DNA from: Candidatus Bathyarchaeota archaeon
GTDB taxonomy: Archaea > Thermoproteota > Bathyarchaeia > Bathyarchaeales > Bathycorpusculaceae
Reading direction: 5' to 3'
NCBI GenBank assembly: GCA_963715865.1
Contig: OY970280.1
Span: forward strand, 1,088,001 to 1,152,000
DNA length: 64,000 nucleotides
The position numbers and the translations under genes were made by a program. Under the pieces are notes generated by a model. The model saw only the letters and a list, made by a program, of their open reading frames with translations, was not told the origin of the DNA and searched no databases. Positions 1 to 64,000 of this stretch are shown here, piece after piece; within the stretch, counting starts at the first letter, position 1; each line of letters opens with the position of its first letter.

Positions 1-1
1 T

Positions 2-217
2 CACCAGCACCACCTCTTGTACGTGGGTTATGAGTCACTTGAGAACCCAGCAATATCCCAGTCAATCGGCAGCCAGACAAATGCCACTCTAATTGAAATG
101 AACCCAATAGAAGGCTTGACAACACAAGAAAAGGCTGCAGGCGACAACTACATCAGTCTAATGCAACAAGACATAACAAATATCCATTTGGCGTTGAGTA
201 AAATTGGAACAAGCTAA
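2..217 (+). CDS. znuA: Zn/Mn ABC transporter substrate-binding protein, C-terminal part (5' truncated by window)
   Basis: Open frame from base 2; C-terminal pattern 'LIEMNPIEG...NYISLMQQDITNI' typical of ZnuA/TroA; stop overlaps the ABC ATPase start. Confidence 0.75.
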   Translation, partial: HQHHLLYVGYESLENPAISQSIGSQTNATLIEMNPIEGLTTQEKAAGDNYISLMQQDITNIHLALSKIGTS

Positions 218-965
218 ACCAGTCGTCGAAATACGGGATCTCAGCGTCAAGTACCCAAACGGAGTCATGGCTCTCGAAGGCATAAACGTAGATGTAAACG
301 AGAGAGATCTAATTGCACTCATAGGACCCAATGGGGCAGGAAAATCAACCCTCCTAAAAGTCATTCTCGGACTCACAAAACCAACAAGCGGCTCAGTCAA
401 ACTCTTCGGATGCCCAGACTTGAGTAAAAATCTCAAATACGTTGGCTATGTCCCCCAAAGCGCCCAAGCCCGAGACCCAAACTTACCCTTCAGCGTCTAT
501 GAAACAGTTATGATTGGAAGAACTCCCCACGCAGGATTATTTCACGGAATGGGCGCAGAAGACAGGCAGAAAGTTGAGGAAACACTCAAACTGTTTGGAA
601 TATACGAGCTCAAAGATAGAAAAATAGGTCAACTCTCAGGCGGTCAATCTCAACGTGTTTTTTTGGCTAAAGCGATGGTTGCTGAACCGAAACTGCTCTT
701 ACTAGATGAGCCAACAAGCGGAGTAGACACCACTTCAAAAAAAGAGTTCTACAACATACTTGAACGCTTAAACAAAGAGAGAGGAATAGCTGTTATTTTG
801 TCTTCTCATGACATAGGCGTAATAACAAAGATAGCGAACAGAGTTCTTTGCATAAACAGATCACAGTTCTTCTGTGGCGAAAACGAGGATTTCGCAGCAG
901 ATATTGAGATTCACAAAATGTATGATCACCCAGTGGAGATTATGGAACATCATGATCACCCTTGA
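204..965 (+). CDS. znuC: Metal (Zn/Mn) ABC transporter ATP-binding protein
   Basis: Walker A GPNGAGKST, signature LSGGQ, Walker B LLLLDEP, H-loop SSHD; His-rich tail. Confidence 0.93.
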   Translation: MEQAKPVVEIRDLSVKYPNGVMALEGINVDVNERDLIALIGPNGAGKSTLLKVILGLTKPTSGSVKLFGCPDLSKNLKYVGYVPQSAQARDPNLPFSVYETVMIGRTPHAGLFHGMGAEDRQKVEETLKLFGIYELKDRKIGQLSGGQSQRVFLAKAMVAEPKLLLLDEPTSGVDTTSKKEFYNILERLNKERGIAVILSSHDIGVITKIANRVLCINRSQFFCGENEDFAADIEIHKMYDHPVEIMEHHDHP

Positions 966-1800
966 CGTCTTATCTTTACTTCAAGCGCCTTTCATACAGC
1001 GTGCATTCATAATAAGCATCATAATTGCAATCCTCAGCTCTATTCTGAGCATTTTTATTGTTTTAAAGAAAATTTCGTTGATAGGTGATGGGCTTTCTCA
1101 CACTGCTTTTGGTGGCTTAGCCCTCGGGTACTATCTTAGCGTTTTTCCCCTATGGATAGCGGGAATTACTGTGGTGTTAGGATCCATAGGAATTAACAAG
1201 GCGCTACGTTCTACAAAGATTTCTGGTGACGCCGCAGTCGCTGTTTTCCTACAGCTTGGTCTTGCAGGGGGCATAACCTTATTGAGTCTTGCCCGAGGCT
1301 TCGGCGTTAACCTTGAGAGCCTGCTTTTCGGCAGCATTCTTATAGTAAACTTTGACCAAATTATTACGGCAGCTGTTGTTGCAGCAGTAACCTTAAGCAT
1401 CATTTTTCTGTTCTTCAAGGAGTTAGTTTACATAACGTTTGATGAAACTCAAGCCCGAGCCGCAGGAATCAAGACATGGGTCTTTGACTATCTCCTAAGC
1501 ATTCTCTCAGGCATCGTCGTGATTATTGCCATACCTATAGTGGGTGTTCTTTTAATTTCAGCACTTCTAGTCCTACCCGCATTGATAAGCACTCAAGTCA
1601 CAAAATCTTTCAAACAAACCGTCATACTGTCACCCATAATCGGCCTCATCACCGTAATAATCGGCATACTCATATCAGTCATCATAGACGCCGCGCCGGG
1701 CGGAACAATTGTCCTCACAGGCTTAACGATTCTCGCCATTGCCTTCGCAGGTAGAAGAATTCAAAATATAGCAACAAAACCTAAAGTGAAGCCAATCTGA
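952..1800 (+). CDS. znuB: Metal ABC transporter permease (ABC-3 family)
   Basis: Motifs GDGLSHTAFGG, LFGSIL, VGVLLISALLVLPA; ATG at 952 overlaps the znuC end (ORF track start 874 is too early). Confidence 0.92.
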   Translation: MITLDVLSLLQAPFIQRAFIISIIIAILSSILSIFIVLKKISLIGDGLSHTAFGGLALGYYLSVFPLWIAGITVVLGSIGINKALRSTKISGDAAVAVFLQLGLAGGITLLSLARGFGVNLESLLFGSILIVNFDQIITAAVVAAVTLSIIFLFFKELVYITFDETQARAAGIKTWVFDYLLSILSGIVVIIAIPIVGVLLISALLVLPALISTQVTKSFKQTVILSPIIGLITVIIGILISVIIDAAPGGTIVLTGLTILAIAFAGRRIQNIATKPKVKPI

Positions 1801-1835
1801 ATTTTTACAGCGTTATACAGAAAAATTGAGGGTTG

Positions 1836-2408
1836 TTAGTAGTTTTCAACCCAAACTTCAAAATAGGCTTTCGGATGAGCGCATACGGGACATTTTTCTG
1901 GCGCTTGCGTTCCTTCGAAGACGTAACCGCAGTTTCTGCATTTCCATTTGATTGGCTGGTCTTTCTTGAAGACTTTGCCTTGCTGCACGCTTTCGAGCAG
2001 TTTATTGTATCTTCTTTCATGGTAGGATTCTACTTTTGCAACCATTCGGAACGTGTTGGCAACATCTGGGAAACCTTCCTGTTGAGCTACGTCTGCAAAG
2101 TTGGGGTAAAGTGTGCCCCACTCGAGTTTTTCGCCTTCAGCTGCAGCCTTGAGATTTTCAGCGGTTGATGCAATGACTCCTGCAGGATAAGAAGCTTTAA
2201 TTTCAACTATTCCACCTTTGAGATGCTTAAAGAATAATTCCGCATGCTCTTTCTCGTTAGCTAATGTTTCCTCGAAAATAGCGGCTATTTGCTCGTATCC
2301 TTCTTTTCTGGCTACGCTCGCAAAGAATGTGTATCTATTTCGTGCCTGTGATTCGCCTGCAAACGCTGCTAAGAGGTTCTTTTCTGTTTGGCTACCAGCA
2401 AAATTCAT
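1836..2408 (-). CDS. rbr: Rubrerythrin
   Basis: AFAGESQARNRY, EKEHA, EKLEW and ESYH diiron ligands; C-terminal rubredoxin-like CRNCG...CPVC. Confidence 0.95.
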   Translation of the reverse strand: MNFAGSQTEKNLLAAFAGESQARNRYTFFASVARKEGYEQIAAIFEETLANEKEHAELFFKHLKGGIVEIKASYPAGVIASTAENLKAAAEGEKLEWGTLYPNFADVAQQEGFPDVANTFRMVAKVESYHERRYNKLLESVQQGKVFKKDQPIKWKCRNCGYVFEGTQAPEKCPVCAHPKAYFEVWVENY

Positions 2409-2552
2409 GGTTTTTACACCTGATACAATTAGGTTTCAAACGAAAAATAAAAGCATTGCCTGTAGTCGGTTTAAATCCGATGTATATGCTTTTATCTTGC
2501 TTACACTAAATATTTTTTGCCGGATGATGAGAAGGCATTAGCTTGACATTAT

Positions 2553-4295
2553 TTGGATGAAAGTTCAGAGTTACTCAGACGGCAACTATTCACTTCTAAC
2601 TCCGCAGACAATAGCGTGCAACCGATAGTAATTCTTAAAAGGCTACGAAACACTCTCTTACTCTATTCGCGAGGAAGAGAGAGATTGGCCTCAGGTTCAG
2701 GCATCAAAATAGTTCTTACAGCGTCAGCTACAGAAATGAGCGACTTTTATAATAATCCTTTTATCGCTTTTGTCGCAGGTTTCGGCAAAGGCCCGATTCC
2801 GCTTGGATTCGTCAGAAAAACACTCTATCCTCCGGTGGAACGCAAGCCTGATGGCAGAGCAAGATTTGCACCTTACGGCTTAAGAAAAGTAGAAGCTATG
2901 CTGCTAGAAAGTGGCTTCACAGAAAAAGAAGTAGCCGTAGTTCACCCCGAAGACCTTGAAGACTTCATAGGACCAGAAACCAAGGTTATAGGCATATCTT
3001 CAATGGACCCAACAGGCATGGGTTACGTAAGCAAAACTTACTCCTCAATCATTGGCGGAGGAGAACCCATGAATGCAGTTGAATTCCAAAAACTCGTCAC
3101 TAACCCGAGCATCAAAAAGTTTAAGCCAAAAATTATTGTTGGCGGATTTGGTTCTTGGCAGCTAGAACGCAAAAAAGTATCAGACAGCTATGACGTTGAT
3201 TGCGTGCTCCTCGGCGGAAGACCAGAACCAATCGTTGAAGTTTTTAAGAAAGCAGTCAATGGCGAAGCTCTTCCGCGTATTGTTAAAGCTGACGAATCAA
3301 TCAGCAACTGGGATTATAATGCCATAATGCCCTTAACTAAACACTCTGCAATTCATGGCGCCGTGGAAATTTCAAAAGGCTGCGGAAGAAACTGCCAGTT
3401 TTGCACGCCTACCATGCAACATAAAGTTGATGTGCCACTGGAAAAAATAATGCAGGAAGTCGCTTTAACAACGGCAGACGGATGCGACCACATAACCTTA
3501 GTCACCGAAGACCTATTCCTGTACGGTTCCAAAGACAAAAAATTTATTCCAAACAAGGAAGCCGTTGTAAAACTAGTAAAAAGAGTTGCTAAGTATCCAG
3601 GCGTTAAAAGTATTCAAGCATCCCACATGTCTTTAGCGCCAGCAGTTCATAATCCGCAAATGGTAAAGGAACTTGCAGAAATTTTGATTGAGCGCAGTTG
3701 GTACTCGTTTGGCAAAAAAGCAATAATCACCGCTGAAACAGGAATTGAAACTGGCAGCACAAGGTTGATGAAGAAGTACATGTCGGGTAAAATGTTGCCT
3801 TTTAAGCCTGAACAATGGCAGGAAGTTGTCGCCAACGCGTTTGGCATACTTAACGATAATGATTGGTATCCTCTGGCGACGTTGATTGTAGGTCTTCCAG
3901 ACGAGAAAGAAGAAGACGTACAGCAAACGCTTGAGTTAATGGATAAATTAAAAGATTATAACGCATTTTATGTGCCGCTGTTCTTTGTTCCACTAGAGAA
4001 TTGTGTGCTAATGAATAAGAAAGGCGCTGAAATTGATTCGCTCTCACAAGTACGCTGGGACTTTTTCATTAAATGCTGGGAATATAACATTAAAATTTGG
4101 AAGCCAACTTTTCTTGAAAACCGCGTACCTAATCCAATCCTGTATAAGGCATTGGACCATATAGTTATCCCGTATTTCGGTAGAATAGCTGGTTTCTATT
4201 ACGGTTGGACACGCGGTGAACAGTTAAAACAAGCCTTCTGGACGCTAAGTATGTCTCAGCCAACAACAGTTAAGAATAAGCAAAAGTTAAGTTGA
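2553..4295 (+). CDS. B12-binding-domain radical SAM protein
   Basis: CxxxCxxC (GCGRNCQFC), APYGLRKVEA N-terminal block, GIETGS motif; paralog of 39202..40665. Confidence 0.85.
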   Translation: MDESSELLRRQLFTSNSADNSVQPIVILKRLRNTLLLYSRGRERLASGSGIKIVLTASATEMSDFYNNPFIAFVAGFGKGPIPLGFVRKTLYPPVERKPDGRARFAPYGLRKVEAMLLESGFTEKEVAVVHPEDLEDFIGPETKVIGISSMDPTGMGYVSKTYSSIIGGGEPMNAVEFQKLVTNPSIKKFKPKIIVGGFGSWQLERKKVSDSYDVDCVLLGGRPEPIVEVFKKAVNGEALPRIVKADESISNWDYNAIMPLTKHSAIHGAVEISKGCGRNCQFCTPTMQHKVDVPLEKIMQEVALTTADGCDHITLVTEDLFLYGSKDKKFIPNKEAVVKLVKRVAKYPGVKSIQASHMSLAPAVHNPQMVKELAEILIERSWYSFGKKAIITAETGIETGSTRLMKKYMSGKMLPFKPEQWQEVVANAFGILNDNDWYPLATLIVGLPDEKEEDVQQTLELMDKLKDYNAFYVPLFFVPLENCVLMNKKGAEIDSLSQVRWDFFIKCWEYNIKIWKPTFLENRVPNPILYKALDHIVIPYFGRIAGFYYGWTRGEQLKQAFWTLSMSQPTTVKNKQKLS

Positions 4296-5144
4296 TTCAG
4301 CAGCTTCATCTGCTGTCTCCTGTTTTTCCTCTGTTTCCATCGGCTTTTCTTGGGCTGGTTCAGGCTGGGGTTTGAGGATTTTTCTTGCATGAGTAATGTA
4401 CCCTGTATGTCCAGTCATTAGCGTTTGAGGTCTGGTTTTTCCTCGTTCGACTTGCATTGCTCGCATCAGACACTCGACTGTTTCTATGAATACAAAACTG
4501 TTTTCTTTTAGGGCTTCTGTTGTTTTTACGACTTGGTCGATGGTTGGGCTGAACGAGACTATTATTCCAGAAGGCTTTAGCGCTTCGTAAGCGTGGGGGA
4601 CCACGAGCCATGGAGTTGCCAAATCCAAAATTACCGCGTCTACATCTCTCTCTTCAATTCCTAAGGTGACATCTCCGCTTTTCATTTCAACGTAATCTAT
4701 GAGTTTTGAACGTTGCAGATTTTTGGCTGCGTTTTTTTGGAATTCGCTGCGCAACTCGTAAGTGTAAACTTTGCCTGTTGGTCCAACGTAGTGTGCGAGT
4801 GCAGTGGTTAATGCGCCTGTTCCTGTGCCTGATTCTACAACTCGGCTTCCAGGTCCAATTCCGCTGAACATAACAATTAATGCCGCGTCTTTGGGGTAGG
4901 TGATTTGCGTGTTGCGTGAAGACTTCATGATGTAGTCTGTTAAGGCAGGTTTTAGGGCGGTGAAGGTTATGCCAAGGCTGCTTTTGACGGGTTCGCCGTA
5001 TTCTTTGCCGATTAACTCATCAAGCTTCAAGTAGCCTTTGTGTGTGTGGAAGGTTTTTCCTGCTTCAATTTTTATCATGTAGGTTCTGCGTGCGTCTAGG
5101 TAAATTAGCACGTAGTCGCCTTCGCTTATTTTTTGGTTAGCCAA
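4287..5144 (-). CDS. trmI: tRNA (adenine-57/58-N1)-methyltransferase
   Basis: TQITYPKD, ESGTGTGALT, YELR, ILDLATPW, FSPTIDQV, GHTGY motifs; TTG start at 5144 follows a GAGG SD-like motif. Confidence 0.92.
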   Translation of the reverse strand: MANQKISEGDYVLIYLDARRTYMIKIEAGKTFHTHKGYLKLDELIGKEYGEPVKSSLGITFTALKPALTDYIMKSSRNTQITYPKDAALIVMFSGIGPGSRVVESGTGTGALTTALAHYVGPTGKVYTYELRSEFQKNAAKNLQRSKLIDYVEMKSGDVTLGIEERDVDAVILDLATPWLVVPHAYEALKPSGIIVSFSPTIDQVVKTTEALKENSFVFIETVECLMRAMQVERGKTRPQTLMTGHTGYITHARKILKPQPEPAQEKPMETEEKQETADEAAEST

Positions 5145-5260
5145 CTGTTCTTCCTCTTGGGAAGTGAAAATGCAGGTTGTATCATTTAAGCTTTGAACTC
5201 TATCTGCTCGGAGCATATGTCTATAAAAAACAAAAAGAAGGGTTGGTTGATTTTCAAGAA

Positions 5261-5506
5261 TTAACCGAGTTCCTTGCCACAGTTCGGGCAGAACTTAATA
5301 TTATCCGGTACTACCCGCCCGCATTGAGGGCAAAATCTATTGACGGCTTGCTGCTGGTATCCTGGAGAATATGCTTGATTCGGGTAACCTTGTTGTGTAA
5401 TAATTTTTGGTCTTGTAAAATAGTAGAGAATGGCTGCAGGCCAGCAGAAAATTACTAAAATTATCAACACTGCAAGACTATACTGCCTTGTTTCAACTTG
5501 TGTCAA
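5261..5506 (-). CDS. Small membrane protein with C-terminal zinc ribbon
   Basis: N-terminal TM helix; FCPQCG...FCPNCG. Confidence 0.8.
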   Translation of the reverse strand: MTQVETRQYSLAVLIILVIFCWPAAILYYFTRPKIITQQGYPNQAYSPGYQQQAVNRFCPQCGRVVPDNIKFCPNCGKELG

Positions 5507-5632
5507 ATTTATTCCCCAAATTTATTCAATATCTGAAGCTAATATAATTTAAGCTTTTGCAAACTTTAATTTTTAATAAATTGCAATCAACATACAAGTT
5601 AGCTCCTAAAAGCACCAGTATGAAACTTTTTT

Positions 5633-6130
5633 TCAATCAGTCAAGGAATTGGATTTGTTTTGGATTTGATTTAGCTCTTCAATATAAGAGTCTAAACATT
5701 TCGTTTTAGCTGCTATAAGATAAATCGAAAAAGCATACGCAAAAACTATAACCAGCCCAACTAAAAACATAAAGAGAAAACCTTTAATTATTAACAACAA
5801 AAATAGGGCTTCAGATATTCCTAGCAGGAATCCAGAACTAACACGTATCCAGTTATTGCTTTCTCTTAGCTTTGCACTCTGCGTAAACCAATCAACGGCA
5901 GCGACAAGCGGCAAAAAAGAAATAAAAGGAAGATAGAACACAATTGGGAAACTCAACCCAAAAGTGTTGGCTACAAAAACGCCTATTATCCCTAAACCTG
6001 TTCCTGTGCATCTTGAACAAAGGTAAACCCTTTTTCCCTTAAAACTCACGCGAATAGTTCGATGAAGTCTATCTGGGGGATGATGCGATCCAATTAGAAA
6101 CAGTAAATAGCGCCAATTTTGTTTGCCCAT
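5633..6130 (-). CDS. DUF2085-like membrane protein
   Basis: H-x-x-P-x-R...LCSRCTG motif, several TM helices, 'DWFTQ...RESNNWIRVSSG'. Confidence 0.75.
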   Translation of the reverse strand: MGKQNWRYLLFLIGSHHPPDRLHRTIRVSFKGKRVYLCSRCTGTGLGIIGVFVANTFGLSFPIVFYLPFISFLPLVAAVDWFTQSAKLRESNNWIRVSSGFLLGISEALFLLLIIKGFLFMFLVGLVIVFAYAFSIYLIAAKTKCLDSYIEELNQIQNKSNSLTD

Positions 6131-6255
6131 TGTTTTCCAACTACATATATTATCATTGACTTGTACTTCAATTTAATAAGTGATTTATGCTAATCAAAGT
6201 TTATTCAGTTTAGCAGCCAAGCGGCCAGCCGCCGGTATCTAAGGAAAGCGAACCG

Positions 6256-6537
6256 TTATTTTTCTTTTCTTGGTTTTTTTTCGTGTTCTGCAACCATTTG
6301 TTTTACTTTCTTTTCCAGTTGCCGCTCATACACGTGCTCCGGTATCGGAGGTGGCAGGGTCTTTTTTTTGTGCAAGTCGGTTGGCGCAACAATGCGTCTT
6401 TCGCCTGTTTTAACGGTGGCTTTTTCGCCGTCAACGTTATCCTCAAAATCTTCCAGAGCTTCTACAATCCAGTAGCCTTCACTTTCAGTTAAAACCTTAA
6501 CTTTGTATAATCCCTTGTAGTAGTAATTTTCGCTCAT
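6256..6537 (-). CDS. Hypothetical protein
   Basis: 93 aa ATG ORF with charged, natural composition in a same-strand gene run. Confidence 0.75.
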   Translation of the reverse strand: MSENYYYKGLYKVKVLTESEGYWIVEALEDFEDNVDGEKATVKTGERRIVAPTDLHKKKTLPPPIPEHVYERQLEKKVKQMVAEHEKKPRKEK

Positions 6538-6593
6538 AACAATTCACAACTAATAATTCTTTTAAAAGTAAATAAACACTCCCACTTCGGCGG

Positions 6594-7937
6594 CTACAAC
6601 TGGTATTCTCGGCATTTTTCCACAAGCGACACCTGACTGCCAGCGTTTCCCATAAACTTCTTGAATAATTCAGCGTTTTCCGTGTGGATGGGGAAAATCT
6701 GTTTGGCATTTATCTTTCTGAGCGCTGCCTTCAACTGAAGCGGCATCATGTGCCCTGAGACATGTACGTGGTATTGGGGCAAGCCGTAGTGGCTTAGCCA
6801 ATTAATTAGGCGTTCATAGTCAATTTCCATCTCCTCGTTGAAGGGTTCTGATGCTGACAAGACGTAGCAGCTGCCGGCTGCTGGCTGAATGGAAATGAGC
6901 TCTTCAAAATCATAGAAGCTGACCGCTAAAACCACCTTGCATTGCTGCTTCGAAACTTCGAACACGTCGAAAATCTTGTTTTCCCCATCAAAGCGTTCAA
7001 TCAACTGTTTTTCCCACTTGTCATAGCGCTTCTTCGACTTTCGAAAAATCAATATCTCCTCATCATCCAGCGCTGGAACCTGCAAGTGCTTGTCGTTCCG
7101 AAGTGCATCCAGCAAATACGCTTGTTTTAGTGAAACAGCAAGGCACCGATTGTTCTTTTTGGCAATGTGGTAAAAAGAGTTCAATCGGTCAACATCCGAG
7201 TAACCAAACTCTGCAAGCAAGATGCCGTCGACTTGTGATGCAATCTTGTCCAGTTTCGCCTCCACTTCCACTTCGTTGGAAACTGTTGCTCCAGTCATGT
7301 TGGTGGCTTCAGTCACAATTGCCACAGGCTCAGCCTCCTTGGCTTTTTCCACAAATTCATGGGTCATTTCTGGCTTGGCACCGTGGTCTCGAAAGTCGCC
7401 CGTGTAAATTATTGTTCCGTTTGAAGTGTGAATTAGAAAGCCGTAGGCGCCTGGAATTGAATGGTCAACATGGAACGGCTCAACCACTAAGTTGTCTACC
7501 TGAATTTTTTTGCCTGTTCTGAAAACGTTAAAGTTGATGTCTGCAACGTTGAATTCTAAGTCCGCGCGTCGAATGTCGCTTAGGGTTCGCAGGATGGTTT
7601 GTGTTGTTTCGCCGCAGTACACGGGAATTTCCCGTTTAATAAATGACAGATAAGCCGAATGATCCAAATGCCCGTGGGAAAGGAATACAGCGTTTGTTTC
7701 AGGCGGGCTTTGGTCAAACTTGTATACCCCGTTTATCTGCGGCAGAATTCCGAGTTCTTGGAGGCTCTTTTCGTTTTTAGGAGAAAGGAATGGTGGCGAG
7801 TAAAACTGTTTTTTAGCGGTAAAAGACATGCCGAAATCAAAGAAAACCCTCGTATCTCGGTCTTGGAGGAGGATTTTGTTTCCGCCTATCTCGTTAACTC
7901 CGCCATAGAAGGTTAAGGTTGTCTGATTCTTCACCAT
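6594..7937 (-). CDS. Metallo-beta-lactamase/beta-CASP hydrolase, RNase J-like
   Basis: GGVNEIGGN, HGHLDH, HVDHS, YTGDFRDHG, HVSGH, FPIHTE motifs. Confidence 0.85.
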   Translation of the reverse strand: MVKNQTTLTFYGGVNEIGGNKILLQDRDTRVFFDFGMSFTAKKQFYSPPFLSPKNEKSLQELGILPQINGVYKFDQSPPETNAVFLSHGHLDHSAYLSFIKREIPVYCGETTQTILRTLSDIRRADLEFNVADINFNVFRTGKKIQVDNLVVEPFHVDHSIPGAYGFLIHTSNGTIIYTGDFRDHGAKPEMTHEFVEKAKEAEPVAIVTEATNMTGATVSNEVEVEAKLDKIASQVDGILLAEFGYSDVDRLNSFYHIAKKNNRCLAVSLKQAYLLDALRNDKHLQVPALDDEEILIFRKSKKRYDKWEKQLIERFDGENKIFDVFEVSKQQCKVVLAVSFYDFEELISIQPAAGSCYVLSASEPFNEEMEIDYERLINWLSHYGLPQYHVHVSGHMMPLQLKAALRKINAKQIFPIHTENAELFKKFMGNAGSQVSLVEKCREYQL

Positions 7938-7943
7938 GCGCTT

Positions 7944-9647
7944 TCACTTTAGTGCTTCAGTTTTTCTGCAGACGCTTGAAATAGCAGAAATAATGGTCCA
8001 CATTGTGAATATGCTAAAAACCCGTGTGTATTTGGGAGACCCAGCCTTTTTGATGACATTGATGTCTCCGCCAGCCTTCAAGTAGCCGTTTATGAACGTT
8101 TTTGCAATCGATTCAGCTTTACCATTCCCATAAAGCGGTTGAAGGTAATGCCCTGAATAATACAGGAACACAGCTACATCCCAAGCTTTATCGCCGTCTT
8201 GAGTGGCCTGCTCAAAGTCAATCATGTAAATAGAGCCATCCGGTTTAACTAACATATTTTCTGGCTTTGTGTCGCCTAATGCAATATTGTGAGAATGAAC
8301 CTTTGCAAGTATTTCGCCTGCTTTGCCAAGGTTAGCTAGTTCCTCTTCAAATGTTTCGTGCTCTGTAGCCGCGGCTATGCGTTTGATAGCTTGGCTGAGG
8401 TTTTCTCCCTCAATGTACTCCATGAAAATTAAACGTTCAGCATTACTCACATGCAAAATCTTCGGCACATTAAACCCTTCACTGAGCAAAAACTCGCTAA
8501 TGGCACATTCCTTTGCAAGCCTAGCTTGACCTGAAACAGCAAAGGACCTTGCACCTAAAGACCACAAAGTTAATGGAAACCATTTGAATCCAGACCAGTC
8601 TTTAAAGCGTTTAGCTAACACCTTCGTTTCACCGCCTTTCGCGTGAACATTGATCACGTATACGTCGTTCAGCATTCCACCGACTGGTTCAACTTTAATA
8701 TCTTCTCCACTTTGACCCTTCAAAAGCATTTTTTGAGCAAAACCTTTAATGTCAATTTTATCTGCTAACGAAACCAAACCGGCTGAAGTTGGAACGAAAA
8801 CGTATTTTTGGGGATCAATAAACAGGTAGCCCGGGTCTGGCTGTTTTCTCCAATTAATCTTTTGCGTTTTTAGAAAGGCTTCGGTATTCTGTGAAACAAT
8901 ATTCATTAGCTGAGGGAAAACCCCAAAGAACGACGTGAATATCGTCCGTGGCGCATTTTTTGACAGGTTAATAATTTTGATTCTTGGGTCTTGGCATCGG
9001 GCAATAAACTTCTTTGAAATCATTACGTAACCATTTAAAAAGTTAATTTTTCCCTCCGCTTCAAGCTGCCTCAAAGCTTCATTGTAACTGCCGAGTGATT
9101 CGGTCTCATTTGATGTGAGTCCATTCACTAAGTCTGAGAGGTCATAGGCAAGCAAAGGGAAAACTCGGATTCGATTCAAAAGCACCTCGTACATGAAGTA
9201 CTGCGGCTTAATTTGAATTCGATGAGCAAGCTCTGGAAAACTTAACGTCAAATTCTCAAGCAATTCAAGAATCAAACGCTTCTTCAACGTTACCTCTTTT
9301 TCATGCAAGTAATCGTCGCCGTAAAGAGTTGAGTGAGGAAAAACAAGTTTACTTGCAATGGCTTCTCCCAGAAAGCCTCTTTCGATGTCTCGCTCGAAAA
9401 TCCACTGGTCAACCGCAAAAACAAAAATTGTTTTTTCATTTACTGTTTTTAGGTAACTCATTACTCTAGGTTGAAAATCATGGATTACAAGCATTATTTC
9501 TATTAATGTTTTCTCGTTAGCTGTTCTCATTGAATATTTATCAACGTGAGCTATAGCGGTGATGTTTGCGGAGCCAGCGACATGTCTACAAAACTCGAGG
9601 ATTTGATTATTCAATTCGCTGTTTGCGCTGGTGCTAATTTGTTTCAA
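7944..9647 (-). CDS. Uncharacterised N-terminal domain fused to a RIO/Bud32/KdkA-like kinase domain
   Basis: C-terminal VLAKRF, IFMEYIEG, GDTKPEN (catalytic loop), IDFE. Confidence 0.75.
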   Translation of the reverse strand: MKQISTSANSELNNQILEFCRHVAGSANITAIAHVDKYSMRTANEKTLIEIMLVIHDFQPRVMSYLKTVNEKTIFVFAVDQWIFERDIERGFLGEAIASKLVFPHSTLYGDDYLHEKEVTLKKRLILELLENLTLSFPELAHRIQIKPQYFMYEVLLNRIRVFPLLAYDLSDLVNGLTSNETESLGSYNEALRQLEAEGKINFLNGYVMISKKFIARCQDPRIKIINLSKNAPRTIFTSFFGVFPQLMNIVSQNTEAFLKTQKINWRKQPDPGYLFIDPQKYVFVPTSAGLVSLADKIDIKGFAQKMLLKGQSGEDIKVEPVGGMLNDVYVINVHAKGGETKVLAKRFKDWSGFKWFPLTLWSLGARSFAVSGQARLAKECAISEFLLSEGFNVPKILHVSNAERLIFMEYIEGENLSQAIKRIAAATEHETFEEELANLGKAGEILAKVHSHNIALGDTKPENMLVKPDGSIYMIDFEQATQDGDKAWDVAVFLYYSGHYLQPLYGNGKAESIAKTFINGYLKAGGDINVIKKAGSPKYTRVFSIFTMWTIISAISSVCRKTEALK

Positions 9648-9798
9648 TTGGTCACCGATAGTTTGGCCAATATAGAATTAGCATATTGATATATTTAAAA
9701 CACGTTTGTTAACAAAATGAAAAAGTAACTTTTTAACTGAACACCACAGTCCAGCTTAAAGGCTACTTTCTGCCAGAAAGCGCATTAAGTTTTTTGAT

Positions 9799-10236
9799 TT
9801 AGCGGATTTGAAATGCTAAGCGGTTAGTTGGGTCGCTTCTTCCTTTCTTGGCTATCATGCTTACTGTCGACTGGGTTGGTGATTCAACGGTCATTCCTGC
9901 GTTTGTTTGGATTGATATTTTTCGGCATATCAGGTTTAGGGATTCTTCGGTGAAGTTCAGCATGCTTTGTCCATTGCTTGTTAGGCTGTAAATTTTTCTT
10001 GGCCTTTCGGAGTCCATGTTCCATTCGCTGTTTACAAAGCCTTTCTTTTCAAGTGTACCTAGCAATGGGTAGATGGTGCTTGGGCCGAAGTATACGCCGA
10101 AGTTTTTGCGGATTTTGGTTATTATTTGGTATCCGTGCATGGGTTGGGTGCTTAGGAATTGTAGTATTATTAGGTCTAGTAAGCCTTTCATTAGTTTGGT
10201 TGAAACTTCTTTTTGTGAGTTTATACTTCTTAACAT
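9799..10236 (-). CDS. PadR-family transcription regulator
   Basis: MHGYQII...GPSTIYPLLGTLEKKGFV...RKIYSLT. Confidence 0.9.
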   Translation of the reverse strand: MLRSINSQKEVSTKLMKGLLDLIILQFLSTQPMHGYQIITKIRKNFGVYFGPSTIYPLLGTLEKKGFVNSEWNMDSERPRKIYSLTSNGQSMLNFTEESLNLICRKISIQTNAGMTVESPTQSTVSMIAKKGRSDPTNRLAFQIR

Positions 10237-10480
10237 TTTTTTATTCCTTCCTTCTCCGTGTATTTTTGTTGTACAGTTTTTCTGTTCTACTTGTATACAA
10301 TATGTCCTCTTTCGGACATATCTTGAGTATGTTATATTAATAAACCCTAATATAAAGCTTCATACATAACCAAAGCATACAAAAACATAACACCGCAATA
10401 TAACTCAACACAAAATTAACATAAGCTAAATAAATCAAAACATCAACAATTCACAAACAACAGCCAACAGGAAAAAAACC

Positions 10481-10801
10481 ATGTCTGAAATCTACAAAAA
10501 AGAAATTGTACAACACATAATCAGAAACCTACTAGACATCCAACTATTACGAATAGTGCAAGTCCAACCAACATGGGGATACAAAATCAAAAAACAAGTA
10601 GAAGCAGATTTTAACATAAAACTAAGACATGGCGCACTCTACCCCGCGCTAAATTCTCTAGAACAAAAAGGCTTCCTTGAAAGCAAAAAACAAAAAAAAG
10701 ACGGACGAGCAAGGAAAGTGTACACTATAACAGAAAATGGCAAATCTTACCTGCAAACCTACTACAGCGTACTGCAGGGTCAACTTGATAGCGAAACATA
10801 A
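10481..10801 (+). CDS. PadR-family transcription regulator (divergent from the previous one)
   Basis: TWGYKI...GALYPALNSLEQKGFL...RKVYTITENG. Confidence 0.9.
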   Translation: MSEIYKKEIVQHIIRNLLDIQLLRIVQVQPTWGYKIKKQVEADFNIKLRHGALYPALNSLEQKGFLESKKQKKDGRARKVYTITENGKSYLQTYYSVLQGQLDSET

Positions 10802-10965
10802 AAACCAATTAAGCCCAATTTCACCGCTTTTATTTGTCAACCAATCAGTCATAAAATTTTGAGTTTTTGATACATAGTTTAACATGCCGACTAACATAGC
10901 CTTTGAATAAGCATGAAAAAGCTTTTATTCTAAGTAAGATGACAAAAAATTAGAGGAAAAAACAA

Positions 10966-11634
10966 ATGACTCTTGAATCAAGCAAAATCTTAGGCTGCAT
11001 AGGCGCAATACTAATGCTAATAGGCTCATTGGTTACTAGCTATACTTTTGGCATTCTTGACCTTGTTGGTGTAATACTCGTTTTGGTTGCACTGAACGGT
11101 TTAGCGAACAATTATAAAGAAAGAGGTATATTCACTAATGCACTTTACAGTCTCGTTGCAGGCATAGTGGGCGTAGTAGGGGCAGTTGCGGCGGCTCTCT
11201 ACATAGTTTTTGACACGACCATATTAACAAGTTTACTTCAGAAGCTTTATCCGTCTTGGAATGGCAGTTGGTCAACAATTTCGTCACTTTCAGGCTTAAC
11301 GCCCAACACCTCGAACATAACCGCAAGCGACGCCATGCCTATAATAAGCGCACTATTTTTAGTGTTAGTCGTACTTTGGATTTTCACCATAATTGCAGCT
11401 TTCTTCGCTAGACGATCACTGAAAGCTCTTTCAGCCAAAGCGAGTGTAGGTTTATTCTCAACTGCTGCTCTACTGTTATTCATAGGTGCATTTCTAACAA
11501 TAATTCTCATAGGATTCCTTCTAATCTGGATCGCTGTACTGTTGATTGCGATTGCCTTTTTCCAAATAAAACCGCAGCCAGAACAACCAGTAGCAACAAT
11601 GGCTCCTCCGCCGTTAACACCAACGCCAGTCTAA
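10966..11634 (+). CDS. DUF996-like membrane protein
   Basis: SKILGCIGAIL start, ERGIFTN, LFIGAFLTIILIG, IAFFQI; Pro-rich tail. Confidence 0.8.
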   Translation: MTLESSKILGCIGAILMLIGSLVTSYTFGILDLVGVILVLVALNGLANNYKERGIFTNALYSLVAGIVGVVGAVAAALYIVFDTTILTSLLQKLYPSWNGSWSTISSLSGLTPNTSNITASDAMPIISALFLVLVVLWIFTIIAAFFARRSLKALSAKASVGLFSTAALLLFIGAFLTIILIGFLLIWIAVLLIAIAFFQIKPQPEQPVATMAPPPLTPTPV

Positions 11635-12324
11635 AAACCAAACAATCTCCTTTTTTTATTTAACAATCCTACTCATTACAAATGTCATCGTCATTTTTTC
11701 TATTTTCGTGAATAAGTAAAAGTGACAGCTTCCAAGGCGCAGGGTTTGTAAATCGTAAGTTTGTTGTTTTATCGATGATTAAATTGTTTGGGTTCATTTG
11801 TTGTAAGCATGGTTTAGGGGCAGAGACGTTTGTTCGTTTTGGTAAATGCTTTGTTCAAACAATCGAGTTAAATGCGGAGGCTATGGATGTTTGTCCGTTC
11901 CTCAAAAAGTTTTGTCTAGGCAATCCCTTGGGCAAAAGGAGCTTTTACCGTTGGAAATCTGAACTTGATGAGTGGGAAGCTCAAGTTGTACCGCCTAGGT
12001 CTTGTAGTTTCTGAAAAGGAAAACAATAGTTCATCATCTTCATCATCAACAAGCAGGCATTACGACCGCCTAGACTTGTGATTTCTGAGGAAACACTAGT
12101 GTCATCATAAACAACTGGTAAATCTGGAGAACCGACAGATGCCGAGTTGTCTGGGCAAAAGGTTGCATTCGCATTTACATAAACTGACTAGTTTACCTCT
12201 CAATAAAGCAGGCAGTTAAGTCGCTGGACCAATATTTACGCCCAAGCTAAATACTCCCGTCATGTTGAAAACAATCTGCATACATCCACCAAAGAACGTT
12301 TTGGAATATCACAAGGTTGAAATT

Positions 12325-12368
12325 TGGGGGACGATGTTTCATTCACGGGGATGATGTCGCCGTCCCAG
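12325..12368 (+). repeat. att-like copy 1 (5' fragment of the C/D sRNA, lacks box D')
   Basis: 22 bp core at 12347-12368 identical to copies 2 and 3; upstream TGGGGGACGATG shared with copy 3. Confidence 0.9.
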
Positions 12369-12505
12369 CCTTAGGGCTTACTGGTTCTTTACTGTTTACT
12401 TGTGTGTTGTCTTGGTTTGTTATCTTTTCCATGTTTATATCCCTACACCGTTATTAGGTAGCTTCTCACATAAGCTTTATCTGGGCAAATACACGGGGTA
12501 CCCTA

Positions 12506-12652
12506 ATGGAAAAAATAGTACTGCTAAAAATTTCAACCATGAAAGGCTCTCGCATAGAGAGCGTTCCTCTAAACAAACTGCGATTATTGGCTGATGACAA
12601 GCACAGGTTCTGGTCTTTAGAAGGCGATTTCTTGGTGCTTAAATCCTATTGA
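12506..12652 (+). CDS. 48 aa small protein (not in ORF track)
   Basis: MEKIVLLKISTMKGSRIESVPLNKLRLLADDKHRFWSLEGDFLVLKSY; a second copy at 13286-13378 differs mostly at synonymous positions, which implies coding constraint. Confidence 0.6.
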   Translation: MEKIVLLKISTMKGSRIESVPLNKLRLLADDKHRFWSLEGDFLVLKSY

Positions 12653-12808
12653 TTTTTTTATTTCGTTTAGCGTAAAAGGCATAGCTTGCCGATGCTATTT
12701 AGGCATGTTTTACATTCCTATTTTCTTCGTTCGCACTGATATGACTTTTTAGAAAAAGTGGGGAAATATATTAAAGTCTTGAGCTGTAGTATTACCTTTG
12801 GTGGTTTC

Positions 12809-13018
12809 ATGTCTGAGGGTGTTCTCCTTACGGATGAAGATAGGGCTTTACTGGTAAAGGTAAGCGGTTTACTTGAGGAAATAGTCGAAACTTTCAGCAT
12901 ACTGGAAGATAAAGAAGCTATGTCTTGCTTAAAAAAGGCTGAAGCAGATGTCAAAGCTGGAAGAGTTAGAGATTATGACGCGTTCCTCAAGGAGCTGAAA
13001 CAAACTGGCGAAATATAA
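12809..13018 (+). CDS. Type II antitoxin (RelE partner)
   Basis: 'ETFSILEDKEAMSCLKKAEADVKAGRV' Phd/RelB-like C-terminal pattern; overlaps the RelE start; ATG at 12809. Confidence 0.75.
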   Translation: MSEGVLLTDEDRALLVKVSGLLEEIVETFSILEDKEAMSCLKKAEADVKAGRVRDYDAFLKELKQTGEI

Positions 13019-13262
13019 ACTGCAGGTTACGAAAACTTTTGAAAAAGATTTTCGAAAGTTTGATACCCAAACAAAACGGAGAATAGACTCAGCGATAAGA
13101 CTGCTTGAAGCTGACCCTTATGTGGGGAAGCCTTTGAGAGGGAATCTTGCTGGTAAATGGTCGATTAGAAGCGGCGACTACAGAGTCATCTATACAATAA
13201 GCGAAAACGAGAAAATAGTGCTACTTTATGACACAAGACATAGAAAGAAAGTCTACGAATAA
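13005..13262 (+). CDS. relE: RelE/ParE-family toxin with a CTG start (not in ORF track)
   Basis: AKYKLQVTKTFEKDFRKF...DPYVGKPLRGNLAGKWSIRSGDYRVIY...HRKKVYE; in-frame TGA at 12996 leaves CTG as the only start; GGAG at 12991. Confidence 0.88.
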   Translation: MAKYKLQVTKTFEKDFRKFDTQTKRRIDSAIRLLEADPYVGKPLRGNLAGKWSIRSGDYRVIYTISENEKIVLLYDTRHRKKVYE

Positions 13263-13285
13263 CTCAAACAGCCAATTTGTGTCAC

Positions 13286-13378
13286 GAGTGTTCCTTTGAC
13301 AAATTACGATTGTTAGCTAATGATAAACATAGGTTTTGGTCTTTAGAAGGCGATTTCTTGGTTTTGCATTCCTATTAG
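13286..13378 (+). pseudogene. 3' fragment paralogous to the 48 aa gene
   Basis: Translates VP-DKLRLLANDKHRFWSLEGDFLVLHSY* with a 1 nt deletion; direct repeat of 12559-12652. Confidence 0.75.
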
Positions 13379-13394
13379 TTTTGTCGATTTGGAG

Positions 13395-13781
13395 TTAAAC
13401 GTTTGCAATTAACCTAACCTTTGTAGGTCTATTATGATTAACTTCAACAATCCTCAGGTACGCAAGCAGAGGAGCAACATAGGATGCTTGAGAGTGCTTA
13501 CTCTTAGTTTTAGTGGTTAACCGTAGGTACTTTTCAAGTGTAAAGTCATCAACATAGGAAGTAGCTTCATGCTTTGCTCCAATCTTAACCCAACTCTTGC
13601 CCTTAAGAAACTTTGGGATTCCATTGAAGCTGTCCTTTGAAACTTCGATTTCTATAGTTTTAATAAAGAATACCACTCTATCGGCTTCTACTGATTTAAC
13701 TGTAAATGGTTTGTCGTAATAGGGAGTGCCCAATTCTAAACCTGAATGTACTTCTTTTTTTATTCTATCAAATACTGACAT
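13395..13781 (-). CDS. Hypothetical protein
   Basis: 128 aa ATG ORF; no recognised motif. Confidence 0.7.
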   Translation of the reverse strand: MSVFDRIKKEVHSGLELGTPYYDKPFTVKSVEADRVVFFIKTIEIEVSKDSFNGIPKFLKGKSWVKIGAKHEATSYVDDFTLEKYLRLTTKTKSKHSQASYVAPLLAYLRIVEVNHNRPTKVRLIANV

Positions 13782-13797
13782 ATGGCATCCAACTTTT

Positions 13798-14217
13798 CTA
13801 TGGGTTACGTTCTAATTCAGCGATAGAGGGAAGGCTCTCTCCATTTTCAAGTCTATTCATCAATCTATTGATCCTTTCCAATAGCTTCCTATGTTCGCCT
13901 CTCATGTGAATTATAATATAGACTCCGCCAATAGCACTCATAATAAATGCTATATCACCACCTAAAACACTAAGTGTATAGTAGATTGTTACAGAAACAG
14001 TGATTAACAGTATTAAACCACCCGCAGCGATTGCACTCAAGAAATTAAACCATGATTCCTCATGGCTAGCTATAATCTGAACTTTCTGAAAATCGACCTC
14101 TCGTTTGGTATCCTTTGACTTATCACAAATTGAATCAAGTTTTTCCTTGAGAGCCTTTATAGTATCTAAATCTTTGCTAATTTCCTTCACTGCCTTCTCC
14201 AAATCACTCTCAGACAT
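13798..14217 (-). CDS. Hypothetical two-TM protein with coiled-coil N-terminus
   Basis: Likely ATG at 14217; two hydrophobic helices. Confidence 0.65.
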   Translation of the reverse strand: MSESDLEKAVKEISKDLDTIKALKEKLDSICDKSKDTKREVDFQKVQIIASHEESWFNFLSAIAAGGLILLITVSVTIYYTLSVLGGDIAFIMSAIGGVYIIIHMRGEHRKLLERINRLMNRLENGESLPSIAELERNP

Positions 14218-14605
14218 GTTTACGCTATTTCTCGGTTGTTTGAATTTAAAACTTTCTTGAAAGCTTCTTTCCAAAAAAGGTTAACTCTGCCGCAATCGAC
14301 AGAGCCCTTAGGTGTGTGGGGGTTGCCTTTTAAGGAGGGGTCATCCACTGCCTGAGGTGTCGATTGCTTGTAAGAATCCCCTAAGGAGTGTGGAGTTCTG
14401 GAGTTCAGGGCATCGCTGATGTACAGTTTCGGTTTGTCGTTGCTTCTTAAGCTGGGTAATACCTATTTTGCTTAAACATATCTATTACCATGAAAAAGCT
14501 ATATTTGTCCGTCTCTTCTTTGCTGATGATGCCTCTTTCTACCTACTAAATTGTAATAATTCGTGCAAAAAAATTAATATAGCAAAAACGAAAACCGTAT
14601 GCAGT

Positions 14606-14731
14606 CAGTAGCGCGGAAGGAAAGCAGGGAGCGGGAGCAACTCGGTGGTCTTTTCCCGCACACTGGCTCCTTAACGCGGTGGCTCAGGTGCTTGCTTCCT
14701 CGTACCTACGCGTCTTCCGCGCATTTTCTAC
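14606..14731 (+). ncRNA. Candidate structured RNA or DNA hairpin element
   Basis: Perfect 9 bp closing stem GCGCGGAAG/CTTCCGCGC plus nested stems; TTAATATA at 14574; T-rich tail. Confidence 0.4.
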
Positions 14732-15116
14732 TTAAGACGAGGGCAGTTTTAAGCTTTGCTCTCATATCGAAGTTAATTGAGAGCCTGTCAATCACTAATG
14801 AACGCGAAGATTTTGGTCGTTTTTATGTCAATTTAGTATATGGATATCAATTTCTTTGTTGGAATATACTTAGAGAATTTGATGAATGCTGTTGTTTCAA
14901 GACCACATATATATAAAACTGTTCCATGAAGAAAGACAATAGCTTTCGATTGAATTTCGCAAAAACTATGTAAAATTTACATAAAGCGAAAATTGTCGTA
15001 ATTAATTGAACGCAGACTTTTCACATAACTATCAGAGTTTTATTAGGTAACTCGATTAGTTACCTTAATCACATATCCCTGCAACAAGCCCAATACGTTA
15101 ACAATATTCATATCTA

Positions 15117-15167
15117 ACTGGGATGCTGTATTATTCACGGGGGATGATGTCGCCGTCCCAGTCTGAT
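15117..15167 (+). repeat. att-like copy 2 (box C, guide, box D')
   Basis: 29 bp at 15139-15167 identical to 19322-19350; upstream ATTCAC shared with copy 1. Confidence 0.9.
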
Positions 15168-15364
15168 AGCGGTTTCCCGCTGTTCTTATTTTCTATTTCA
15201 GTCATTTTTCAAACCTCATTGGTAGATATAATCGCAATTTGGGCTTAAAAGGCTTGCTAACGCTGAATTATAGATTGGTAGAGCAAAATTAACGTTAATA
15301 ACGTGCGCCAGAGCTTTAGTTGGTATTATATACCAGTTAAGTTAAGAAACTAACTTGGTAGTGC

Positions 15365-16300
15365 ATGGTTCAATACTCAACACAAGAAGCAGCTAAGCGA
15401 ATCGGTATTAGTTTCATTACTCTGAAGAGGTGGATTTATTCTGGTAAAATCAAGGCGGTTAAGGATGAAAGAGGATGGTGGAGAATTGACGAAGAAGAGA
15501 TTGTTCGCATAGTTACTGAGGTACGCGGTACAAGGCAAGGGCTAGCAGAGAAAATTTTAGCTCTTATTTTCTCTAAGCGAGTGGCGTATCTTAGAGAGCT
15601 TCAAGTTTGTCTTGAAGAGGATTGCTTGCATAAGGATGTGAATGCTACTCTGGCAAGTCTTTTCAATGTGGGCAAGATTGACACGAAGTCAGCTTTTGGT
15701 GATAGATGGTTTTTCCCCAAAAGTTTGACTTGGGAAAATGTCGAGCAGACTGCTAAAGAGAAATTAGAATTAATCAATTTATATGTGAGTCATCCAAGAC
15801 GTTTTGAAAAAGACAGCGTCGTCTATATGGATTATTCGGAATATCTTGTTGAGCAAGCGTTAATCACAGCTTCGTATGTTGTGGTGTCAAAGGATGCTTA
15901 CTACTTCAATGGTCGTTCATATCGGCGAAGCTTGACCGCAGGTAGACCTACCGATTTGGACTTCATTGCAAAAGTTCCTCAAAAAGAAATCTTTGTTGGT
16001 ATTCAAGTGAAAAACAAGATGCAGCACCCTTCGCTTGATGAAGTTAACTCACTTTTAGATATTTGTGGCTTCTTAGGGCTTAAACCAGTCCTTGTTGCTC
16101 GTATAATACACCCAAAGACCTATGAATTGCTTAAGGAGAATGGCGGTCGTGCATTAAGGGTTAAACGGTACTTCTTGCAGCCGCCTTTTCCGAGAGATAG
16201 GTTTCAAGATATCGTCGGTTTGGGTATTCCTTTGGGTGTCTATAATCGGGCACCTGATTTTTTGGTAAATATGTTCAAGAGTTTACCTGCGGCTCTTTAG
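15365..16300 (+). CDS. Excisionase/MerR-like HTH fused to a PD-(D/E)xK restriction-endonuclease-like domain
   Basis: N-terminal YSTQEAAKRIGIS..TLKRWIYSGKIKA...WRI; C-terminal TDLDFIAK...GIQVKN. Confidence 0.75.
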   Translation: MVQYSTQEAAKRIGISFITLKRWIYSGKIKAVKDERGWWRIDEEEIVRIVTEVRGTRQGLAEKILALIFSKRVAYLRELQVCLEEDCLHKDVNATLASLFNVGKIDTKSAFGDRWFFPKSLTWENVEQTAKEKLELINLYVSHPRRFEKDSVVYMDYSEYLVEQALITASYVVVSKDAYYFNGRSYRRSLTAGRPTDLDFIAKVPQKEIFVGIQVKNKMQHPSLDEVNSLLDICGFLGLKPVLVARIIHPKTYELLKENGGRALRVKRYFLQPPFPRDRFQDIVGLGIPLGVYNRAPDFLVNMFKSLPAAL

Positions 16301-16757
16301 CTGTTTACTGTATCATTTCTAAGCAGTAGAATTAAAATACAAAAGTTCTATTATTATCTCGCTTTTCTGTTTGTTACTAAAAAATAATTTTTTGAACTGT
16401 TTTAGCTTCACCGATATTAAAACACTGTATTGGTAGAGAGCAGTGCTCCTAACAGAGTTTTGCTCCGTAAAAAAATCTGAAAATGGATTGAAAACAATTG
16501 AAAGAAAAAAATATAGCTATAATTTTAAGAATGTTTCCAGAACGATGGAAGCAAGTAAATATCCCATAGAAAAAGCTCTGCCATCGAATCGCCTTACCCC
16601 GACTCTCATCATAAAGTGAAACAAATCTGCAAGGCTTCGTTGGTCGAGAGCAAAGAGCCTTTGATGAAATTTTTAATATCCAGCTTCGCCATTGAAAAGT
16701 TGAAAAGTGAAACTTAAAATCCTGAGCTATCGCTCTTTACTGAGTCTCGACCGCGCG

Positions 16758-17213
16758 CTAAAACTCCTCTCCGCTGCTTTTATGGAACTTCCCGTCTTTA
16801 CAAAGGTGCATGAGAGGAAAATCTTTTGGAACCTCTTTTCTGCAAACTGGACAATTTACATAAACAGGATGTTTCCAACCAACCGGGAAACCCCTCGAAT
16901 CTCTTTCTATTTTTTCAACAAATCTAATTCGTTCGTTTGTTGTGAGATTGCTTGAATTACGGTTCTTCACTTCTTCTTCGTGGTCAGCCATAATATGGTC
17001 TAAAGCTATGTTTTCAGCAAGCTCTCTCCCATACTTACGACCAAACATTTCACCGACAAGTTTTACTGTATTCGAATCATGTCTATATTGCCTGTGAGAT
17101 TGTGAATAGCTTTTGCTCGGTTCGTCAATATAACTGTGAATATCATCACCTCTAATACCATACCGCTTTAACGAATGCTGGCAATGTTCTTCGTGTTGAG
17201 GTACCCCAGACAC
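16758..17213 (-). CDS. His-rich putative metal-binding protein (DUF6915-like pattern) with a C-terminal Cys motif
   Basis: HEEHCQHS...IHSYID...HRQYRH...DHIMADH; CPVC...HLC. Confidence 0.6.
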   Translation of the reverse strand: MSGVPQHEEHCQHSLKRYGIRGDDIHSYIDEPSKSYSQSHRQYRHDSNTVKLVGEMFGRKYGRELAENIALDHIMADHEEEVKNRNSSNLTTNERIRFVEKIERDSRGFPVGWKHPVYVNCPVCRKEVPKDFPLMHLCKDGKFHKSSGEEF

Positions 17214-17293
17214 CTCTTAATAAAAAATAAAATTGGTATTGTTTTCTTTATAAGATTTGTCACATCTCATTTGCGAGCTATCTTTATTTTCCC

Positions 17294-17430
17294 TGTGTGT
17301 GTGAGCGCCAAAACATAGGTATTTGAATAATACAAATATGACAGCATTAACCAAACTTGTGTGTGTTGGCGAAAAAACTATGGTACAAAAATAATAAAAG
17401 CGTAGTTTGGTTGTGTGTGGTTGGACTATG
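17294..17430. repeat. Three imperfect direct repeats with a (TG)n core
   Basis: TGTGTGTG followed by ...(C/A)TA(T)GG(G)TA at ~17294, ~17357 and ~17411. Confidence 0.5.
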
Positions 17431-17598
17431 GGTATAAAATTAATATCAGTTTTTAAAAAGTTTCACAAATGCTGGAAGGCGCAAAGTCCTAGAAGCATTG
17501 TGATATGTTCATCTTTAGACCCATGTTTCGCTTTTGCAGAATTTCAAACTGTTTTTTTCTCTGACTTGCAAAACTGAAAACAAAAAAAGGAGAACTTG

Positions 17599-17931
17599 CT
17601 ACTTGCAAGTTTTCTGAATCTCACTATTCAGCAATTTCAGCAACTTCGTCACGTCAGCATTATTACTGTAGTCCTTAGTTGCATCCTTGAAATTTTCCAA
17701 AGACGACTCGTTCAGCTTCTCCTCTTTACCTGCTTTTATTCCCGTTATAGTCAATCCTGTCAACAGCTCGTAGCGTAGTTCCACGAGTAGGCAAACCTTG
17801 TTTGATAGACTAAGTTTCGCATCGGCTTCAATGAAATTTTTTGCTGTGTCAACGGTCAAAAGTTTTCCGTGCTTCTCTTGTTCTTCCAGAACTTTTCTCA
17901 CACAGCCCAACTTATCAACCATAATAACCAC
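17599..17931 (-). CDS. Hypothetical protein
   Basis: 110 aa ORF; no recognised motif. Confidence 0.6.
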   Translation of the reverse strand: MVIMVDKLGCVRKVLEEQEKHGKLLTVDTAKNFIEADAKLSLSNKVCLLVELRYELLTGLTITGIKAGKEEKLNESSLENFKDATKDYSNNADVTKLLKLLNSEIQKTCK

Positions 17932-17968
17932 AAGCCATTATTGCGGTCAATACTAAAAGATGTTTCAC

Positions 17969-18223
17969 TTAAGAAATGAATCCCGCATCTTTTTCTTCCT
18001 CTATGTCCAATTCCAAATTTAAAATAACCAGTATTCCAAACAACATCAGCGGTCCCCAAACAAAGAAGAAGAATAAGGATATCGCTGAACCATCAGCTAA
18101 TTGTCCAAAGACGAGAACAAATGGTGTTAAAAACCTTAGAAACAGTGTAAGCCATCAAAGTACCACTTCTGCATAGCATAGCGTCAAAACAAGGCTTTTT
18201 ATGAATTTACTGCGAGTTTTCAT
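17969..18223 (-). pseudogene. Small membrane protein gene with one in-frame TGA
   Basis: MKTRSKFIKSLVLTLCYAEVVL*WLTLFLRF...DAGFIS*; the TGA is codon 23 (18155-18157). Confidence 0.55.
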
Positions 18224-18412
18224 TGTCGCCTACCGCAATTTTTTTCAGTGGACACACTCCGTTTTAAGGTCTTGATTAGTTCAAGAACTCCTGCCGTGCA
18301 GCCGTCATTAAGTCGTTCAGTCACTTGCTCATCTACTTAGCGTGCGCAAGAAAGTGCGGAAAAGTAATTCTTTTCATTTTCATTTGTTTAAGTAAAATTA
18401 CTAACTGAACTC

Positions 18413-18811
18413 TTACTTAGCCCTCGCTATGAGCAAAAAGCCGACTAACGTAACCCCAAATATAACCGCAATCCATGCTATTGCATTATAGTACCACCAC
18501 ACATTCAAATGAGGAAACGTTAGAAAATCTCCAATGAAGGTTATTACACTGTTAATCAACAATATTCCAAAAGCAAGCACTGTAACTAAAGCCGCAAGTT
18601 TTGTCCACCTATGTTTACGCCGCATAATAGCCAAGCCGAGCGTTATGAACGCAATGATAACCCACAGAAAAGCTAAAGAATATATCCAAGCCGTGGCATC
18701 CCAATAACTAAAAATCGGATTAACAATAAACAGTATTGTAGCTATCAGCAATAATGACGCGCCAATTAATTGGAGCTTAGTCTTTTTACTGACCCTTAAC
18801 TCCATAGGCAT
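18413..18811 (-). CDS. Four-TM membrane protein; its N-terminal double zinc ribbon appears frameshifted
   Basis: In-frame upstream ...DKADFCPKCGAE; the first ribbon (F-CPK-G) is recoverable only with frameshifts near 18870. Confidence 0.6.
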   Translation of the reverse strand: MPMELRVSKKTKLQLIGASLLLIATILFIVNPIFSYWDATAWIYSLAFLWVIIAFITLGLAIMRRKHRWTKLAALVTVLAFGILLINSVITFIGDFLTFPHLNVWWYYNAIAWIAVIFGVTLVGFLLIARAK

Positions 18812-18974
18812 CTCAGCACCGCATTTTGGGCAAAAATCCGCTTTATCATCATTAACATCTTGACCCAGACTTAGGACAAACTCTAATGTTTTAGACTCCA
18901 GTCGGCGTTTCTCGTTGTGAGTATCTTGTATTTAGCTTTTTAAAATTTGTGCACTAAAGTTTAATCTGATTCCT

Positions 18975-19286
18975 CTACTTTCGCTTTCTGAATAGCTTGA
19001 CTCCATCTATTTCTGTGACGTACTCGAAGCCTTGCTCAATGAGATTCTGAGCTTCTTGCAATGTCTTCGCAGTAGCAGAATGATATTCATCGCCTTCAAT
19101 TTCAATTAGTTGCGTATATCTTAAAGTTGTCCGCAAGTCTTTATGCCCAAGAAGTCTTTTAACATGAAGCAAATCTTTTGTTCTATGATACTCCATTGTC
19201 GCCTTGAAGTGTCTGAAGTCATACAATCGAATGCTCTTTAAGCTCATGTCACCGTATGCTTTCTTGTTCATGTTCCAACATGTCAA
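18975..19286 (-). pseudogene. Tyrosine recombinase/integrase, C-terminal fragment
   Basis: YDFRH (HxxR-like box), LGH, catalytic Tyr in TTLRYT, tail GFEYVTEIDGVKLFRKRK; the N-terminal domains and first catalytic Arg are missing. Confidence 0.9.
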
Positions 19287-19320
19287 GAATACTTTATTTG
19301 TGGGGGACGATGCTACATTG

Positions 19321-19388
19321 TGGGGGATGATGTCGCCGTCCCAGTCTGATCGGGAAAGATGAAGAATTCGAGATTTAGACAGACCCCA
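19321..19388 (+). ncRNA. Box C/D methylation guide sRNA; D' guide predicts 23S rRNA Gm2251 (E. coli numbering)
   Basis: Terminal stem TGGGG/CCCCA; C ATGATGT 19327-33; guide CGCCGTCCCAGT; D' CTGA 19346-49; C' ATGAAGA 19359-65; D CAGA 19380-83. Deviations from consensus are compensated by Watson-Crick pairs in both K-turns. TATA-like CTTTATTT lies ~29 nt upstream. Confidence 0.8.
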
Positions 19389-19429
19389 AATAATTTTAAA
19401 AATTCATTGGTAGATGCAATATATCTCTT

Positions 19430-19967
19430 AGCAACGGGAACGGATGTGATTTAGTCGTGATCTTCGGTGAAAACGTGTTAAGCGGAGTTGTTGCGGTAGA
19501 GAAACATGCGAATCTTTCAACTAAAGAAGTGAATAGAAACAACACCTATAGTGGGCACACCTTACGTTGAGATGATCGCTGTCATGGCAAAGTATAATCC
19601 GTTTGCAGAAAAAGCGAGTATGCAAAAAATTGCACAACAGCAAGCGGTAGAAAGCGTTTCCATGGTTTCTCAAATGCTCTCGGAGTTGGGTTTTAATCTG
19701 CATCTCATAGGCAGTGAACGGTACGTTCGGGAAAAACTTGAAAGCTTAAACCCTCTACAAGCGAGCAAGCTCAAAGAGTCATTCATTAAGAACAAGCATC
19801 CACGATTCAAAAAAGAAATTGCAGCTAGTCGGCGTCAGCCCTTTGGAAAAACATCCGACTATGTTGAATGCATTCAGAATGCGGATGTATCGAAAATTGC
19901 GAAGCTGGTTAAGCTCGTTGGAATGCTACTGCAAACAAAGGTTTACTTGTTTTGGAAAAAACCTTAA
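19430..19967 (+). pseudogene. Truncated/frameshifted gene of unknown function
   Basis: An upstream frame (GCDLVVIFGENV...) shifts into ORF 19551..19967; the 3' end has a homolog at 54180-54310. Confidence 0.45.
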
Positions 19968-20090
19968 GTTTGATTCTGTGAGGCGAAACAATCGGCAAGG
20001 TGATAGGCTGAGCCAACTACGACACCAACACAGGAAGCATATTCGCGGAAGTGGACCCAAATTTGTCGTCCGTGACAGTTTTACACAAGT

Positions 20091-20156
20091 TTTATAAACA
20101 AAATTCAATGAAAGAGAGAGCTATTGAGCGAGAGCAAACCTTACGCTTTCGTTCAA
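20091..20156 (+). promoter_or_regulatory. TATA box plus 5' leader hairpin of surface protein 1
   Basis: TTTATAAA at 20091; stem TGAGCGAGAGC/GCTTTCGTTCA at 20125-20155. Confidence 0.7.
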
Positions 20157-20180
20157 ATAAAATTTAGGAGAAAAAGAAAA

Positions 20181-22865
20181 ATGCAAATTACAAAAAGTAA
20201 AACTGCAGCTATTGCTATTGCTATATTCTTAATGCTTTCGATGTCAGCTTCAATGATGCTTGTACCAAATGCTAGTGCACATACACCTGCATGGCAGATT
20301 CCAACATATGCCTACATACAAGGTTTGCCTAACCCGGTCGGTGTCGGTCAGTCAGTGCACATTCTCATGTGGCTTGACAAGGTAATAGATGGAGCAGAAC
20401 CAACCAATGACATTCGGTTCCAGAACTACAAGCTCACCATTACTGCACCTGACGGCACAATAACAACACAAACTTTTCCTGTTTGCACAGACCCAACATC
20501 AAGTCAGGGCTATACCTATACTCCTACCCAAGCCGGCACATACAATCTCACCTTTACTTTCCCAGGACAAGTGTACACATACACCGAACCAGTCATGAGC
20601 TTCTTCGGTCCTCCCGCGCCAAGTCAATTCATAAACGATACTTATGAGGCCAGCTCTGCGTCAGCAACACTTACTGTTCAGCAAGCACCAGTAGGCATAT
20701 ATCCAACTACTCCGCTTCCGACGGCGTACTGGACGCGCCCAATATACGGTGAGAACTGGAACTGGTATACGGTTTCGTCAAACTGGCTAGGTGCAGGTGT
20801 ACCAGGCTTCGCGAGTGGTTTCCCAGGTGATGCTGTAGGTCCTCTCACTGGCCATGTCATGTGGACAAAGCCGCTTGATATGGGAGGAGTTGTCGGAGGA
20901 AACGAAACTGTTATTCAGGGAGACACATACGCCGAGGGATCTGCATACGCTACTAGATACAGCAACCCAATAATAATAGACGGGTACCTATACTACACGG
21001 AACCAATATCACTTGCGGGTACCCCAGGAATGTTCGGGGGTACGGGTTATGGACCAACCGTCTGCGTTAACCTGCAAACAGGACAACTTATTTGGTCTCG
21101 GACTGATGTACCTGCGCTATCCTTCGGTTATATCTATGACGTTCAAGACCCTAACCAGCACGGAGTTTATCCGCCAATTCTAGTTGCAAGCATTGGAGGA
21201 TCCTTCCTTGGACCTCCAGTACCGACGACATGGGAAGCTTTTGATGCATACACAGGAAACTTTCTGTTCAACGTAACCAACGTTCCCTCGGGCACAACTG
21301 TACTCGGTCCGAATGGTGAACACTTGATAATTAGCCTGACAAATGATGGACCAATGACAATGACACCTTTTGGCCCTGTTCCTAGCGGTCCACCGCAGTA
21401 TTATTTGAGTGAATGGAACTCCTCTAGACTGTGGGATAATCAATACTCAGGGCCGTCAACAACACCAAGCGTAGTTCCACCCATTACTGACGGAAACGAT
21501 CCAAGCTTATATGACTGGAACATTTCGATACCATCGCTCAACACTATGACCTCACCACCTACTATAGAAGCAGCTTTCAGTGGTAATATGTTGCTTTGCA
21601 TGAGCGGCTCTTACCCTGCTGGTCCTAGTACTTTATTCAGTGCAGCAAGCAGTGCTCCCTACACGTACTTCACTGTCAATCTCGACCCAAGTAAAGGTGC
21701 GATCGGTTCAGTACCATGGACAAATACAGTTAGCGCACCAGCAGGCAACATAACTGTCGAATTTGTCGGAGCCGATCCAACGGCTGGTGTCTTCGTTGAA
21801 TACCATGCGGAAACTTTGCAATGGGTAGGATACAGCCTGACAACAGGCAAGCAAATTTGGGGTCCAACCGGCAATCAAACAGCCCTTGACTTCTACTGGA
21901 TGGGCTGGTCTAGCATGGCCGGGCATATAGCTTACGGGAACCTCTACAGTTGCAATGGTATGGGAGGAATAATCTACTGTTATAATTTGAAAACTGGAAA
22001 CCTAGAGTGGACCTACGGTAACGGCGGCGCAGGCAACAGTACTAACAGCGGTTTACCGTGGCCTGGTCCATATCCAACTATCATATACGCTATTGCCAAC
22101 GGAGTAATATACACGATTACTAATGAGCACACTTTCGAAACACCGATTTTCAAGGGTGCATTGTCACGCGCTATTAATGCTACAACCGGGCAAGAAATCT
22201 GGACTGTTTCAGCTGCCTCAGCCTCTTCCGGATCAACTGCTATCGCAGACGGCTATGCAACATGGTTCAACGGCTATGACAACCAAATCTACGTTGTTGG
22301 CAGAGGACCCAGCGATACCACAGTACAGGCACCACTGACTCAAATTACAGCAGGCAACAAAGTAGTTATACAGGGCACAGTGATGGATATTTCTGCGGGC
22401 ACAAAGCAAACTCAGCAGGCAGCAGACTTTCCAAATGGTGTTCCAGTTGCATCTGATGCAAGCATGAATGATTGGATGGGCTTCGTTTACCAGCAACAAC
22501 CATGCCCAACCAATTTCACAGGCGTTACAGTATCAATAGACGCTATTGATCCGAACAGTAATCTCATCCACATCGGCGACGCCACAAGCAATGCAAACGG
22601 CTTATTCTACTACACTTGGACGACTCCAAACATCCCAGGGGACTACCTCGTCACCGCAACATTCGCTGGCACCAACAGTTACTGGCCGTCAAACGCACAA
22701 ACCGCCATGACCGTACAAGAAGCACCATCAGTAGCACCGACCGCTACACCTCAATCAAACCTAGCAACCACAGCAGACCTAATGACGTACATAGCCGTTG
22801 CCGCAATCGCTATAATCATTGCAATAGCCATAGCCACAGTCCTCATGCTCAGGAAACACGCGTAA
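20181..22865 (+). CDS. Cell-surface PQQ-like beta-propeller protein (paralog 1)
   Basis: Signal peptide, N-terminal Ig-like region (PNPVGVGQ), YWTRPI and WTKP motifs, repeated D..TG...W, C-terminal Ig-like domain, Pro/Thr linker, TM anchor and RKHA tail; ATG at 20181 after AGGAG. Confidence 0.88.
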   Translation: MQITKSKTAAIAIAIFLMLSMSASMMLVPNASAHTPAWQIPTYAYIQGLPNPVGVGQSVHILMWLDKVIDGAEPTNDIRFQNYKLTITAPDGTITTQTFPVCTDPTSSQGYTYTPTQAGTYNLTFTFPGQVYTYTEPVMSFFGPPAPSQFINDTYEASSASATLTVQQAPVGIYPTTPLPTAYWTRPIYGENWNWYTVSSNWLGAGVPGFASGFPGDAVGPLTGHVMWTKPLDMGGVVGGNETVIQGDTYAEGSAYATRYSNPIIIDGYLYYTEPISLAGTPGMFGGTGYGPTVCVNLQTGQLIWSRTDVPALSFGYIYDVQDPNQHGVYPPILVASIGGSFLGPPVPTTWEAFDAYTGNFLFNVTNVPSGTTVLGPNGEHLIISLTNDGPMTMTPFGPVPSGPPQYYLSEWNSSRLWDNQYSGPSTTPSVVPPITDGNDPSLYDWNISIPSLNTMTSPPTIEAAFSGNMLLCMSGSYPAGPSTLFSAASSAPYTYFTVNLDPSKGAIGSVPWTNTVSAPAGNITVEFVGADPTAGVFVEYHAETLQWVGYSLTTGKQIWGPTGNQTALDFYWMGWSSMAGHIAYGNLYSCNGMGGIIYCYNLKTGNLEWTYGNGGAGNSTNSGLPWPGPYPTIIYAIANGVIYTITNEHTFETPIFKGALSRAINATTGQEIWTVSAASASSGSTAIADGYATWFNGYDNQIYVVGRGPSDTTVQAPLTQITAGNKVVIQGTVMDISAGTKQTQQAADFPNGVPVASDASMNDWMGFVYQQQPCPTNFTGVTVSIDAIDPNSNLIHIGDATSNANGLFYYTWTTPNIPGDYLVTATFAGTNSYWPSNAQTAMTVQEAPSVAPTATPQSNLATTADLMTYIAVAAIAIIIAIAIATVLMLRKHA

Positions 22866-23144
22866 GAACAGCACAACCAAAAAATCCACTTTCCCCTTTT
22901 TTAGTCTCTAGAAAGCAATGGAGAAGAGATAAGGGCTGAGAAGGCTCTAGTAAAATTTACCATACAATCGTGATTAGCATTTGCATTCTTTTCTCCTAAA
23001 GAGTGTTCCAGAGCCTCAGCAAACCTCACTAAAAAGTCAATTATGTAAATAGATTTTCACTTTCACTTACCTCTCTACTGCTTAGCTGAGTCGTTTGTTC
23101 ACTTTCCTTTTAAGCAATCTGAACCATAAGCACGAGCCCCAAGT
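22866..23144. repeat. Conserved 3' element, copy A (T-rich terminator plus structured region)
   Basis: Near-identical to 34780-35062; partial copy at 27739-27931. Confidence 0.92.
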
Positions 23145-23217
23145 AGCGCGCTGGCTTGTAAAGAGAAACCTGTTAATAAATCTATAAGAATGCCTAAGAA
23201 TATGAGGACTGTTTGAT

Positions 23218-23604
23218 ATGTCTGATGGAAGATTTGTTATTCAAAAACATTCAGCATCGCATTTACATTATGATTTGCGTTTAGAGATGGATGGTGTTCT
23301 TAAAAGTTGGGCTGTACCAAAAGAACCTCCAGAAGAGACAGGGGTAAAAAGACTGGCTATTCCAGTTGAAGACCATAAACTTTCATACATAAATTTTGAG
23401 GGAATTATTCCCAAAGGTGAATATGGAGCTGGGAATGTTGAAATTTGGGACAAAGGCAACTATCTACTGAAAAAGAGAACCAAAGATGAAATTGAAGTTG
23501 AATTGTTTGGTTCTAAGATGAAAGGAACCTATGTTCTAACTAAATATGGTGATAATTGGTTATTTTTCAAGAAGAATAGTAGAGTTTCTAATGTTCCTCC
23601 TTAA
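23218..23604 (+). CDS. Stand-alone LigD 3'-phosphoesterase (PE) domain protein
   Basis: FVIQKH..SHLHYDLRLE.DGVLKSWAVPK, EDH..Y..FEG, YGAG.V.IWD.G. Confidence 0.92.
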   Translation: MSDGRFVIQKHSASHLHYDLRLEMDGVLKSWAVPKEPPEETGVKRLAIPVEDHKLSYINFEGIIPKGEYGAGNVEIWDKGNYLLKKRTKDEIEVELFGSKMKGTYVLTKYGDNWLFFKKNSRVSNVPP

Positions 23605-23815
23605 GAACAAGACTTCGAGTTGATAGCCGTTGAAGATGCTGTTGCAAAGTGTTATGTGTGAAGCCTGCTTCGCCCAGAAGTGCGTTCGTCAAAAAAGTCC
23701 ATTATAGGCATAAATATATAAAAACGGACTTATAACCATTTTTAACCATTTTCGGGACAAGGCAGCGCGCTATTAAAATAATGCACCCGCGCTTAAAGCA
23801 TAACTTGCATTTACT

Positions 23816-24967
23816 TTAGCGCCCCATTGTAGACGTATCTACCTTTTTATCTGATTTGTTTAATAGTGGAGACCAGAAATCTATGGGAAATAGTGGACTC
23901 TTATCTAAGTAGAGGTCGACTTGATCAATATTCTCGAGTCGATCGGTCATCTCTTTCAATTCAAAGAAGTCGGAAAGCTCTCTCACCGCAACACCTATAC
24001 ACAGATCAAGTGGTGATGCAACAAACCTTATCGACGTGATGACGTTCGGCGTCTGCAATATTTGGCCAAGGATATCTTCTATCTTGTTTTTGTTTTTAGC
24101 TTTGATGTATATAAGAACCCAAGCAGGGTATCCGATCTTGCTTAAATCGACTACTATCGTGGAAAGTGTCAGCACGTTTGTTTTGAGTTTTTTGTATCTC
24201 TGGATTACGGTATTGGTTGATATGTTGAGTTCTTTGGCTATTTTGCTGAAGGATTTCCTAGATTCCTTTACGAGTATTGCTGCAATCTGGCGATCCAGAT
24301 CATCGATTTCCGCTTTTTTCTCGAGATCTACAGCCTCTCGTCTGGGTAGTTTCAAATCATTTTTCTCTTTTCCTAATAACAGATTTTCAGGATGTTCCGC
24401 AATGGGATGTCCCCAAATTAGTGGGTTTTCTGTGCGTTTGACATAGATGCAGGATTCTATATACTTCAATACTTGGGTAAACTCGTTCATGTTTCGACAG
24501 GCTAAAGCTGCACCAATATTGTTTTTGCCGATAGGAGGCAGGATTCTTACAACATTATAATTCATTAGTAGATATTTTTCGACTTCCTTCTCTTTGCCTT
24601 TGAACGTTTGGATTGACAAACCTGCAAAGATATCGTAACCCAAGCTGTGGGGGTTTACGAGTGTTATTTCGCCTTTTATGATGCCTTTTCTTTTGAGGTT
24701 TGCAATCCGCATTTGGGTTGCGCCAACGGTTATGCCGCATTTATGGGCGATCTCTGTTAGGCTTGTGCGAGCATCGCATAGCATCATCTTCAAAATCTTG
24801 GCATCGATTTCATCAATCGTATTTTTATTAGATGAGTTATCCAATGGTTTATCCGCCGAACCTGAATTTGATATTTCATTGGGCTGTTCAGCATTTAAGC
24901 ATATCTGTAATCTGTTTCTGACTGAACGTTTTTTAGAATTATGAGATAAAAATTGAATTATATTCAA
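23816..24967 (-). CDS. Tandem (double) Lrp/AsnC-family transcription regulator
   Basis: Two HTH-RAM units: IDEIDAKILKMMLCDARTSLTEIA and IDDLDRQIAAILVKESRKSFSKIAKEL; start uncertain. Confidence 0.85.
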   Translation of the reverse strand: MNIIQFLSHNSKKRSVRNRLQICLNAEQPNEISNSGSADKPLDNSSNKNTIDEIDAKILKMMLCDARTSLTEIAHKCGITVGATQMRIANLKRKGIIKGEITLVNPHSLGYDIFAGLSIQTFKGKEKEVEKYLLMNYNVVRILPPIGKNNIGAALACRNMNEFTQVLKYIESCIYVKRTENPLIWGHPIAEHPENLLLGKEKNDLKLPRREAVDLEKKAEIDDLDRQIAAILVKESRKSFSKIAKELNISTNTVIQRYKKLKTNVLTLSTIVVDLSKIGYPAWVLIYIKAKNKNKIEDILGQILQTPNVITSIRFVASPLDLCIGVAVRELSDFFELKEMTDRLENIDQVDLYLDKSPLFPIDFWSPLLNKSDKKVDTSTMGR

Positions 24968-25047
24968 TAATCAGCAATTTTGGCACAAGTTTTATAAGCG
25001 ATGAGATGACAACTTTGATTTCATCAAAAAAAGGAGAATAAAAATAC

Positions 25048-27738
25048 ATGAAATTTGCAAAAAACAAAACTACAACTATTGTGATCGCTCTATTCTTAAT
25101 GTTTTCAATCGGAGTTTCAATGATGCTAGTGCCAACTGCTAACGCGCACACGCCGCCATGGCAAATTCCAACCATGGCCTTTCTCAATGTGGCACCTAAC
25201 CCTATAGGTGTCGGTCAAACACTTACCGTTAACTTCTGGCTCCAGATGCCACCACCCACAGCAGGCATTACGTATGGCGATAGATGGGAGAATATAACAG
25301 TGAAAGTTACACTGCCTGATGGAACTACTACAACACTGGGACCTTTTGCATCCGATGACACAGGAGGAACATTTACCACATACACGCCCACTCAACTTGG
25401 CAACTACACTTTCCAGATGAGTTTTCCAGGACAAACATTAGCAGGCAACAATCCTCCGCCGGCAGGCTTCGGTGTCGCAGCACCGTTTGTTGGCGATTAT
25501 TTTGGGCCTTCTGTTAGCAACACAGTAAAGGTTACAGTGCAACAGGAGCCCATGCCCTCTATTCCGCTAAATCCGCTTCCGACAAGCTACTGGACACGCC
25601 CAATAAGCGCTGAGAACAACAATTGGTACTCGATAGCCGGGAACTGGCTTGGGATGGGAGGATCCTACAACGCCAGTGGCAATTATAATCCATGGAGCAC
25701 AGCGCCAACCACCGCCCATATCCTATGGACAAAGCCTATTGCATTCGGAGGCACAGTCGGAGGAGAATTCGGCGGAAGCCTAACAAGCAACTTCTACACA
25801 AACAGGCAGTATGAAACACCGTATGAACCGATAATTATGAACGGCATCCTCTACTACACTGAATACCCCACTGGAGGATCAGCCTACATGGGATACCCCG
25901 CTAATAATCAAGGTTGGGCTGCCGTAAACTTGCAGACGGGACAAACAATTTGGACTGACGATTCCGCCAACTACGGTGGTGGTTCTCCAGAGCAGACTGC
26001 TCTAATATCAAGTGGCATATGTACGTATTTAGCTTGCGGTCAACTACTCAATTTTGTATCACCTAACCAGTACGGATGCCAAGCATTCTTATGGAGCACC
26101 GGAACCCCGGATGGAATCAATGCGGTCGCTGGGTCAACTACATGGAACATGTTTGACGCCTTTGATGGAAAGTATTTGCTGAGCATTGTTAACGGTACTG
26201 GACTGACGCTTACGGAAGATCAAAATGGAGACTTGATAGGCTACTACATTAACTTCGCTGATAACACGCTGAATATGTGGAACTCGACATGGTGCATCCA
26301 GAACTACGATAACATAACTGGAATGACAACCGGAATCAGCCAGTATACTAATCCTTGGATGTGGAGGCCTATTCAAGGTTCTCAAATTCCGTTTTCAGAT
26401 GGAATAGAATGGTCAGAACCAATAGCTACTAACTATTCAGGTAATGCTTTGCCAGGGACTCTCTGGCCTGGCGCTATTAATAGCGGTGTAATAATCATGA
26501 GCGCAAATAACGGTGCTAACGGTGGAGGCTCAGGTGGAATGGCAGGTGGAGGCATTTTCCAATCTGGATATCAAATTGAAGCAGGCTACAGTGCAGACAC
26601 GGGTGCACAACTATGGATAACTAACCGAACTGAAACACCGTACACATCGCTTGCTGGTCCTAGCTCATTTCTAGATGGATGTGGAGTCTACGTTGTAGTG
26701 AACCAAAACACGCTTACAGCAACTGGTTACAGTATTTATACAGGCGCGGAGCTGTGGACAAAAGTACTTCCCAATGCTAATACTTATGATACCTATATGA
26801 TTAGTGGAATGGTTGCTAATGGCACACTTTACATGTATGCGCTTGGAGGAGACGTGTATGCTATGAACATACAGACAGGAGCTATCTTGTGGCACTATAC
26901 TACTGGAAGCGCCGAGTATAATACTCCCTATGGTGTATGGCCAATTTGGGCGTGGAATTATCCGTCGTCAGAGGCTATTGCTGGCGGAGTGCTATTCATC
27001 AACGAGGGTCATGAGTATAGTCCACCACTATTCCGTGGCGCTCAAGTAGTAGCCTTGAACCTCACTGATGGGCAACCGATATGGAACGATCTTGGATTTT
27101 ACGTTAGTGGTGGTCCAGCTATTTCAGACGGTGTCTTGGTAATGCTCAATTCCTATGACAATCAGCTATACAGCTATGGCATGGGACCCAGCAAAACAAC
27201 GGTTACAGCACCTAGCGTTGGCGTGACAACTTCCACACCAGTAACGATAACGGGCACAGTAACTGACATCTCTGCCGGCTCACAACAAGAAGCACCAGCA
27301 GCGAACTTCCCAAATGGTCTTCCATGCGTTTCTGACGCAAGCATGACTCAATGGATGGACTACGTTTACCAGCAGCAGTCAATGCCAACCAACGCAACCG
27401 GAGTTCCAGTTACCATAAGCGTCGTTGACTCTAACGGCAACTACAGAACTATCGGCACCGCCACAAGCAATGTCTATGGGACCTACAGTTTAACTTGGAC
27501 ACCTGACATTCCAGGCAACTACACTGTCATCGCCAGCTTCGCAGGTTCAGGATCATACTATGGATCGTCCGCTACAACAGCCTTCTATGCTAGCGCTGCA
27601 CCCGCAACACCATCTCCATATCCAGTTACAGTGTTGCCTCCTACTGAAATGTACATTGGCGTAGCAGCAGTCGCAATAATAGTTGTAATAATCATCGGCT
27701 TTGCTTTACTCTTCTTAACGCTTAGAAAACGCCCATAA
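25048..27738 (+). CDS. Cell-surface PQQ-like beta-propeller protein (paralog 2)
   Basis: Same architecture as paralog 1; RKRP tail. Confidence 0.88.
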   Translation: MKFAKNKTTTIVIALFLMFSIGVSMMLVPTANAHTPPWQIPTMAFLNVAPNPIGVGQTLTVNFWLQMPPPTAGITYGDRWENITVKVTLPDGTTTTLGPFASDDTGGTFTTYTPTQLGNYTFQMSFPGQTLAGNNPPPAGFGVAAPFVGDYFGPSVSNTVKVTVQQEPMPSIPLNPLPTSYWTRPISAENNNWYSIAGNWLGMGGSYNASGNYNPWSTAPTTAHILWTKPIAFGGTVGGEFGGSLTSNFYTNRQYETPYEPIIMNGILYYTEYPTGGSAYMGYPANNQGWAAVNLQTGQTIWTDDSANYGGGSPEQTALISSGICTYLACGQLLNFVSPNQYGCQAFLWSTGTPDGINAVAGSTTWNMFDAFDGKYLLSIVNGTGLTLTEDQNGDLIGYYINFADNTLNMWNSTWCIQNYDNITGMTTGISQYTNPWMWRPIQGSQIPFSDGIEWSEPIATNYSGNALPGTLWPGAINSGVIIMSANNGANGGGSGGMAGGGIFQSGYQIEAGYSADTGAQLWITNRTETPYTSLAGPSSFLDGCGVYVVVNQNTLTATGYSIYTGAELWTKVLPNANTYDTYMISGMVANGTLYMYALGGDVYAMNIQTGAILWHYTTGSAEYNTPYGVWPIWAWNYPSSEAIAGGVLFINEGHEYSPPLFRGAQVVALNLTDGQPIWNDLGFYVSGGPAISDGVLVMLNSYDNQLYSYGMGPSKTTVTAPSVGVTTSTPVTITGTVTDISAGSQQEAPAANFPNGLPCVSDASMTQWMDYVYQQQSMPTNATGVPVTISVVDSNGNYRTIGTATSNVYGTYSLTWTPDIPGNYTVIASFAGSGSYYGSSATTAFYASAAPATPSPYPVTVLPPTEMYIGVAAVAIIVVIIIGFALLFLTLRKRP

Positions 27739-27931
27739 AAACTGCAAAAGCAAAAATCCACTTTCCCCTTTTTTAGTCTTAAAAAGCAATGGAGAAGAGT
27801 TAGGGGCTGAGAAGGCTCTGGTTAAAATTCACGATGTTAGTCATAGCAATCGTGATTACGCATTTGCATTTACGTTCTTTTCTCCTAAAGAATGTTCAAG
27901 TTCCCAGAGCCTCAGCAAACCCTTACTAAAA
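27739..27931. repeat. Conserved 3' element, copy B (diverged, shorter)
   Basis: Paired segments are retained and insertions fall in the loops. Confidence 0.88.
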
Positions 27932-28029
27932 TGTAAACTATTGGTGACATAGACAAGTTACTAATATTCAAATTAATAAAACTCAGCTGCACTGTAACAA
28001 TAGTTACCCAAGTATAGGAGCTAAAAAAA

Positions 28030-29220
28030 ATGAGTTCAAAAGAGGAAATAAATCAAGAGCTAAGAGCTTTAACATCTGGTTATAGATGGGTAATATTGCT
28101 TGTTGTTGTATATTCTTTTGTGGCTTCCAGTGTTGCTTTTGAATCAGCACCCCCTGCCCTTCCTGCAATGATAAAGGCGTTTTCTATAAATGATGTGCAT
28201 GCAGGTCTCATTATGTCAATCGTTCTTATTCCCGGACTTTTTTTGAGTGTACCATCAGGTTGGCTTTTAATTAAATATCAAGCAAAAAAGGTTGGTGTAA
28301 CTTCATTAATATTTGTTACAGCCGCTTCCTTTTTTACTTCTATTTCAAATTCTTTCGAAACAGTTCTTCTGTCAAGATTTATTTTAGGAGTTGGAGCAGT
28401 TTTAATCACAATAACAGGTTTCGCAGCAATTCCTCAGTGGTTTGAATCTCATGATTTGGGAAAAGCTATGGGCTTACTTGGAACTAGCTTTCCACTCTCA
28501 ATCGTTATCACTTTTCCCATCATGAGTTTTGTCACAACCAATTTTGGTTGGCGTTTCCCTTTCTACATTGCTACTTCTTTGGCAATTATTGCAACAGTGC
28601 TTTTTCTGACAGTTGTTAAAGATGGTCCCTATTCAAAGAATGCGATTGCAAAAGGTAGTCGCAAGACTTACTTTAATCTCGAGATTTGGAAATTGGGGTT
28701 CTGCTTACTTTGTGCGCAAGGTGCAACATTTTCGTTCTCAACATGGGCGCCGACCCTTTTCACCAGATTTTCTGGCTTGCCCAATATTCAAGCAAGTTTT
28801 TTGGCTAGTTTGAGCAGTTTTCCGACCATTTTTCTTGTTCCTCTTTTTGGATATTTGTCTGACAGAATGGGAAATAGGCGGTCCTTCGTTATATTTGGGT
28901 CCTTCTTGATGACAATTGCATTTGTTAGTATGGGGTTTGGTTTAAACATAGCAATGGTAGGTTCAGTTCTATTCTTAGGATTAGCCACTGCAATAATCTT
29001 ACCAGCTGCCAATTCAATGCCCTCTAAAATCTTAGGTAGTAGCCAAGCAGGAATAGGGTTTGGTATAGTATCAATTTGTAGTTTAGCGGGCGCAGTTTTG
29101 TTAGTTACTTTAGTCGGTTACCTAATAGATTCGACTAGCTCTTTAACGATACCTTTTCTTGCAATGGGTTTTTTTTCGGCAATGGGCGTCGTGCTAGCTT
29201 TTTCAATTAAAACAAAGTGA
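28030..29220 (+). CDS. MFS transporter
   Basis: About 12 TM helices; GWLLIKYQAKK and GYLSDRMGNRR motif A variants. Confidence 0.9.
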   Translation: MSSKEEINQELRALTSGYRWVILLVVVYSFVASSVAFESAPPALPAMIKAFSINDVHAGLIMSIVLIPGLFLSVPSGWLLIKYQAKKVGVTSLIFVTAASFFTSISNSFETVLLSRFILGVGAVLITITGFAAIPQWFESHDLGKAMGLLGTSFPLSIVITFPIMSFVTTNFGWRFPFYIATSLAIIATVLFLTVVKDGPYSKNAIAKGSRKTYFNLEIWKLGFCLLCAQGATFSFSTWAPTLFTRFSGLPNIQASFLASLSSFPTIFLVPLFGYLSDRMGNRRSFVIFGSFLMTIAFVSMGFGLNIAMVGSVLFLGLATAIILPAANSMPSKILGSSQAGIGFGIVSICSLAGAVLLVTLVGYLIDSTSSLTIPFLAMGFFSAMGVVLAFSIKTK

Positions 29221-29381
29221 CAAGGATTCTAATTCTGAATAGAACATACTGGAATCATCCGAGTCGTCATTATAATGAATATACTATTCTGGTTTGACTA
29301 TGTTGCCCCTTGATTTTATAAGAGTTATATAGTGAAAACTCTGATACGAAGACCAACTAAGGACCAAGGAGAAGAGGATAA

Positions 29382-31473
29382 ATGCAAAAGTCAGAAGAAA
29401 AACCAGTCCTTTTAGGATATGTACATTTTGATATGCCAACAATGCGTAATCACATTTCGGAATTCCTTGTAACTCAAGAAATATCAAACAAAGTTTTCCG
29501 AAATAAGTATGTAAAAATAGATGACGCAAATAAACACCTTTTCATTGGAAGAGTTATCGAAGGTCCCTTTTTCTTACCCGAAGAAGTTGAAAGAGGGTCT
29601 GCTTTTGCCCAAACCTCAATCCTGAGGGGGGACAAATTTCCAGTGGTTCCAAATTATTATGCACTTGCAAGGCTGAGAAAGCATTTGGAAAGCAAAAAGC
29701 CTTGCCATGAAAAGGAGAAAGGGCAACCAGAGTGGGTTGTGCTTAAGAAAAGACTTGAGACAATTCTCAACAACATAAATGGTATAGACATTAATCCTTT
29801 TGCGGCTTTTCTGACGACTCTTAACCTTACGTTCCAAGTTATAGATATGTACGCTGCTGTAAAACACAAGTATCCTGAGTTTTCTCTTGCATTCAACATA
29901 GCAACTCATGATTCACTAGCCGATAAGCCTGTTATCCAAAAAATAGACCCTAAAGTAAACTCTAGAATCAAAGAGGCTTGGATTAGAAGTAAAAAGTACG
30001 CAGATTTATGCGAAAGGGAGTTCTCAATAGTAATAGGAAACCCACCTTGGGGAGCAGTTCTAAGGGGTTCAATTGGACCTTTGGGAGATGAAGCACAAAG
30101 AGAAATCTATAAGGAAAAATTTCATAGCGCCACAGGAAAGTATGATTTTTATGTGTTGTTTATTGAACGCGGTCTGAGTTGGCTAAGAAGTGATGGTATA
30201 CTTTCGATGATAACACAAGTGACTTATGTCAGTCAAGACTTCGGAAAAGGAATACGTAAGGTTATAGAAGAAGAATCAGGGATGAAACTCTTCATAGACA
30301 TTTCGGACTTTGGAGCTACGATTTTTCCAAAACGAACGAATTATCCAGCAATTACAGTTTTAAAACACGGAATAGGAAAGAGAGACTTAGAATTGGTCGA
30401 GGTCAAGAGAATTGAGTAATGAAGATACAGAAAATGGAGTTATCAGAAAAGTTGTTCTAGATGCTATCAAGAATGGAAAAGCCGAAATTAAGGGCATCAA
30501 AGCTTCCATGAGAAAGGTCAGTATCTCTGAATTGTTCGAGGAAAAAGAATTGCATAATTTTGACGGTTGGTTGGTGACAGAATTGTTCGATCTTGAACAA
30601 GGAGTAACGTGGGGCGGAGAGAATTGCAAGGAGATATATGTAATAGGAAAAGAAGTTGCTGGTCATCTTGAGCAAAAACTCCTCTACAAAACCATTGGAG
30701 GTAGAGACATCAAGGCGGGAAGAATAGACTGGAGAGAAGAATACTTGATTTTCCCCTATGTTAGAGCAAAGTCCAAATGGATTCCAGTCTTCAGACACCC
30801 GAGTCTTGGTGGTGACGACGCACTTGATTTTGCGAAATCAGTGAGCAGTACTGAGGAGGGGAAGGATATTAAGGGAAAGTTGAACTATAGAATCGCCAAA
30901 GGTTTGGTCAGTTATCCTCTTGTTGCGAGTTATTTTGTCGAGCATTACGAAAAATTGGAAAACAGAGAATTTGAAGATAAGAAGATGTCCAGCTATAACA
31001 AGTGTTGGTATGAGTATCACAGACCAAGAAAGGTTAGTCTTCTTAAGAAACCGAAAATTGGTTACAAGAGAGTAATGAAAGACCCATCCTTTGCGATAGA
31101 CGAAAAAGGATACTTGCCAAGAGACTCTGTTGTTTCGATGACTCCCAGGAATAAATTCGCTGAATTGAAAGCCAACATTGAGAGTATACTTAAGAAAGAA
31201 GTCACGGTGGAGCAGGCTTTAGGTTATGCTGTTGCTTTTCTAAACTCGGATTTGTTCCGCGAAGTTCTTGAGCATAGAAGGTCCAAGAAGCGTGGGGGAT
31301 ATCCAATTGTTGATGAACGTCTAATGAAAAGATTTACTATTCCAAGGGGCACCAGCAAAGACGTGTCTATATTGAACAAAATCCTGCAAGGAAATGCTGA
31401 TGAGAAAGATCTGCTAATTCTGTGTCGCCCTTCAAGAAAGAAGCAAGCAAAACTAACCCATTTACAAAAATAA
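29382..31473 (+). pseudogene. Degraded type IIG-like N6-adenine restriction-modification gene fused to a foreign N-terminus, with a frameshift near 30410
   Basis: GIDINP (motif II), IGNPPW (motif IV), KYDFYVLFIERG; no motif I; TaqI-like TRD in 30412..31473; first ~95 aa resemble a HerA/DUF87 HAS-barrel. Confidence 0.7.
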
Positions 31474-31525
31474 TCTGCGATCCAAGTGGCCTGGTACACT
31501 TCCATCATGTTGTGAACGTTTTTGG

Positions 31526-31837
31526 TTACTTGCAGTATTTTGCTGTTTCTTCAATGTAATTTTTGACCTCTTGAAGTAATGCAGGCGAATAAAACTGAAG
31601 ACGAATCTTCGCTTTTTGTCTACCCTTGAAATGTGCGGTGAGCGTTTCGCCTTTTATTTCGGCTTTATCAAAATCGCGTAAAAGGTACATTTCGGGGTCT
31701 TGCCTCTCCATGATGTTAAGGCGCTGGTTATGTGTCTCTTGTTGGATGATGAGGTGACATGTGGTTAACCAGCCTACACCATTTGCCAGCTTGAAGGATA
31801 AGATCGTCTTTTCGTCTGGAAAACCGTCAAATTTCAT
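31526..31837 (-). CDS. Hypothetical protein
   Basis: 103 aa ATG ORF with GGAGAGAG upstream. Confidence 0.65.
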   Translation of the reverse strand: MKFDGFPDEKTILSFKLANGVGWLTTCHLIIQQETHNQRLNIMERQDPEMYLLRDFDKAEIKGETLTAHFKGRQKAKIRLQFYSPALLQEVKNYIEETAKYCK

Positions 31838-32091
31838 AATGCTCTCTCTATCCTTGGTCCTATTTTGATTTTTTCTGTCATCTGCTTTCTCAACAATCCA
31901 CGGAGCAGTACTTATCTCGCGACAATATATGACTCATAAGCTACAAAGGGGGTGCTGAAATCAAGCAACAGGTAACAAATATCGCTGAAAAACATAACTT
32001 CGCAATGAAAGAAGAGAAAGGCCAAAATCTTTCCACAAGATTTATATTTGTAGTTACAATTTTCTTTTCCTATTATTTTTGTTATAAAATC

Positions 32092-32154
32092 TTTTAAGTA
32101 AGTTCGTAACAACTGGGGTTCTGTTGGGCGAGAGCATTTACGCTTCTTGCTCAA
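32092..32154 (+). promoter_or_regulatory. TATA box plus 5' leader hairpin of surface protein 3
   Basis: TTTTAAGT at 32092; stem TTGGGCGAGAGC/GCTTCTTGCTCAA at 32124-32154. Confidence 0.65.
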
Positions 32155-32184
32155 TGCAAAATAAAAATTAGAAGGAAAAGAAAA

Positions 32185-34779
32185 ATGCAAAATAAGAAAA
32201 CTCTGATTGCTTTGATTTTAGTGGTAATTCTAACAACTCCAATGATGATGCAATTAGGCCAAGTATTTGCTCAAACGACATTGAATGTCCCAGACTATCT
32301 ATATGTCAATGCATCACCTAATCCCGTAGGCGTCGGCCAAACCGTATACGTTAGCCTCTTCTTCTCTAAACCTATACCCATAATCAACGGTACCAGTTTC
32401 TTCTTGGCGGCAACCCAGTACATAGGTTTAAAAATTAACATTGTCAAGCCAGATGGAACTAATGAGACTCTCGGACCATATACATCTGATACAACAGGCG
32501 GTGTAGGTGCAGTAGAATTCGTGCCCGCTGCGGTCGGGAACTATACCTTCCAAGGTATATTTCCTGGACAATCATTAGGGACGGACCCTACTGGTACGAC
32601 CTATAATATGGACCCAGCTATTAGCCCTGCAGTTAAACTAGTTGTGCAGCAGGAACCGGTAACGACATATTCTAGTCCTCCGCTTCCAACAGAATACTGG
32701 ACACGCCCATTATACGCATCAAACTATGGATGGCCGCAAACGATTGGTGGAAACTGGTATGGCTTAGGAAGACCCGGATTCGACAATACTGGCGGATATG
32801 ATGGTTCTGGAAACAACTTCCAACCATACAGCACTGCACCAACTACTGCTCACGTACTTTGGACTAAACTGACAACAACAGGGGGTCAACCTGGCGGGGA
32901 AACTCCCGCTAACGAAATGAGCGCTTACACGGCATCTTCCCCACTATACCACTTCTTTGAACCGATAATTCTCAACGGAATACTATACTACAATTGGTAC
33001 GCAGCTCAAACCGATGTGGCTGGCATTGCTGCAGTGAATCTCCGCACAGGACAAACACTGTGGGTTCAGAATACTACTGACATATTAATTTACGGTCAAG
33101 TGATAACATACCACACAGTTGAGGAATTCGGCTCTCAAGCATTTCTATGGACATCGCATTTAGCCGGCTATGGCGCTCCCGGGATGTTTGGCCCCACTGC
33201 CCTCTACGATTATAACATACTGGATCCAGTGACTGGAAATCAGATGGCCACCGTAACCGATATTCCTAGCAGTATAGCTAATCTCTTCGGAACATCACCA
33301 AATGCACTTATAGATTCGAATGAAAGCAACTGCGCAGGATCAATACTAATCTGCTATGTCGACTACAGCAATAATCTCGTAATGTGGAACTCATCCCTAT
33401 GTCTTGCTGGTCCAATGGCAAGCGGTGGATTAGCAGAAATTTTCACAGGTAATTTTAAGCCAACAGGCTCCTACAACTTTACACAGGGCATAGAATGGTC
33501 AGTACCGCTTCCAACTGCAAATCCAGCATTTGGCATCGCTAAAGAAACTAACCAAGCAATACTCTTGAGTTCACACCCAGCTGTCCTTTCGACGTTTGCC
33601 AACCAGTTTGGCGCTTCTTACGCTACAGATGTAGCGTACAATCCTATTACGGGAGCATTATTATGGGGACCAAAAAACCAGACGTTGACGAATTTTGATG
33701 ACATAGGAATAGTAGCTGCAGGCGACGGCGTATACGTGAGACATGACAAAGACACAAATCAAGTATATGGTTATTCAATGACAACTGGTCAGCAACTCTG
33801 GGGACCAACTCAACTTGTAGGAAACGCTTTGAGTACTATCTATAGTGATGCTGCTATCGCTTACGGTCGATGCTACATCTGGGACATGGGTGGTTACGCG
33901 AACGCTGTTGATCTTGCAACCGGAAAACTTGACTGGACCTTCACCCGCGGATCCGCCGGATATAACACACCATACGGTATATATCCTAACTGGGTCTTCG
34001 GTGTGGGAACCCTTGCTGACGGCATGCTATTCCTTTCTGAAGGTCGTTGCTATGATCCACCGCTGTTTCCAGGCGGAGAGAAACTTGCGATAAACTGCAC
34101 TGATGGCTCGCTTGTCTGGGAAATAAGCGGCGCTTTCCAGAGATCTCCATCTCCTGTTGCGGACAGCGAAATGCTTGGATGGAACGGTTATGACGGTCAA
34201 ATATACGCCTTCGGCACTGGACCAACCAAAACTACTGTCACCGCACCTGACGTTGGCGTAACAACCGCAACACCAGTGACGATAACGGGCACAGTAACGG
34301 ATATCTCTGCTGGCGCATCGCAAGAAGCAGTTGCAGCGAACTTCCCCAACGGGTTGCCTTGCGTATCTGACGCTAGCATGACTCCGTTTATGGAAGCCGT
34401 TTACGAGCAGCAACCAATGCCGACCAACGATACGGGAATCCCAGTGACAGTAGCTGTTACGGACTCTAACGGCAACTGTTACGACATAGGCACTGTCACA
34501 ACCAGCCCAACCGGCACCTTCGGCCTAACATGGACACCTATTATCTCAGGCAACTTTACAGTTACTGCAACTTTCGCGGGCACACAATCATACTATGGAT
34601 CTTCAGCTACAGCATACTTCTATGCCAGCGCAGTAGCACCAACAGCTGCACCAACCGCTACACCTCAATCAAACCTTGCAACCACAGCAGACCTAATGAC
34701 GTACATGGTCGCTGTAGCAATCGCTATAATCATTGCAATAGCCATAGTCGGATTCCTCATACTCAGGAAACACCCATAA
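32185..34779 (+). CDS. Cell-surface PQQ-like beta-propeller protein (paralog 3)
   Basis: Same architecture as paralog 1; RKHP tail. Confidence 0.88.
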   Translation: MQNKKTLIALILVVILTTPMMMQLGQVFAQTTLNVPDYLYVNASPNPVGVGQTVYVSLFFSKPIPIINGTSFFLAATQYIGLKINIVKPDGTNETLGPYTSDTTGGVGAVEFVPAAVGNYTFQGIFPGQSLGTDPTGTTYNMDPAISPAVKLVVQQEPVTTYSSPPLPTEYWTRPLYASNYGWPQTIGGNWYGLGRPGFDNTGGYDGSGNNFQPYSTAPTTAHVLWTKLTTTGGQPGGETPANEMSAYTASSPLYHFFEPIILNGILYYNWYAAQTDVAGIAAVNLRTGQTLWVQNTTDILIYGQVITYHTVEEFGSQAFLWTSHLAGYGAPGMFGPTALYDYNILDPVTGNQMATVTDIPSSIANLFGTSPNALIDSNESNCAGSILICYVDYSNNLVMWNSSLCLAGPMASGGLAEIFTGNFKPTGSYNFTQGIEWSVPLPTANPAFGIAKETNQAILLSSHPAVLSTFANQFGASYATDVAYNPITGALLWGPKNQTLTNFDDIGIVAAGDGVYVRHDKDTNQVYGYSMTTGQQLWGPTQLVGNALSTIYSDAAIAYGRCYIWDMGGYANAVDLATGKLDWTFTRGSAGYNTPYGIYPNWVFGVGTLADGMLFLSEGRCYDPPLFPGGEKLAINCTDGSLVWEISGAFQRSPSPVADSEMLGWNGYDGQIYAFGTGPTKTTVTAPDVGVTTATPVTITGTVTDISAGASQEAVAANFPNGLPCVSDASMTPFMEAVYEQQPMPTNDTGIPVTVAVTDSNGNCYDIGTVTTSPTGTFGLTWTPIISGNFTVTATFAGTQSYYGSSATAYFYASAVAPTAAPTATPQSNLATTADLMTYMVAVAIAIIIAIAIVGFLILRKHP

Positions 34780-35062
34780 AAACAGCACAACCAAAAAATT
34801 CACTTTCCCCTTTTTTAGTCTCAAAAAGCAATGGAGAAAAGATACAGGGCTGAGAAGGCTCTGGTAAAATTTACCATACAATCGTGATTAGCATTTGCAT
34901 TCTTTTCTTCTCCTTAAAGAGTGTTCCAGAGCCCCAGCAAACCCCACGTAAAAGTCAATTATGTAACTAGATTTTCACTTTCACTTACCTCTCTACTGCT
35001 TAGCTGAGTCGTTTGTTCACTTTCCTTTTAAGCAATCTGAGCCATATGCATGAGCCCCAAGT
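34780..35062. repeat. Conserved 3' element, copy C
   Basis: Near-identical to copy A. Confidence 0.92.
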
Positions 35063-35070
35063 GAACGCGT

Positions 35071-35298
35071 ATGAAAAAGAAATTAGCTGTTTTAGCCACA
35101 GAGGAAGATCTCTTAGTAGATTTGACTTTTCATGGCGTTCCAGCTTTGCTCATTAGCGACTTTGCGGAAAAAATCGTTAGACCTTACTTCAACGGCAACT
35201 TGAACGCTGCCATCCAAGACCTAATCCACAAAGCACTCGCAGAACAAGGCTTCGTCTTATCCCACATAACGCATGCCCGAAATTCTGTGGAGGCTTAG
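35071..35298 (+). CDS. Small hypothetical protein
   Basis: 75 aa ATG ORF immediately after the repeat. Confidence 0.6.
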   Translation: MKKKLAVLATEEDLLVDLTFHGVPALLISDFAEKIVRPYFNGNLNAAIQDLIHKALAEQGFVLSHITHARNSVEA

Positions 35299-35382
35299 AA
35301 GATGGGCAAATGTATTCGAAAAATTTGCTCTCTTCCAACACTTTTATGCTAATCTAATCATATTATACAGTGGTGGCTCTTC

Positions 35383-35991
35383 ATGAACGTGAAGGAAGCC
35401 TTATCTAAGCTACAAAGTTACTCGAAGGAGCTTGGCCTCGACTTAACTAAAGCCGAGGATAGGTTCAAATGGTTCTTGGCTTCGATACTTTTTGCCAAAA
35501 GAATCTCAGCTGAAACTGCCAAAGAGACTTATCTGTATTTTGAACAGGAGGATTTGACGAGCCCGGACGCCATATTGGAAGCTGGGTGGGACCGCTTGGT
35601 GGAAGTTCTTGACTCTGGGGGTTACACTAGATACGACTTCTCCACAGCCACAAACCTTCTGGGAATCGCAAAAATGCTGAAAGAAAAGTACGGCGACCTT
35701 GAACACCTTCATGCAGAATCTAGCAGCCCCGCAGACTTGGAGAATCGCCTGCAAGAGTTCAAAGGTGTTGGCCCTGTAGGTGTAAACATATTCCTAAGGG
35801 AACTGCGGGGAATCTGGGAAAAAGCAAAACCCAAGCCTTCTCCCTTAGCAGTTGCAACCGCACAGAAAATTGGTCTTAACCGAGAAGATGTGGAACGCTA
35901 CGAATCTCAACTCGTTCGATTAAACCTTGAGTACTGCAAGAAACACCGAAGCTCAGAATGCCCGCTTAAAGAGGAATGCCCAGATAAGTAG
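35383..35991 (+). CDS. HhH-GPD superfamily (endonuclease III-related) protein
   Basis: HhH motif LQEFKGVGPVGVNIFLRE; C-terminal partial Fe-S-like motif CKKHRSSECPLKEEC. Confidence 0.75.
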   Translation: MNVKEALSKLQSYSKELGLDLTKAEDRFKWFLASILFAKRISAETAKETYLYFEQEDLTSPDAILEAGWDRLVEVLDSGGYTRYDFSTATNLLGIAKMLKEKYGDLEHLHAESSSPADLENRLQEFKGVGPVGVNIFLRELRGIWEKAKPKPSPLAVATAQKIGLNREDVERYESQLVRLNLEYCKKHRSSECPLKEECPDK

Positions 35992-36108
35992 GCACTCAAT
36001 AGCGATTTACACTGGGGCACCAATCCAATTTAGCACTAACTTGCGTTTTCATTTATTATGTCCAGATTTGGAAAAGTCTTATTAGATCAGATTTTTCACT
36101 CTAGACCA

Positions 36109-37410
36109 ATGAAATTCAAGCAATTGACAGTTCTGCTTATTCTTCTGTTGATTTTACCACTTTTCCTAAACTACGGTTTGCCGACCAAAGCGGTCACAAC
36201 ACAAACTTCACCAAGTCTATACGTTGGCGTTGATGTTGCCTACGAAAGCATAGCTGCAACTGAACAATTAATTGATAACATTAGTTCTTACACTAATTTC
36301 TTTGTAATTGGATGCACTGGAAACTATAATGAAACCAGACTTACTATCATCAGCCAATACGTCTATGACAAGGGCTTGACCTTCATAGTTTACTCCGATA
36401 TACCTAGGTATCCCTCGAGACAATGGCTTGAAGATGCCAAGAACAATTGGGGTAACAGTTTTCTGGGAATTTATTACTATGATGAAGAAGGTGGAAAGCA
36501 ACTTGACCAGTCCAATTACCCGTTTGTCACAGCGGCAGTTAACTATAGTGACGCGGCGGAGAGCTACGTTAATACCATGAATTGGCGGCTACGCAGCGGA
36601 CCGTATGCAATTACCAAGAATTTTGCTTACCCAACAGAATATCAATTGTTCACCTCAGACTATGCGCTTTACTGGTATGATTATGAGGCAGGGTATGATA
36701 CGGTTTTCGCGGAGTTTGGCATGAATTACAGCCGACAACTGAATGTTGCTCTCTGCAGAGGTGCAGCCACTGTTCAAAACAAGGATTGGGGTGTCATGAT
36801 AGATTGGACGTACACCCAGCCGCCCTATATTGAGTCAGGTCCAGAACTTTATAACGACATGGTGCTGGCATATGAAAATGGCGCAAAATACATCATCGTG
36901 TTTGACAGCAACAAAAATTGGACTCAAAACATTCTACAGCAAGGACATCTTGATGCTATGAAGCAGTTCTGGCAGTATGCCCAAGCCAACCCCAGAACCA
37001 TCAGCCCAGTAAGCGACAGAACAGCATATGTTCTTCCTGAGGATTATGCCTACGGTTTTCGCGGACCAAAAGACAAAATCTGGGGACTATGGACAAATGA
37101 TTCACTTACCCTTGACATCAGCATGAGCGTAGCCACACTCTTCCAAATGAGCGGCAACAACCTAGACATAGTTTACCCAGATGGACCGCAAACGATAGAA
37201 TCTGTAGGATACCGCAGCATCATCTACTGGAACGACACAAGACTTATACCCAATATGCCCACCATGCAATCCCCAAGCCCTATCCTACCTACGCCATCAC
37301 CTCACCCTCAACAAGACCCTTCCTTGCTGTTTTATGCGATTGCAACATGCATCCTAGTTACTGTTGCGGTTGCTACCGCAGTTTTAGAGGTTCGAAGAAG
37401 ACGCCGATAA
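36109..37410 (+). CDS. Secreted, C-terminally membrane-anchored protein of unknown function
   Basis: Signal peptide from ATG 36109; aromatic-rich core; Pro/Thr linker, TM helix and RRRRR tail. Confidence 0.8.
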   Translation: MKFKQLTVLLILLLILPLFLNYGLPTKAVTTQTSPSLYVGVDVAYESIAATEQLIDNISSYTNFFVIGCTGNYNETRLTIISQYVYDKGLTFIVYSDIPRYPSRQWLEDAKNNWGNSFLGIYYYDEEGGKQLDQSNYPFVTAAVNYSDAAESYVNTMNWRLRSGPYAITKNFAYPTEYQLFTSDYALYWYDYEAGYDTVFAEFGMNYSRQLNVALCRGAATVQNKDWGVMIDWTYTQPPYIESGPELYNDMVLAYENGAKYIIVFDSNKNWTQNILQQGHLDAMKQFWQYAQANPRTISPVSDRTAYVLPEDYAYGFRGPKDKIWGLWTNDSLTLDISMSVATLFQMSGNNLDIVYPDGPQTIESVGYRSIIYWNDTRLIPNMPTMQSPSPILPTPSPHPQQDPSLLFYAIATCILVTVAVATAVLEVRRRRR

Positions 37411-37512
37411 TCTGCATATTTTTAAGCGAAGGCAGATGTTTTCAGATAGATAATTTAAATAGGGCACATCTTTAAAATTAATCTTGGAAAATGCCCAGTA
37501 AGCTGAGAACGT

Positions 37513-38211
37513 ATGAGCAGGAAAACAATTTACTTCCAGCATAGCTTTCTATTCTTCGCATTCCTACTGGTCTTATTGTTTGTTGTTGTTGCGCTAGTTT
37601 TTGTTGGGGTCATAAGCATTGCCTTCGCAGATGTCGGCTTCACTCCTGTTATTATCTTGCTGATTTTGGTCGGAACCTTGATTGGAAGTTTTATCAACAT
37701 TCCATTGCTGAAACTGAGAACCGCCATGCCCGTTGTACATGAAGATTATGTCAGCTGGTTCGGCATGACCTATCGAATTCCCCATGTGGAGTACGGAGAA
37801 GCCATCACAGTGGTCGCAGTTAACGTTGGAGGCGCCCTGATACCAACCGCTGTGAGCATTTACCTGCTCAGCAAATCCCCGCTCTCAACGATTTTTCTCA
37901 GCTTCATAGGCGTCTTAGCCGTTGCACTGGTAACCCACGCCGTAGCCAGACCCGTAAAAGGCGTAGGAATAGCCACCCCAGCGTTCATCCCTCCAATAGC
38001 CGCAGCAGTAGCTGCAATCATCCTTTTGCCATCGCAACCGCGAACAATCGCATACGTCGCGGGCACACTTGGAACGCTCATAGGCGCTGACCTATTGAAC
38101 CTTCGGAAGATTCCCAAGCTCGGCGCGCCAGTTGCCAGCATAGGCGGAGCAGGCACCTTCGACGGCGTATTCTTAAGCGGCATAATCGCAGTGTTGTTGG
38201 CTGGACTGTAA
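37513..38211 (+). CDS. DUF1614-family membrane protein
   Basis: GSFINIP, AVNVGGALIP, GIATP, GTLIGADLLNL, SIGGAGTFDGVFLSG. Confidence 0.88.
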   Translation: MSRKTIYFQHSFLFFAFLLVLLFVVVALVFVGVISIAFADVGFTPVIILLILVGTLIGSFINIPLLKLRTAMPVVHEDYVSWFGMTYRIPHVEYGEAITVVAVNVGGALIPTAVSIYLLSKSPLSTIFLSFIGVLAVALVTHAVARPVKGVGIATPAFIPPIAAAVAAIILLPSQPRTIAYVAGTLGTLIGADLLNLRKIPKLGAPVASIGGAGTFDGVFLSGIIAVLLAGL

Positions 38212-38358
38212 AATAAAAACAGGGATTTTTTTTTTAACGGGAAACTTGAAAACTTTAGCTGAAATTCATAAGTAATAAAAACGGACCTTCCAAATTTCTA
38301 TCTGCGTCAGCTTAACCAAGGACGATAATCAGAATAACTAATAGTTGAGGAATAACAT

Positions 38359-38604
38359 ATGGGCAACGGGGCGTTTGGTGGATATCTCTCGTTATTTGGC
38401 TTTGTTCTTTTAGTCATAGGTATCTTAGTAGCTTATTCATCAGTGGGCATGGTTCAGCAGAATTCTTTTAGTTCAGATTATTCAACGCTCTCAGATGCGT
38501 CTTTAATACTATTTATAGGCGCTATGGTTGGAGTAGTTGGAGCAGTGCTCTTATTAATTGGGTTTCTTTCACCAAAACGTGAACTGAGACACCTATACTA
38601 TTAG
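38359..38604 (+). CDS. Small two-TM protein
   Basis: Two hydrophobic helices; GAGGA upstream. Confidence 0.65.
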   Translation: MGNGAFGGYLSLFGFVLLVIGILVAYSSVGMVQQNSFSSDYSTLSDASLILFIGAMVGVVGAVLLLIGFLSPKRELRHLYY

Positions 38605-38730
38605 CGCTATGAGCGCGGTTTCTTCCTTTTTTTGTTGACTCAGCGTTGTTATTAGTTACTGAGTTTGAATCTTTATTCTGAATTATCAAAGTTTATTTTG
38701 CTATTTATAGAGAAGTAATCAGGTGCAAAG

Positions 38731-38937
38731 TTGGCAACTTCAAAAGGCAAACGCAAACGCAATAGAACCATGATAATTATGCTTCTTCCAGCACTCATCG
38801 TCATATTTATTATTGGATGGTTCATGTACTGGATGGGCGACCAAAAAAGAAGTGACAAGATACAGCGTAAACAACCCAAAAAAGACTACGTAACCATTAT
38901 GCCCATAGTTTTTGAAGAACCACAAGAAAATGCATAA
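38731..38937 (+). CDS. Small one-TM protein
   Basis: Basic N-terminus, TM helix; AGGTG upstream of the TTG start. Confidence 0.6.
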   Translation: MATSKGKRKRNRTMIIMLLPALIVIFIIGWFMYWMGDQKRSDKIQRKQPKKDYVTIMPIVFEEPQENA

Positions 38938-39056
38938 TGCAAAATGCAACAGCTTTTTTTCAATCATTTGCCACTTTTAAGCTAAATTATGCGTAAAGGG
39001 TGGTAAAGAGTTATTGGTAAAGGATAAGGCTGTTTTAACCTTATTTGGGGAAAATA

Positions 39057-39133
39057 TGGCGCCGCCGAAAGGATTCGAACCTTTGACCGACTGGTTAACA
39101 GCCAGCCGCTCTACCGGGCTGAGCCACGGCGGC
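39057..39133 (-). tRNA. tRNA-Asn(GTT), CCA encoded, no intron
   Basis: Acceptor GCCGCCG/CGGCGGC, anticodon loop CTGTTAA, T-loop GGTTCGAATCC. Confidence 0.97.
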
Positions 39134-39201
39134 AAAGCACAATGCATATGCCACTGTGGAGTTTCACAAAAGTATTTAAGTTTAGTCTTCTCGAAAACCA
39201 G

Positions 39202-40665
39202 TTATTCTATCTGCCGCACTTTGGACTTTGCTATTGCCGAGAAGCCTTTGTAGAACTCTTTCATTATGCGCTGGTACCATTTGCCTGAGAATGACCAGTC
39301 AAGCAGATTATCAACCCAGCGAAAGTCATGTTCAGCGCATTGAATCAAAAGTTGTTTGTGAACTTCGCTTAGCTTTGTTTCTGTAAACCAGTCTTCACTT
39401 TTCAGTTTGCCCAATGGAACAAAGAATAATGGCACAATGAGACTTCGCATTTCCTTTAGGTCATCGACTAACTCCATTGTTTTAATAATGTCTGATTCTT
39501 GCTCCTCAGGTAGCCCAACAATCAACGTGCAGGCGGGAACAAGCTTGTTGTCATGCATTAAACCCATGCCACTGCAGACAACATCATGCCAATCTTCAGC
39601 TTTAAACGGGTGAGCTTTCGCAGGCATAATCTTCTTTGCTATTTCTGGAGAACCAGTTTCTATTCCTACTTCGGCTCCCCACCACGTTTGATTCTGAAGG
39701 ATAAGCTCAGATAATTTCGAGATAAGTTTGGGTTTTGATGCTACCGCAGCTAAGGAACAGTGGCTCCAACTTATACCTTTGCACCTTTTCGTTACTAATT
39801 CATGCAGTTGCACCAGTTTCTCGTCGTTAGGCGTTGTATTTTTCGAGCCGTAAAGCATGACATCTTCAGCGTGAATACATGCACCGGTGACTTTACCTGA
39901 ATAAAGATTAACGCTTAATTCACGATCAATTTTTTCAATCGGATACCATCGCAGAGGTCTTAAAGTAACATTGCAAAATTGGCAACCTCTGCAACAGCCT
40001 CTGCCAATCTCAATCAAACCGTTAATTGAAGGCTGAACAATGTCAGGGATTTCTTCTAAACTGGGTGCTTCATCAATTCCAACTTCATAATGGCTTGGGA
40101 TTTCTTCTCCTCCGATTGCTGCCCTGAAAAATTTCCCAATCACATTTTCTGCTTCTCCTTCAATGACGCAGTCAATGCCTAAATCCTTAACGGCTTTTTC
40201 TCGGTAACGAAACTGCCATGCCCCAGGTCCACCAACAATAACCTTTAACCCATTTTGTTTCGCTTTTTTAACGGTTTGGCTTTTTAGCAAAGCTTGAAAG
40301 TGCTTTGCAAGGTAGGGTTCCTTCTTGAAAATAGAAGCAAGAGTTGAAGAAGCTGGACCAAGCCCAAACGGATCCATAGTGTAAACGCCAAGAACTTTTG
40401 CGTCATTAAGATAGCTACGTAAATGGTTTGGACTTACTGTCTCAACTTTAAAGCCTTCTTTTAAAAGTTGAGCTTCAGTTTTTCTTAAGCCGTAAGGCGC
40501 AGTCCAAGGACGACCATTTCTTGTTTTTAATGGTGGAAAGAAAAGGTAGCTATAGAGCCATTCTGGAATAAAGTTTGGAGGAGCACACGTACCAAACCCG
40601 AGGAACTCGTTATTGTGGTAATTACTCATTAAGGTTCTGTCAGCAGTTAAAAGTACCTCTGCCAT
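39202..40665 (-). CDS. B12-binding-domain radical SAM protein
   Basis: GCCRGCQFC, APYGLRKTEA, GIETGS. Confidence 0.85.
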   Translation of the reverse strand: MAEVLLTADRTLMSNYHNNEFLGFGTCAPPNFIPEWLYSYLFFPPLKTRNGRPWTAPYGLRKTEAQLLKEGFKVETVSPNHLRSYLNDAKVLGVYTMDPFGLGPASSTLASIFKKEPYLAKHFQALLKSQTVKKAKQNGLKVIVGGPGAWQFRYREKAVKDLGIDCVIEGEAENVIGKFFRAAIGGEEIPSHYEVGIDEAPSLEEIPDIVQPSINGLIEIGRGCCRGCQFCNVTLRPLRWYPIEKIDRELSVNLYSGKVTGACIHAEDVMLYGSKNTTPNDEKLVQLHELVTKRCKGISWSHCSLAAVASKPKLISKLSELILQNQTWWGAEVGIETGSPEIAKKIMPAKAHPFKAEDWHDVVCSGMGLMHDNKLVPACTLIVGLPEEQESDIIKTMELVDDLKEMRSLIVPLFFVPLGKLKSEDWFTETKLSEVHKQLLIQCAEHDFRWVDNLLDWSFSGKWYQRIMKEFYKGFSAIAKSKVRQIE

Positions 40666-41116
40666 AGCCCCGCCCCTTCACACCTTCATTTAAAATCATC
40701 TAAAGGTGCTACTTCTAGAAAGTGCGAGGCAGATATAACTTTATTGCTCGCTTGGTTAACATACTTTCAAACACTTTTTAGTTAACTAACCTGATTTAAC
40801 AATATTATAAGGATAAGTTTTGTCAACTTCAAAAAGCGCAACTTTTACATTAAAGTATGAAATTAATACTTTCTCTAGAAAAATGTATATCTGGCTTTAG
40901 TGGCGATTTCTCCCGCACGCTTACCTTCCCTTTTTCTTTTTTGTCTACAGCAGCCAAGAGGATTCTTATTGAAGCAGAAGGAAATTGAGGCGGCAGTAGT
41001 TTGCATGCGGATTTTCCTTGCTGAGTTGACGAGGCACTCTGCTTGATTAGAAAAAGCAGAAGACTTAGGCTATGGATTGACAAGAACGTATATTTTTAAT
41101 TCATAAGTGATTAATA

Positions 41117-43444
41117 ATGAAACATACCTCTTCTCAGGTTAATGACATCAAAATGAGTGAACAAACTGCAAGTTTATCCCTTGCTGAAGTTTCCTTGAAC
41201 GAAAAACCCATGTCGAAGATCAGAATTCTCCATGTTGACGATGACCCTTGCATTCTAGAGGTTTCAAAACAGATTCTGGAAGTTGAAAACAATTTCGAGG
41301 TTGACACCGCATTATCCGTTGAAGAAGCCTTCAAGAGAATGGAAAAGCAGTCTTTTGACGTGGTAGTCTCGGATTATGTAATGCCCCAGAAAAATGGCTT
41401 GCAGTTCTTACAGGAACTCCGCGAAAAACGCAACAGCATTCCTTTTGTCATTTTTACAGGGAAAGGCAGAGAAGAAGTAGCGGTTGAAGCGTTGAATTTG
41501 GGCGCTGACAGATACATCAACAAAAACGGTTCTCCTGAAACGGTCTATTGTGAATTAGCAGATGCCATAAACAAGACTGTGGAGCATAAGAAATCAAGAC
41601 AGCAGCTTGCTGCGTCAGAGTCAAAGTATCGCATGCTGGTGGAGAAATCACTTCAGGGAATACTAGTCACGAAAGTAGCTCCGCTCAGGCTGATTTTTGC
41701 CAATGATGCTATGGGAAAAATCTTGGGTTATTCTCTTCAAGAGTTGCTGTCACTTTCGCCCGAAGGAATTATGGGCTTGGTGCACCATCAGGATAGGGCT
41801 GTTTTCTTGGCTGTTTTCTTTAAGCGTATGGAAAACCGCTTTCGGGGTGAACCGGCTGAGTCTTGCTTTGAGTTTCGTGCGGTGCGCAAGGATGGCTCGT
41901 TAATCTGGTTGAGCGCGCTCTCAAATCGAGTTGAGTATGATGGGCAACCGGCTGTGCTGGGTATGTTCTTGGATGTTAACGAACGCAAAAAGGCTGAAGA
42001 GGTTCTGAGAAGAAGTGAAGAGAAGTATCGAGAACTGGCAAATTGTTTGCCGGAGATTGTTTTTGAGATTGATCTAACTGGAAAAATTACGTTCTTCAGT
42101 CAACGAGCTCTTGAAATAACAGGCTTTACACGAGAAGAGCTCGAAAAAGGCTTCAATATTTTGTCGGTCGTTGTTCCTGAGGAACGAGAAAGAGCAATGG
42201 AAAACATAAAGAAGTCGTTGGCTGGAGAAGACCATGGAGCTAACGAATATACGCTCTTCAGAAAAAACGGCGCCACTTATCCTGCGCTTGTGAGGACCAC
42301 TCCCATTTTTTCCGAAAACAAGGTAACAGGGCTGAGAGGGCTGGTCATAGACATCACTGAAGGTAAGAAAGCTGAAGAAGAACGAGAATCAAGCGAAAAC
42401 TACCTCAAAGCAATATTCAAATCAGTTTTAACAGGAATTATTATCATAAACGCTGAAACTCACGAAATCGTTGATGTCAACCCACAAGCCTTGGAAACAT
42501 TGGGCACTTCTAAAGAGCAGACTGTTGGAAAAATCTGCCACAAATTCGTTTGCCCCGCTGAAAAAGGAAAATGCCCAATCAGCGACCTCGGACAAGTCGT
42601 GGACAAATCCGAACGCACCTTACTATCACTCGACGGCGAAAAGATCCCAATTCTGAAAACTGCCGTGGAGATGAGTTGGAAGGGCCAAAAGTACTTGGTG
42701 GAGAGCTTCATTAACATCACTGATCGCAAAAAAGCCGAAGAAGCCTTGAACCAGGTGATGGATCAGTTGGTGTTGGTTAATGAAAAAGTGGAGGTTGTGG
42801 GCAGCTTGACTAGGCATGATGTTCGAAACAAACTTTCAGCGATGACTGGATATGCGTATTTGCTTAAGAAGAAACATGCGGACCAAGCCGACATTGTAGA
42901 AGGATTGGGTAAGATGGAGCAGGCTGTTAAGGATATTGTAGCAATTTTTGACTTCGCCAAGATGTATGAACAGTTGGGAGTTGAAGAGTTAACATACATC
43001 AACGCCGAGAAAGCGCTAAACGAGGCAATAGCGCTTTTTTCAGGTTTATCCAGTTTAGAATTTATCAATGATTGCCATGGACTAAGCTTGATGGCGGACT
43101 CGCTATTGACGCAATTATTCTACAACTTGATTGATAATTCGTTGAAACATGGCGAAAAGGTCACAAAGATACGAGTACATTATGAGAAAGCGGATCAAGA
43201 TAAGCTGATTGTGGTTTATGAGGATGATGGCGTGGGGATTTCGGCTGAGAACAAGTCAAAACTCTTCAAGGAGGGCTTCAGCACCAGCGGCACATCTGGG
43301 CACGGCTTATTTCTATTGCGGAAAATGATGGGCGTCTATGGCTGGTCGATTCAGGAGAATGGTGAACCTGGCAAAGGAGCAAAATTCACAATGACAATTC
43401 CACGGATTAACCAAAACGGAAAAGAGAACTTTCAAATTGTCTAA
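41117..43444 (+). CDS. REC-PAS-PAS-PAS-HATPase sensor histidine kinase
   Basis: ILHVDDD...VSD receiver; three PAS repeats; H-box RHDVRNKL; YEDDGVG, LFKEGFS, GHGLFL. Confidence 0.9.
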   Translation: MKHTSSQVNDIKMSEQTASLSLAEVSLNEKPMSKIRILHVDDDPCILEVSKQILEVENNFEVDTALSVEEAFKRMEKQSFDVVVSDYVMPQKNGLQFLQELREKRNSIPFVIFTGKGREEVAVEALNLGADRYINKNGSPETVYCELADAINKTVEHKKSRQQLAASESKYRMLVEKSLQGILVTKVAPLRLIFANDAMGKILGYSLQELLSLSPEGIMGLVHHQDRAVFLAVFFKRMENRFRGEPAESCFEFRAVRKDGSLIWLSALSNRVEYDGQPAVLGMFLDVNERKKAEEVLRRSEEKYRELANCLPEIVFEIDLTGKITFFSQRALEITGFTREELEKGFNILSVVVPEERERAMENIKKSLAGEDHGANEYTLFRKNGATYPALVRTTPIFSENKVTGLRGLVIDITEGKKAEEERESSENYLKAIFKSVLTGIIIINAETHEIVDVNPQALETLGTSKEQTVGKICHKFVCPAEKGKCPISDLGQVVDKSERTLLSLDGEKIPILKTAVEMSWKGQKYLVESFINITDRKKAEEALNQVMDQLVLVNEKVEVVGSLTRHDVRNKLSAMTGYAYLLKKKHADQADIVEGLGKMEQAVKDIVAIFDFAKMYEQLGVEELTYINAEKALNEAIALFSGLSSLEFINDCHGLSLMADSLLTQLFYNLIDNSLKHGEKVTKIRVHYEKADQDKLIVVYEDDGVGISAENKSKLFKEGFSTSGTSGHGLFLLRKMMGVYGWSIQENGEPGKGAKFTMTIPRINQNGKENFQIV

Positions 43445-43557
43445 TAAAATGTCTCCTGTACACGGGCAGTTACGCTTTTCTTAAACATTAGTTTCTTTAA
43501 TGTCTAGACTGCGTTTGGTTTCTTCATGCAGAGTGCTCTTTCTCTTTGTTTACAGCT

Positions 43558-43650
43558 ATGACCGTAGAGGAAGCTTGCAAGCTAATTGAAGTTGGCTTTG
43601 AATACGTAACTGAAGTAGAAGGCGTAAAACTATTTAGGAAGCGAAAGTAA
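43558..43650 (+). pseudogene. Isolated integrase C-terminal tail relic
   Basis: MTVEEACKLIEVGFEYVTEVEGVKLFRKRK* matches the tail of 18975..19286. Confidence 0.8.
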
Positions 43651-43756
43651 AAATGAGAACAAAAATACCTAGATATGTAAAAAACTTCGTAGAAAAATGT
43701 ATATCAAGGTATTCGACAATTAAATGAGGAAACATTTCATGGGAGAAGAGGATTGC

Positions 43757-44320
43757 TTGAAAAACATGGTAGAGTTTAGATGGCATGGTAGAGGCGGTCA
43801 AGGAGCGTGGACCGCGAGTGAATTACTGGCAAGAACAGCCCTTGATGAAGGCAAGTACATTCAATCATTCCCCGAATTTGGACCGGAACGAATGGGTGCG
43901 CCTGTGACTGCTTTTACAAGAATAAGTACTGAACCAATAAGGTTACATTGCGCAATTTACGACCCTGATGTTGTTGTTGTTTTAGATAACACTCTGCTGA
44001 AAACGGTTCCAGTTACAGCTGGATTAAACCGCGATGAAGATGTACTAATTATTAATTCTACCGAGGAACCAGTTGCTTTGAAAGAAAACCTTAGGGTGAC
44101 AAAAGGCAAAGTTTGGACGGTTCCAGCAACCGAAATTGCCCTGAAAATTTTGGGGGCACCAATAACCAGCACAGCGATGCTGGGCGGTGTTGCTAAGGCA
44201 ACTGAAATAGTCACCTTAGAAGGCATCGAGAAAACGTTGAAGGGACGTTTCAGACCGGAGTTAGCGGAGAAAAACTTCATGGTTATCAAGGAAGCGTATA
44301 AGGAGGCAAAAACGATTTGA
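43757..44320 (+). CDS. porC: Pyruvate/2-oxoacid:ferredoxin oxidoreductase gamma subunit
   Basis: RWHGRGGQG, PEFGPERMGAPV; TTG start after GAGGA. Confidence 0.9.
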   Translation: MKNMVEFRWHGRGGQGAWTASELLARTALDEGKYIQSFPEFGPERMGAPVTAFTRISTEPIRLHCAIYDPDVVVVLDNTLLKTVPVTAGLNRDEDVLIINSTEEPVALKENLRVTKGKVWTVPATEIALKILGAPITSTAMLGGVAKATEIVTLEGIEKTLKGRFRPELAEKNFMVIKEAYKEAKTI

Positions 44321-44598
44321 GTCGAGAAAAAAGTTGGAAAGAAATCTCTATTGCTGCAGTATGTCCAAAGTCTAGCATCGGATTCATGACAGGTGACTGG
44401 AAAACTTACATGCCAGTAAGAGACCTAGAAAAATGCACATTATGCTTAACATGCGTAATGTTTTGCCCTGAAGGAGCAATAAAGTGGCATCCAGACATGG
44501 GCAAAATCGAGTTTGACTTCAGCTTCTGCAAAGGCTGCGGAATATGTGCTAATGAGTGCCCAACTAAAGCGATAACAATGAAAATAGAAGAGGAGTAA
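44317..44598 (+). CDS. porD: Oxidoreductase delta subunit (2x[4Fe-4S])
   Basis: TGDWK..P, CTLCLTC.FCP, CKGCGICANECP. Confidence 0.9.
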   Translation: MSREKSWKEISIAAVCPKSSIGFMTGDWKTYMPVRDLEKCTLCLTCVMFCPEGAIKWHPDMGKIEFDFSFCKGCGICANECPTKAITMKIEEE

Positions 44599-44603
44599 AA
44601 AAC

Positions 44604-45836
44604 ATGAAACAACAAGCTAAACAGGAAACCATTGCTTTAAACGGAGATGAAGCAGTTGCCTACGCGGTTAAACAGTGTGATGTTGACGTAGTTGCTGCTT
44701 ACCCAATTACACCTCAAACAATCATAGTTGAAAAATTCAGCGAGTATGTTGCTAACGGAGAAGTTCAAACAGAGTTTGTCTGCACTGAATCAGAGCACAG
44801 TGCCATGACCGCTTGCCTTGCAGCGTCTGTAACAGGTGCGCGAACGTTTACCGCTAGTGCTTCAGCAGGTTTAGCGTTGATGCATGAGATGCTTTTCGTG
44901 ACTTCGGGTTCACGTGCTCCAGTTGTAATGGCGGTAGCTAACCGTGCTTTATCTTCGCCGCTTAACATTCATGGTGACCAATCTGACAGCATGGCTGAGC
45001 GAGACAGTGGATGGATTCAGATTTACGTTGAGAACGCTCAGGAAGCATACGACTCTATTATTCAAGCGTTCAAAATTGCCGAGGATCTTGACGTGTCTTT
45101 GCCGATAATCGTCGGCTTAGACGGGTTCACGGTAAGTCACACGCTGGAGAACGTTGATGTACTAACGGAAGACACTGTGAAACAATTTATTGGAGACAGG
45201 CAACTGCCAAATGTACTTACGCATGAAGGTAAAACAGTGCCGTTTAAGCTTGATCCAGAGAATCCGATGACGATGGGACCGATTGCTTTTCAAAACTACT
45301 ATTTTGAGTTTAAACGCCAGCAGGAAGAAGGCATGAAGAACGCGTTAAAGCGAATACAAGAGGTCAACAGTGAATATGCTAAAGTCAGTGGCAGAAGCTA
45401 TGGCAACGGGCTCATAGATGCTTACAAGCTTGAGGACGCTGAAATTGCAGTGGTTTGTGTTGGCTCAACCTCTGGAACACTAAAAGTAATTATTGACGAA
45501 CTAAGGCAAGAGGGCATTAAAGCTGGGCTTCTACGACTACGTACGTTCAGGCCACTACCGGTCGAAGAACTTCGAAAAGCATTAGGCAATGCCGTTGCAA
45601 TTGCGGTTATGGATAAAAGTATGAGTTTCGGCGGTTTTGGCGGTGCAGTTTTTGGTGAAGTTCGCCATGCGCTTTACGATGATAAGAAGCATCCGACCAT
45701 TGTGAATTACATTTATGGTTTAGGTGGGAGAGATTCAAGTCCACGTGAACTGCGAAGAATCTTCGAAGAGCTTACGCATATTGCAAGGACTGGGCATGTT
45801 GAAAGCCAAATTCATTATTTAGGGTTAAGGGAGTAA
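44604..45836 (+). CDS. porA: Oxidoreductase alpha subunit
   Basis: AYPITPQT, ESEHSA, NRALS.P.NIH.D. Confidence 0.92.
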   Translation: MKQQAKQETIALNGDEAVAYAVKQCDVDVVAAYPITPQTIIVEKFSEYVANGEVQTEFVCTESEHSAMTACLAASVTGARTFTASASAGLALMHEMLFVTSGSRAPVVMAVANRALSSPLNIHGDQSDSMAERDSGWIQIYVENAQEAYDSIIQAFKIAEDLDVSLPIIVGLDGFTVSHTLENVDVLTEDTVKQFIGDRQLPNVLTHEGKTVPFKLDPENPMTMGPIAFQNYYFEFKRQQEEGMKNALKRIQEVNSEYAKVSGRSYGNGLIDAYKLEDAEIAVVCVGSTSGTLKVIIDELRQEGIKAGLLRLRTFRPLPVEELRKALGNAVAIAVMDKSMSFGGFGGAVFGEVRHALYDDKKHPTIVNYIYGLGGRDSSPRELRRIFEELTHIARTGHVESQIHYLGLRE

Positions 45837-45852
45837 ATTAGGAGGAAAAAAA

Positions 45853-46818
45853 TTGACAACTCAAGAATGGAAATTCACAGCCAAAGATATTGCGTCTAAA
45901 CCAGATTTGTTCCTTTCAGGTCACAGGGCATGTGCAGGTTGCGGACCAGCAGCAGTGCTGCGTTTGATAATGAAAGCTACACGTGGACCAACAATTGTGA
46001 CTGAAGCAACTGGCTGCATGGAAGTAGTCTCATCAATTTACCCTTACACGTCCTGGGCTGTGCCATGGTTGCACACGGCTTTTGAGAATGCCGCTGCAAA
46101 CGCTTCAGGTATTGATGCTGCATTGAAAGCTATGCGTAAGAAGGGCAAAGTGAAGCAAGAGCACATTGATATTATTGCGATTGCTGGTGACGGTGGAACT
46201 TTCGACATTGGCTTACAAGCGTTGTCTGGTGCTGTTGAACGTGGACATGACTTCTTGTTTGTACTGTATGATAATGAAGCTTACATGAACACTGGCATCC
46301 AACGAAGCGGTGGAACACCGATTGGCGCAGCAACGTCAACTACTCCTGCTGGCTCAGTTGTGCCTGGAAAACTCGAGAAGAAGAAGCCTATTACGGAGAT
46401 TATGTTGGCGCATGACATGGAGTACGTGGCTACTGCATCACCATACTACTGGAAAGACATGCTAACGAAAGTTCGCAAAGGCTTAGAAGTGAATGGACCA
46501 GCGTTTCTGCACATATTTGCTCCTTGTCCAAGGGGTTGGCGTAGTGAACCAGGCAAAAGCATTGAGTACTCGAAGTTGGCGGTGGAATCATGCGTGTTTC
46601 CAATTTGGGAAGCAGTAAACGGCAAACGGCAACTTTCAACGCCAAGTAAACTGATTGCTTTGGCACCGCAAAAGAAGAAGCCAGTTAAAGATTACCTTGC
46701 AGGCCAAGGCAGGTTCAGGCACCTGTTTACTCCGCAAAATAAGCATGTGCTGGATGAGATTCAACGTTTCACTGATGAACGTTGGGAACGGCTTCTCCAA
46801 AAATGCGAGACAGCCTAA
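45853..46818 (+). CDS. porB: Oxidoreductase beta subunit (TPP binding)
   Basis: GHRACAGC, TGC, GDGG...YDNEAYMNTG.Q, PCPRGW. Confidence 0.92.
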   Translation: MTTQEWKFTAKDIASKPDLFLSGHRACAGCGPAAVLRLIMKATRGPTIVTEATGCMEVVSSIYPYTSWAVPWLHTAFENAAANASGIDAALKAMRKKGKVKQEHIDIIAIAGDGGTFDIGLQALSGAVERGHDFLFVLYDNEAYMNTGIQRSGGTPIGAATSTTPAGSVVPGKLEKKKPITEIMLAHDMEYVATASPYYWKDMLTKVRKGLEVNGPAFLHIFAPCPRGWRSEPGKSIEYSKLAVESCVFPIWEAVNGKRQLSTPSKLIALAPQKKKPVKDYLAGQGRFRHLFTPQNKHVLDEIQRFTDERWERLLQKCETA

Positions 46819-47057
46819 AGTTTTTCTTTCTTTTTTGTTTTTTGCTTTTTGCGATCTATTGCTCTGGGAAAGTTTATAGCCCTTGCATAAGGCGGTTATA
46901 GAACGCTTTTGAAATAAAGAGTATTGAATAATTGAAAATGGCAATTTTTGAAATGCTTAATTATTAGTGTACCAATTAAATTAGTGGTGTTTTGGTTGAT
47001 TTTTAATCAGGGGTGAGTTAAATTTTTAGAGAATTTGTAAGAAAAACAGCGGATTCC

Positions 47058-47678
47058 TTGCGTTCGACAAAGAAAAGCGATTTACCTTTCGACCACATGC
47101 TTACCAGGCCTGCCTTCTTTTTGTCTCAGGAACCTCAGTATTCAAGTTATTCCGTTGGCAAGTTTTCTTACGGAGTAAATTCGCCCCTTGTTTTTAGTAA
47201 TGCAACGGGAGATAAGAGCGGTTCATTGAAGATTGGCAAGTTTTGCTCGATAGGTTCAGGTGTTACGATTCTGCTTGGCGGGGAACATAGGCCTGATTGG
47301 GTTACAACCTACCCTTTTAGTGTCTTATTTAAAAAGTTTGATGATTTTCATGGCGCTTCAACTACTAAGGGTGACGTTGTTATTGGAAATGATGTTTGGA
47401 TTGGCATGAACGTCTTGATTTTATCGGGTGTTACGGTGGGTGATGGAGCGGTTATTGGAGCCTGCAGCGTGGTAACGAGGGATGTGGAACCTTATGCTAT
47501 TGTTGTGGGAAACCCTGCGAGATTGATAAGGAAACGGTTTGATCAAGCGGTTATCAATAAGCTTTTGGAGATTAAATGGTGGGATTGGGATGCTGGCAGG
47601 ATTACGGAGAACATGCCTTTTTTGCTTTCAAATAGGATAAATGAGTTTGTTGAGAAAAATAGTGCCAAGAAAAGTTAG
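47058..47678 (+). CDS. CatB/Vat-like hexapeptide O-acetyltransferase
   Basis: [39 protein letters not shown]. Confidence 0.88.
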
Positions 47679-47929
47679 GTTAGCCTTCCGCCTAGTTTCT
47701 CTAGGTAATCCAGAAACTTCTCCAGTTCAACCTTGTCCATGTTCACGAGTTCAGCGTGTTCCGCTTTAACGTACTTGCGAAAAGATTCCAAACATAGACT
47801 AGCACCAGTGTTTTCTTTAAAGGTGCGTACCTGCTCGCGCTCAATCTTAATTCTATACAGCGTAGCCAAAAAGGTTGCAAGAACAACCAGTGTGTTGCTT
47901 ACAATAACGATTAGTGAAATGTCAACCAA
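47675..47929 (-). CDS. Small one-TM protein
   Basis: N-terminal TM helix; GAGGGG upstream of the TTG start. Confidence 0.6.
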
Positions 47930-48018
47930 TTGAACATCCCCTCTCGCTTATGCATATTAAGACTTAGGTTATTTTCTCTTTCGCTCAATAGAATATAATC
48001 AAAAAGTTCAGTGGTTAT

Positions 48019-49239
48019 TTAGTGGTTGTTTTCTGGGATTATTTTTAGTATTCTAAGGATTTTTTTGAATTCTTCCTCTTTCAACGAGGCTCTTCTGCCG
48101 TTCGCGTACATGTCTTTTATCCTTTCTACTACTATGGCTACGGTTTGGTCGTCTGGAGTGTTTCCTGCCAGCTCTGTTATTTTGTGTTTGATTATGCCTT
48201 TTCCCGACTGTTTCCCAATCGTTAAACGCCTTGTGTTGCCTACCAGTTCAGGCGGGTAAGGCTCATACGTCCACGGGTCGTTCAAGACGCCGTGCGTGTG
48301 GATTCCTGACTCATGCGCGAAACCGTAGTCGCCAACGATTGCCTTGTTAGGCGGAACCACGTAGCCTGTTGCTTTGCCAATGTAGTCGGCGGTTTGCTTT
48401 AGCTTCTGGGTTTTGCCTTCAAACTTTTTGACGCCGTAATGCAAGTACAAGTTCAACAGTACCTTCTCGGTTTCAGCGTTGCCTGCACGCTCGCCAATGC
48501 CAAGATACGTTGTGCTAGCGTACACCTTATCCCATACGCCTGAAGCTGCCCTAATCGCCGCCATCGTGTTCTCAACAGCGTTCCCAAAATCGTCATGCGC
48601 ATGAATCTCAATTGCGCCAATTCTAGTTTCCTTCTTGATGGCGACCACTTTGGCTGGAACACCGTTGGGCAAAGGCGCCGCTGGATCAGACAAGCCAATT
48701 CCGACAGTATCGCAGATACGGTAACATTCCGCGCCAGCGTCGGCAACGGCGTTGATGAAGCGTCTCTCAAAGTTCCAGTCTGCACGTGTACTGTCTTCGC
48801 CATGAACGAAGGTTCTCAATCCGCACGTTTTAGCTGCATACTCAACAACGTCAACCACATTAGCTAAGATTTGCTCTTTGGTTTTTTCAGGCCACTTAGC
48901 CTTAAAATGCAAGTCGGAAACAGGATGAGAAATTCCGACCTCTTTAAACCCGCATGCCATAGCGCTGTCAATGTCCTCTTTTAATGCTCTGCACCAGCCA
49001 GCAACGCGCAAATCAAGATGCAAATCCCCGATAAGCTTTGCTGCTTTCTTGTCTGGCTCCTGATAATGGAACAGTTCGATGCGTTCGACGCCGATTTCGC
49101 TGAGGAACTGGACTATTTTTGCTGAGTCTTTTGGTCCAGCAGCTAAGCCGGGCATTTGAATACCGTCACGCAATGTGGTATCGTCTATTATTGGCTCGGT
49201 TTTTAGGGGCAATTTGAAATAGAAGTCTTGTAAGTCCAT
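48019..49239 (-). CDS. DRE-TIM metallolyase (LeuA/NifV superfamily), probably Re-citrate synthase-like
   Basis: DTTLRDG, EDSTRAD, CDTVG, HAHDDFG, GIGERAGN, HESGIH; no LeuA regulatory domain. Confidence 0.8.
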   Translation of the reverse strand: MDLQDFYFKLPLKTEPIIDDTTLRDGIQMPGLAAGPKDSAKIVQFLSEIGVERIELFHYQEPDKKAAKLIGDLHLDLRVAGWCRALKEDIDSAMACGFKEVGISHPVSDLHFKAKWPEKTKEQILANVVDVVEYAAKTCGLRTFVHGEDSTRADWNFERRFINAVADAGAECYRICDTVGIGLSDPAAPLPNGVPAKVVAIKKETRIGAIEIHAHDDFGNAVENTMAAIRAASGVWDKVYASTTYLGIGERAGNAETEKVLLNLYLHYGVKKFEGKTQKLKQTADYIGKATGYVVPPNKAIVGDYGFAHESGIHTHGVLNDPWTYEPYPPELVGNTRRLTIGKQSGKGIIKHKITELAGNTPDDQTVAIVVERIKDMYANGRRASLKEEEFKKILRILKIIPENNH

Positions 49240-49282
49240 TTTGCACTATGCTGTCCTTTTTATGCTTCTCCCAAAGCGTTTT

Positions 49283-49305
49283 TGTAACGTTAATTAACGC
49301 TTACA
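49283..49305. promoter_or_regulatory. Palindromic operator candidate upstream of the DRE-TIM gene
   Basis: TGTAA-CGTTAATTAACG-C-TTACA (perfect 12 bp core). Confidence 0.4.
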
Positions 49306-49424
49306 TGCAGTTGATAAACATTTCTGTACTACTTTTGTAAGTTTGTCCAAGAGAATACGTGACTTAACTGCAAAATGTCTTATCTAAAAGCAAACAAAAC
49401 CTTTACACATAAACAAGCAAAATG

Positions 49425-49739
49425 CTATCTTGCGCTCGCATACAATGCTTTTAGCGTGCCTGAAACAGCCAAAACATGCACCGCAGCCTCTCTGCCCCCG
49501 ATGCTGGTAACTGTAGTCAACGAAGCTCTCACCATACCCAAAGCGACCAGCGAAACGCGAACCACCGCAACTTTCCGTTCCAAATCAAAGTCAATCAAAG
49601 TTAAACCAGTTAAACTTGCGCCAACTTCACCGTAAAGCTTCGTTACGGCAGCCCAAATTGCATCCATTAACTCGCGTTCAGTAGGTACGCCTTCGCATTC
49701 CAGTTGCAGGGCTAAGTAGCGCCGTTTAATCCGCTTCAA
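49425..49739 (-). CDS. rnp2: RNase P protein Pop5/Rpp14
   Basis: KRRYLAL...LYGEVGA...VSGTLKAL. Confidence 0.9.
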   Translation of the reverse strand: MKRIKRRYLALQLECEGVPTERELMDAIWAAVTKLYGEVGASLTGLTLIDFDLERKVAVVRVSLVALGMVRASLTTVTSIGGREAAVHVLAVSGTLKALYASAR

Positions 49740-50470
49740 GGAGTTTTGCCCTCCTTAATTACGTTTATGCCGGGTGCAATAAACCGGCTGCTGAGTTTTT
49801 CACGGTTACGCTTAACGATTGCCGCTGGATTAGTTGAAACCGAATCTAAAGCTGAAGCCTCATCTAACCCAAACAGATAAGCTAAACTTGCCATGTCCCT
49901 TGGCAACCGCATAAACCGCTCCTCGCCAACACCGCTAGAAACAATCAGGGGCACGCCGAATTCGCGTGCAACAGCGACTTCGCGGCGCAAACTCGAAAGC
50001 AACCTAACCCTCGTTGGACCCTCCAAAATCAAAAGCGGTTTAACATCCACTTCCAACGCTGCTAAGCAGTTGCTGGCTAATTCGGCTTCTGCACGGTCAA
50101 AAAACCGTTTGCGATAGTCAAGGCTGGGAAAACTTAGGAGGTCAACGCGCCTGTCTTTTGCTGCTTGCCGTGCAACCTCCTTATTGTCGCATGATATGCA
50201 TATGACTTCGAAACGCCGCCTAAACTTGCGCAAAAAATGCGTTAGTTCATTTTCTGTTTGCGGATGGAAATCGGCTCGTGAAACAAAATCTAAGCCTGCT
50301 TCGCTGCATGTTGCTTTGAGCTTGGCGATTTCGTCTTCGCGTAATGCTGAAGTGAATGGGATAGAAATTAGGCGGTAGCCGAACTTTGCAGCCCTGTTGA
50401 TTAGTCGTTGAGTGGCCTGTTGGTCTTTGGGGTTAATGCGTAAATGCAAGTCGGCGAAAGCTCGTGTCAT
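49736..50470 (-). CDS. rnp3: RNase P protein Rpp30
   Basis: FADLH, RQAAKDRRVDLL, FGVPLIVSSG; adjacent to pop5. Confidence 0.9.
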   Translation of the reverse strand: MTRAFADLHLRINPKDQQATQRLINRAAKFGYRLISIPFTSALREDEIAKLKATCSEAGLDFVSRADFHPQTENELTHFLRKFRRRFEVICISCDNKEVARQAAKDRRVDLLSFPSLDYRKRFFDRAEAELASNCLAALEVDVKPLLILEGPTRVRLLSSLRREVAVAREFGVPLIVSSGVGEERFMRLPRDMASLAYLFGLDEASALDSVSTNPAAIVKRNREKLSSRFIAPGINVIKEGKTP

Positions 50471-50916
50471 GGCAGCAACCCAGTATCCTTGAGAATATCC
50501 ATTATTTCTTGAGGGGATTTATTTTTAAAATGTATTTTGAAGTGGACAGGATCATTTTGCGAGAATTTTGAGCGTTCCCAAAAAGGCAGATTGCTTGTCG
50601 AATCGGAGGTATAAGTTTCGCTTTTCCAAATGTAGCTTTAAGTCGCGACATAACTCTTCCTTGTCTAACGCGTTTAAGCCTGCGCCTATTTTTTCAAGTG
50701 CTGCTGGAAGGGTTTTTTTGTCTGTTAGTTTGGCTGTAAAAATGATGATGGGATTTCCATGATGCCCCGTTAAGCTTGTTTTTTGGAAAACAAGGGTTTG
50801 CGCCAGTTCCTCTGGCAGCAGGTTGCGTACTGCAGTTTGGACTTTGTCTGTGTCCTCGGTTGCGTGCGCAAATACTCGAATATCTATGAAGCCAATTTCG
50901 CTGGTGAAGACACCAT
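50467..50916 (-). pseudogene. DUF54-like RNA-binding protein with two apparent single-base frameshifts
   Basis: RVFAHATED...GHHGNPI...LYLRFDKQ core. Removing one A near 50567 restores a C-terminus (DPVHFKIHF...GLLP*) whose stop overlaps the rpp30 ATG. Adding one A near 50897 restores MVSSPAKIGFIDI. Confidence 0.65.
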
Positions 50917-51195
50917 CTCCGTGCATAAACTTTCCCTTTTTTCTTTCTTTTTTATGCTTACTACGATTAAGAAGGCTTTTAGTTTTATGGTGAATGCTGA
51001 CCGGGTTAAGAAGAAAATCCCTTCTCTGCTTGTGAATGGTGACACGTCTAAGCGGAAAAACTATAATGCGTTCTTTCGGGAGCGTTATCGGCTTCAACAA
51101 CTTAAGAAGCGTCGAACCGTTTTAAAATTTGAAGTTAACTTGTTGATATTTGAAACAAAAGAAAAGGGGAAATTTGGTTTTTCCCTTGTGTGGGT

Positions 51196-54045
51196 TTATG
51201 GTCGTCTTCGCAACGTTAGCATAAGTACTGCGCCGATTATGATGATTACGATTATTATCGCGACTGCTGAAGCTAAGACATACGTGTCAGTCATTGATGC
51301 TTGTGGTGCGGCTGTTGGCGTGGGAGTGGCGGCAGGTGATGAAACAGCAAATGCAGTCTCTGAGTATGATGGCCAGTAACCGTTAGTGCCAGCGAAAGTT
51401 GCGACAACAGTGAAATTGCCTGGAATGTCAGGTGTCCATGTGAGGCTGAAGGTGCCCGTTGCGTCAGTTGTTGCAGTGCCAATGTTCCTGTAGTTGCCAT
51501 TAGAGTCAAGAACATCTATTGCCACTTGAACACCAGTGAAGTTTGTTGGAAGTGGTTGCTGTTGGTAGACATAGCCCATCCACGCAGCCATGCTTGCATC
51601 AGATGAGACTGGAACGCCGTTTGAAAAGTCGGCTGCTTGCTGGGTTTGCATTGTTCCAGCAGATTTGTCCATCACTGTACCGCGTATTACCACGTTCTGT
51701 CCGGAGGCTAAACCTGAGTTAGGCGCTGTAACGGTTGTTGCACTTGGTCCTCTACCTACAGTGTAGATTTGTCCATCGTAACCGTTAAACCAAGTGTTGA
51801 ATCCGTCTGCGATGGCATAGCTCATTGAAGTGAATTCGCTGGTATAATCTGAAATTGTCCAGATTTCTGCACCTGTTGTGGCATTGATGGCTCGTGCTAA
51901 TGAGCCTTTGTAGATTGGGTCGATTACAGTGTGCTCAGTTGTAACCAAGTAGATCACACCATTGGCGCCAACTGCCTGTATGAATGTCGGGTAATCGCCG
52001 TAGGGTGTGTTAAATCCTGCGAGAGTGCTGTTGCCAGATCCGCCGTTACCGTATGTCCATTCTAGCTGTCCAGTTGAATCATTGTAGCAATATACCGTTC
52101 CGCCGAATGCGCTGGTGTATAGGTTACCAAAGGCGAGTTGACCGCAGAACTCGTTTGGCGCTGTTTGTCCATAGTAGTCAAGCGACTCCATAGCTGGAGT
52201 TGGACCCCATATCTTTTGTCCTGTTAACAGGCTGTATCCAATCCAATTCAGGGTTTCATAGTTTTCTTCTATGAAGACATTTGTTGTTGGGTCGACTCCC
52301 GCGTAGTAGACTGTGACGTTGCCTGCTACTGGTTGCAGTGTGTTTATCCATTTGAATGAACCGATTTGGCCTGCGGATGGGTTTAGGTTGAATGCCATGT
52401 AGGTGTAAGGTGTATAGCTGCCTGGTCCAGTAAAGCTTCCTGGTGATGCTGGTAGAGATCCGTTCAAGGTAAGCAAAACGTTGTTGTACATTCCTGCAAT
52501 TACTGAGGGTGTTGGTCCGCCTGGGTTGTTTAGTTGAGGTACTGTAACGTTCCAGTCATATGTGCATTCTGATGGGTACTGAATAGAGTTCAAAAGTGTA
52601 CCTGCTACAGTGGTGTTAAATCCTACGTTTGCTTGGACAATGAGCGTATTTTGAACGGCTGCTTGATTGGAAGCTGGGAATATTGTTGTAAGTGCATTTG
52701 CGTTGCTTTGATTGATGATTGCTGGTGAAACACTTCCTGCGCCTGTGAATGGGTTAATGTCGTATTGCCAGATTCGTGATGAATTCCATTCTGCCAAGTA
52801 CCAGTTTGGATTTGCAGTTGTACCTTTGTTCTGTAAGACGTATCGTAGTTGTTCGCCTGATGGGCCCGCTGCAACATAGCCTGTTGGAACACCAGTCACG
52901 TTAAACAGTACGGTTCCAGTGAATCCATCGACCATTTCCCATAATGCTCCGTTCGGGCAAATTAGTATTGGTGGGAAGGTTCCGTGTTCGTCTGGACTCC
53001 AGAGGTTGTATATGTAGCCGAATGATGGCGCTGGTAATGTATTGCTGGTCCAAACAACTTGTCCACTTTGCAGATTAAGGGCAACTAGTGGTCCATAGCT
53101 TGGAGCATCGAATCCTAATGGTGCCATGTAGTAGAGTATGCCGTCCATTATTATCGGGTTTACGTATCGTTGCTCGTATGCAGTGCCTTCGTAGTAGCCG
53201 ACACCTTGACCTGTTCCTGGATATCCACCGCCAGCATAGTACGCGTTGCCTCCGACGACTCCGCCACTTTGAATCGGCTTAGTCCACATTACGTGGCTAG
53301 TCAAGGATCCTATGGCGTCACCTGGATTTCGACTCATGATTGCGCCCCACATGCTCATTGGGGGGCCTGTAGAGAAAGCAGAGACCGCGCCTGAACCTAC
53401 TGCGGGGTTAACCGCTGAGCCTGCGCCCAGCCAGTTTGAGGATATAGTCCACCAGTCACTGTTTTCACCGTAGATTGGACGTGTCCAGTAAGCGGTCGGC
53501 AATGGAGAGCTGCCTACAGCAGCTGGAATTGGTGTTTGCTGCACAGTAACTGTTGTTGACGCAGAGCTGGGCATATAGGTGTCGTTGACCAATATACTGT
53601 TTGGATTACCGTTGCTTGCTGTGTATGTTTGTCCTGGGAAGCTGAATATCAGTGTGTATGTTCCGACTTTGTCGGGGGTGAATGATGTTAGCTGGTTTGA
53701 AGTGGTGTCTTGAACTGTGTCGAAAATTTTTGTTGTAACGTTGCCGTCTGGGGCTACGATGGTGAAGTTGTAGTTGTGGAATCTGTAGTTGTTGGATAAT
53801 AGTGCATAGCTGTTTGATTCACCCAAGCCTACTCCGAAGATTTGGTTGAGCCACATGAAAACGTTAACTGTCTGGCCGACACCGACTGGGTCCGGATGAA
53901 CGGAAATGTAAGCAAATGTTGGAATTTGGTATCCTGGAGCGGGGTGTGCGCTAACTTGTGGTATAAGAATTGTAGAAGCTGACATTGAAAGCATTAAGAA
54001 TATAGCAATCGCAATAGCTGTTGTTTTATTTTTAGTCATATGCAT
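51196..54045 (-). CDS. Cell-surface PQQ-like beta-propeller protein (paralog 4)
   Basis: Same architecture as paralog 1; RRRP tail. Confidence 0.88.
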   Translation of the reverse strand: MHMTKNKTTAIAIAIFLMLSMSASTILIPQVSAHPAPGYQIPTFAYISVHPDPVGVGQTVNVFMWLNQIFGVGLGESNSYALLSNNYRFHNYNFTIVAPDGNVTTKIFDTVQDTTSNQLTSFTPDKVGTYTLIFSFPGQTYTASNGNPNSILVNDTYMPSSASTTVTVQQTPIPAAVGSSPLPTAYWTRPIYGENSDWWTISSNWLGAGSAVNPAVGSGAVSAFSTGPPMSMWGAIMSRNPGDAIGSLTSHVMWTKPIQSGGVVGGNAYYAGGGYPGTGQGVGYYEGTAYEQRYVNPIIMDGILYYMAPLGFDAPSYGPLVALNLQSGQVVWTSNTLPAPSFGYIYNLWSPDEHGTFPPILICPNGALWEMVDGFTGTVLFNVTGVPTGYVAAGPSGEQLRYVLQNKGTTANPNWYLAEWNSSRIWQYDINPFTGAGSVSPAIINQSNANALTTIFPASNQAAVQNTLIVQANVGFNTTVAGTLLNSIQYPSECTYDWNVTVPQLNNPGGPTPSVIAGMYNNVLLTLNGSLPASPGSFTGPGSYTPYTYMAFNLNPSAGQIGSFKWINTLQPVAGNVTVYYAGVDPTTNVFIEENYETLNWIGYSLLTGQKIWGPTPAMESLDYYGQTAPNEFCGQLAFGNLYTSAFGGTVYCYNDSTGQLEWTYGNGGSGNSTLAGFNTPYGDYPTFIQAVGANGVIYLVTTEHTVIDPIYKGSLARAINATTGAEIWTISDYTSEFTSMSYAIADGFNTWFNGYDGQIYTVGRGPSATTVTAPNSGLASGQNVVIRGTVMDKSAGTMQTQQAADFSNGVPVSSDASMAAWMGYVYQQQPLPTNFTGVQVAIDVLDSNGNYRNIGTATTDATGTFSLTWTPDIPGNFTVVATFAGTNGYWPSYSETAFAVSSPAATPTPTAAPQASMTDTYVLASAVAIIIVIIIIGAVLMLTLRRRP

Positions 54046-54074
54046 TTTTCTTTTTTCTTCCTTTCAATTTTATT

Positions 54075-54136
54075 TGAACGAAAGCGTAATCTTTTGCTCT
54101 CGCTCAGCAACCTTATTATCTATTTTTATTTATAAG
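54075..54136 (-). promoter_or_regulatory. TATA box plus 5' leader hairpin of surface protein 4
   Basis: CTTATAAA at 54136-54129; stem TGAGCGAGAGC/GCTTTCGTTCA at 54106-54075. Confidence 0.7.
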
Positions 54137-54471
54137 ACTTTTGCGGAAATTCCGCATATTTCGTCATTATCTGTTCCAAAACATACAAAAAAAGTAAACT
54201 TTGTATGTAAAAGTATTTCAAATGTGGATGTGCCGAAACTTGCAAAACTGGTTAAGCTTGTTGGAATGCTTTTAACATAGTCGGATGCCCTTCCAAAGGG
54301 CTGATACCTTAGAAGAAACCATTAAACTTATGGAAATCGGTTTTGAATTTCACGCTGAAGTTGCGGGACATAAACTCTTTAGGAAGCGCAAATAATGAAA
54401 AAAACAATGGATGTCTATGTATTCTATTGGCGGTTTAGAAGACATTGAGCACCTATTTTGTTTTAAAGCTT

Positions 54472-54732
54472 CTATCTTTTAGCTTTTTTCTTCGGTTTTG
54501 GCTCGGTTTTTGGCGTTTTAGGTTTTGCTTCTGCTTTTGCTTTTTCTGCGTGCGCTTTTATGGTTGCGATGTTTTCGTCGTGTGATGATTTTCTTTTGAC
54601 GTCAACGGGTATGCCCATTTGTTTGGCTTGCTGCTTGTTTACGCCTGCTTTGGCTAATTCGGTTGGGCTAAATCCTCTTCCAGTGCTTTGTTTTCCGTTT
54701 TGCTTAGTTATTACTGCTTTGATGTGATGCAT
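54472..54732 (-). CDS. rpl13e: Ribosomal protein eL13
   Basis: GRGFSPTELAKAG...IPVDVKRKSSHDEN. Confidence 0.9.
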   Translation of the reverse strand: MHHIKAVITKQNGKQSTGRGFSPTELAKAGVNKQQAKQMGIPVDVKRKSSHDENIATIKAHAEKAKAEAKPKTPKTEPKPKKKAKR

Positions 54733-54735
54733 ATT

Positions 54736-55329
54736 TTACCATCTTTGTTTTTGCTTGTATCTTGCTCCTCTACGGTGGCTTGGTCTAACTTTTTCTGCTC
54801 CTCTTCCACGGTGATGTAAGCCTCTGACGTTTTTGCCTGCGCTTGTCAAGCTTCTGAAGACTCTGCTTGCGTGCTGTTTTTCAGTTATCCAGCTTACGTC
54901 TTTGTCTGTTTTTATGCCTGGAGCCTTTGGATCAAGCAGTATGACTTCGAACCATTTGTGTCGTCCGTCTTCGCCTACCCAGTAGCTGTTTAGGACTTCC
55001 ATGTTTGGGAATTTTTTTGCTGTGCGTTCTTCTGCTATGAGTCTTATGCTTTTGGCTGGTTTGAATTTGGCGACTCCCATGCGTTTGGGTCGTCTTCCTG
55101 AGCGCGGGCGTTTCTTTCTTAATCCGCCTCTGCGCACTTTTGTGCGTGCCATTACGAAGCCTTGTTTGGCTTTGTAGCCTAGTTTTCTTGCTCTGTCAAG
55201 TCTTGTTGGATGTTCGATGCGAAGGGTTGATGGTTGTTTTCGCCATTGCACTAGTCTTTCCCGCATGAGTTCTTCAACGAAGGATTTTTCTGGTTGAGAC
55301 CATTCTTCCGCTATGTACTTGTATGCCAT
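54736..55329 (-). CDS. rpl15e: Ribosomal protein eL15
   Basis: [46 protein letters not shown]. Confidence 0.97.
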
Positions 55330-55361
55330 TTTTCAATTTCCTCCTCAATGTTTTACTTGCT

Positions 55362-55408
55362 TACGGTTCAGCCTTTCGGCCACATCCCAACGGACATGAT
55401 TGTCCGCC
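55362..55408 (-). promoter_or_regulatory. Candidate eL15 ribosomal-protein leader RNA
   Basis: Hairpin CGGACA/TGTCCG followed by GGGATGTGGCC-GAAA-GGCTGAACC, just upstream of the rpl15e RBS. Confidence 0.55.
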
Positions 55409-55760
55409 TGCAATTTCACATCATAGTACCATGCAACAAAATAAACCTTTCCAGCAAACCATAGAATCTTAAGTCTATAGCCTCTTTGCATTAAGGGTTA
55501 ACTCCAAACCCAAACATTTAGAAGCTCAAATTTAGGTGACCGCACGGAGCACACACACTACGACGAAATATTTTTTTTAGTTTTTTAAAATTTTTATTTT
55601 TTGTTTAGTTCAAATTTTCCTTTGCCTTCCTATATATAATTTAAACCCAAACCCAAACCGACTAAACTGACTCTCTCTCAAAAAAACACTTTTGGTCTAC
55701 GTTTTTTGTATGGTCCAAAGTCTTTTAAACAAAAACAATAGTATAAGAAACGGTGTTTAG

Positions 55761-56654
55761 TTGGTTGCGGTAGATTTGGGCATTATTACGTTACTGCTCA
55801 GTATTACAGCAATCGCAATTTCTATCTTGGTTTTCATAGATAACCGAAACAAGACCAAGATAATGAATAAACAGCTCCATCTTCTGGAGGAAGAATCTAA
55901 GGATAATATAAATAAGACCAAGATAATGAATGAACAACTTCTTCTTCTAAAAGAACAATCAGAAGGTAAACAAGACCTTAGGAACGCAGCCAAAATAGTT
56001 ACCAATGTGCGAGAAAAAATAGCTGCTCTCGATAGAATTAGGTATGATTGGGGCGCTTTTGGCAAATTTGCTAGTCAGAGTCTTCTTGAGCAGCTTCATG
56101 ATTCGGGTTCTCAAAAAATTACGTGGACCGTATATCCAAACATGATGTTTGGTCAGTTTACCATGTTGCTAGATAGTTTCAACAAATTTGTGAAGTTTTT
56201 TGAAGAGAAAATTCCTGCGATGAACAAAAACCCACAACCTGCTTTGTTTCCTATTTTAGAACCTATTGTTAATTTCTCTGCAACGCCGAAAATAGAAGAA
56301 AACCCAAACGTCACTGTGGAGAAAATCCTTGTCAAAGACTATGCCGGAGCGATATATTCCGTGAAAATAATGCATGATGAGCTGGAGAGTATAGCGAAAA
56401 CTATTAACTTATATGACAACTCGCTTATCGAAGAAATTCAAAAAATCTATCTTAAGATGCTAAAGGCTTTTTATGAAAGAACACAAAAAACCAGTGAATT
56501 GGAAATTTCTACTCAAATCAAGGCGAAAGAACTACCAGAATACATTCTGAGAATTGTGGCTTTTGATGTATGGAAACAATGCGTTAATGAACTGCGAGAA
56601 AAAATAACTCCACGATTGTGCGAGGTTGAAAAGCGCATTATGGCTTCTATTTAA
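55761..56654 (+). CDS. Hypothetical one-TM protein with a 21 aa tandem repeat
   Basis: N-terminal TM helix; NKTKIMNKQL.../NKTKIMNEQL... Confidence 0.75.
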   Translation: MVAVDLGIITLLLSITAIAISILVFIDNRNKTKIMNKQLHLLEEESKDNINKTKIMNEQLLLLKEQSEGKQDLRNAAKIVTNVREKIAALDRIRYDWGAFGKFASQSLLEQLHDSGSQKITWTVYPNMMFGQFTMLLDSFNKFVKFFEEKIPAMNKNPQPALFPILEPIVNFSATPKIEENPNVTVEKILVKDYAGAIYSVKIMHDELESIAKTINLYDNSLIEEIQKIYLKMLKAFYERTQKTSELEISTQIKAKELPEYILRIVAFDVWKQCVNELREKITPRLCEVEKRIMASI

Positions 56655-56922
56655 TAATGTTTTCAAAAACGACCAATCTTGTTAAGGCTTCTAAAATTAC
56701 GAGAAAAGTGTAGAATAAATTTTTTACTTAAAAAGAAGGAAATAATAATTTTAAACCCCAAACCCAAACCCTCGATGGGCAAATTATGGTGTGGGTATTG
56801 AATTAAAAATGCTTCTTTCGCTTATCGAGTAGTTAAAAACATAGAAGACTTTTGCAGTTTCCTTGTAAGCAACTTTTCCGATAGCCAAAAACTTAAAACT
56901 GAAACGGTGGAATAGCCTAAAC

Positions 56923-57816
56923 ATGGCAAACAAAAATAAAGACAACAGACCCGAGTTATTATCTAAACTTGACGATGTGACAAGAAAAAAGAACGCGCTG
57001 GATAGTGCTTGTCTCGAATTGAAGCTTGAGGCTAAAGCGACTCGGCGCAAATACGCTAAATTTCTTCCATACCTTATTGCATTGGTAGTCGCCCTTGTGC
57101 TGAGCTCCTACTTGGGTTACTCTTATCAGGGTTATCCTTATCGTTCTGAGATTGTGGCGTTGTTTTTTGCGGGTGATTATACTACAATCCTAATTGGCGG
57201 TGCATTTCTCATCATAATAATTAGAAAACTTGTAAATCCACTCAGCCAATCACAACGTGCTTTTCAAAAAATTGTAAATGCCATACAAACTCTTGACAAA
57301 TCTCAGGAAAGAATAGCGTATGAAGATGCTTATCTCAGTCTCAAAGGTGCTCTCAAAAACCTTGAAAAGCTGAGTTCATTTTTAACAGGCTTAACCTGGT
57401 ATGCTGGGATAAACAAAGAAATTAACCAATTCATAGAAGACATTAAGCTTATTGTGCTTCCATTAACTTTAGATTCTACCATTAAGAAAGCTGACCTCGA
57501 AGATGTTGCTCTCGCATTGTACAGCAAAAACGCTGATGAACTAAACAAAGTAAGCACAGCATTAGAAGAGAAATATCATAAGAGTGAACCTCCAGCTAAA
57601 CAGGAGACAATGTGGCATGAATTCAGTCAAACTCGTTTGGGAAGACTTGCTATTTCGCTTTGCCTTGGTTATGCTTTAATTTTGGTACTTAGTGCTTTTT
57701 ATGTTTTCTTCACTCAGCAAAATTTTGTGGTTTTTGCCAGAGGTAACCCCGACATAATAATTGTTGGAGGTTTAATAGCGTCTGGGATAACATTTTGGAG
57801 AGATAATCGAAAATAA
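56923..57816 (+). CDS. Hypothetical four-TM protein
   Basis: Two pairs of TM helices separated by a helical soluble region. Confidence 0.75.
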   Translation: MANKNKDNRPELLSKLDDVTRKKNALDSACLELKLEAKATRRKYAKFLPYLIALVVALVLSSYLGYSYQGYPYRSEIVALFFAGDYTTILIGGAFLIIIIRKLVNPLSQSQRAFQKIVNAIQTLDKSQERIAYEDAYLSLKGALKNLEKLSSFLTGLTWYAGINKEINQFIEDIKLIVLPLTLDSTIKKADLEDVALALYSKNADELNKVSTALEEKYHKSEPPAKQETMWHEFSQTRLGRLAISLCLGYALILVLSAFYVFFTQQNFVVFARGNPDIIIVGGLIASGITFWRDNRK

Positions 57817-57844
57817 AAGAATATTCTTGGGAGCCAACTTGGCG

Positions 57845-58678
57845 CTACTTACTTCTCTTAAACATTTGTCTAACATCGTCAAGCTTTGAACCCACTATTT
57901 CTATGTCATCAATGCTTCCTAATCCTTTCTCGTACGCTCTTCTAATGTGAGAAATTTCCATGGGTTCAAATCCCATGATTCTGGCGGCGGTTGCGTCTGT
58001 TGCAACAACATCCTTCCCTGCAATTATTAAGTCCATTTTGACAGGCGTCCCGTCAGTTGGGCCTTTGCCCTCCATTCCTACGAACCCATCTATCAGTGTT
58101 AACGCAGGTTTGAGCACTGTATTGATATCCACTATGACTTTGCTTATGCCCTTTGCATGATATTTTCCTTTGAACTTGTCTGGCAAAAGACCAAACATGT
58201 TCTTCATGCCTAACGTGACTTTTGTTGACGCATGAGTTTTGAGTTTTGCAGCGCTTATTATGGCGGATTCTGTAACGATGCGCGGCACAGTAATGCTCCG
58301 CAATGTTTCACCGTTAGGAATGTCAATTTTGACTCTATCTTTTACATGCCGCAAGTTAAGACATTCAACGCCGTTTTGTTTGCATGTCTCCTTCATCCCA
58401 GTAGCTTCAAAGGCTTTGTCAGCATTAGTCATCGTCGCATCTGACTCGACAACGAAAATTTCAACGTGCAAATGTTTCAGCTTTTTTATTATAGCTTCAA
58501 CAACGATGGGGTCTGTTGTTGCTCCAGTGTCCCATGTTTGGGTGGTTATGAAATTAACTTTTATGAGGACCTTATTCCAACCGGATAGTGCTGACTCGTA
58601 GTCTATCAGGTCCAGCGCTTTGAAAACGGGCTCGTGCCCTCTTTCGCCTTTCACAATTGCGACTTTCGATTTCTCCAT
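57845..58678 (-). CDS. DUF362-family Fe-S-related protein
   Basis: VLIKVNF, TTDP, AKLKTH...TLGMKN.FG, IDG..GMEG.GP..G, D.VA.D. Confidence 0.88.
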   Translation of the reverse strand: MEKSKVAIVKGERGHEPVFKALDLIDYESALSGWNKVLIKVNFITTQTWDTGATTDPIVVEAIIKKLKHLHVEIFVVESDATMTNADKAFEATGMKETCKQNGVECLNLRHVKDRVKIDIPNGETLRSITVPRIVTESAIISAAKLKTHASTKVTLGMKNMFGLLPDKFKGKYHAKGISKVIVDINTVLKPALTLIDGFVGMEGKGPTDGTPVKMDLIIAGKDVVATDATAARIMGFEPMEISHIRRAYEKGLGSIDDIEIVGSKLDDVRQMFKRSK

Positions 58679-59048
58679 TTACGACACAGTTCGCTCAATT
58701 AACTTTAACGAAGCTTTAAACGTTTATCTTTGGCGACACTGTTAAGTTAAGTTAAGTTAAGTTACCCAACATCAAAATAAACCTGCGAGCACTAACTTTT
58801 TGAAAGCTTTCAGTTCTTTTTTTGATAGTAGTCAGAAGCCTTGATTTAAAAGGCTTGTTATATTGTAATTTATATGCTGGAATTTAATAAGCGACTTAAC
58901 GGTTGTGATTGTCTGCTTACAGTCACAAAAGTTCTATAGCTATCGTCCGTTATTTATAAAAATAGATATAAATTGTCGCGGTTGTCTTTTTTTGTACGCA
59001 GTAAGCTTTAAGGGTGTTATCGTAAGTAGTAATATACCATCGATAGGT

Positions 59049-59420
59049 ATGTCCACCGTTCAACAATCGGTAGTCAGAAAAAGGTTAAATAGCAAGCAAC
59101 CGCATACTGCGGAATCAAAGGGAAAGGCGAAAAAGGGTATGACACTTGTTCAAATTGACAAAAAATCAGAGTTTGCGCTGAATGACATGCTTGCCGAAAG
59201 ATTTTACAGACTACAAAAGGACTATGAATGGATTCTTAATCATAGAGACAATCTTACAAACGAGTTTCCAAATAAGTACATTGCAGTTGAAAACGGAGTA
59301 GTGCGATTTGTAGGCGATACTGTTGAAGGCTTAATGAGCGAAATTTCCCGTAATCATGAACAAGTTGAGAATTTCGCTATTGACTTTTTAAGTCTGTATC
59401 CCCAAAGCTTTCTTTTTTAG
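59049..59420 (+). CDS. DUF5678-like protein
   Basis: WILNHRDNLTNEFPNKYIAVENGVVRFVGDTVEGL pattern; ATG at 59049 is plausible after a TTTAAG promoter. Confidence 0.65.
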   Translation: MSTVQQSVVRKRLNSKQPHTAESKGKAKKGMTLVQIDKKSEFALNDMLAERFYRLQKDYEWILNHRDNLTNEFPNKYIAVENGVVRFVGDTVEGLMSEISRNHEQVENFAIDFLSLYPQSFLF

Positions 59421-59431
59421 GAAAAAATTTA

Positions 59432-59887
59432 TTGAAAGTAGTGGCAAAACTAGATAAAAACTACCATGCACAACTAATGGTATATTTTTGGTGCTCTCAG
59501 TTCGATGACCCAAAAGCTGTTAATTTTTTTATTGACACAGGCTGCACAACCACCACTATTTTGAATGATGATGCAACTCTTCTCGGAATAGATTGTTCAG
59601 CCCTTAATGCAGGATGCTCAGTCTCAACAGCTAACGGTAATGTAGTTCCTTACGAAATACCAGAAGTTATCTTAATTTTCCAAGCTAGGTATGGTTTGTT
59701 CAACCTTTCAAAGGGCTTAAAGGGTACTAAATTAACAAAGGTTCACTGTCATGTTCCAACAAACCCTCTCTTAATGACCCAACAAAGAATAGACAATGCA
59801 TTTAGTCTCATAGGAATGGATTTCTTAAAAAAATTCAAAACGTGGAAATGGGACTATGATAAAAAGCGATTAGTTTTAAGCACATAA
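59432..59887 (+). CDS. Retropepsin-like (clan AA) aspartyl protease
   Basis: FFIDTG catalytic motif, TANG flap, SLIGMDFL. Confidence 0.85.
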   Translation: MKVVAKLDKNYHAQLMVYFWCSQFDDPKAVNFFIDTGCTTTTILNDDATLLGIDCSALNAGCSVSTANGNVVPYEIPEVILIFQARYGLFNLSKGLKGTKLTKVHCHVPTNPLLMTQQRIDNAFSLIGMDFLKKFKTWKWDYDKKRLVLST

Positions 59888-60126
59888 AATTGTGAAAATG
59901 TTGGGTAACTTAACTTAACAGTGTCATCTTTGGCGCAACAGATTTATCTGGACTAGACGATTATCAGAATTCTCATTGTTACAAGTTCTTCAAATTGTAT
60001 GTATAGCCTAATAACGTCGTCTATGCTCAAGTCTTTGCAGGCTGGATTGTTTGAACAAAACTTTTACGCGATCGAACAAATGTCCCTATCCTTTGAATCT
60101 CTACTCCTTATAGCAAAGCATGATAA

Positions 60127-60939
60127 CTAAAGAAGCGGAATGATTAACAAACCAGTGATTAATCCACCTGCTAACCCTAACATGATTGGAAAAGGCAAGC
60201 CTGGAAAGATTCCTTTCCTCTCAAGCATAAAAAAAGTTATGACAGAGCCTACTAAGATGCCGATTACTGACATTATGTATGGTAGAATGTTAGGTAAGAA
60301 GGTGAAGAGCATGACTCCAGTCAGCATGGAGTAGAATACTAAGTCGCCTAGTCCCATCTGAATATCTTTAAATGCGAAAGTCAAGCCCTGAAGCTCGTCG
60401 AGTCCTGTCTGAGCAATTTTTCCCACTGGACCACGATAAACCGCAATTACGTCGTATACTGCTAGAAAGGCGAGAATTAGCACTGCGCTGTATAATGGAA
60501 TTGAGAAGCCGAAGAAAATGCCCAGTGCACCGCCTACGCAGATTACAGCCGTGTTTCGCGCGATGCTACCTAAACGGAAAATGACAAGGTCAAACAATAT
60601 TGTAATGGCTATGGACAGGGGTATTACTAGGATGCCCCAGCTTGGAAAATAGGCGAAGACCGCGGACAAGTAAATCATCGACAACAACAAGGATGCAGTC
60701 GTCATAGCAACAGTGATTATTCCTTTGATGATTCTTTTGCTTCTCCGCTTAATCAAAATATAAAACACTGTCGCGGCTACAGCCAAAAGAATGACAAAGT
60801 AAAAAGCGTTGCCAAACGGTCCTGAAGGAGTATTCTCAGGGAAAGGCGTTACAGGAATAACCTCTGGTTGCTGAGGCAACAGCAAGTAAGCACAGCCTAA
60901 ACCGAAAATTAAGCTTGCCAGTATCGGAACCAAATACAC
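60127..60939 (-). CDS. Presenilin/SPP-like (A22) intramembrane aspartyl protease
   Basis: AVYD, MGLGDL and PGLP motifs; multi-TM. Confidence 0.85.
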   Translation of the reverse strand: MYLVPILASLIFGLGCAYLLLPQQPEVIPVTPFPENTPSGPFGNAFYFVILLAVAATVFYILIKRRSKRIIKGIITVAMTTASLLLSMIYLSAVFAYFPSWGILVIPLSIAITILFDLVIFRLGSIARNTAVICVGGALGIFFGFSIPLYSAVLILAFLAVYDVIAVYRGPVGKIAQTGLDELQGLTFAFKDIQMGLGDLVFYSMLTGVMLFTFLPNILPYIMSVIGILVGSVITFFMLERKGIFPGLPFPIMLGLAGGLITGLLIIPLL

Positions 60940-60978
60940 TATCTGAAATTTGAATTTATCTTGCTCAGTTACAGTTCC

Positions 60979-61530
60979 TCACCCTAAATTGCTAATAGCT
61001 AATGCCGCTTGCAAATAACATTGGCCACAGAATAAGCTTTGTTTTCTGTCCGTGTCAAAAATCGAGTTAGAAAAATGCATAATACACAAAGACCTCGGAC
61101 AATGCTGCAAACTCAACGTGTGTCCCAACTCATGAACAGCCTCCTTCAACGTCCTCAACGTTAAAACAGCCGAACCAGCGTTTTCACCGTAAAATTCAGG
61201 TTTAAGCCTCCACAACGAAATCAAAGCAACCCTGCCTGGAGCATACGCTTCACCAAACACATAATTCAATCCAGACGCAAAAATGTCAACATCAACCACA
61301 CCCAAAACCCGATGGTACTCTTCACTTTTAGCCGCGAAAGCCCTGATTTCGTTAAGAATCACACTTGAATTGTACTGGTTACGTTTTTTATCAAAAGATA
61401 GCTGAGGAACAGGCAAAACCTCCTTAATAACCGAACAAGCGGTATCAGGAAAAGTTTTAACCAAACCCTGCTGAAGCCCAGCCAACACCTCTGAATCTAC
61501 GTGCCCAACAGGCAAAATACCAATCTTCAT
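60979..61530 (-). CDS. amzA: Archaemetzincin zinc protease
   Basis: HELGH..L.HC....C.M.FS; FC..C. Confidence 0.92.
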   Translation of the reverse strand: MKIGILPVGHVDSEVLAGLQQGLVKTFPDTACSVIKEVLPVPQLSFDKKRNQYNSSVILNEIRAFAAKSEEYHRVLGVVDVDIFASGLNYVFGEAYAPGRVALISLWRLKPEFYGENAGSAVLTLRTLKEAVHELGHTLSLQHCPRSLCIMHFSNSIFDTDRKQSLFCGQCYLQAALAISNLG

Positions 61531-61539
61531 AGCAACAGC

Positions 61540-62796
61540 CTAAATTTGATAGGTTTCTCCAGTCCTCGGCGCCACAGCATCCAATCCCAACTCAGTTTTC
61601 GCCCAATTCGCAAAAAGCTCACAATTACCCTCGGCACCGTGAACAACGAAAACTTTAGGTTTACCCCCAAGCCGCCGCAACCCTTCTTTGAGCTGACTTG
61701 CTCCACAATGAGAAGAGAAATCAAAATGCCGATACTGCGCCTTAATCTTACGCACTTTCCCATCAATCGTACAGATACCCTTCTCCAACAACTGTTTCCC
61801 AGGCGTCCCAGGAATCTGATAACTAACCAAAAAGACCGCATTACTCGCCTTCTTACCTACTTTAGAAATATAAAACGCTGCAGGACCACCCTTCAACATA
61901 CCCGCAGGCGAAATAATCACGCCAGGAGACTTCAACGCTCTTCGTCGGTCTCGCCAGCCATCAACCCAATCCAGCGAGTGCATGGCATTCACAAAAAGCC
62001 TCGGATCCCTAAGGAACTCTTTGTAGTTCATTATTATTCTGCTAGCTTCCCGAGCCATCCCATCCAAAACAACAGGGTACTCAAAATGATTCGCTGCCAA
62101 AACACAAGCCATCTCCTGCGCGCGACCCACACCGAACGCTGGCACCAGAACAGTCCCACCATGCTCTACTATCTCAGTCGCAGCCTCAACAAAACTCCTC
62201 TCAAGCTCGGGCCGCAAAGTATGATCCTCACTCGCATAAGTGCTCTCTGTCACAACTGCATCTAAATCTCCATAATCCATCGAGGCGCCCGTTAACAATT
62301 TACTGTCTTCCATGTTGTAGTCGCCAGTATAAAGAATCTTCTTGCCATCCGCCTCAATCAGCACCTGAGCGCTCCCAGGCGTATGACCAGCATCAAACAG
62401 TTTAACCTTCATGTCCCCGATGGTTTCTTCAACGCCGTAATCCAAATGCCTATTATTATGCATCATAGCATCAAGCTCAAGATACTCAAAAGGCAAATAA
62501 TAACCAGACAAATGAATAAAATCCTGAATAAGAATCTGCGTCAATTCCAAATTAAGCTTGTTCGTATACAACGGTTTCTTATCGTTAATATAAAAGATTG
62601 GTATGGCGCCTGAATGGTCAAGGTGACTGTGAGTTAAAATTACCGCATCAACTTCTTTCGGCGGAACATGCATCGGAAAACCCGGTTCATGGTCAAGCAT
62701 GACACCGTAATCTAACACAACCTTACTTTTCTCAGATTTAACAGTTATACCAATTCGGCCAACTTCTCTGGCTCCACCTAAAAATCCAACCTGCAA
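61540..62796 (-). CDS. beta-CASP metallo-beta-lactamase ribonuclease (aCPSF2-like)
   Basis: HSHLDHSG, AGHTPGS, YTGD, ESTY, P.FGVGRAQE, FSSH, VVHG. Confidence 0.88.
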   Translation of the reverse strand: MQVGFLGGAREVGRIGITVKSEKSKVVLDYGVMLDHEPGFPMHVPPKEVDAVILTHSHLDHSGAIPIFYINDKKPLYTNKLNLELTQILIQDFIHLSGYYLPFEYLELDAMMHNNRHLDYGVEETIGDMKVKLFDAGHTPGSAQVLIEADGKKILYTGDYNMEDSKLLTGASMDYGDLDAVVTESTYASEDHTLRPELERSFVEAATEIVEHGGTVLVPAFGVGRAQEMACVLAANHFEYPVVLDGMAREASRIIMNYKEFLRDPRLFVNAMHSLDWVDGWRDRRRALKSPGVIISPAGMLKGGPAAFYISKVGKKASNAVFLVSYQIPGTPGKQLLEKGICTIDGKVRKIKAQYRHFDFSSHCGASQLKEGLRRLGGKPKVFVVHGAEGNCELFANWAKTELGLDAVAPRTGETYQI

Positions 62797-62849
62797 TCAG
62801 ACCAATCCTTGTTGTTAACAGTTAACGATTAAAAAGGAACTATGCTGTT

Positions 62850-63455
62850 TTAAAAACGTATTGACCCTCTCGTCACCTGAGCAGACAAAGAACCCTTCTT
62901 AATCGCCTTCAAAATCTCATCAACATCCAAAGAAGCATCAACCCGCGAGTAAACACTAAACAACTCAGACAACTGATGCGCATCGCTACCCGCTGTCCCA
63001 GGCAAACCCATACTCTTAGCAAGCTCCCTTGCCTGATTATTCGCCGCTGCCGTGGACCCGCCATTCAGAACCTCAATAGCATCAACTTTGTAGTTTCTTG
63101 CTAAATCGCCCATGCCATACTCACGATAAGGATGCGCCACAATAGAAACTCCGCCTATGCTTTTTGCGTAATCAACGAGAACTTCAGGCGTCCATGGCCT
63201 TGGCGGCAACTCGCAGGTACCCAAAATCACCATATCGCCATGCTGCGTGCTAATTTCAACACCTGGAATAACCAAAATGTCAGGGTAAGCCGAAGCCAAC
63301 TCAACCGTAGCCTTGCATCCTCTTACGCTGTCATGATCCGTCACGGCTGCAACCTTAATAAAACTGTGCGCTACAAGCTGGTCAACGAGAGTTTTTGGTT
63401 GAATAACGGAGTCCGAAGAATAAACCGTGTGAATATGTAAGTCAGCTTGAATCAA
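62850..63455 (-). CDS. PHP-domain phosphoesterase
   Basis: DLHIHT..SSD, TDHD, GVE, AHP, GSDAH. Confidence 0.9.
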   Translation of the reverse strand: MIQADLHIHTVYSSDSVIQPKTLVDQLVAHSFIKVAAVTDHDSVRGCKATVELASAYPDILVIPGVEISTQHGDMVILGTCELPPRPWTPEVLVDYAKSIGGVSIVAHPYREYGMGDLARNYKVDAIEVLNGGSTAAANNQARELAKSMGLPGTAGSDAHQLSELFSVYSRVDASLDVDEILKAIKKGSLSAQVTRGSIRF

Positions 63456-63457
63456 TG

Positions 63458-64000
63458 TTATTCGCTCAACTGTTTCCGCAAAATGTTCTCTAAACGACTT
63501 AAAATCTCTTTGCTTCCTTCCACACTAGCATCAACAGAATCAAACGCTAAACCCTTCGCTTTGCAGGCTGACTTGCATGCTTTTTCAACAGTGTTTTTCC
63601 AAAGTTTAGCATCGTTAAGCAAAACAACACTTGCATATGCCGTTCGCTTGATGTATTCACGGGTTTGGCTCGCGACGTAATTCACGGTTTCCAAGTCAAG
63701 CGGCAAAGTAGCCTCATGCTGGCTCAGCGGATAAACCTCATCAAGCTCCAGCGGAATAACGCCGAATGGAGCAGCGTAGACGCAGATGTGGATTTTCGAT
63801 GAAAGCTGTTCGCCTAAACTGCGGAAAAGTTGCCTTATCTTCTTAAACTCAGGAGCTTTATGAAACGGCTTATTTCGGGTTTGCGGCATAAGAAAAAGAA
63901 CTTTCGCATTATTTGGCGGGTCATATCGTTCGTTTAATCGTTTCCGGTAATGAGTGATTTCTGGACGCGCCAGCCCAACTGGGTCGAAATAGAAGAATCC
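63458..64000 (-). CDS. tgtA: Archaeal tRNA-guanine transglycosylase, C-terminal part (5' beyond window)
   Basis: Frame is open to the window edge: GFFYFDPVGLARPE...PFGVIPLELDEVYPLSQHE. Confidence 0.75.
   Translation of the reverse strand, partial: GFFYFDPVGLARPEITHYRKRLNERYDPPNNAKVLFLMPQTRNKPFHKAPEFKKIRQLFRSLGEQLSSKIHICVYAAPFGVIPLELDEVYPLSQHEATLPLDLETVNYVASQTREYIKRTAYASVVLLNDAKLWKNTVEKACKSACKAKGLAFDSVDASVEGSKEILSRLENILRKQLSE

Follow-up and report, generated by a model that had tools for sequence, protein, structure and literature searches.

Small integrase-carrying mobile elements insert into a guide-RNA gene in peat-soil Bathyarchaeia

In peat-soil archaea of the Bathyarchaeia, a small guide-RNA gene for a ribosomal RNA methylation, rather than a tRNA gene, is the landing site for a family of small mobile elements that carry a tyrosine integrase. 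The window analyzed here, a 64,000-nucleotide stretch of a Candidatus Bathyarchaeota archaeon genome (assembly GCA_963715865.1, contig OY970280.1), holds two decayed copies of such elements inserted in tandem. We place the probability of this reading at about 0.85, with the expression and function of the guide RNA, and the continued movement of the intact relatives, being inferred rather than demonstrated.

Three copies of the core and one complete sRNA

The 22-nt core occurs exactly three times in the window, in each case on the + strand (Table 1), and none of these is expected by chance, since shuffled sequences gave 0 matches. Within the core lies GGGATG-N7-CGTCCC, and a second GGGA(C/T)G(A/C)TG motif lies 20-21 nt upstream of each copy. 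Copies 2 and 3 share TCATTGGTAGAT 54 and 59 nt after the core. Only copy 3 continues into a complete box C/D-like sRNA of ~66 nt. A fourth exact core, belonging to a second complete sRNA, was found elsewhere in the genome at C1:601614, so that the genome has two target sRNA genes.

Table 1. Coordinates of the attachment sites, sRNA parts and element genes in the window
Feature	Position	Strand	Description
attL	12318..12368	+	Chromosomal promoter-proximal region (TATA-like TTGAAATTT and the GGGGGACGATG motif at 12326-12336) plus the 5' part of the sRNA (C box and D' guide)
Core, copy 1	12347-12368	+	22-nt core
Element arm (P') at attL	12369..12390	+	CCTTAGGGC.., then T-rich sequence; looks like a decayed copy of the middle of the sRNA, D' changed from CUGA to CUUA
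Element 1	12369..15139		About 2.8 kb, decayed remnant with no integrase; also holds two repeated micro-ORFs
relB-like	12758-13018		Element 1
ParE/RelE-type toxin reading frame	12999..13262	+	Element 1; 87 codons, stop to stop
Orphan ORF	13395-13781	-	Element 1
Orphan ORF	13798-14274	-	Element 1
Orphan ORF	14599-14916	+	Element 1
Element-type upstream arm	about 15090-15139		Element 1
Copy 2, hybrid junction	15140..15184	+	Right end of element 1 and left end of element 2; core plus TCTGATAG (D' box kept), then a hairpin and a T-run that look like a terminator
Core, copy 2	15140-15161	+	22-nt core
Element 2	15162..19322		About 4.2 kb, decayed
HTH-nuclease-like gene	15365..16300	+	Element 2; 311 aa
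DUF6915	16758-17213	-	Element 2
Orphan ORF	17599-17931	-	Element 2
Weak acyltransferase C-terminal fragment	18413-18811	-	Element 2
Tyrosine integrase pseudogene	18975..19286	-	Element 2; first ~11 and last ~93 codons kept
Element-derived upstream arm (P) of attR	19287..19322	+	TATA-like TACTTTATTT at 19290-19299 and GGGGGACGATG motif at 19302-19312; back to back with the integrase start
Restored box C/D-like sRNA	19322..19387	+	attR core plus the chromosomal 3' half
5' stem	19322-19326	+	GGGGG
Core, copy 3	19323-19344	+	22-nt core
C box	19327-19333	+	AUGAUGU
D' guide	19334-19345	+	12 nt
D' box	19346-19349	+	CUGA
C' box	19359-19365	+	AUGAAGA
D box	19380-19383	+	CAGA
3' stem	19384-19387	+	CCCC

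The guide pairs with the 23S P-loop

To test the assigned target, we compared the D' guide with the 23S rRNA of the same genome, in which the P-loop reads GCUGGGGCGGCA at 23S position 2361. The guide pairs at 11 of 12 positions, 9 Watson-Crick and 2 G.U, and this is its best match in the 23S. Checking of the numbering against E. coli rrlH gave C2248 U2249 G2250 G2251, so the fifth guide nucleotide upstream of D' faces 23S G2365, the equivalent of E. coli G2251, as the first-pass annotation had proposed. The sRNA is conserved in 37 of 40 genomes of the genus and 78 of 103 of the family. Across 35 distinct full versions the C box, 12-nt spacing, D' box, terminal stem and guide are invariant, while the second spacer varies.

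An alternative is that the 66-nt sequence is only a conserved recombination target, or another kind of RNA, and that its match to the P-loop is coincidental or vestigial. In favor of this, the D box is CAGA rather than the canonical CUGA, the second spacer is 14 nt here and 11-14 nt in orthologues with no rRNA target, and the folding energy is no better than that of shuffled sequences. In Rfam, all matches were below their gathering scores, and no RNA data show that the sRNA is made or bound by L7Ae. However, the sequence is kept in empty sites that have no element, so it is not maintained by the elements, and the best sub-threshold Rfam hits are C/D families led by yeast snR67, which aligns over the same guide. 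Consistent with a guide function, fibrillarin and Nop5 are encoded in this genome, and Gm1950 of H. marismortui (= Gm2251) is listed as made by aFIB plus an sRNA (PMC11542601). We therefore consider the alternative unlikely.

Empty and occupied sites indicate integration rather than duplication

Three direct repeats within 7 kb, in a window where neither element has a working integrase, might also have arisen by plain segmental duplication or unequal crossing-over of the sRNA promoter region. To distinguish these possibilities, we compared the locus in relatives. The relative G036 has an empty site, in which a single sRNA lies between its flanks, whereas the relative G027 has the same flanks plus a half copy and a 1.7-kb insert. 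The left flank of G036 (9289-10035) matches G027 (7797-8533) at 85% identity, with homology ending exactly at the end of the core, at ...CCCAG; the G036 sRNA (10010-10077) matches the second G027 copy (10210-10276), and the right flanks match. The core is therefore duplicated around the insert. In another relative, a housekeeping OsmC-like gene lies directly upstream of a single sRNA.

The half-copy junction is widespread, being found in 43 genome stretches, about 39 of them in Bathyarchaeia MAGs, and in 80 metagenome loci. The same arm follows 154 of the 239 cores examined in relatives and metagenomes, and only about 20 nt of it are conserved. The same foreign arm follows half copies in more than 100 independent loci. 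The site is fixed while the cargo varies: peat contig L193, from a close relative, has flanks 87-92% identical to those of the window (87% for the left flank through the core of attL) and the same attL and attR, but an unrelated 4.8-kb interior. In addition, peat-metagenome contigs join 11636 to 19321, skipping 7.7 kb, at depths of 73 and 173 against about 10 for the contig bearing element 2, although these joints come from contigs and what lies between is not known. Taken together with the intact integrases at the predicted end, these observations contradict a plain duplication.

Intact integrases abut the restored sRNA

Full-length tyrosine integrases of 283-318 aa (PF00589, E 3e-7 to 3e-14) lie 40-60 nt from the intact sRNA and face away from it in more than 10 loci, in four relatives and many metagenome contigs, always between a half copy and a full copy or beside a full copy. 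They are often accompanied by a ~330-aa gene inferred to encode a rolling-circle Rep.

The integrase fragment in the window had been described in the first-pass annotation as 5'-truncated, but this is not the case. Pfam PF00589 matches only profile positions 118-168 of 172, and the box II residues are visible. By blastn against the relative G114, which encodes a 286-aa integrase (E 6e-13), window positions 18976-19254 match 1499-1777 and 19255-19388 match 2327-2457, so that 549 nt are missing. This is a clean in-frame deletion of 183 codons at 19254/19255, which removes the N-terminal part of the catalytic domain. The start codon is TTG where the relative has ATG. The upstream arm of attR is 90% identical to the arm next to the intact G114 integrase.

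We also considered an SSV-type ('suicidal') integrase, in which attP lies inside the integrase gene and the fragment would be the Int(C) half produced by integration. Integrase similarity does start next to the att site, and the minus-strand frame stays open through the core up to about 19400. However, the G114 homologue, the closest found and 91% identical over the shared part, is a complete gene whose ATG lies 40 nt outside the core, and the window keeps that start region. No Int(N) was found beside copies 1 or 2, and the intact integrases of integrated elements are not split. This possibility is therefore contradicted.

An integron-like resident platform, in which a chromosomal integrase next to the sRNA captures and shuffles promoter-less cassettes, was also considered. 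The integrase always lies next to the intact site, the cargo is highly variable and often a single gene, and tandem arrays occur, both in the window and at one other locus. On the other hand, empty sites lack the integrase altogether, so it arrives with the insert; intact inserts also carry the probable replication gene, and the integrase lies between the two att copies. A resident platform is thus very doubtful.

Two decayed elements in tandem

The first-pass annotation had read the locus as two elements integrated in tandem, and this reading fits: copy 2 has the conserved element-type upstream arm, and copy 1 has the conserved element-type downstream arm. The arm at 15090-15167 matches the arms next to integrases in relatives. 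The downstream arm of copy 2 is so far unique, as no other example was found among the 239 cores; its hairpin has z = -2.35 against shuffles. Both elements are decayed and probably immobile on their own.

No integrase similarity was found in element 1, which keeps a relBE module. The toxin-antitoxin pair noted in the first-pass annotation is real, the toxin matching Pfam PF05016 (E 3e-11, 44 bits against a 23-bit cut-off), although no ATG, GTG or TTG occurs in its frame before 13122. In element 2, the gene noted earlier as a nuclease encodes an N-terminal Xis/MerR-type HTH (HTH_17; PF12728, E 7e-8) and a restriction-endonuclease-like domain. Its D..D...Q-V-K motif is invariant in homologues, of which 80 were found, some of them fused to TIR domains, so it is probably a defence gene. 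In the AlphaFold model (pLDDT 90.7) the Foldseek top hits are FokI, Bax1, NucS and EcoT38I, at E 7e-4 to 1e-2 and with low TM-scores. Positions 16557-19037 of element 2 are covered by a peat contig at about 99% identity.

Discussion

These results support a model in which the sRNA gene is the chromosomal attachment site (attB) for small integrative elements of about 2.7-9 kb in this Bathyarchaeia family, the D' guide being inferred to direct 2'-O-methylation at the G2251 equivalent. The element's attP is a look-alike of the sRNA gene, with a TATA-like box, a GGGAYG motif, the C box, the D' guide (identical to the host over about 16-25 nt, ending at ...CCCAG) and a decayed copy of the sRNA middle. 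Recombination inside the identical core inserts the element; the crossover is inferred, from sequence symmetry only, to lie in the 7-nt spacer between GGGATG and CGTCCC. On the left, the host promoter and the 5' half of the sRNA are left joined to the T-rich arm of the element as a dead half gene (attL). On the right, the element's own promoter and 5' half are joined to the host 3' half (attR), so that an intact guide RNA is rebuilt next to the integrase gene. No circular or excised form was found, with 0 hits in the viral contig collection, and contigs in which integrase, arm, core and arm are contiguous could be tandem hybrids rather than attP. Many inserts are short remnants without an integrase, so that present-day mobility of the intact relatives is an inference.

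Integration into conserved non-coding RNA genes is already known, and we found no paper reporting a C/D sRNA att site. In the integration of archaeal and bacterial elements into tRNA genes by lambda-type, non-SSV tyrosine integrases, the integrase gene likewise sits next to attP, attP copies part of a conserved small RNA gene, integration duplicates that part and rebuilds an intact gene at one end, and tandem arrays and decayed remnants are common. Here, however, the target is a box C/D guide-RNA gene, and it is the 5' half and the promoter that are duplicated, so that the element supplies the promoter of the restored gene, whereas integrases that target tRNA genes usually use the 3' part. A 2021 review of archaeal tyrosine recombinases lists only tRNA genes, intergenic regions and protein-coding genes as attB (PMC8371274). 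In Bacteria, the tmRNA gene ssrA and the 4.5S RNA gene ffs (PMC12540744) are conserved housekeeping RNA genes that serve as attB and are restored after integration; the present case is in Archaea, the RNA is an rRNA-modification guide, and the elements are very small and plasmid-like, not phages. The SSV-type integrases of Sulfolobales and Thermococcales (PMC7253208) are also archaeal tyrosine recombinases of small integrative plasmids or viruses, but here attP lies outside the integrase gene and integrated copies keep a whole integrase. Finally, among P-loop Gm guides, yeast snR67 (25S Gm2619) and archaeal sR22-like sRNAs in Rfam have a similar guide core, GUCGCC..CCCA before a D-type box, and probably the same target nucleotide, although all scores are below the family thresholds (19 bits against 55), and the RNA described here is a short archaeal dual-box RNA with a CAGA D box and one G.U in the guide duplex.

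The box C/D-like sRNA and its predicted 23S rRNA target

To determine how often the 22-nt core occurs, we searched the window for exact matches and found three, all on the + strand, whereas dinucleotide-preserving shuffles gave none. Each copy is preceded at 20-21 nt by a GGGA(C/T)G(A/C)TG motif, and only copy 3 continues into a complete box C/D-like RNA. The whole genome is one 2.35-Mb contig (C1), with the window at 1088001-1152000, and it holds a fourth exact core that belongs to a second complete sRNA. This paralogue has the same 5' half (C box, P-loop guide and D' box) but a different, exactly 12-nt second guide, GCUUAUGACGGA. The same second-guide class sits next to elements in the loci L049, L050 and L054 of relatives, so the genome has two possible target sites. 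A strict dual-box pattern found only these two RNAs in the genome.

Features of the integration locus and its surroundings (window coordinates unless C1 is stated)
Feature	Position	Strand	Detail
Core, copy 1	12347	+	22 nt
Core, copy 2	15140	+	22 nt
Core, copy 3	19323	+	22 nt
5' stem	19322-19326		GGGGG
C box	19327-19333		AUGAUGU
Guide	19334-19345		12 nt
D' box	19346-19349		CUGA
C' box	19359-19365		AUGAAGA
D box position	19380-19383		CAGA, after a 14-nt spacer
3' stem	19384-19387		CCCC
Fourth exact core	C1:601614		in the second complete sRNA
Second complete C/D-like sRNA	C1:601613-601682		outside the window
Upstream motif CUGGGAYG	12326-12336, 15119-15128, 19302-19312		
Element 1	12369-15139		no integrase
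Small ORFs bracketing the relBE pair	12506-12652 and 13277-13378		
84-nt direct repeat	12573-12656 and 13299-13382		81% identical; encodes the ends of the two small ORFs
Hairpin followed by a T-rich run	15165-15200		AGCGG..CCGCU; right after copy 2
Element 2	15162-19322		
HTH plus nuclease-like protein	15365-16300		311 aa
Integrase ORF, internally deleted	18975-19286	-	103 aa
Large paralogous secreted or surface proteins	20124-22865 and about 24000-30000		913 and 896 aa
tRNA-Asn and an eL15 ribosomal-protein leader	39057-39133 and 55360-55406		only Rfam matches above threshold in the window

The genome's single 23S gene reads GCUGGGGCGGCA at position 2361, and this is the guide's best match in 23S: the guide pairs at 11 of 12 positions of 2361-2372, with 9 Watson-Crick and 2 G.U pairs. 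To place this match in the E. coli numbering, we took rrlH from MG1655 and counted C2248 U2249 G2250 G2251. The guide nucleotide five positions upstream of D' therefore faces the G2251 equivalent, which is G2365 here. In a permissive Rfam scan all matches to the sRNA were C/D families, all of them below threshold, and the best was yeast snR67, whose alignment covers the same guide. Consistent with a role in methylation, a review table lists H. marismortui Gm1950 (= Gm2251) as made by fibrillarin plus an sRNA (PMC11542601), and fibrillarin and Nop5 genes lie side by side in this genome.

Across relatives we collected 35 distinct full versions of the RNA, in which the stem, C box, guide, D' box, C' box and CAGA-CCCC are kept, while the second spacer varies in length (11-14 nt) and sequence. 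The C-D' spacer is exactly 12 nt, and the C box matches 6 of the 7 positions of RUGAUGA. The D box, however, is CAGA in all 35 versions and not CUGA, and the second guides of both the window sRNA and the paralogue gave no convincing match in 16S or 23S. The folding energy of the sRNA was not better than that of shuffles. That the sRNA is expressed and functional is inferred. The 21-nt 5' part was found in 37 of 40 sampled genomes of the genus and in 78 of 103 of the family, was rare elsewhere in the order, and was not found in the other orders sampled.

Empty and occupied sites indicate integration rather than duplication

Many relatives have a full sRNA plus a half copy 1-5 kb away. The half copies break at ...CCCAG and continue with the same foreign arm, CCTTAGGGCAAAGTAAT followed by T-rich sequence; this holds for 154 of the 239 cores examined, and only about 20 nt of the arm are conserved. 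The exact junction occurs in 43 stretches of species-representative genomes, about 39 of them labelled Bathyarchaeia/Bathyarchaeota, and in 80 metagenome loci. The clearest test of plain duplication as the alternative was a comparison of two genomes of relatives, G036 and G027, which share the left-flank gene and the right-flank genes. Left-flank homology (85%) runs up to the last base of the core, the sRNA of G036 matches the second copy in G027, and the right flanks match. G027 therefore equals G036 plus a 1.7-kb insert bounded by a duplicated core. In another genome, G011, an OsmC-like housekeeping gene lies directly upstream of a single sRNA. By contrast, the genome G020 (locus L030) was rejected as an empty site, because its single sRNA is preceded by an element-type arm and the first integrase codons.

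In a peat contig closely related to the window (L193, flanks 87-92% identical), attL and attR are in the same places, but the 4.8 kb between them is unrelated to the window's elements. Contigs from two peat runs join 11636 to 19321 at depths of 73 and 173, whereas the contig carrying element 2 has a depth of about 10; because these are contigs, and the letters between the two sides are not known, we take this only as support. In locus L040 (G029:C3:1229566 and 1230419), two half-type cores lie 0.85 kb apart with no full sRNA nearby, in a different chromosomal context from that genome's sRNA locus (L039), which could be an element integrated elsewhere or a rearranged remnant. The right flank of the sRNA differs widely between relatives, so the neighbourhood, which in the window includes the large paralogous proteins with weak PQQ_2 and Ig-like hits, is a variable region beyond the elements. 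No element is inserted at the window's tRNA-Asn.

The integrase is internally deleted in the window and intact in relatives

In the genomes G009 and G007, a 315-aa ORF on the opposite strand starts about 60 nt from the intact sRNA, lies between the half copy and the full copy, and matches Phage_integrase. The same arrangement recurs with intact genes in loci L049, L050, L076 and L083, and in metagenome contigs L129, L131, L160, L177 and L168. Relatives match PF00589 at E 3e-7 to 3e-14 over most of the profile. The window's ORF carries box II and the catalytic Tyr region only, aligns with residues ~216-314 of those proteins at 39-45% identity, and so represents the integrase in the window only as a pseudogene.

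The closest relative of this ORF is in the genome G114, 91% identical; that gene is a 286-aa integrase (E 6e-13) whose ATG lies 40 nt from a full sRNA with a nearly identical upstream arm. Window 18976-19254 matches the 3' part of the G114 gene, and window 19255-19388 matches its first 32 nt, the arm and the sRNA, so that 549 nt (183 codons, in frame) are missing. Thus the gene is internally deleted, and not 5'-truncated as the first-pass annotation had described it. Nor is it an Int(C) half of the SSV type, in which attP lies inside the integrase gene and the gene is split on integration; no Int(N) was found beside copies 1 or 2. No half copy was found within 14.5 kb of the intact integrase of G114. 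The genome G106 has a 283-aa member of this second clade between a half copy and a full copy, in a 2.7-kb element. This integrase family is very abundant in the genus: 105 of 120 genomes have matches, with up to 19 per genome, mostly in ~380-450-aa reading frames and not next to the sRNA, which suggests many other integrative elements with other targets.

Cargo of the elements

Repeat-bounded inserts range from 0.9 to about 9 kb, and those with intact integrases are 2.7-9 kb. Base composition does not set the elements apart clearly. Several share a ~330-aa protein with an invariant PHFHILGF (HUH-like) motif and Cys clusters, whose ESM Atlas neighbours carry Rep_1, Zn_Tnp_IS91 or REP_ORF2-G2P, with feature scores of 0.95-0.96 and TM-scores of 0.41-0.47. 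Pfam searches at E up to 10 and a PDB profile search gave nothing meaningful, and a structure model from a 3-sequence alignment was unusable (pLDDT 31). A rolling-circle Rep is therefore only a lead, somewhat more likely than not. One relative's insert (L024, 9145-10608) carries a DDE transposase (PF01609, E 5e-8) inside the sRNA-bounded segment, a mobile element nested within a mobile element.

To look for an excised form, we examined attP-like metagenome contigs. At least 8 contigs have integrase, arm, core and arm contiguous, but tandem hybrids give the same picture, and none has terminal overlap or closes into a circle; L125 and L161 merge into 5.9 kb without closing, and L131 is bounded by attL and attR. 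A scan of the viral contig collection for the half-copy junction gave 0 hits.

In the window, element 1 holds two repeated micro-ORFs, a RelB-like ORF and a ParE/RelE frame (PF05016, E 3e-11), together with orphan ORFs and, at its right end, the conserved element-type upstream arm. The toxin frame lacks a canonical start codon, and the 86-aa ORF upstream overlaps it by 20 nt but has no Pfam hit. Element 2 begins with the 311-aa protein, which has an Xis/MerR-type HTH and a confident model (pLDDT 90.7) whose best structural matches are restriction-endonuclease-fold nucleases, at modest scores. The family, with homologues P0021, P0026, P0029, P0030, P0032 and P0034, has members fused to TIR domains, which hints at an undescribed defence-gene family carried as cargo. 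Element 2 also holds a DUF6915 protein, orphans and a weak acyltransferase fragment.

Anatomy of the attachment site

Native upstream regions and element upstream arms both carry a TATA-like box, then CUGGGAYG, then about 10 variable nt, then the core. The element thus copies the promoter as well as the 5' half. The downstream arm reads like a decayed sRNA middle, in which CUGAU.GGGAAAGAUGA has become CUUA.GGGCAAAGUAA, and we infer that attP descends from a captured sRNA gene. The core contains GGGATG, 7 nt, then CGTCCC, and a crossover in that spacer is plausible for a tyrosine recombinase. The upstream CUGGGAYG is also the reverse complement of the guide's CGUCCCAG, which may reflect either a third, protein-binding site or a leader that pairs with the guide.

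Copy 2 in the window is different. It keeps TCTGATAG, then has a strong hairpin and a T-run (z = -2.35) that look like a terminator for the truncated sRNA transcript, and it shares TCATTGGTAGAT with the chromosomal flank of copy 3 at almost the same offset. No other example of this arm was found among the 239 cores examined.

It is conceivable, although unlikely, that attP acts as a promoter-bearing pseudo-sRNA. Integration would then hand control of the host's P-loop methylation guide to the element, because the restored gene runs from the element's promoter, back to back with the integrase promoter. The attL chimera, which keeps the C box and the P-loop guide but has a dead D' box, could be transcribed as a decoy that binds pre-rRNA without methylating it. 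The element would thus tune, or hold hostage, a universally conserved ribosome modification rather than merely using a neutral landing pad.

Taken together, these results support the observation and the interpretation of the first-pass annotation, that mobile DNA integrated in tandem into a guide-RNA gene. This is a real and recurrent integration system, and its target is a box C/D-like guide-RNA gene, although expression of the RNA and present-day mobility remain to be shown and the window's own two elements are remnants. The system defines a family of very small integrase-bearing elements, probably with a Rep gene, in Bathyarchaeia, an abundant lineage whose mobile elements are barely known. 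That the elements rebuild the sRNA on every integration gives indirect, evolution-based support that it matters to the host. The att site is short, well defined and conserved in the family; an integrase with such a target is the kind of part that a genetic system would need if these archaea come into culture.

Comparison with known integration sites

The 2021 review of archaeal tyrosine recombinases names tRNA genes, intergenic regions and protein-coding genes as attB, with no sRNA (PMC8371274). A survey of Pyrobaculum C/D sRNAs mentions MITE-like sRNA look-alikes but no integrase sites (PMC6009581), and the Bathyarchaeia virus survey does not describe att sites (PMC10541130). As far as the open-access literature that we searched shows, this is the first non-tRNA RNA-gene att site described for Archaea. 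In bacteria, tmRNA and, recently, the 4.5S RNA gene are known RNA-gene att sites (PMC12540744). The system analyzed here adds box C/D-like guide-RNA genes to the short list of RNA genes used as integration sites, so far tRNA, tmRNA and 4.5S RNA.

Follow-up and report, generated by a model that had tools for sequence, protein, structure and literature searches.

The window, a stretch of 64,000 nucleotides from a Candidatus Bathyarchaeota archaeon (contig OY970280.1; archaeal genome of 2.35 Mb, 43% GC), contains three co-directional paralogous genes at 20181-22865, 25048-27738 and 32185-34779, each with a conserved element on its 3' side. Within the element behind paralog 1 lies a 22-nt tract that is antisense to the ribosome-binding site (RBS) and start codon of that same gene. 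The question raised by the locus is what kind of molecule the element encodes, if any, and on which start sites, if any, its tract acts.

The gene family and its 3' element

The products of paralogs 1-3 (864-896 amino acids) each contain a signal peptide, a PQQ-like beta-propeller, an Ig-like domain and a C-terminal membrane anchor. Fourteen full copies of the element were found in the genome, 13 of them directly behind a family gene and 62-74 nt past its stop codon. With a covariance model the element was located in 30 of 121 genomes from the order, mainly in two taxonomic families (13/25 and 15/25 genomes); individual genomes hold as many as 24 copies. The module follows many genes of this ~900-amino-acid beta-propeller surface-protein family in one order of Bathyarchaeia. 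A scan with Rfam 15, using gathering and E-value thresholds, gave no match to the element (best E 0.6-0.8, far below threshold), and the matches within the window were a tRNA and an eL15 leader only; the element is an uncatalogued RNA, absent from Rfam. The positions of the features discussed are collected in Table 1.

The tRNA is tRNA-Asn(GTT) at 39057-39133 (minus strand). The other match, to the eL15-Euryarchaeota ribosomal-protein leader, was obtained at 55360-55406 (minus strand) with 43.5 bits, despite the assignment of the genome to the Bathyarchaeia. The 3' flank of paralog 4 (50950-51200) contains just a GGGAAA/TTTCCC hairpin and a T-run beyond the stop codon.

Between the stop codon and the element lies a run of six T, near-invariant in 13 of the 14 genome copies and kept at the equivalent place by family members that carry no element. 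The T6 run is probably the terminator of paralog 1. Oligo-T generally terminates transcription in archaea, and the terminator role rests on this general rule, since T-runs are only weakly enriched past stop codons genome-wide (34%, vs 32% for A-runs). T6 should stop much of the transcription of the gene, and synthesis of the element would need read-through of T6 or a downstream promoter.

Read on the plus strand, the ends of the element consist of GG, GCUG, a 3-nt bulge and a 9-nt strand, then 60-90 nt of interior, the complementary 9-nt strand, CAGC, AAA and CC. The interior is variable and forms one or two hairpins; it always holds a tract of the form U-rich / CAU / U-rich / C(U/A)CC. A conserved module of ~110 nt was seen further downstream in copies A and C and one other (23026-23144, 34944-35062 and G000 570 kb), and other copies share a different downstream module ending in a T7 run. 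A lone copy with both element ends lies outside the window at G000:C1:626840-626952, without a T-run, segment a or an upstream family gene.

Table 1. Positions of the features discussed, in window coordinates except for contig L219
Feature	Position	Strand	Remarks
Paralog 1 translation start region	20163..20188	+	SD, A-rich spacer, ATG at 20181; proposed target type
Paralog 2 start	25048
Paralog 3 start	32185
Paralog 4	51196-54045	minus	949 aa; leader resembles that of paralog 1; without BHB element
T6 run, copy A	22897..22902	+	preceded by C-tract; 32 nt past paralog 1 stop
T6 run, copy B	27769-27774
T6 run, copy C	34811-34816
Segment a (GGAGAAGAGA)	22920..22929	+	purine tract immediately 5' of BHB; outside predicted excised RNA
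BHB 5' half, copy A	22933..22950	+	h 22933-34; H 22935-38 (GCUG); B1 22939-41 (AGA); h' 22942-50
BHB 3' half, copy A	23008..23025	+	h' 23008-16; H 23017-20 (CAGC); B2 23021-23 (AAA); h 23024-25
Predicted excised RNA, copy A	22941..23022	+	82 nt; contains the 22-mer; cut after second nucleotide of each bulge
Anti-start-site tract (22-mer)	22979..23000	+	UUUGCAU, U-rich tract, CUCC, UAAA
Local hairpin P4	22983..23006	+	stem 22983-91 with 22998-23006; hexaloop UCUCCU 22992-97 is the anti-SD
Copy B, after paralog 2	27804..27921	+	BHB 27804-21 and 27904-21; anti-SD CUCC 27882-85
Predicted excised RNA, copy B	27812-27918	+	107 nt
Copy C, after paralog 3	34847..34943	+	BHB 34847-64 and 34926-43; anti-SD 34910-13 with CTT insertion
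Predicted excised RNA, copy C	34855-34940	+	86 nt
Contig L219, tandem region	3046-3240		first 105-nt unit 3055-3159; second copy runs to contig end

A bulge-helix-bulge motif on the plus strand

The preliminary description had drawn a long-range stem, b/b', around the antisense tract. What had been missed is that this stem has the form of a splicing-endonuclease substrate. On the plus strand b/b' is a canonical hBHBh' motif, with a 4-bp central helix (H), two 3-nt bulges on opposite strands, an inner helix (h') and an outer helix (h). The central helix GCUG/CAGC, with four standard pairs, is invariant in all 44 copies first counted and in all of an independent set of 35 further copies from other genera (79/79). 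Bulge B1 is AGA, with the variants AGU, AAA and AAU, and bulge B2 is AAA.

Polarity was judged against the tRNA-Arg(CCG) intron of the same genome, whose motif has H CUCC/GGAG and bulges GG|A and UU|A, with the cut after the second bulge base. The element has the same arrangement and fits it on the plus strand only: both bulges lie directly 3' of their central-helix strand, and on the minus strand they would lie 5', which is non-canonical. Folding energies do not distinguish the strands significantly (-30.1 for plus vs -29.1 for minus, p = 0.15).

The inner helix carries the covariation. In the 44-copy set its cells include 17 G.U pairs on the plus strand and 4 compensatory changes. In the 35-copy set its nine pairs were formed in 94.6% of cases, with compensatory changes in 8 of the 9; double-change cells numbered 48, vs 13.1 +/- 3.0 in shuffles, and none of 500 shuffles reached this value. 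In 8 copies the pair adjacent to B1 is G-C instead of A-U, and this switch fixes the register as 3-4-3. The outer helix consists of two near-invariant G-C pairs in the genus of the window, with a third pair in 27 of 44 copies; in a second genus (g16) it extends to 10-14 covarying base pairs and is followed by a T-run. The plus strand is thus marked as the RNA strand by BHB polarity, covariation and wobble pairs, in agreement with the strand taken originally, and we consider it highly probable that the element is a real structured plus-strand RNA with a BHB motif.

The enzymes for such a motif are encoded. EndA is matched twice by PF01974, in open frames of 203 and 188 amino acids, and RtcB is matched once by PF01139. 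The EndA genes lie at G000 742977-743219 and 1187424-1187678. A two-subunit EndA is the broad-specificity type of the TACK superphylum (PMC7714728). The BHB reading accounts for the invariance of CAGCAAACC, which would otherwise be hard to understand. The total conservation of sequence in the central helix and bulges nevertheless exceeds the requirements of EndA in tRNAs and hints at a further recognition besides that by EndA.

A different kind of selection would act if the element worked as DNA, as a recombination or gene-conversion anchor for the 3' ends of family genes or as inverted repeats for gene inversion. Its constant distance from the stop codon would suit such a role. The helix-preserving compensatory changes, the substitutions that tolerate G.U and the RNA-specific polarity of the motif point instead to selection on RNA. 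The leader and element also make poor inverted repeats for most genes, and the element is conserved more strongly than the adjoining coding DNA. A DNA-level function is accordingly rated as highly improbable, the least credible of the readings weighed here.

Several further arrangements were noted among the copies. In g16 (L103-L125), the T-run that follows the stop codon, 20-60 nt upstream of the element, lies in the loop of a hairpin formed by a C-tract and a GGGAG-tract, with compensatory variants CUUCCC/GGGAAG. In the same genus the purine tract adjacent to the BHB forms a long outer helix with the 3' flank, after which a second T-run follows. Pairs of complete elements in tandem, 25-45 nt apart and each with its own BHB, stand behind one family gene in relatives, at L118, L123, L125 and L127 (G096, G074, G062 and G082). 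With ARAGORN, introns were called in 12 of the 44 tRNA genes of the whole genome, several at non-canonical positions; two of the 'introns' are very long (2043 and 1229 nt) and may represent insertions or erroneous calls. A hairpin in the 5' leader of paralog 1 (…AGCAAACC…) resembles the 3' half of the BHB over 9 nt alone and is missing from other leaders; it was put down to chance. The readings as K-turn, C/D-box sRNA, MITE, DGR, whole-gene inverton and permuted or split tRNA were each rejected from the sequence, since either a defining motif was missing or most copies did not fit.

The antisense tract and its proposed target sites

The interior of the predicted excised segment contains the tract that had first drawn attention. 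At exactly the coordinates originally reported, nucleotides 22979-23000 are the reverse complement of the start region of paralog 1, from its SD through spacer and ATG to the following CAAAT, except that the leader has four additional A. Pairing of the 22-mer with the paralog 1 start region was calculated at -21.5 kcal/mol with RNAduplex, and that of a 34-nt tract at -26.9 kcal/mol. The corresponding stretch of copy C (34894-34911) pairs with the paralog 3 leader (32170-32191) with bulges, at -18.4, and the match of copy B to paralog 2 is weak (-12.3), both as described before.

The 22-mer was scored against the 1910 predicted start regions of the genome. The paralog 1 site ranked 6th; rank 1 was held by another member of the family, and several further top-ranked sites belong to family members that lack the element. 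Besides paralog 4, at least three such members lie elsewhere in the genome, with start sites among the top 22-mer matches. For 12 family start sites the mean energy was -15.65 kcal/mol, compared with -10.64 kcal/mol for 300 other SD-bearing sites (Mann-Whitney p = 2e-4), and none of 100 composition-preserving shuffles of the 22-mer reached this difference between family and background. Since the shuffles fail to reproduce the family preference, the preference is not merely one of pyrimidines for purines. Pairing no better than with unrelated genes, which would have spoken against the original proposal, was thus not observed. Five of the 12 family start sites in the genome are mediocre targets, with ranks of 232-1069 of 1910.

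GGAG and GGTG are both common SDs in this genome. Starts of the form ATGCAAA occur at 24 of 1910 genes (1.3%), and this rarity makes the match a family-level one and not a generic property of RBSs. The tract is a non-random antisense image of the translation start regions of the surface genes.

The earlier proposal went further and made the tract specific for the RBS of the element's own gene. Cognate and non-cognate pairings were compared in three sets. In a 12 x 12 matrix within this genome the cognate mean was -16.8 and the non-cognate mean -17.4 (permutation p = 0.77). Across 32 pairs from several genomes the means were -14.9 for cognate pairs, -16.8 for non-cognate pairs of the same genome and -15.3 for pairs from other genomes. 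For 11 pairs of g16, RNAduplex gave no cognate advantage (-16.9 vs -16.3). The leader belonging to the thirteenth copy (E13) reaches about -30 with almost all elements, but -12.5 with its own. Within this matrix of pairings, the CTT insertion that had been read as compensation between copies A and C is a single favourable pair among many. The tract is therefore antisense to the start sites of the gene family as a whole, and not to those of the element's own gene; this conclusion is supported.

Between genera the picture differs. In g16 the family start regions are of the type GGUG-A6-AUG-A6, and the elements read U6-CAU-U6-CACC; the start-region type has changed from GGAG...AUGCAAA to GGUG...AUGAAAAAA and the element has changed in step. 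Elements of the own genus were the better partners for 25 of 31 leaders of the window's genus, g1 (-16.05 vs -13.11, p = 4e-4), and for 9 of 11 leaders of g16 (-16.30 vs -12.30, p = 0.04). In a third genus (g18), CCAU elements accompany starts of the AUGG type, and SD-spacer strings are nearly identical. In G040, a complete genome, a 19-mer from the antisense of an element has five exact matches: two lie in intact elements, two in decayed copies and one in a family gene's start region. Between element antisense and start region the identity extends to 22 nt, and the gene lies elsewhere in the genome. The co-variation of element and leader that had been sought across loci was thus found between genera, but neither between an element and its own gene nor between genomes of one genus. 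Decayed copies at L150 and L151 (G040:C1:1455500-1456200 and 1970100-1970800) are partial, with a degenerate BHB 3' half and no 5' half, and keep the anti-start-site tract perfectly.

Such likeness could also arise if the minus strand simply bore a genuine start site, RBS plus start codon, that serves a very short ORF or antisense transcript, in which case good start sites would look alike. This alternative had been raised at the outset. An SD-like GGAG or GGTG stands 4-9 nt before the minus-strand ATG in ~85% of copies, and does so in every genus examined, and the A-run before the C-tract is a minus-strand T-run in 10 of 13 copies. The peptides encoded would however range from 4 to over 50 amino acids, with the invariant b segment read in three frames or not reached, so that neither ORF nor frame is conserved. 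The minus-strand ATG is ACG in 6 of 45 copies, and GTG or TTG is found at that position in none; in the six copies the change of CAU to CGU abolishes the ATG and keeps plus-strand pairing through G.U. The BHB is canonical on the plus strand only, and the likeness includes features peculiar to the family, such as the ATGCAAA starts and the 22-nt identity in G040. The minus-strand explanation is weak, and we judge it improbable. Plus-strand mini-ORFs in segment a and in g16 elements were compared by eye and are not conserved.

The tract may alternatively serve the element's own fold or the binding of a protein, such as an Sm-like one on the U-tracts, with complementarity to leaders as a by-product. 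In the folds of the window copies the UCUCCU hexaloop is open, and CAU and the U-tract are paired as one strand of P4, with a downstream A-rich/UG segment as the other. Local folding is more stable than that of flank shuffles (mean -3.1 vs -1.4 kcal/mol, p = 8e-5). In g16 a long hairpin has an internal A-rich strand containing AUG, which would alone conserve CAU, and the CGU variants preserve the internal pairs too. Against this, the loop CUCC/CACC is conserved though predicted to be unpaired: CUCC has a mean unpaired probability of 0.81, rising to 1.0 in circular folds of the three window copies. It lies in the loop of a local hairpin in ~21 of 44 copies, and the tract persists though P4 is missing in about half of the copies. 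Neither the failure of composition shuffles to give the family preference nor the parallel change of SD type and post-AUG bases with the family leaders across genera would be expected of a by-product. Service to the fold or to a protein alone is considered doubtful, though less so than a minus-strand start site. Most of the 22-mer being paired in P4 in the window copies, full pairing with a target would cost ~8 kcal/mol.

Predicted excision and proposed function

Predicted cleavage also bears on how the tract could reach a start site. In the preliminary description the element was a translational switch acting in cis, from 3' to 5', or in trans, with segment a as an SD mimic able to sequester the anti-RBS (segment a'). 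Pairing of a with a' is possible at -14.9 kcal/mol, with a few compensatory cases in the genus of the window, but a/a' showed no cognate signal and is not conserved in g16, where the purine tracts equivalent to segment a have other partners, namely the C-tract upstream of the T-run and, in the outer helix h, the 3' flank. Sequestration of the anti-RBS by segment a is not supported.

In its full form the cis switch would have each 3' element fold onto the RBS and AUG of its own gene, with segment a competing, to turn single genes on or off. Paralog 1 does pair strongly with its own element (the -26.9 given above), the cognate energies of A and C sum to -45.3, vs -34.9 when swapped, and a few strong cognate matches occur in other genera (e.g. 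L142 and L159). L219, described below, suggests that gene and element can share one transcript. These cases are set against the absence of a cognate advantage in 12, 32 or 11 pairs, the poor pairing of E13 with its own leader and the behaviour of a/a'. As b/b' is a splicing-endonuclease motif, the 22-mer would lie in the excised RNA and segment a outside it; cleavage would detach the tract from the mRNA and likewise from segment a, which makes a simple 3'-5' loop unlikely as the main mode. We hold a gene-specific cis switch to be very unlikely. Of the translational switch as first proposed, the own-RBS mode in cis is not borne out, and a trans-acting regulator is reasonable, given a non-random image of start regions that changes with them and lies on the plus strand.

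Contig L219 of a JGI assembly (Ga0265604_100698) bears on excision. It contains, in order, a gene for a 944-amino-acid family member, a T7 run, the BHB 5' half, a 105-nt unit and an identical second unit. The join between the units coincides precisely with the predicted cut sites, the pattern expected of a circular RNA; the all-A bulges fix the sum of the retained bases and not each individual cut. The contig, number 698 of its assembly, measures 3.2 kb and covers one gene, which has a leader of 156 nt and lacks a TATA box; so small a size at this number would be in keeping with an assembly of transcripts, provided that JGI contig numbers follow decreasing length. If JGI sample 3300029674 is RNA-derived, L219 shows both read-through of the T-run and circularisation. 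Judged by its sequence, it looks like an assembled circular-RNA junction plus read-through.

The junction scan of contigs in public metagenome collections yielded mostly chance 16-mer matches, with the informative L219 among the matches listed. In the genome-assembly collection a 19-mer junction had three matches, all by chance and in unrelated bacteria; no Bathyarchaeia genome assembly among those searched contains it. Genomic 'pre-spliced' loci were sought by their exon-exon junction, which gave just chance 10-mers in coding DNA. On balance, we think it probable that the segment is actually excised or circularised, a step below our confidence in the structured RNA itself.

The reading we favour is that of a BHB-excised, probably circular RNA directed against the start sites of the family, from which we infer regulation of translation as the most economical function; as a whole it is held with middling confidence. 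The element region would be transcribed by read-through of the gene's T-run or from a start of its own. EndA would cut both bulges and RtcB would ligate the product, giving a stable, probably circular small RNA of ~100 nt. The open anti-SD loop could then seed pairing with the start regions of family mRNAs, and pairing could spread across the spacer and AUG by opening P4. Translation of the paralogs would be lowered, or otherwise tuned, family-wide and not just for the gene upstream. That the module acts by pairing with family start sites is, in our estimate, evenly balanced between yes and no.

Known EndA substrates with a BHB in archaea are tRNA introns, 16S/23S stems, the cbf5 pre-mRNA intron and the 46-nt intron in the 5' UTR of Haloferax HVO_1309, the only other UTR intron known; the paper that describes it also defines the BHB motif, and BHB processing acts on tRNAs, rRNAs and very few mRNAs (PMC7714728). 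Excised introns and pre-rRNAs yield ligated circles (PMC7714728, PMC12558985). The element resembles these substrates in its 4-bp helix, two 3-nt bulges, flanking helices and tRNA-intron polarity, in the presence of the enzymes and in the circle expected. It differs in lying outside any tRNA, rRNA or coding frame, with no obvious need for exon joining, in being multi-copy (up to 24 per genome) and tied to the 3' flank of one gene family, and in having a sequence-invariant central helix and bulges that enclose a start-site antisense; its cleavage is here a prediction.

Antisense to an SD is known from 3' UTRs. Staphylococcus aureus icaR carries a UCCCC anti-SD motif in its 3' UTR that pairs with the mRNA's own SD (PMC3868564), and hbs of B. 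subtilis has an interaction between its 5' and 3' UTRs (PMC5737220). These systems share with the element a C/U-rich anti-SD downstream of the coding region that is complementary to an RBS, and they come closest to the cis idea. Unlike these bacterial examples, which act in cis within one transcript, the tract of the element is split from the mRNA by the T-run and BHB, and its complementarity is at the level of the family. RBS-masking small RNAs are known from few cases in archaea, among them the trans-acting sRNA41 and loop 2 of sRNA154 of Methanosarcina mazei (PMC5867862). As in those RNAs, the anti-RBS lies in the loop of a structured small RNA, and repression of initiation on several mRNAs is proposed. 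The M. mazei RNAs are single-copy, intergenic and without BHB, whereas the element has many sibling copies behind genes of the presumed target family, and its match continues across the start codon and into the codons just after it.

The module would thus unite BHB processing with RBS masking in a widespread, multi-copy form, and its release would depend on the tRNA-splicing enzymes. For annotation, a conserved "intergenic repeat" is explained, and a covariance model is available to find the element. We also entertain, as a rather unlikely extension, a cross-repression network in which read-through of each paralog releases a stable circular RNA whose open loop is antisense to the RBSs of its siblings, so that the 13-24 copies per genome choose which surface proteins are made, or how many. 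Such a network, if true, would parallel mutually exclusive surface-antigen expression at the level of RNA, with the tRNA-splicing machinery as its driver. Should the element be regulatory, it would be a natural circular antisense regulator and a new class of EndA substrate, and would offer a testable mechanism for the coordination of large surface-protein families in uncultured Bathyarchaeia.
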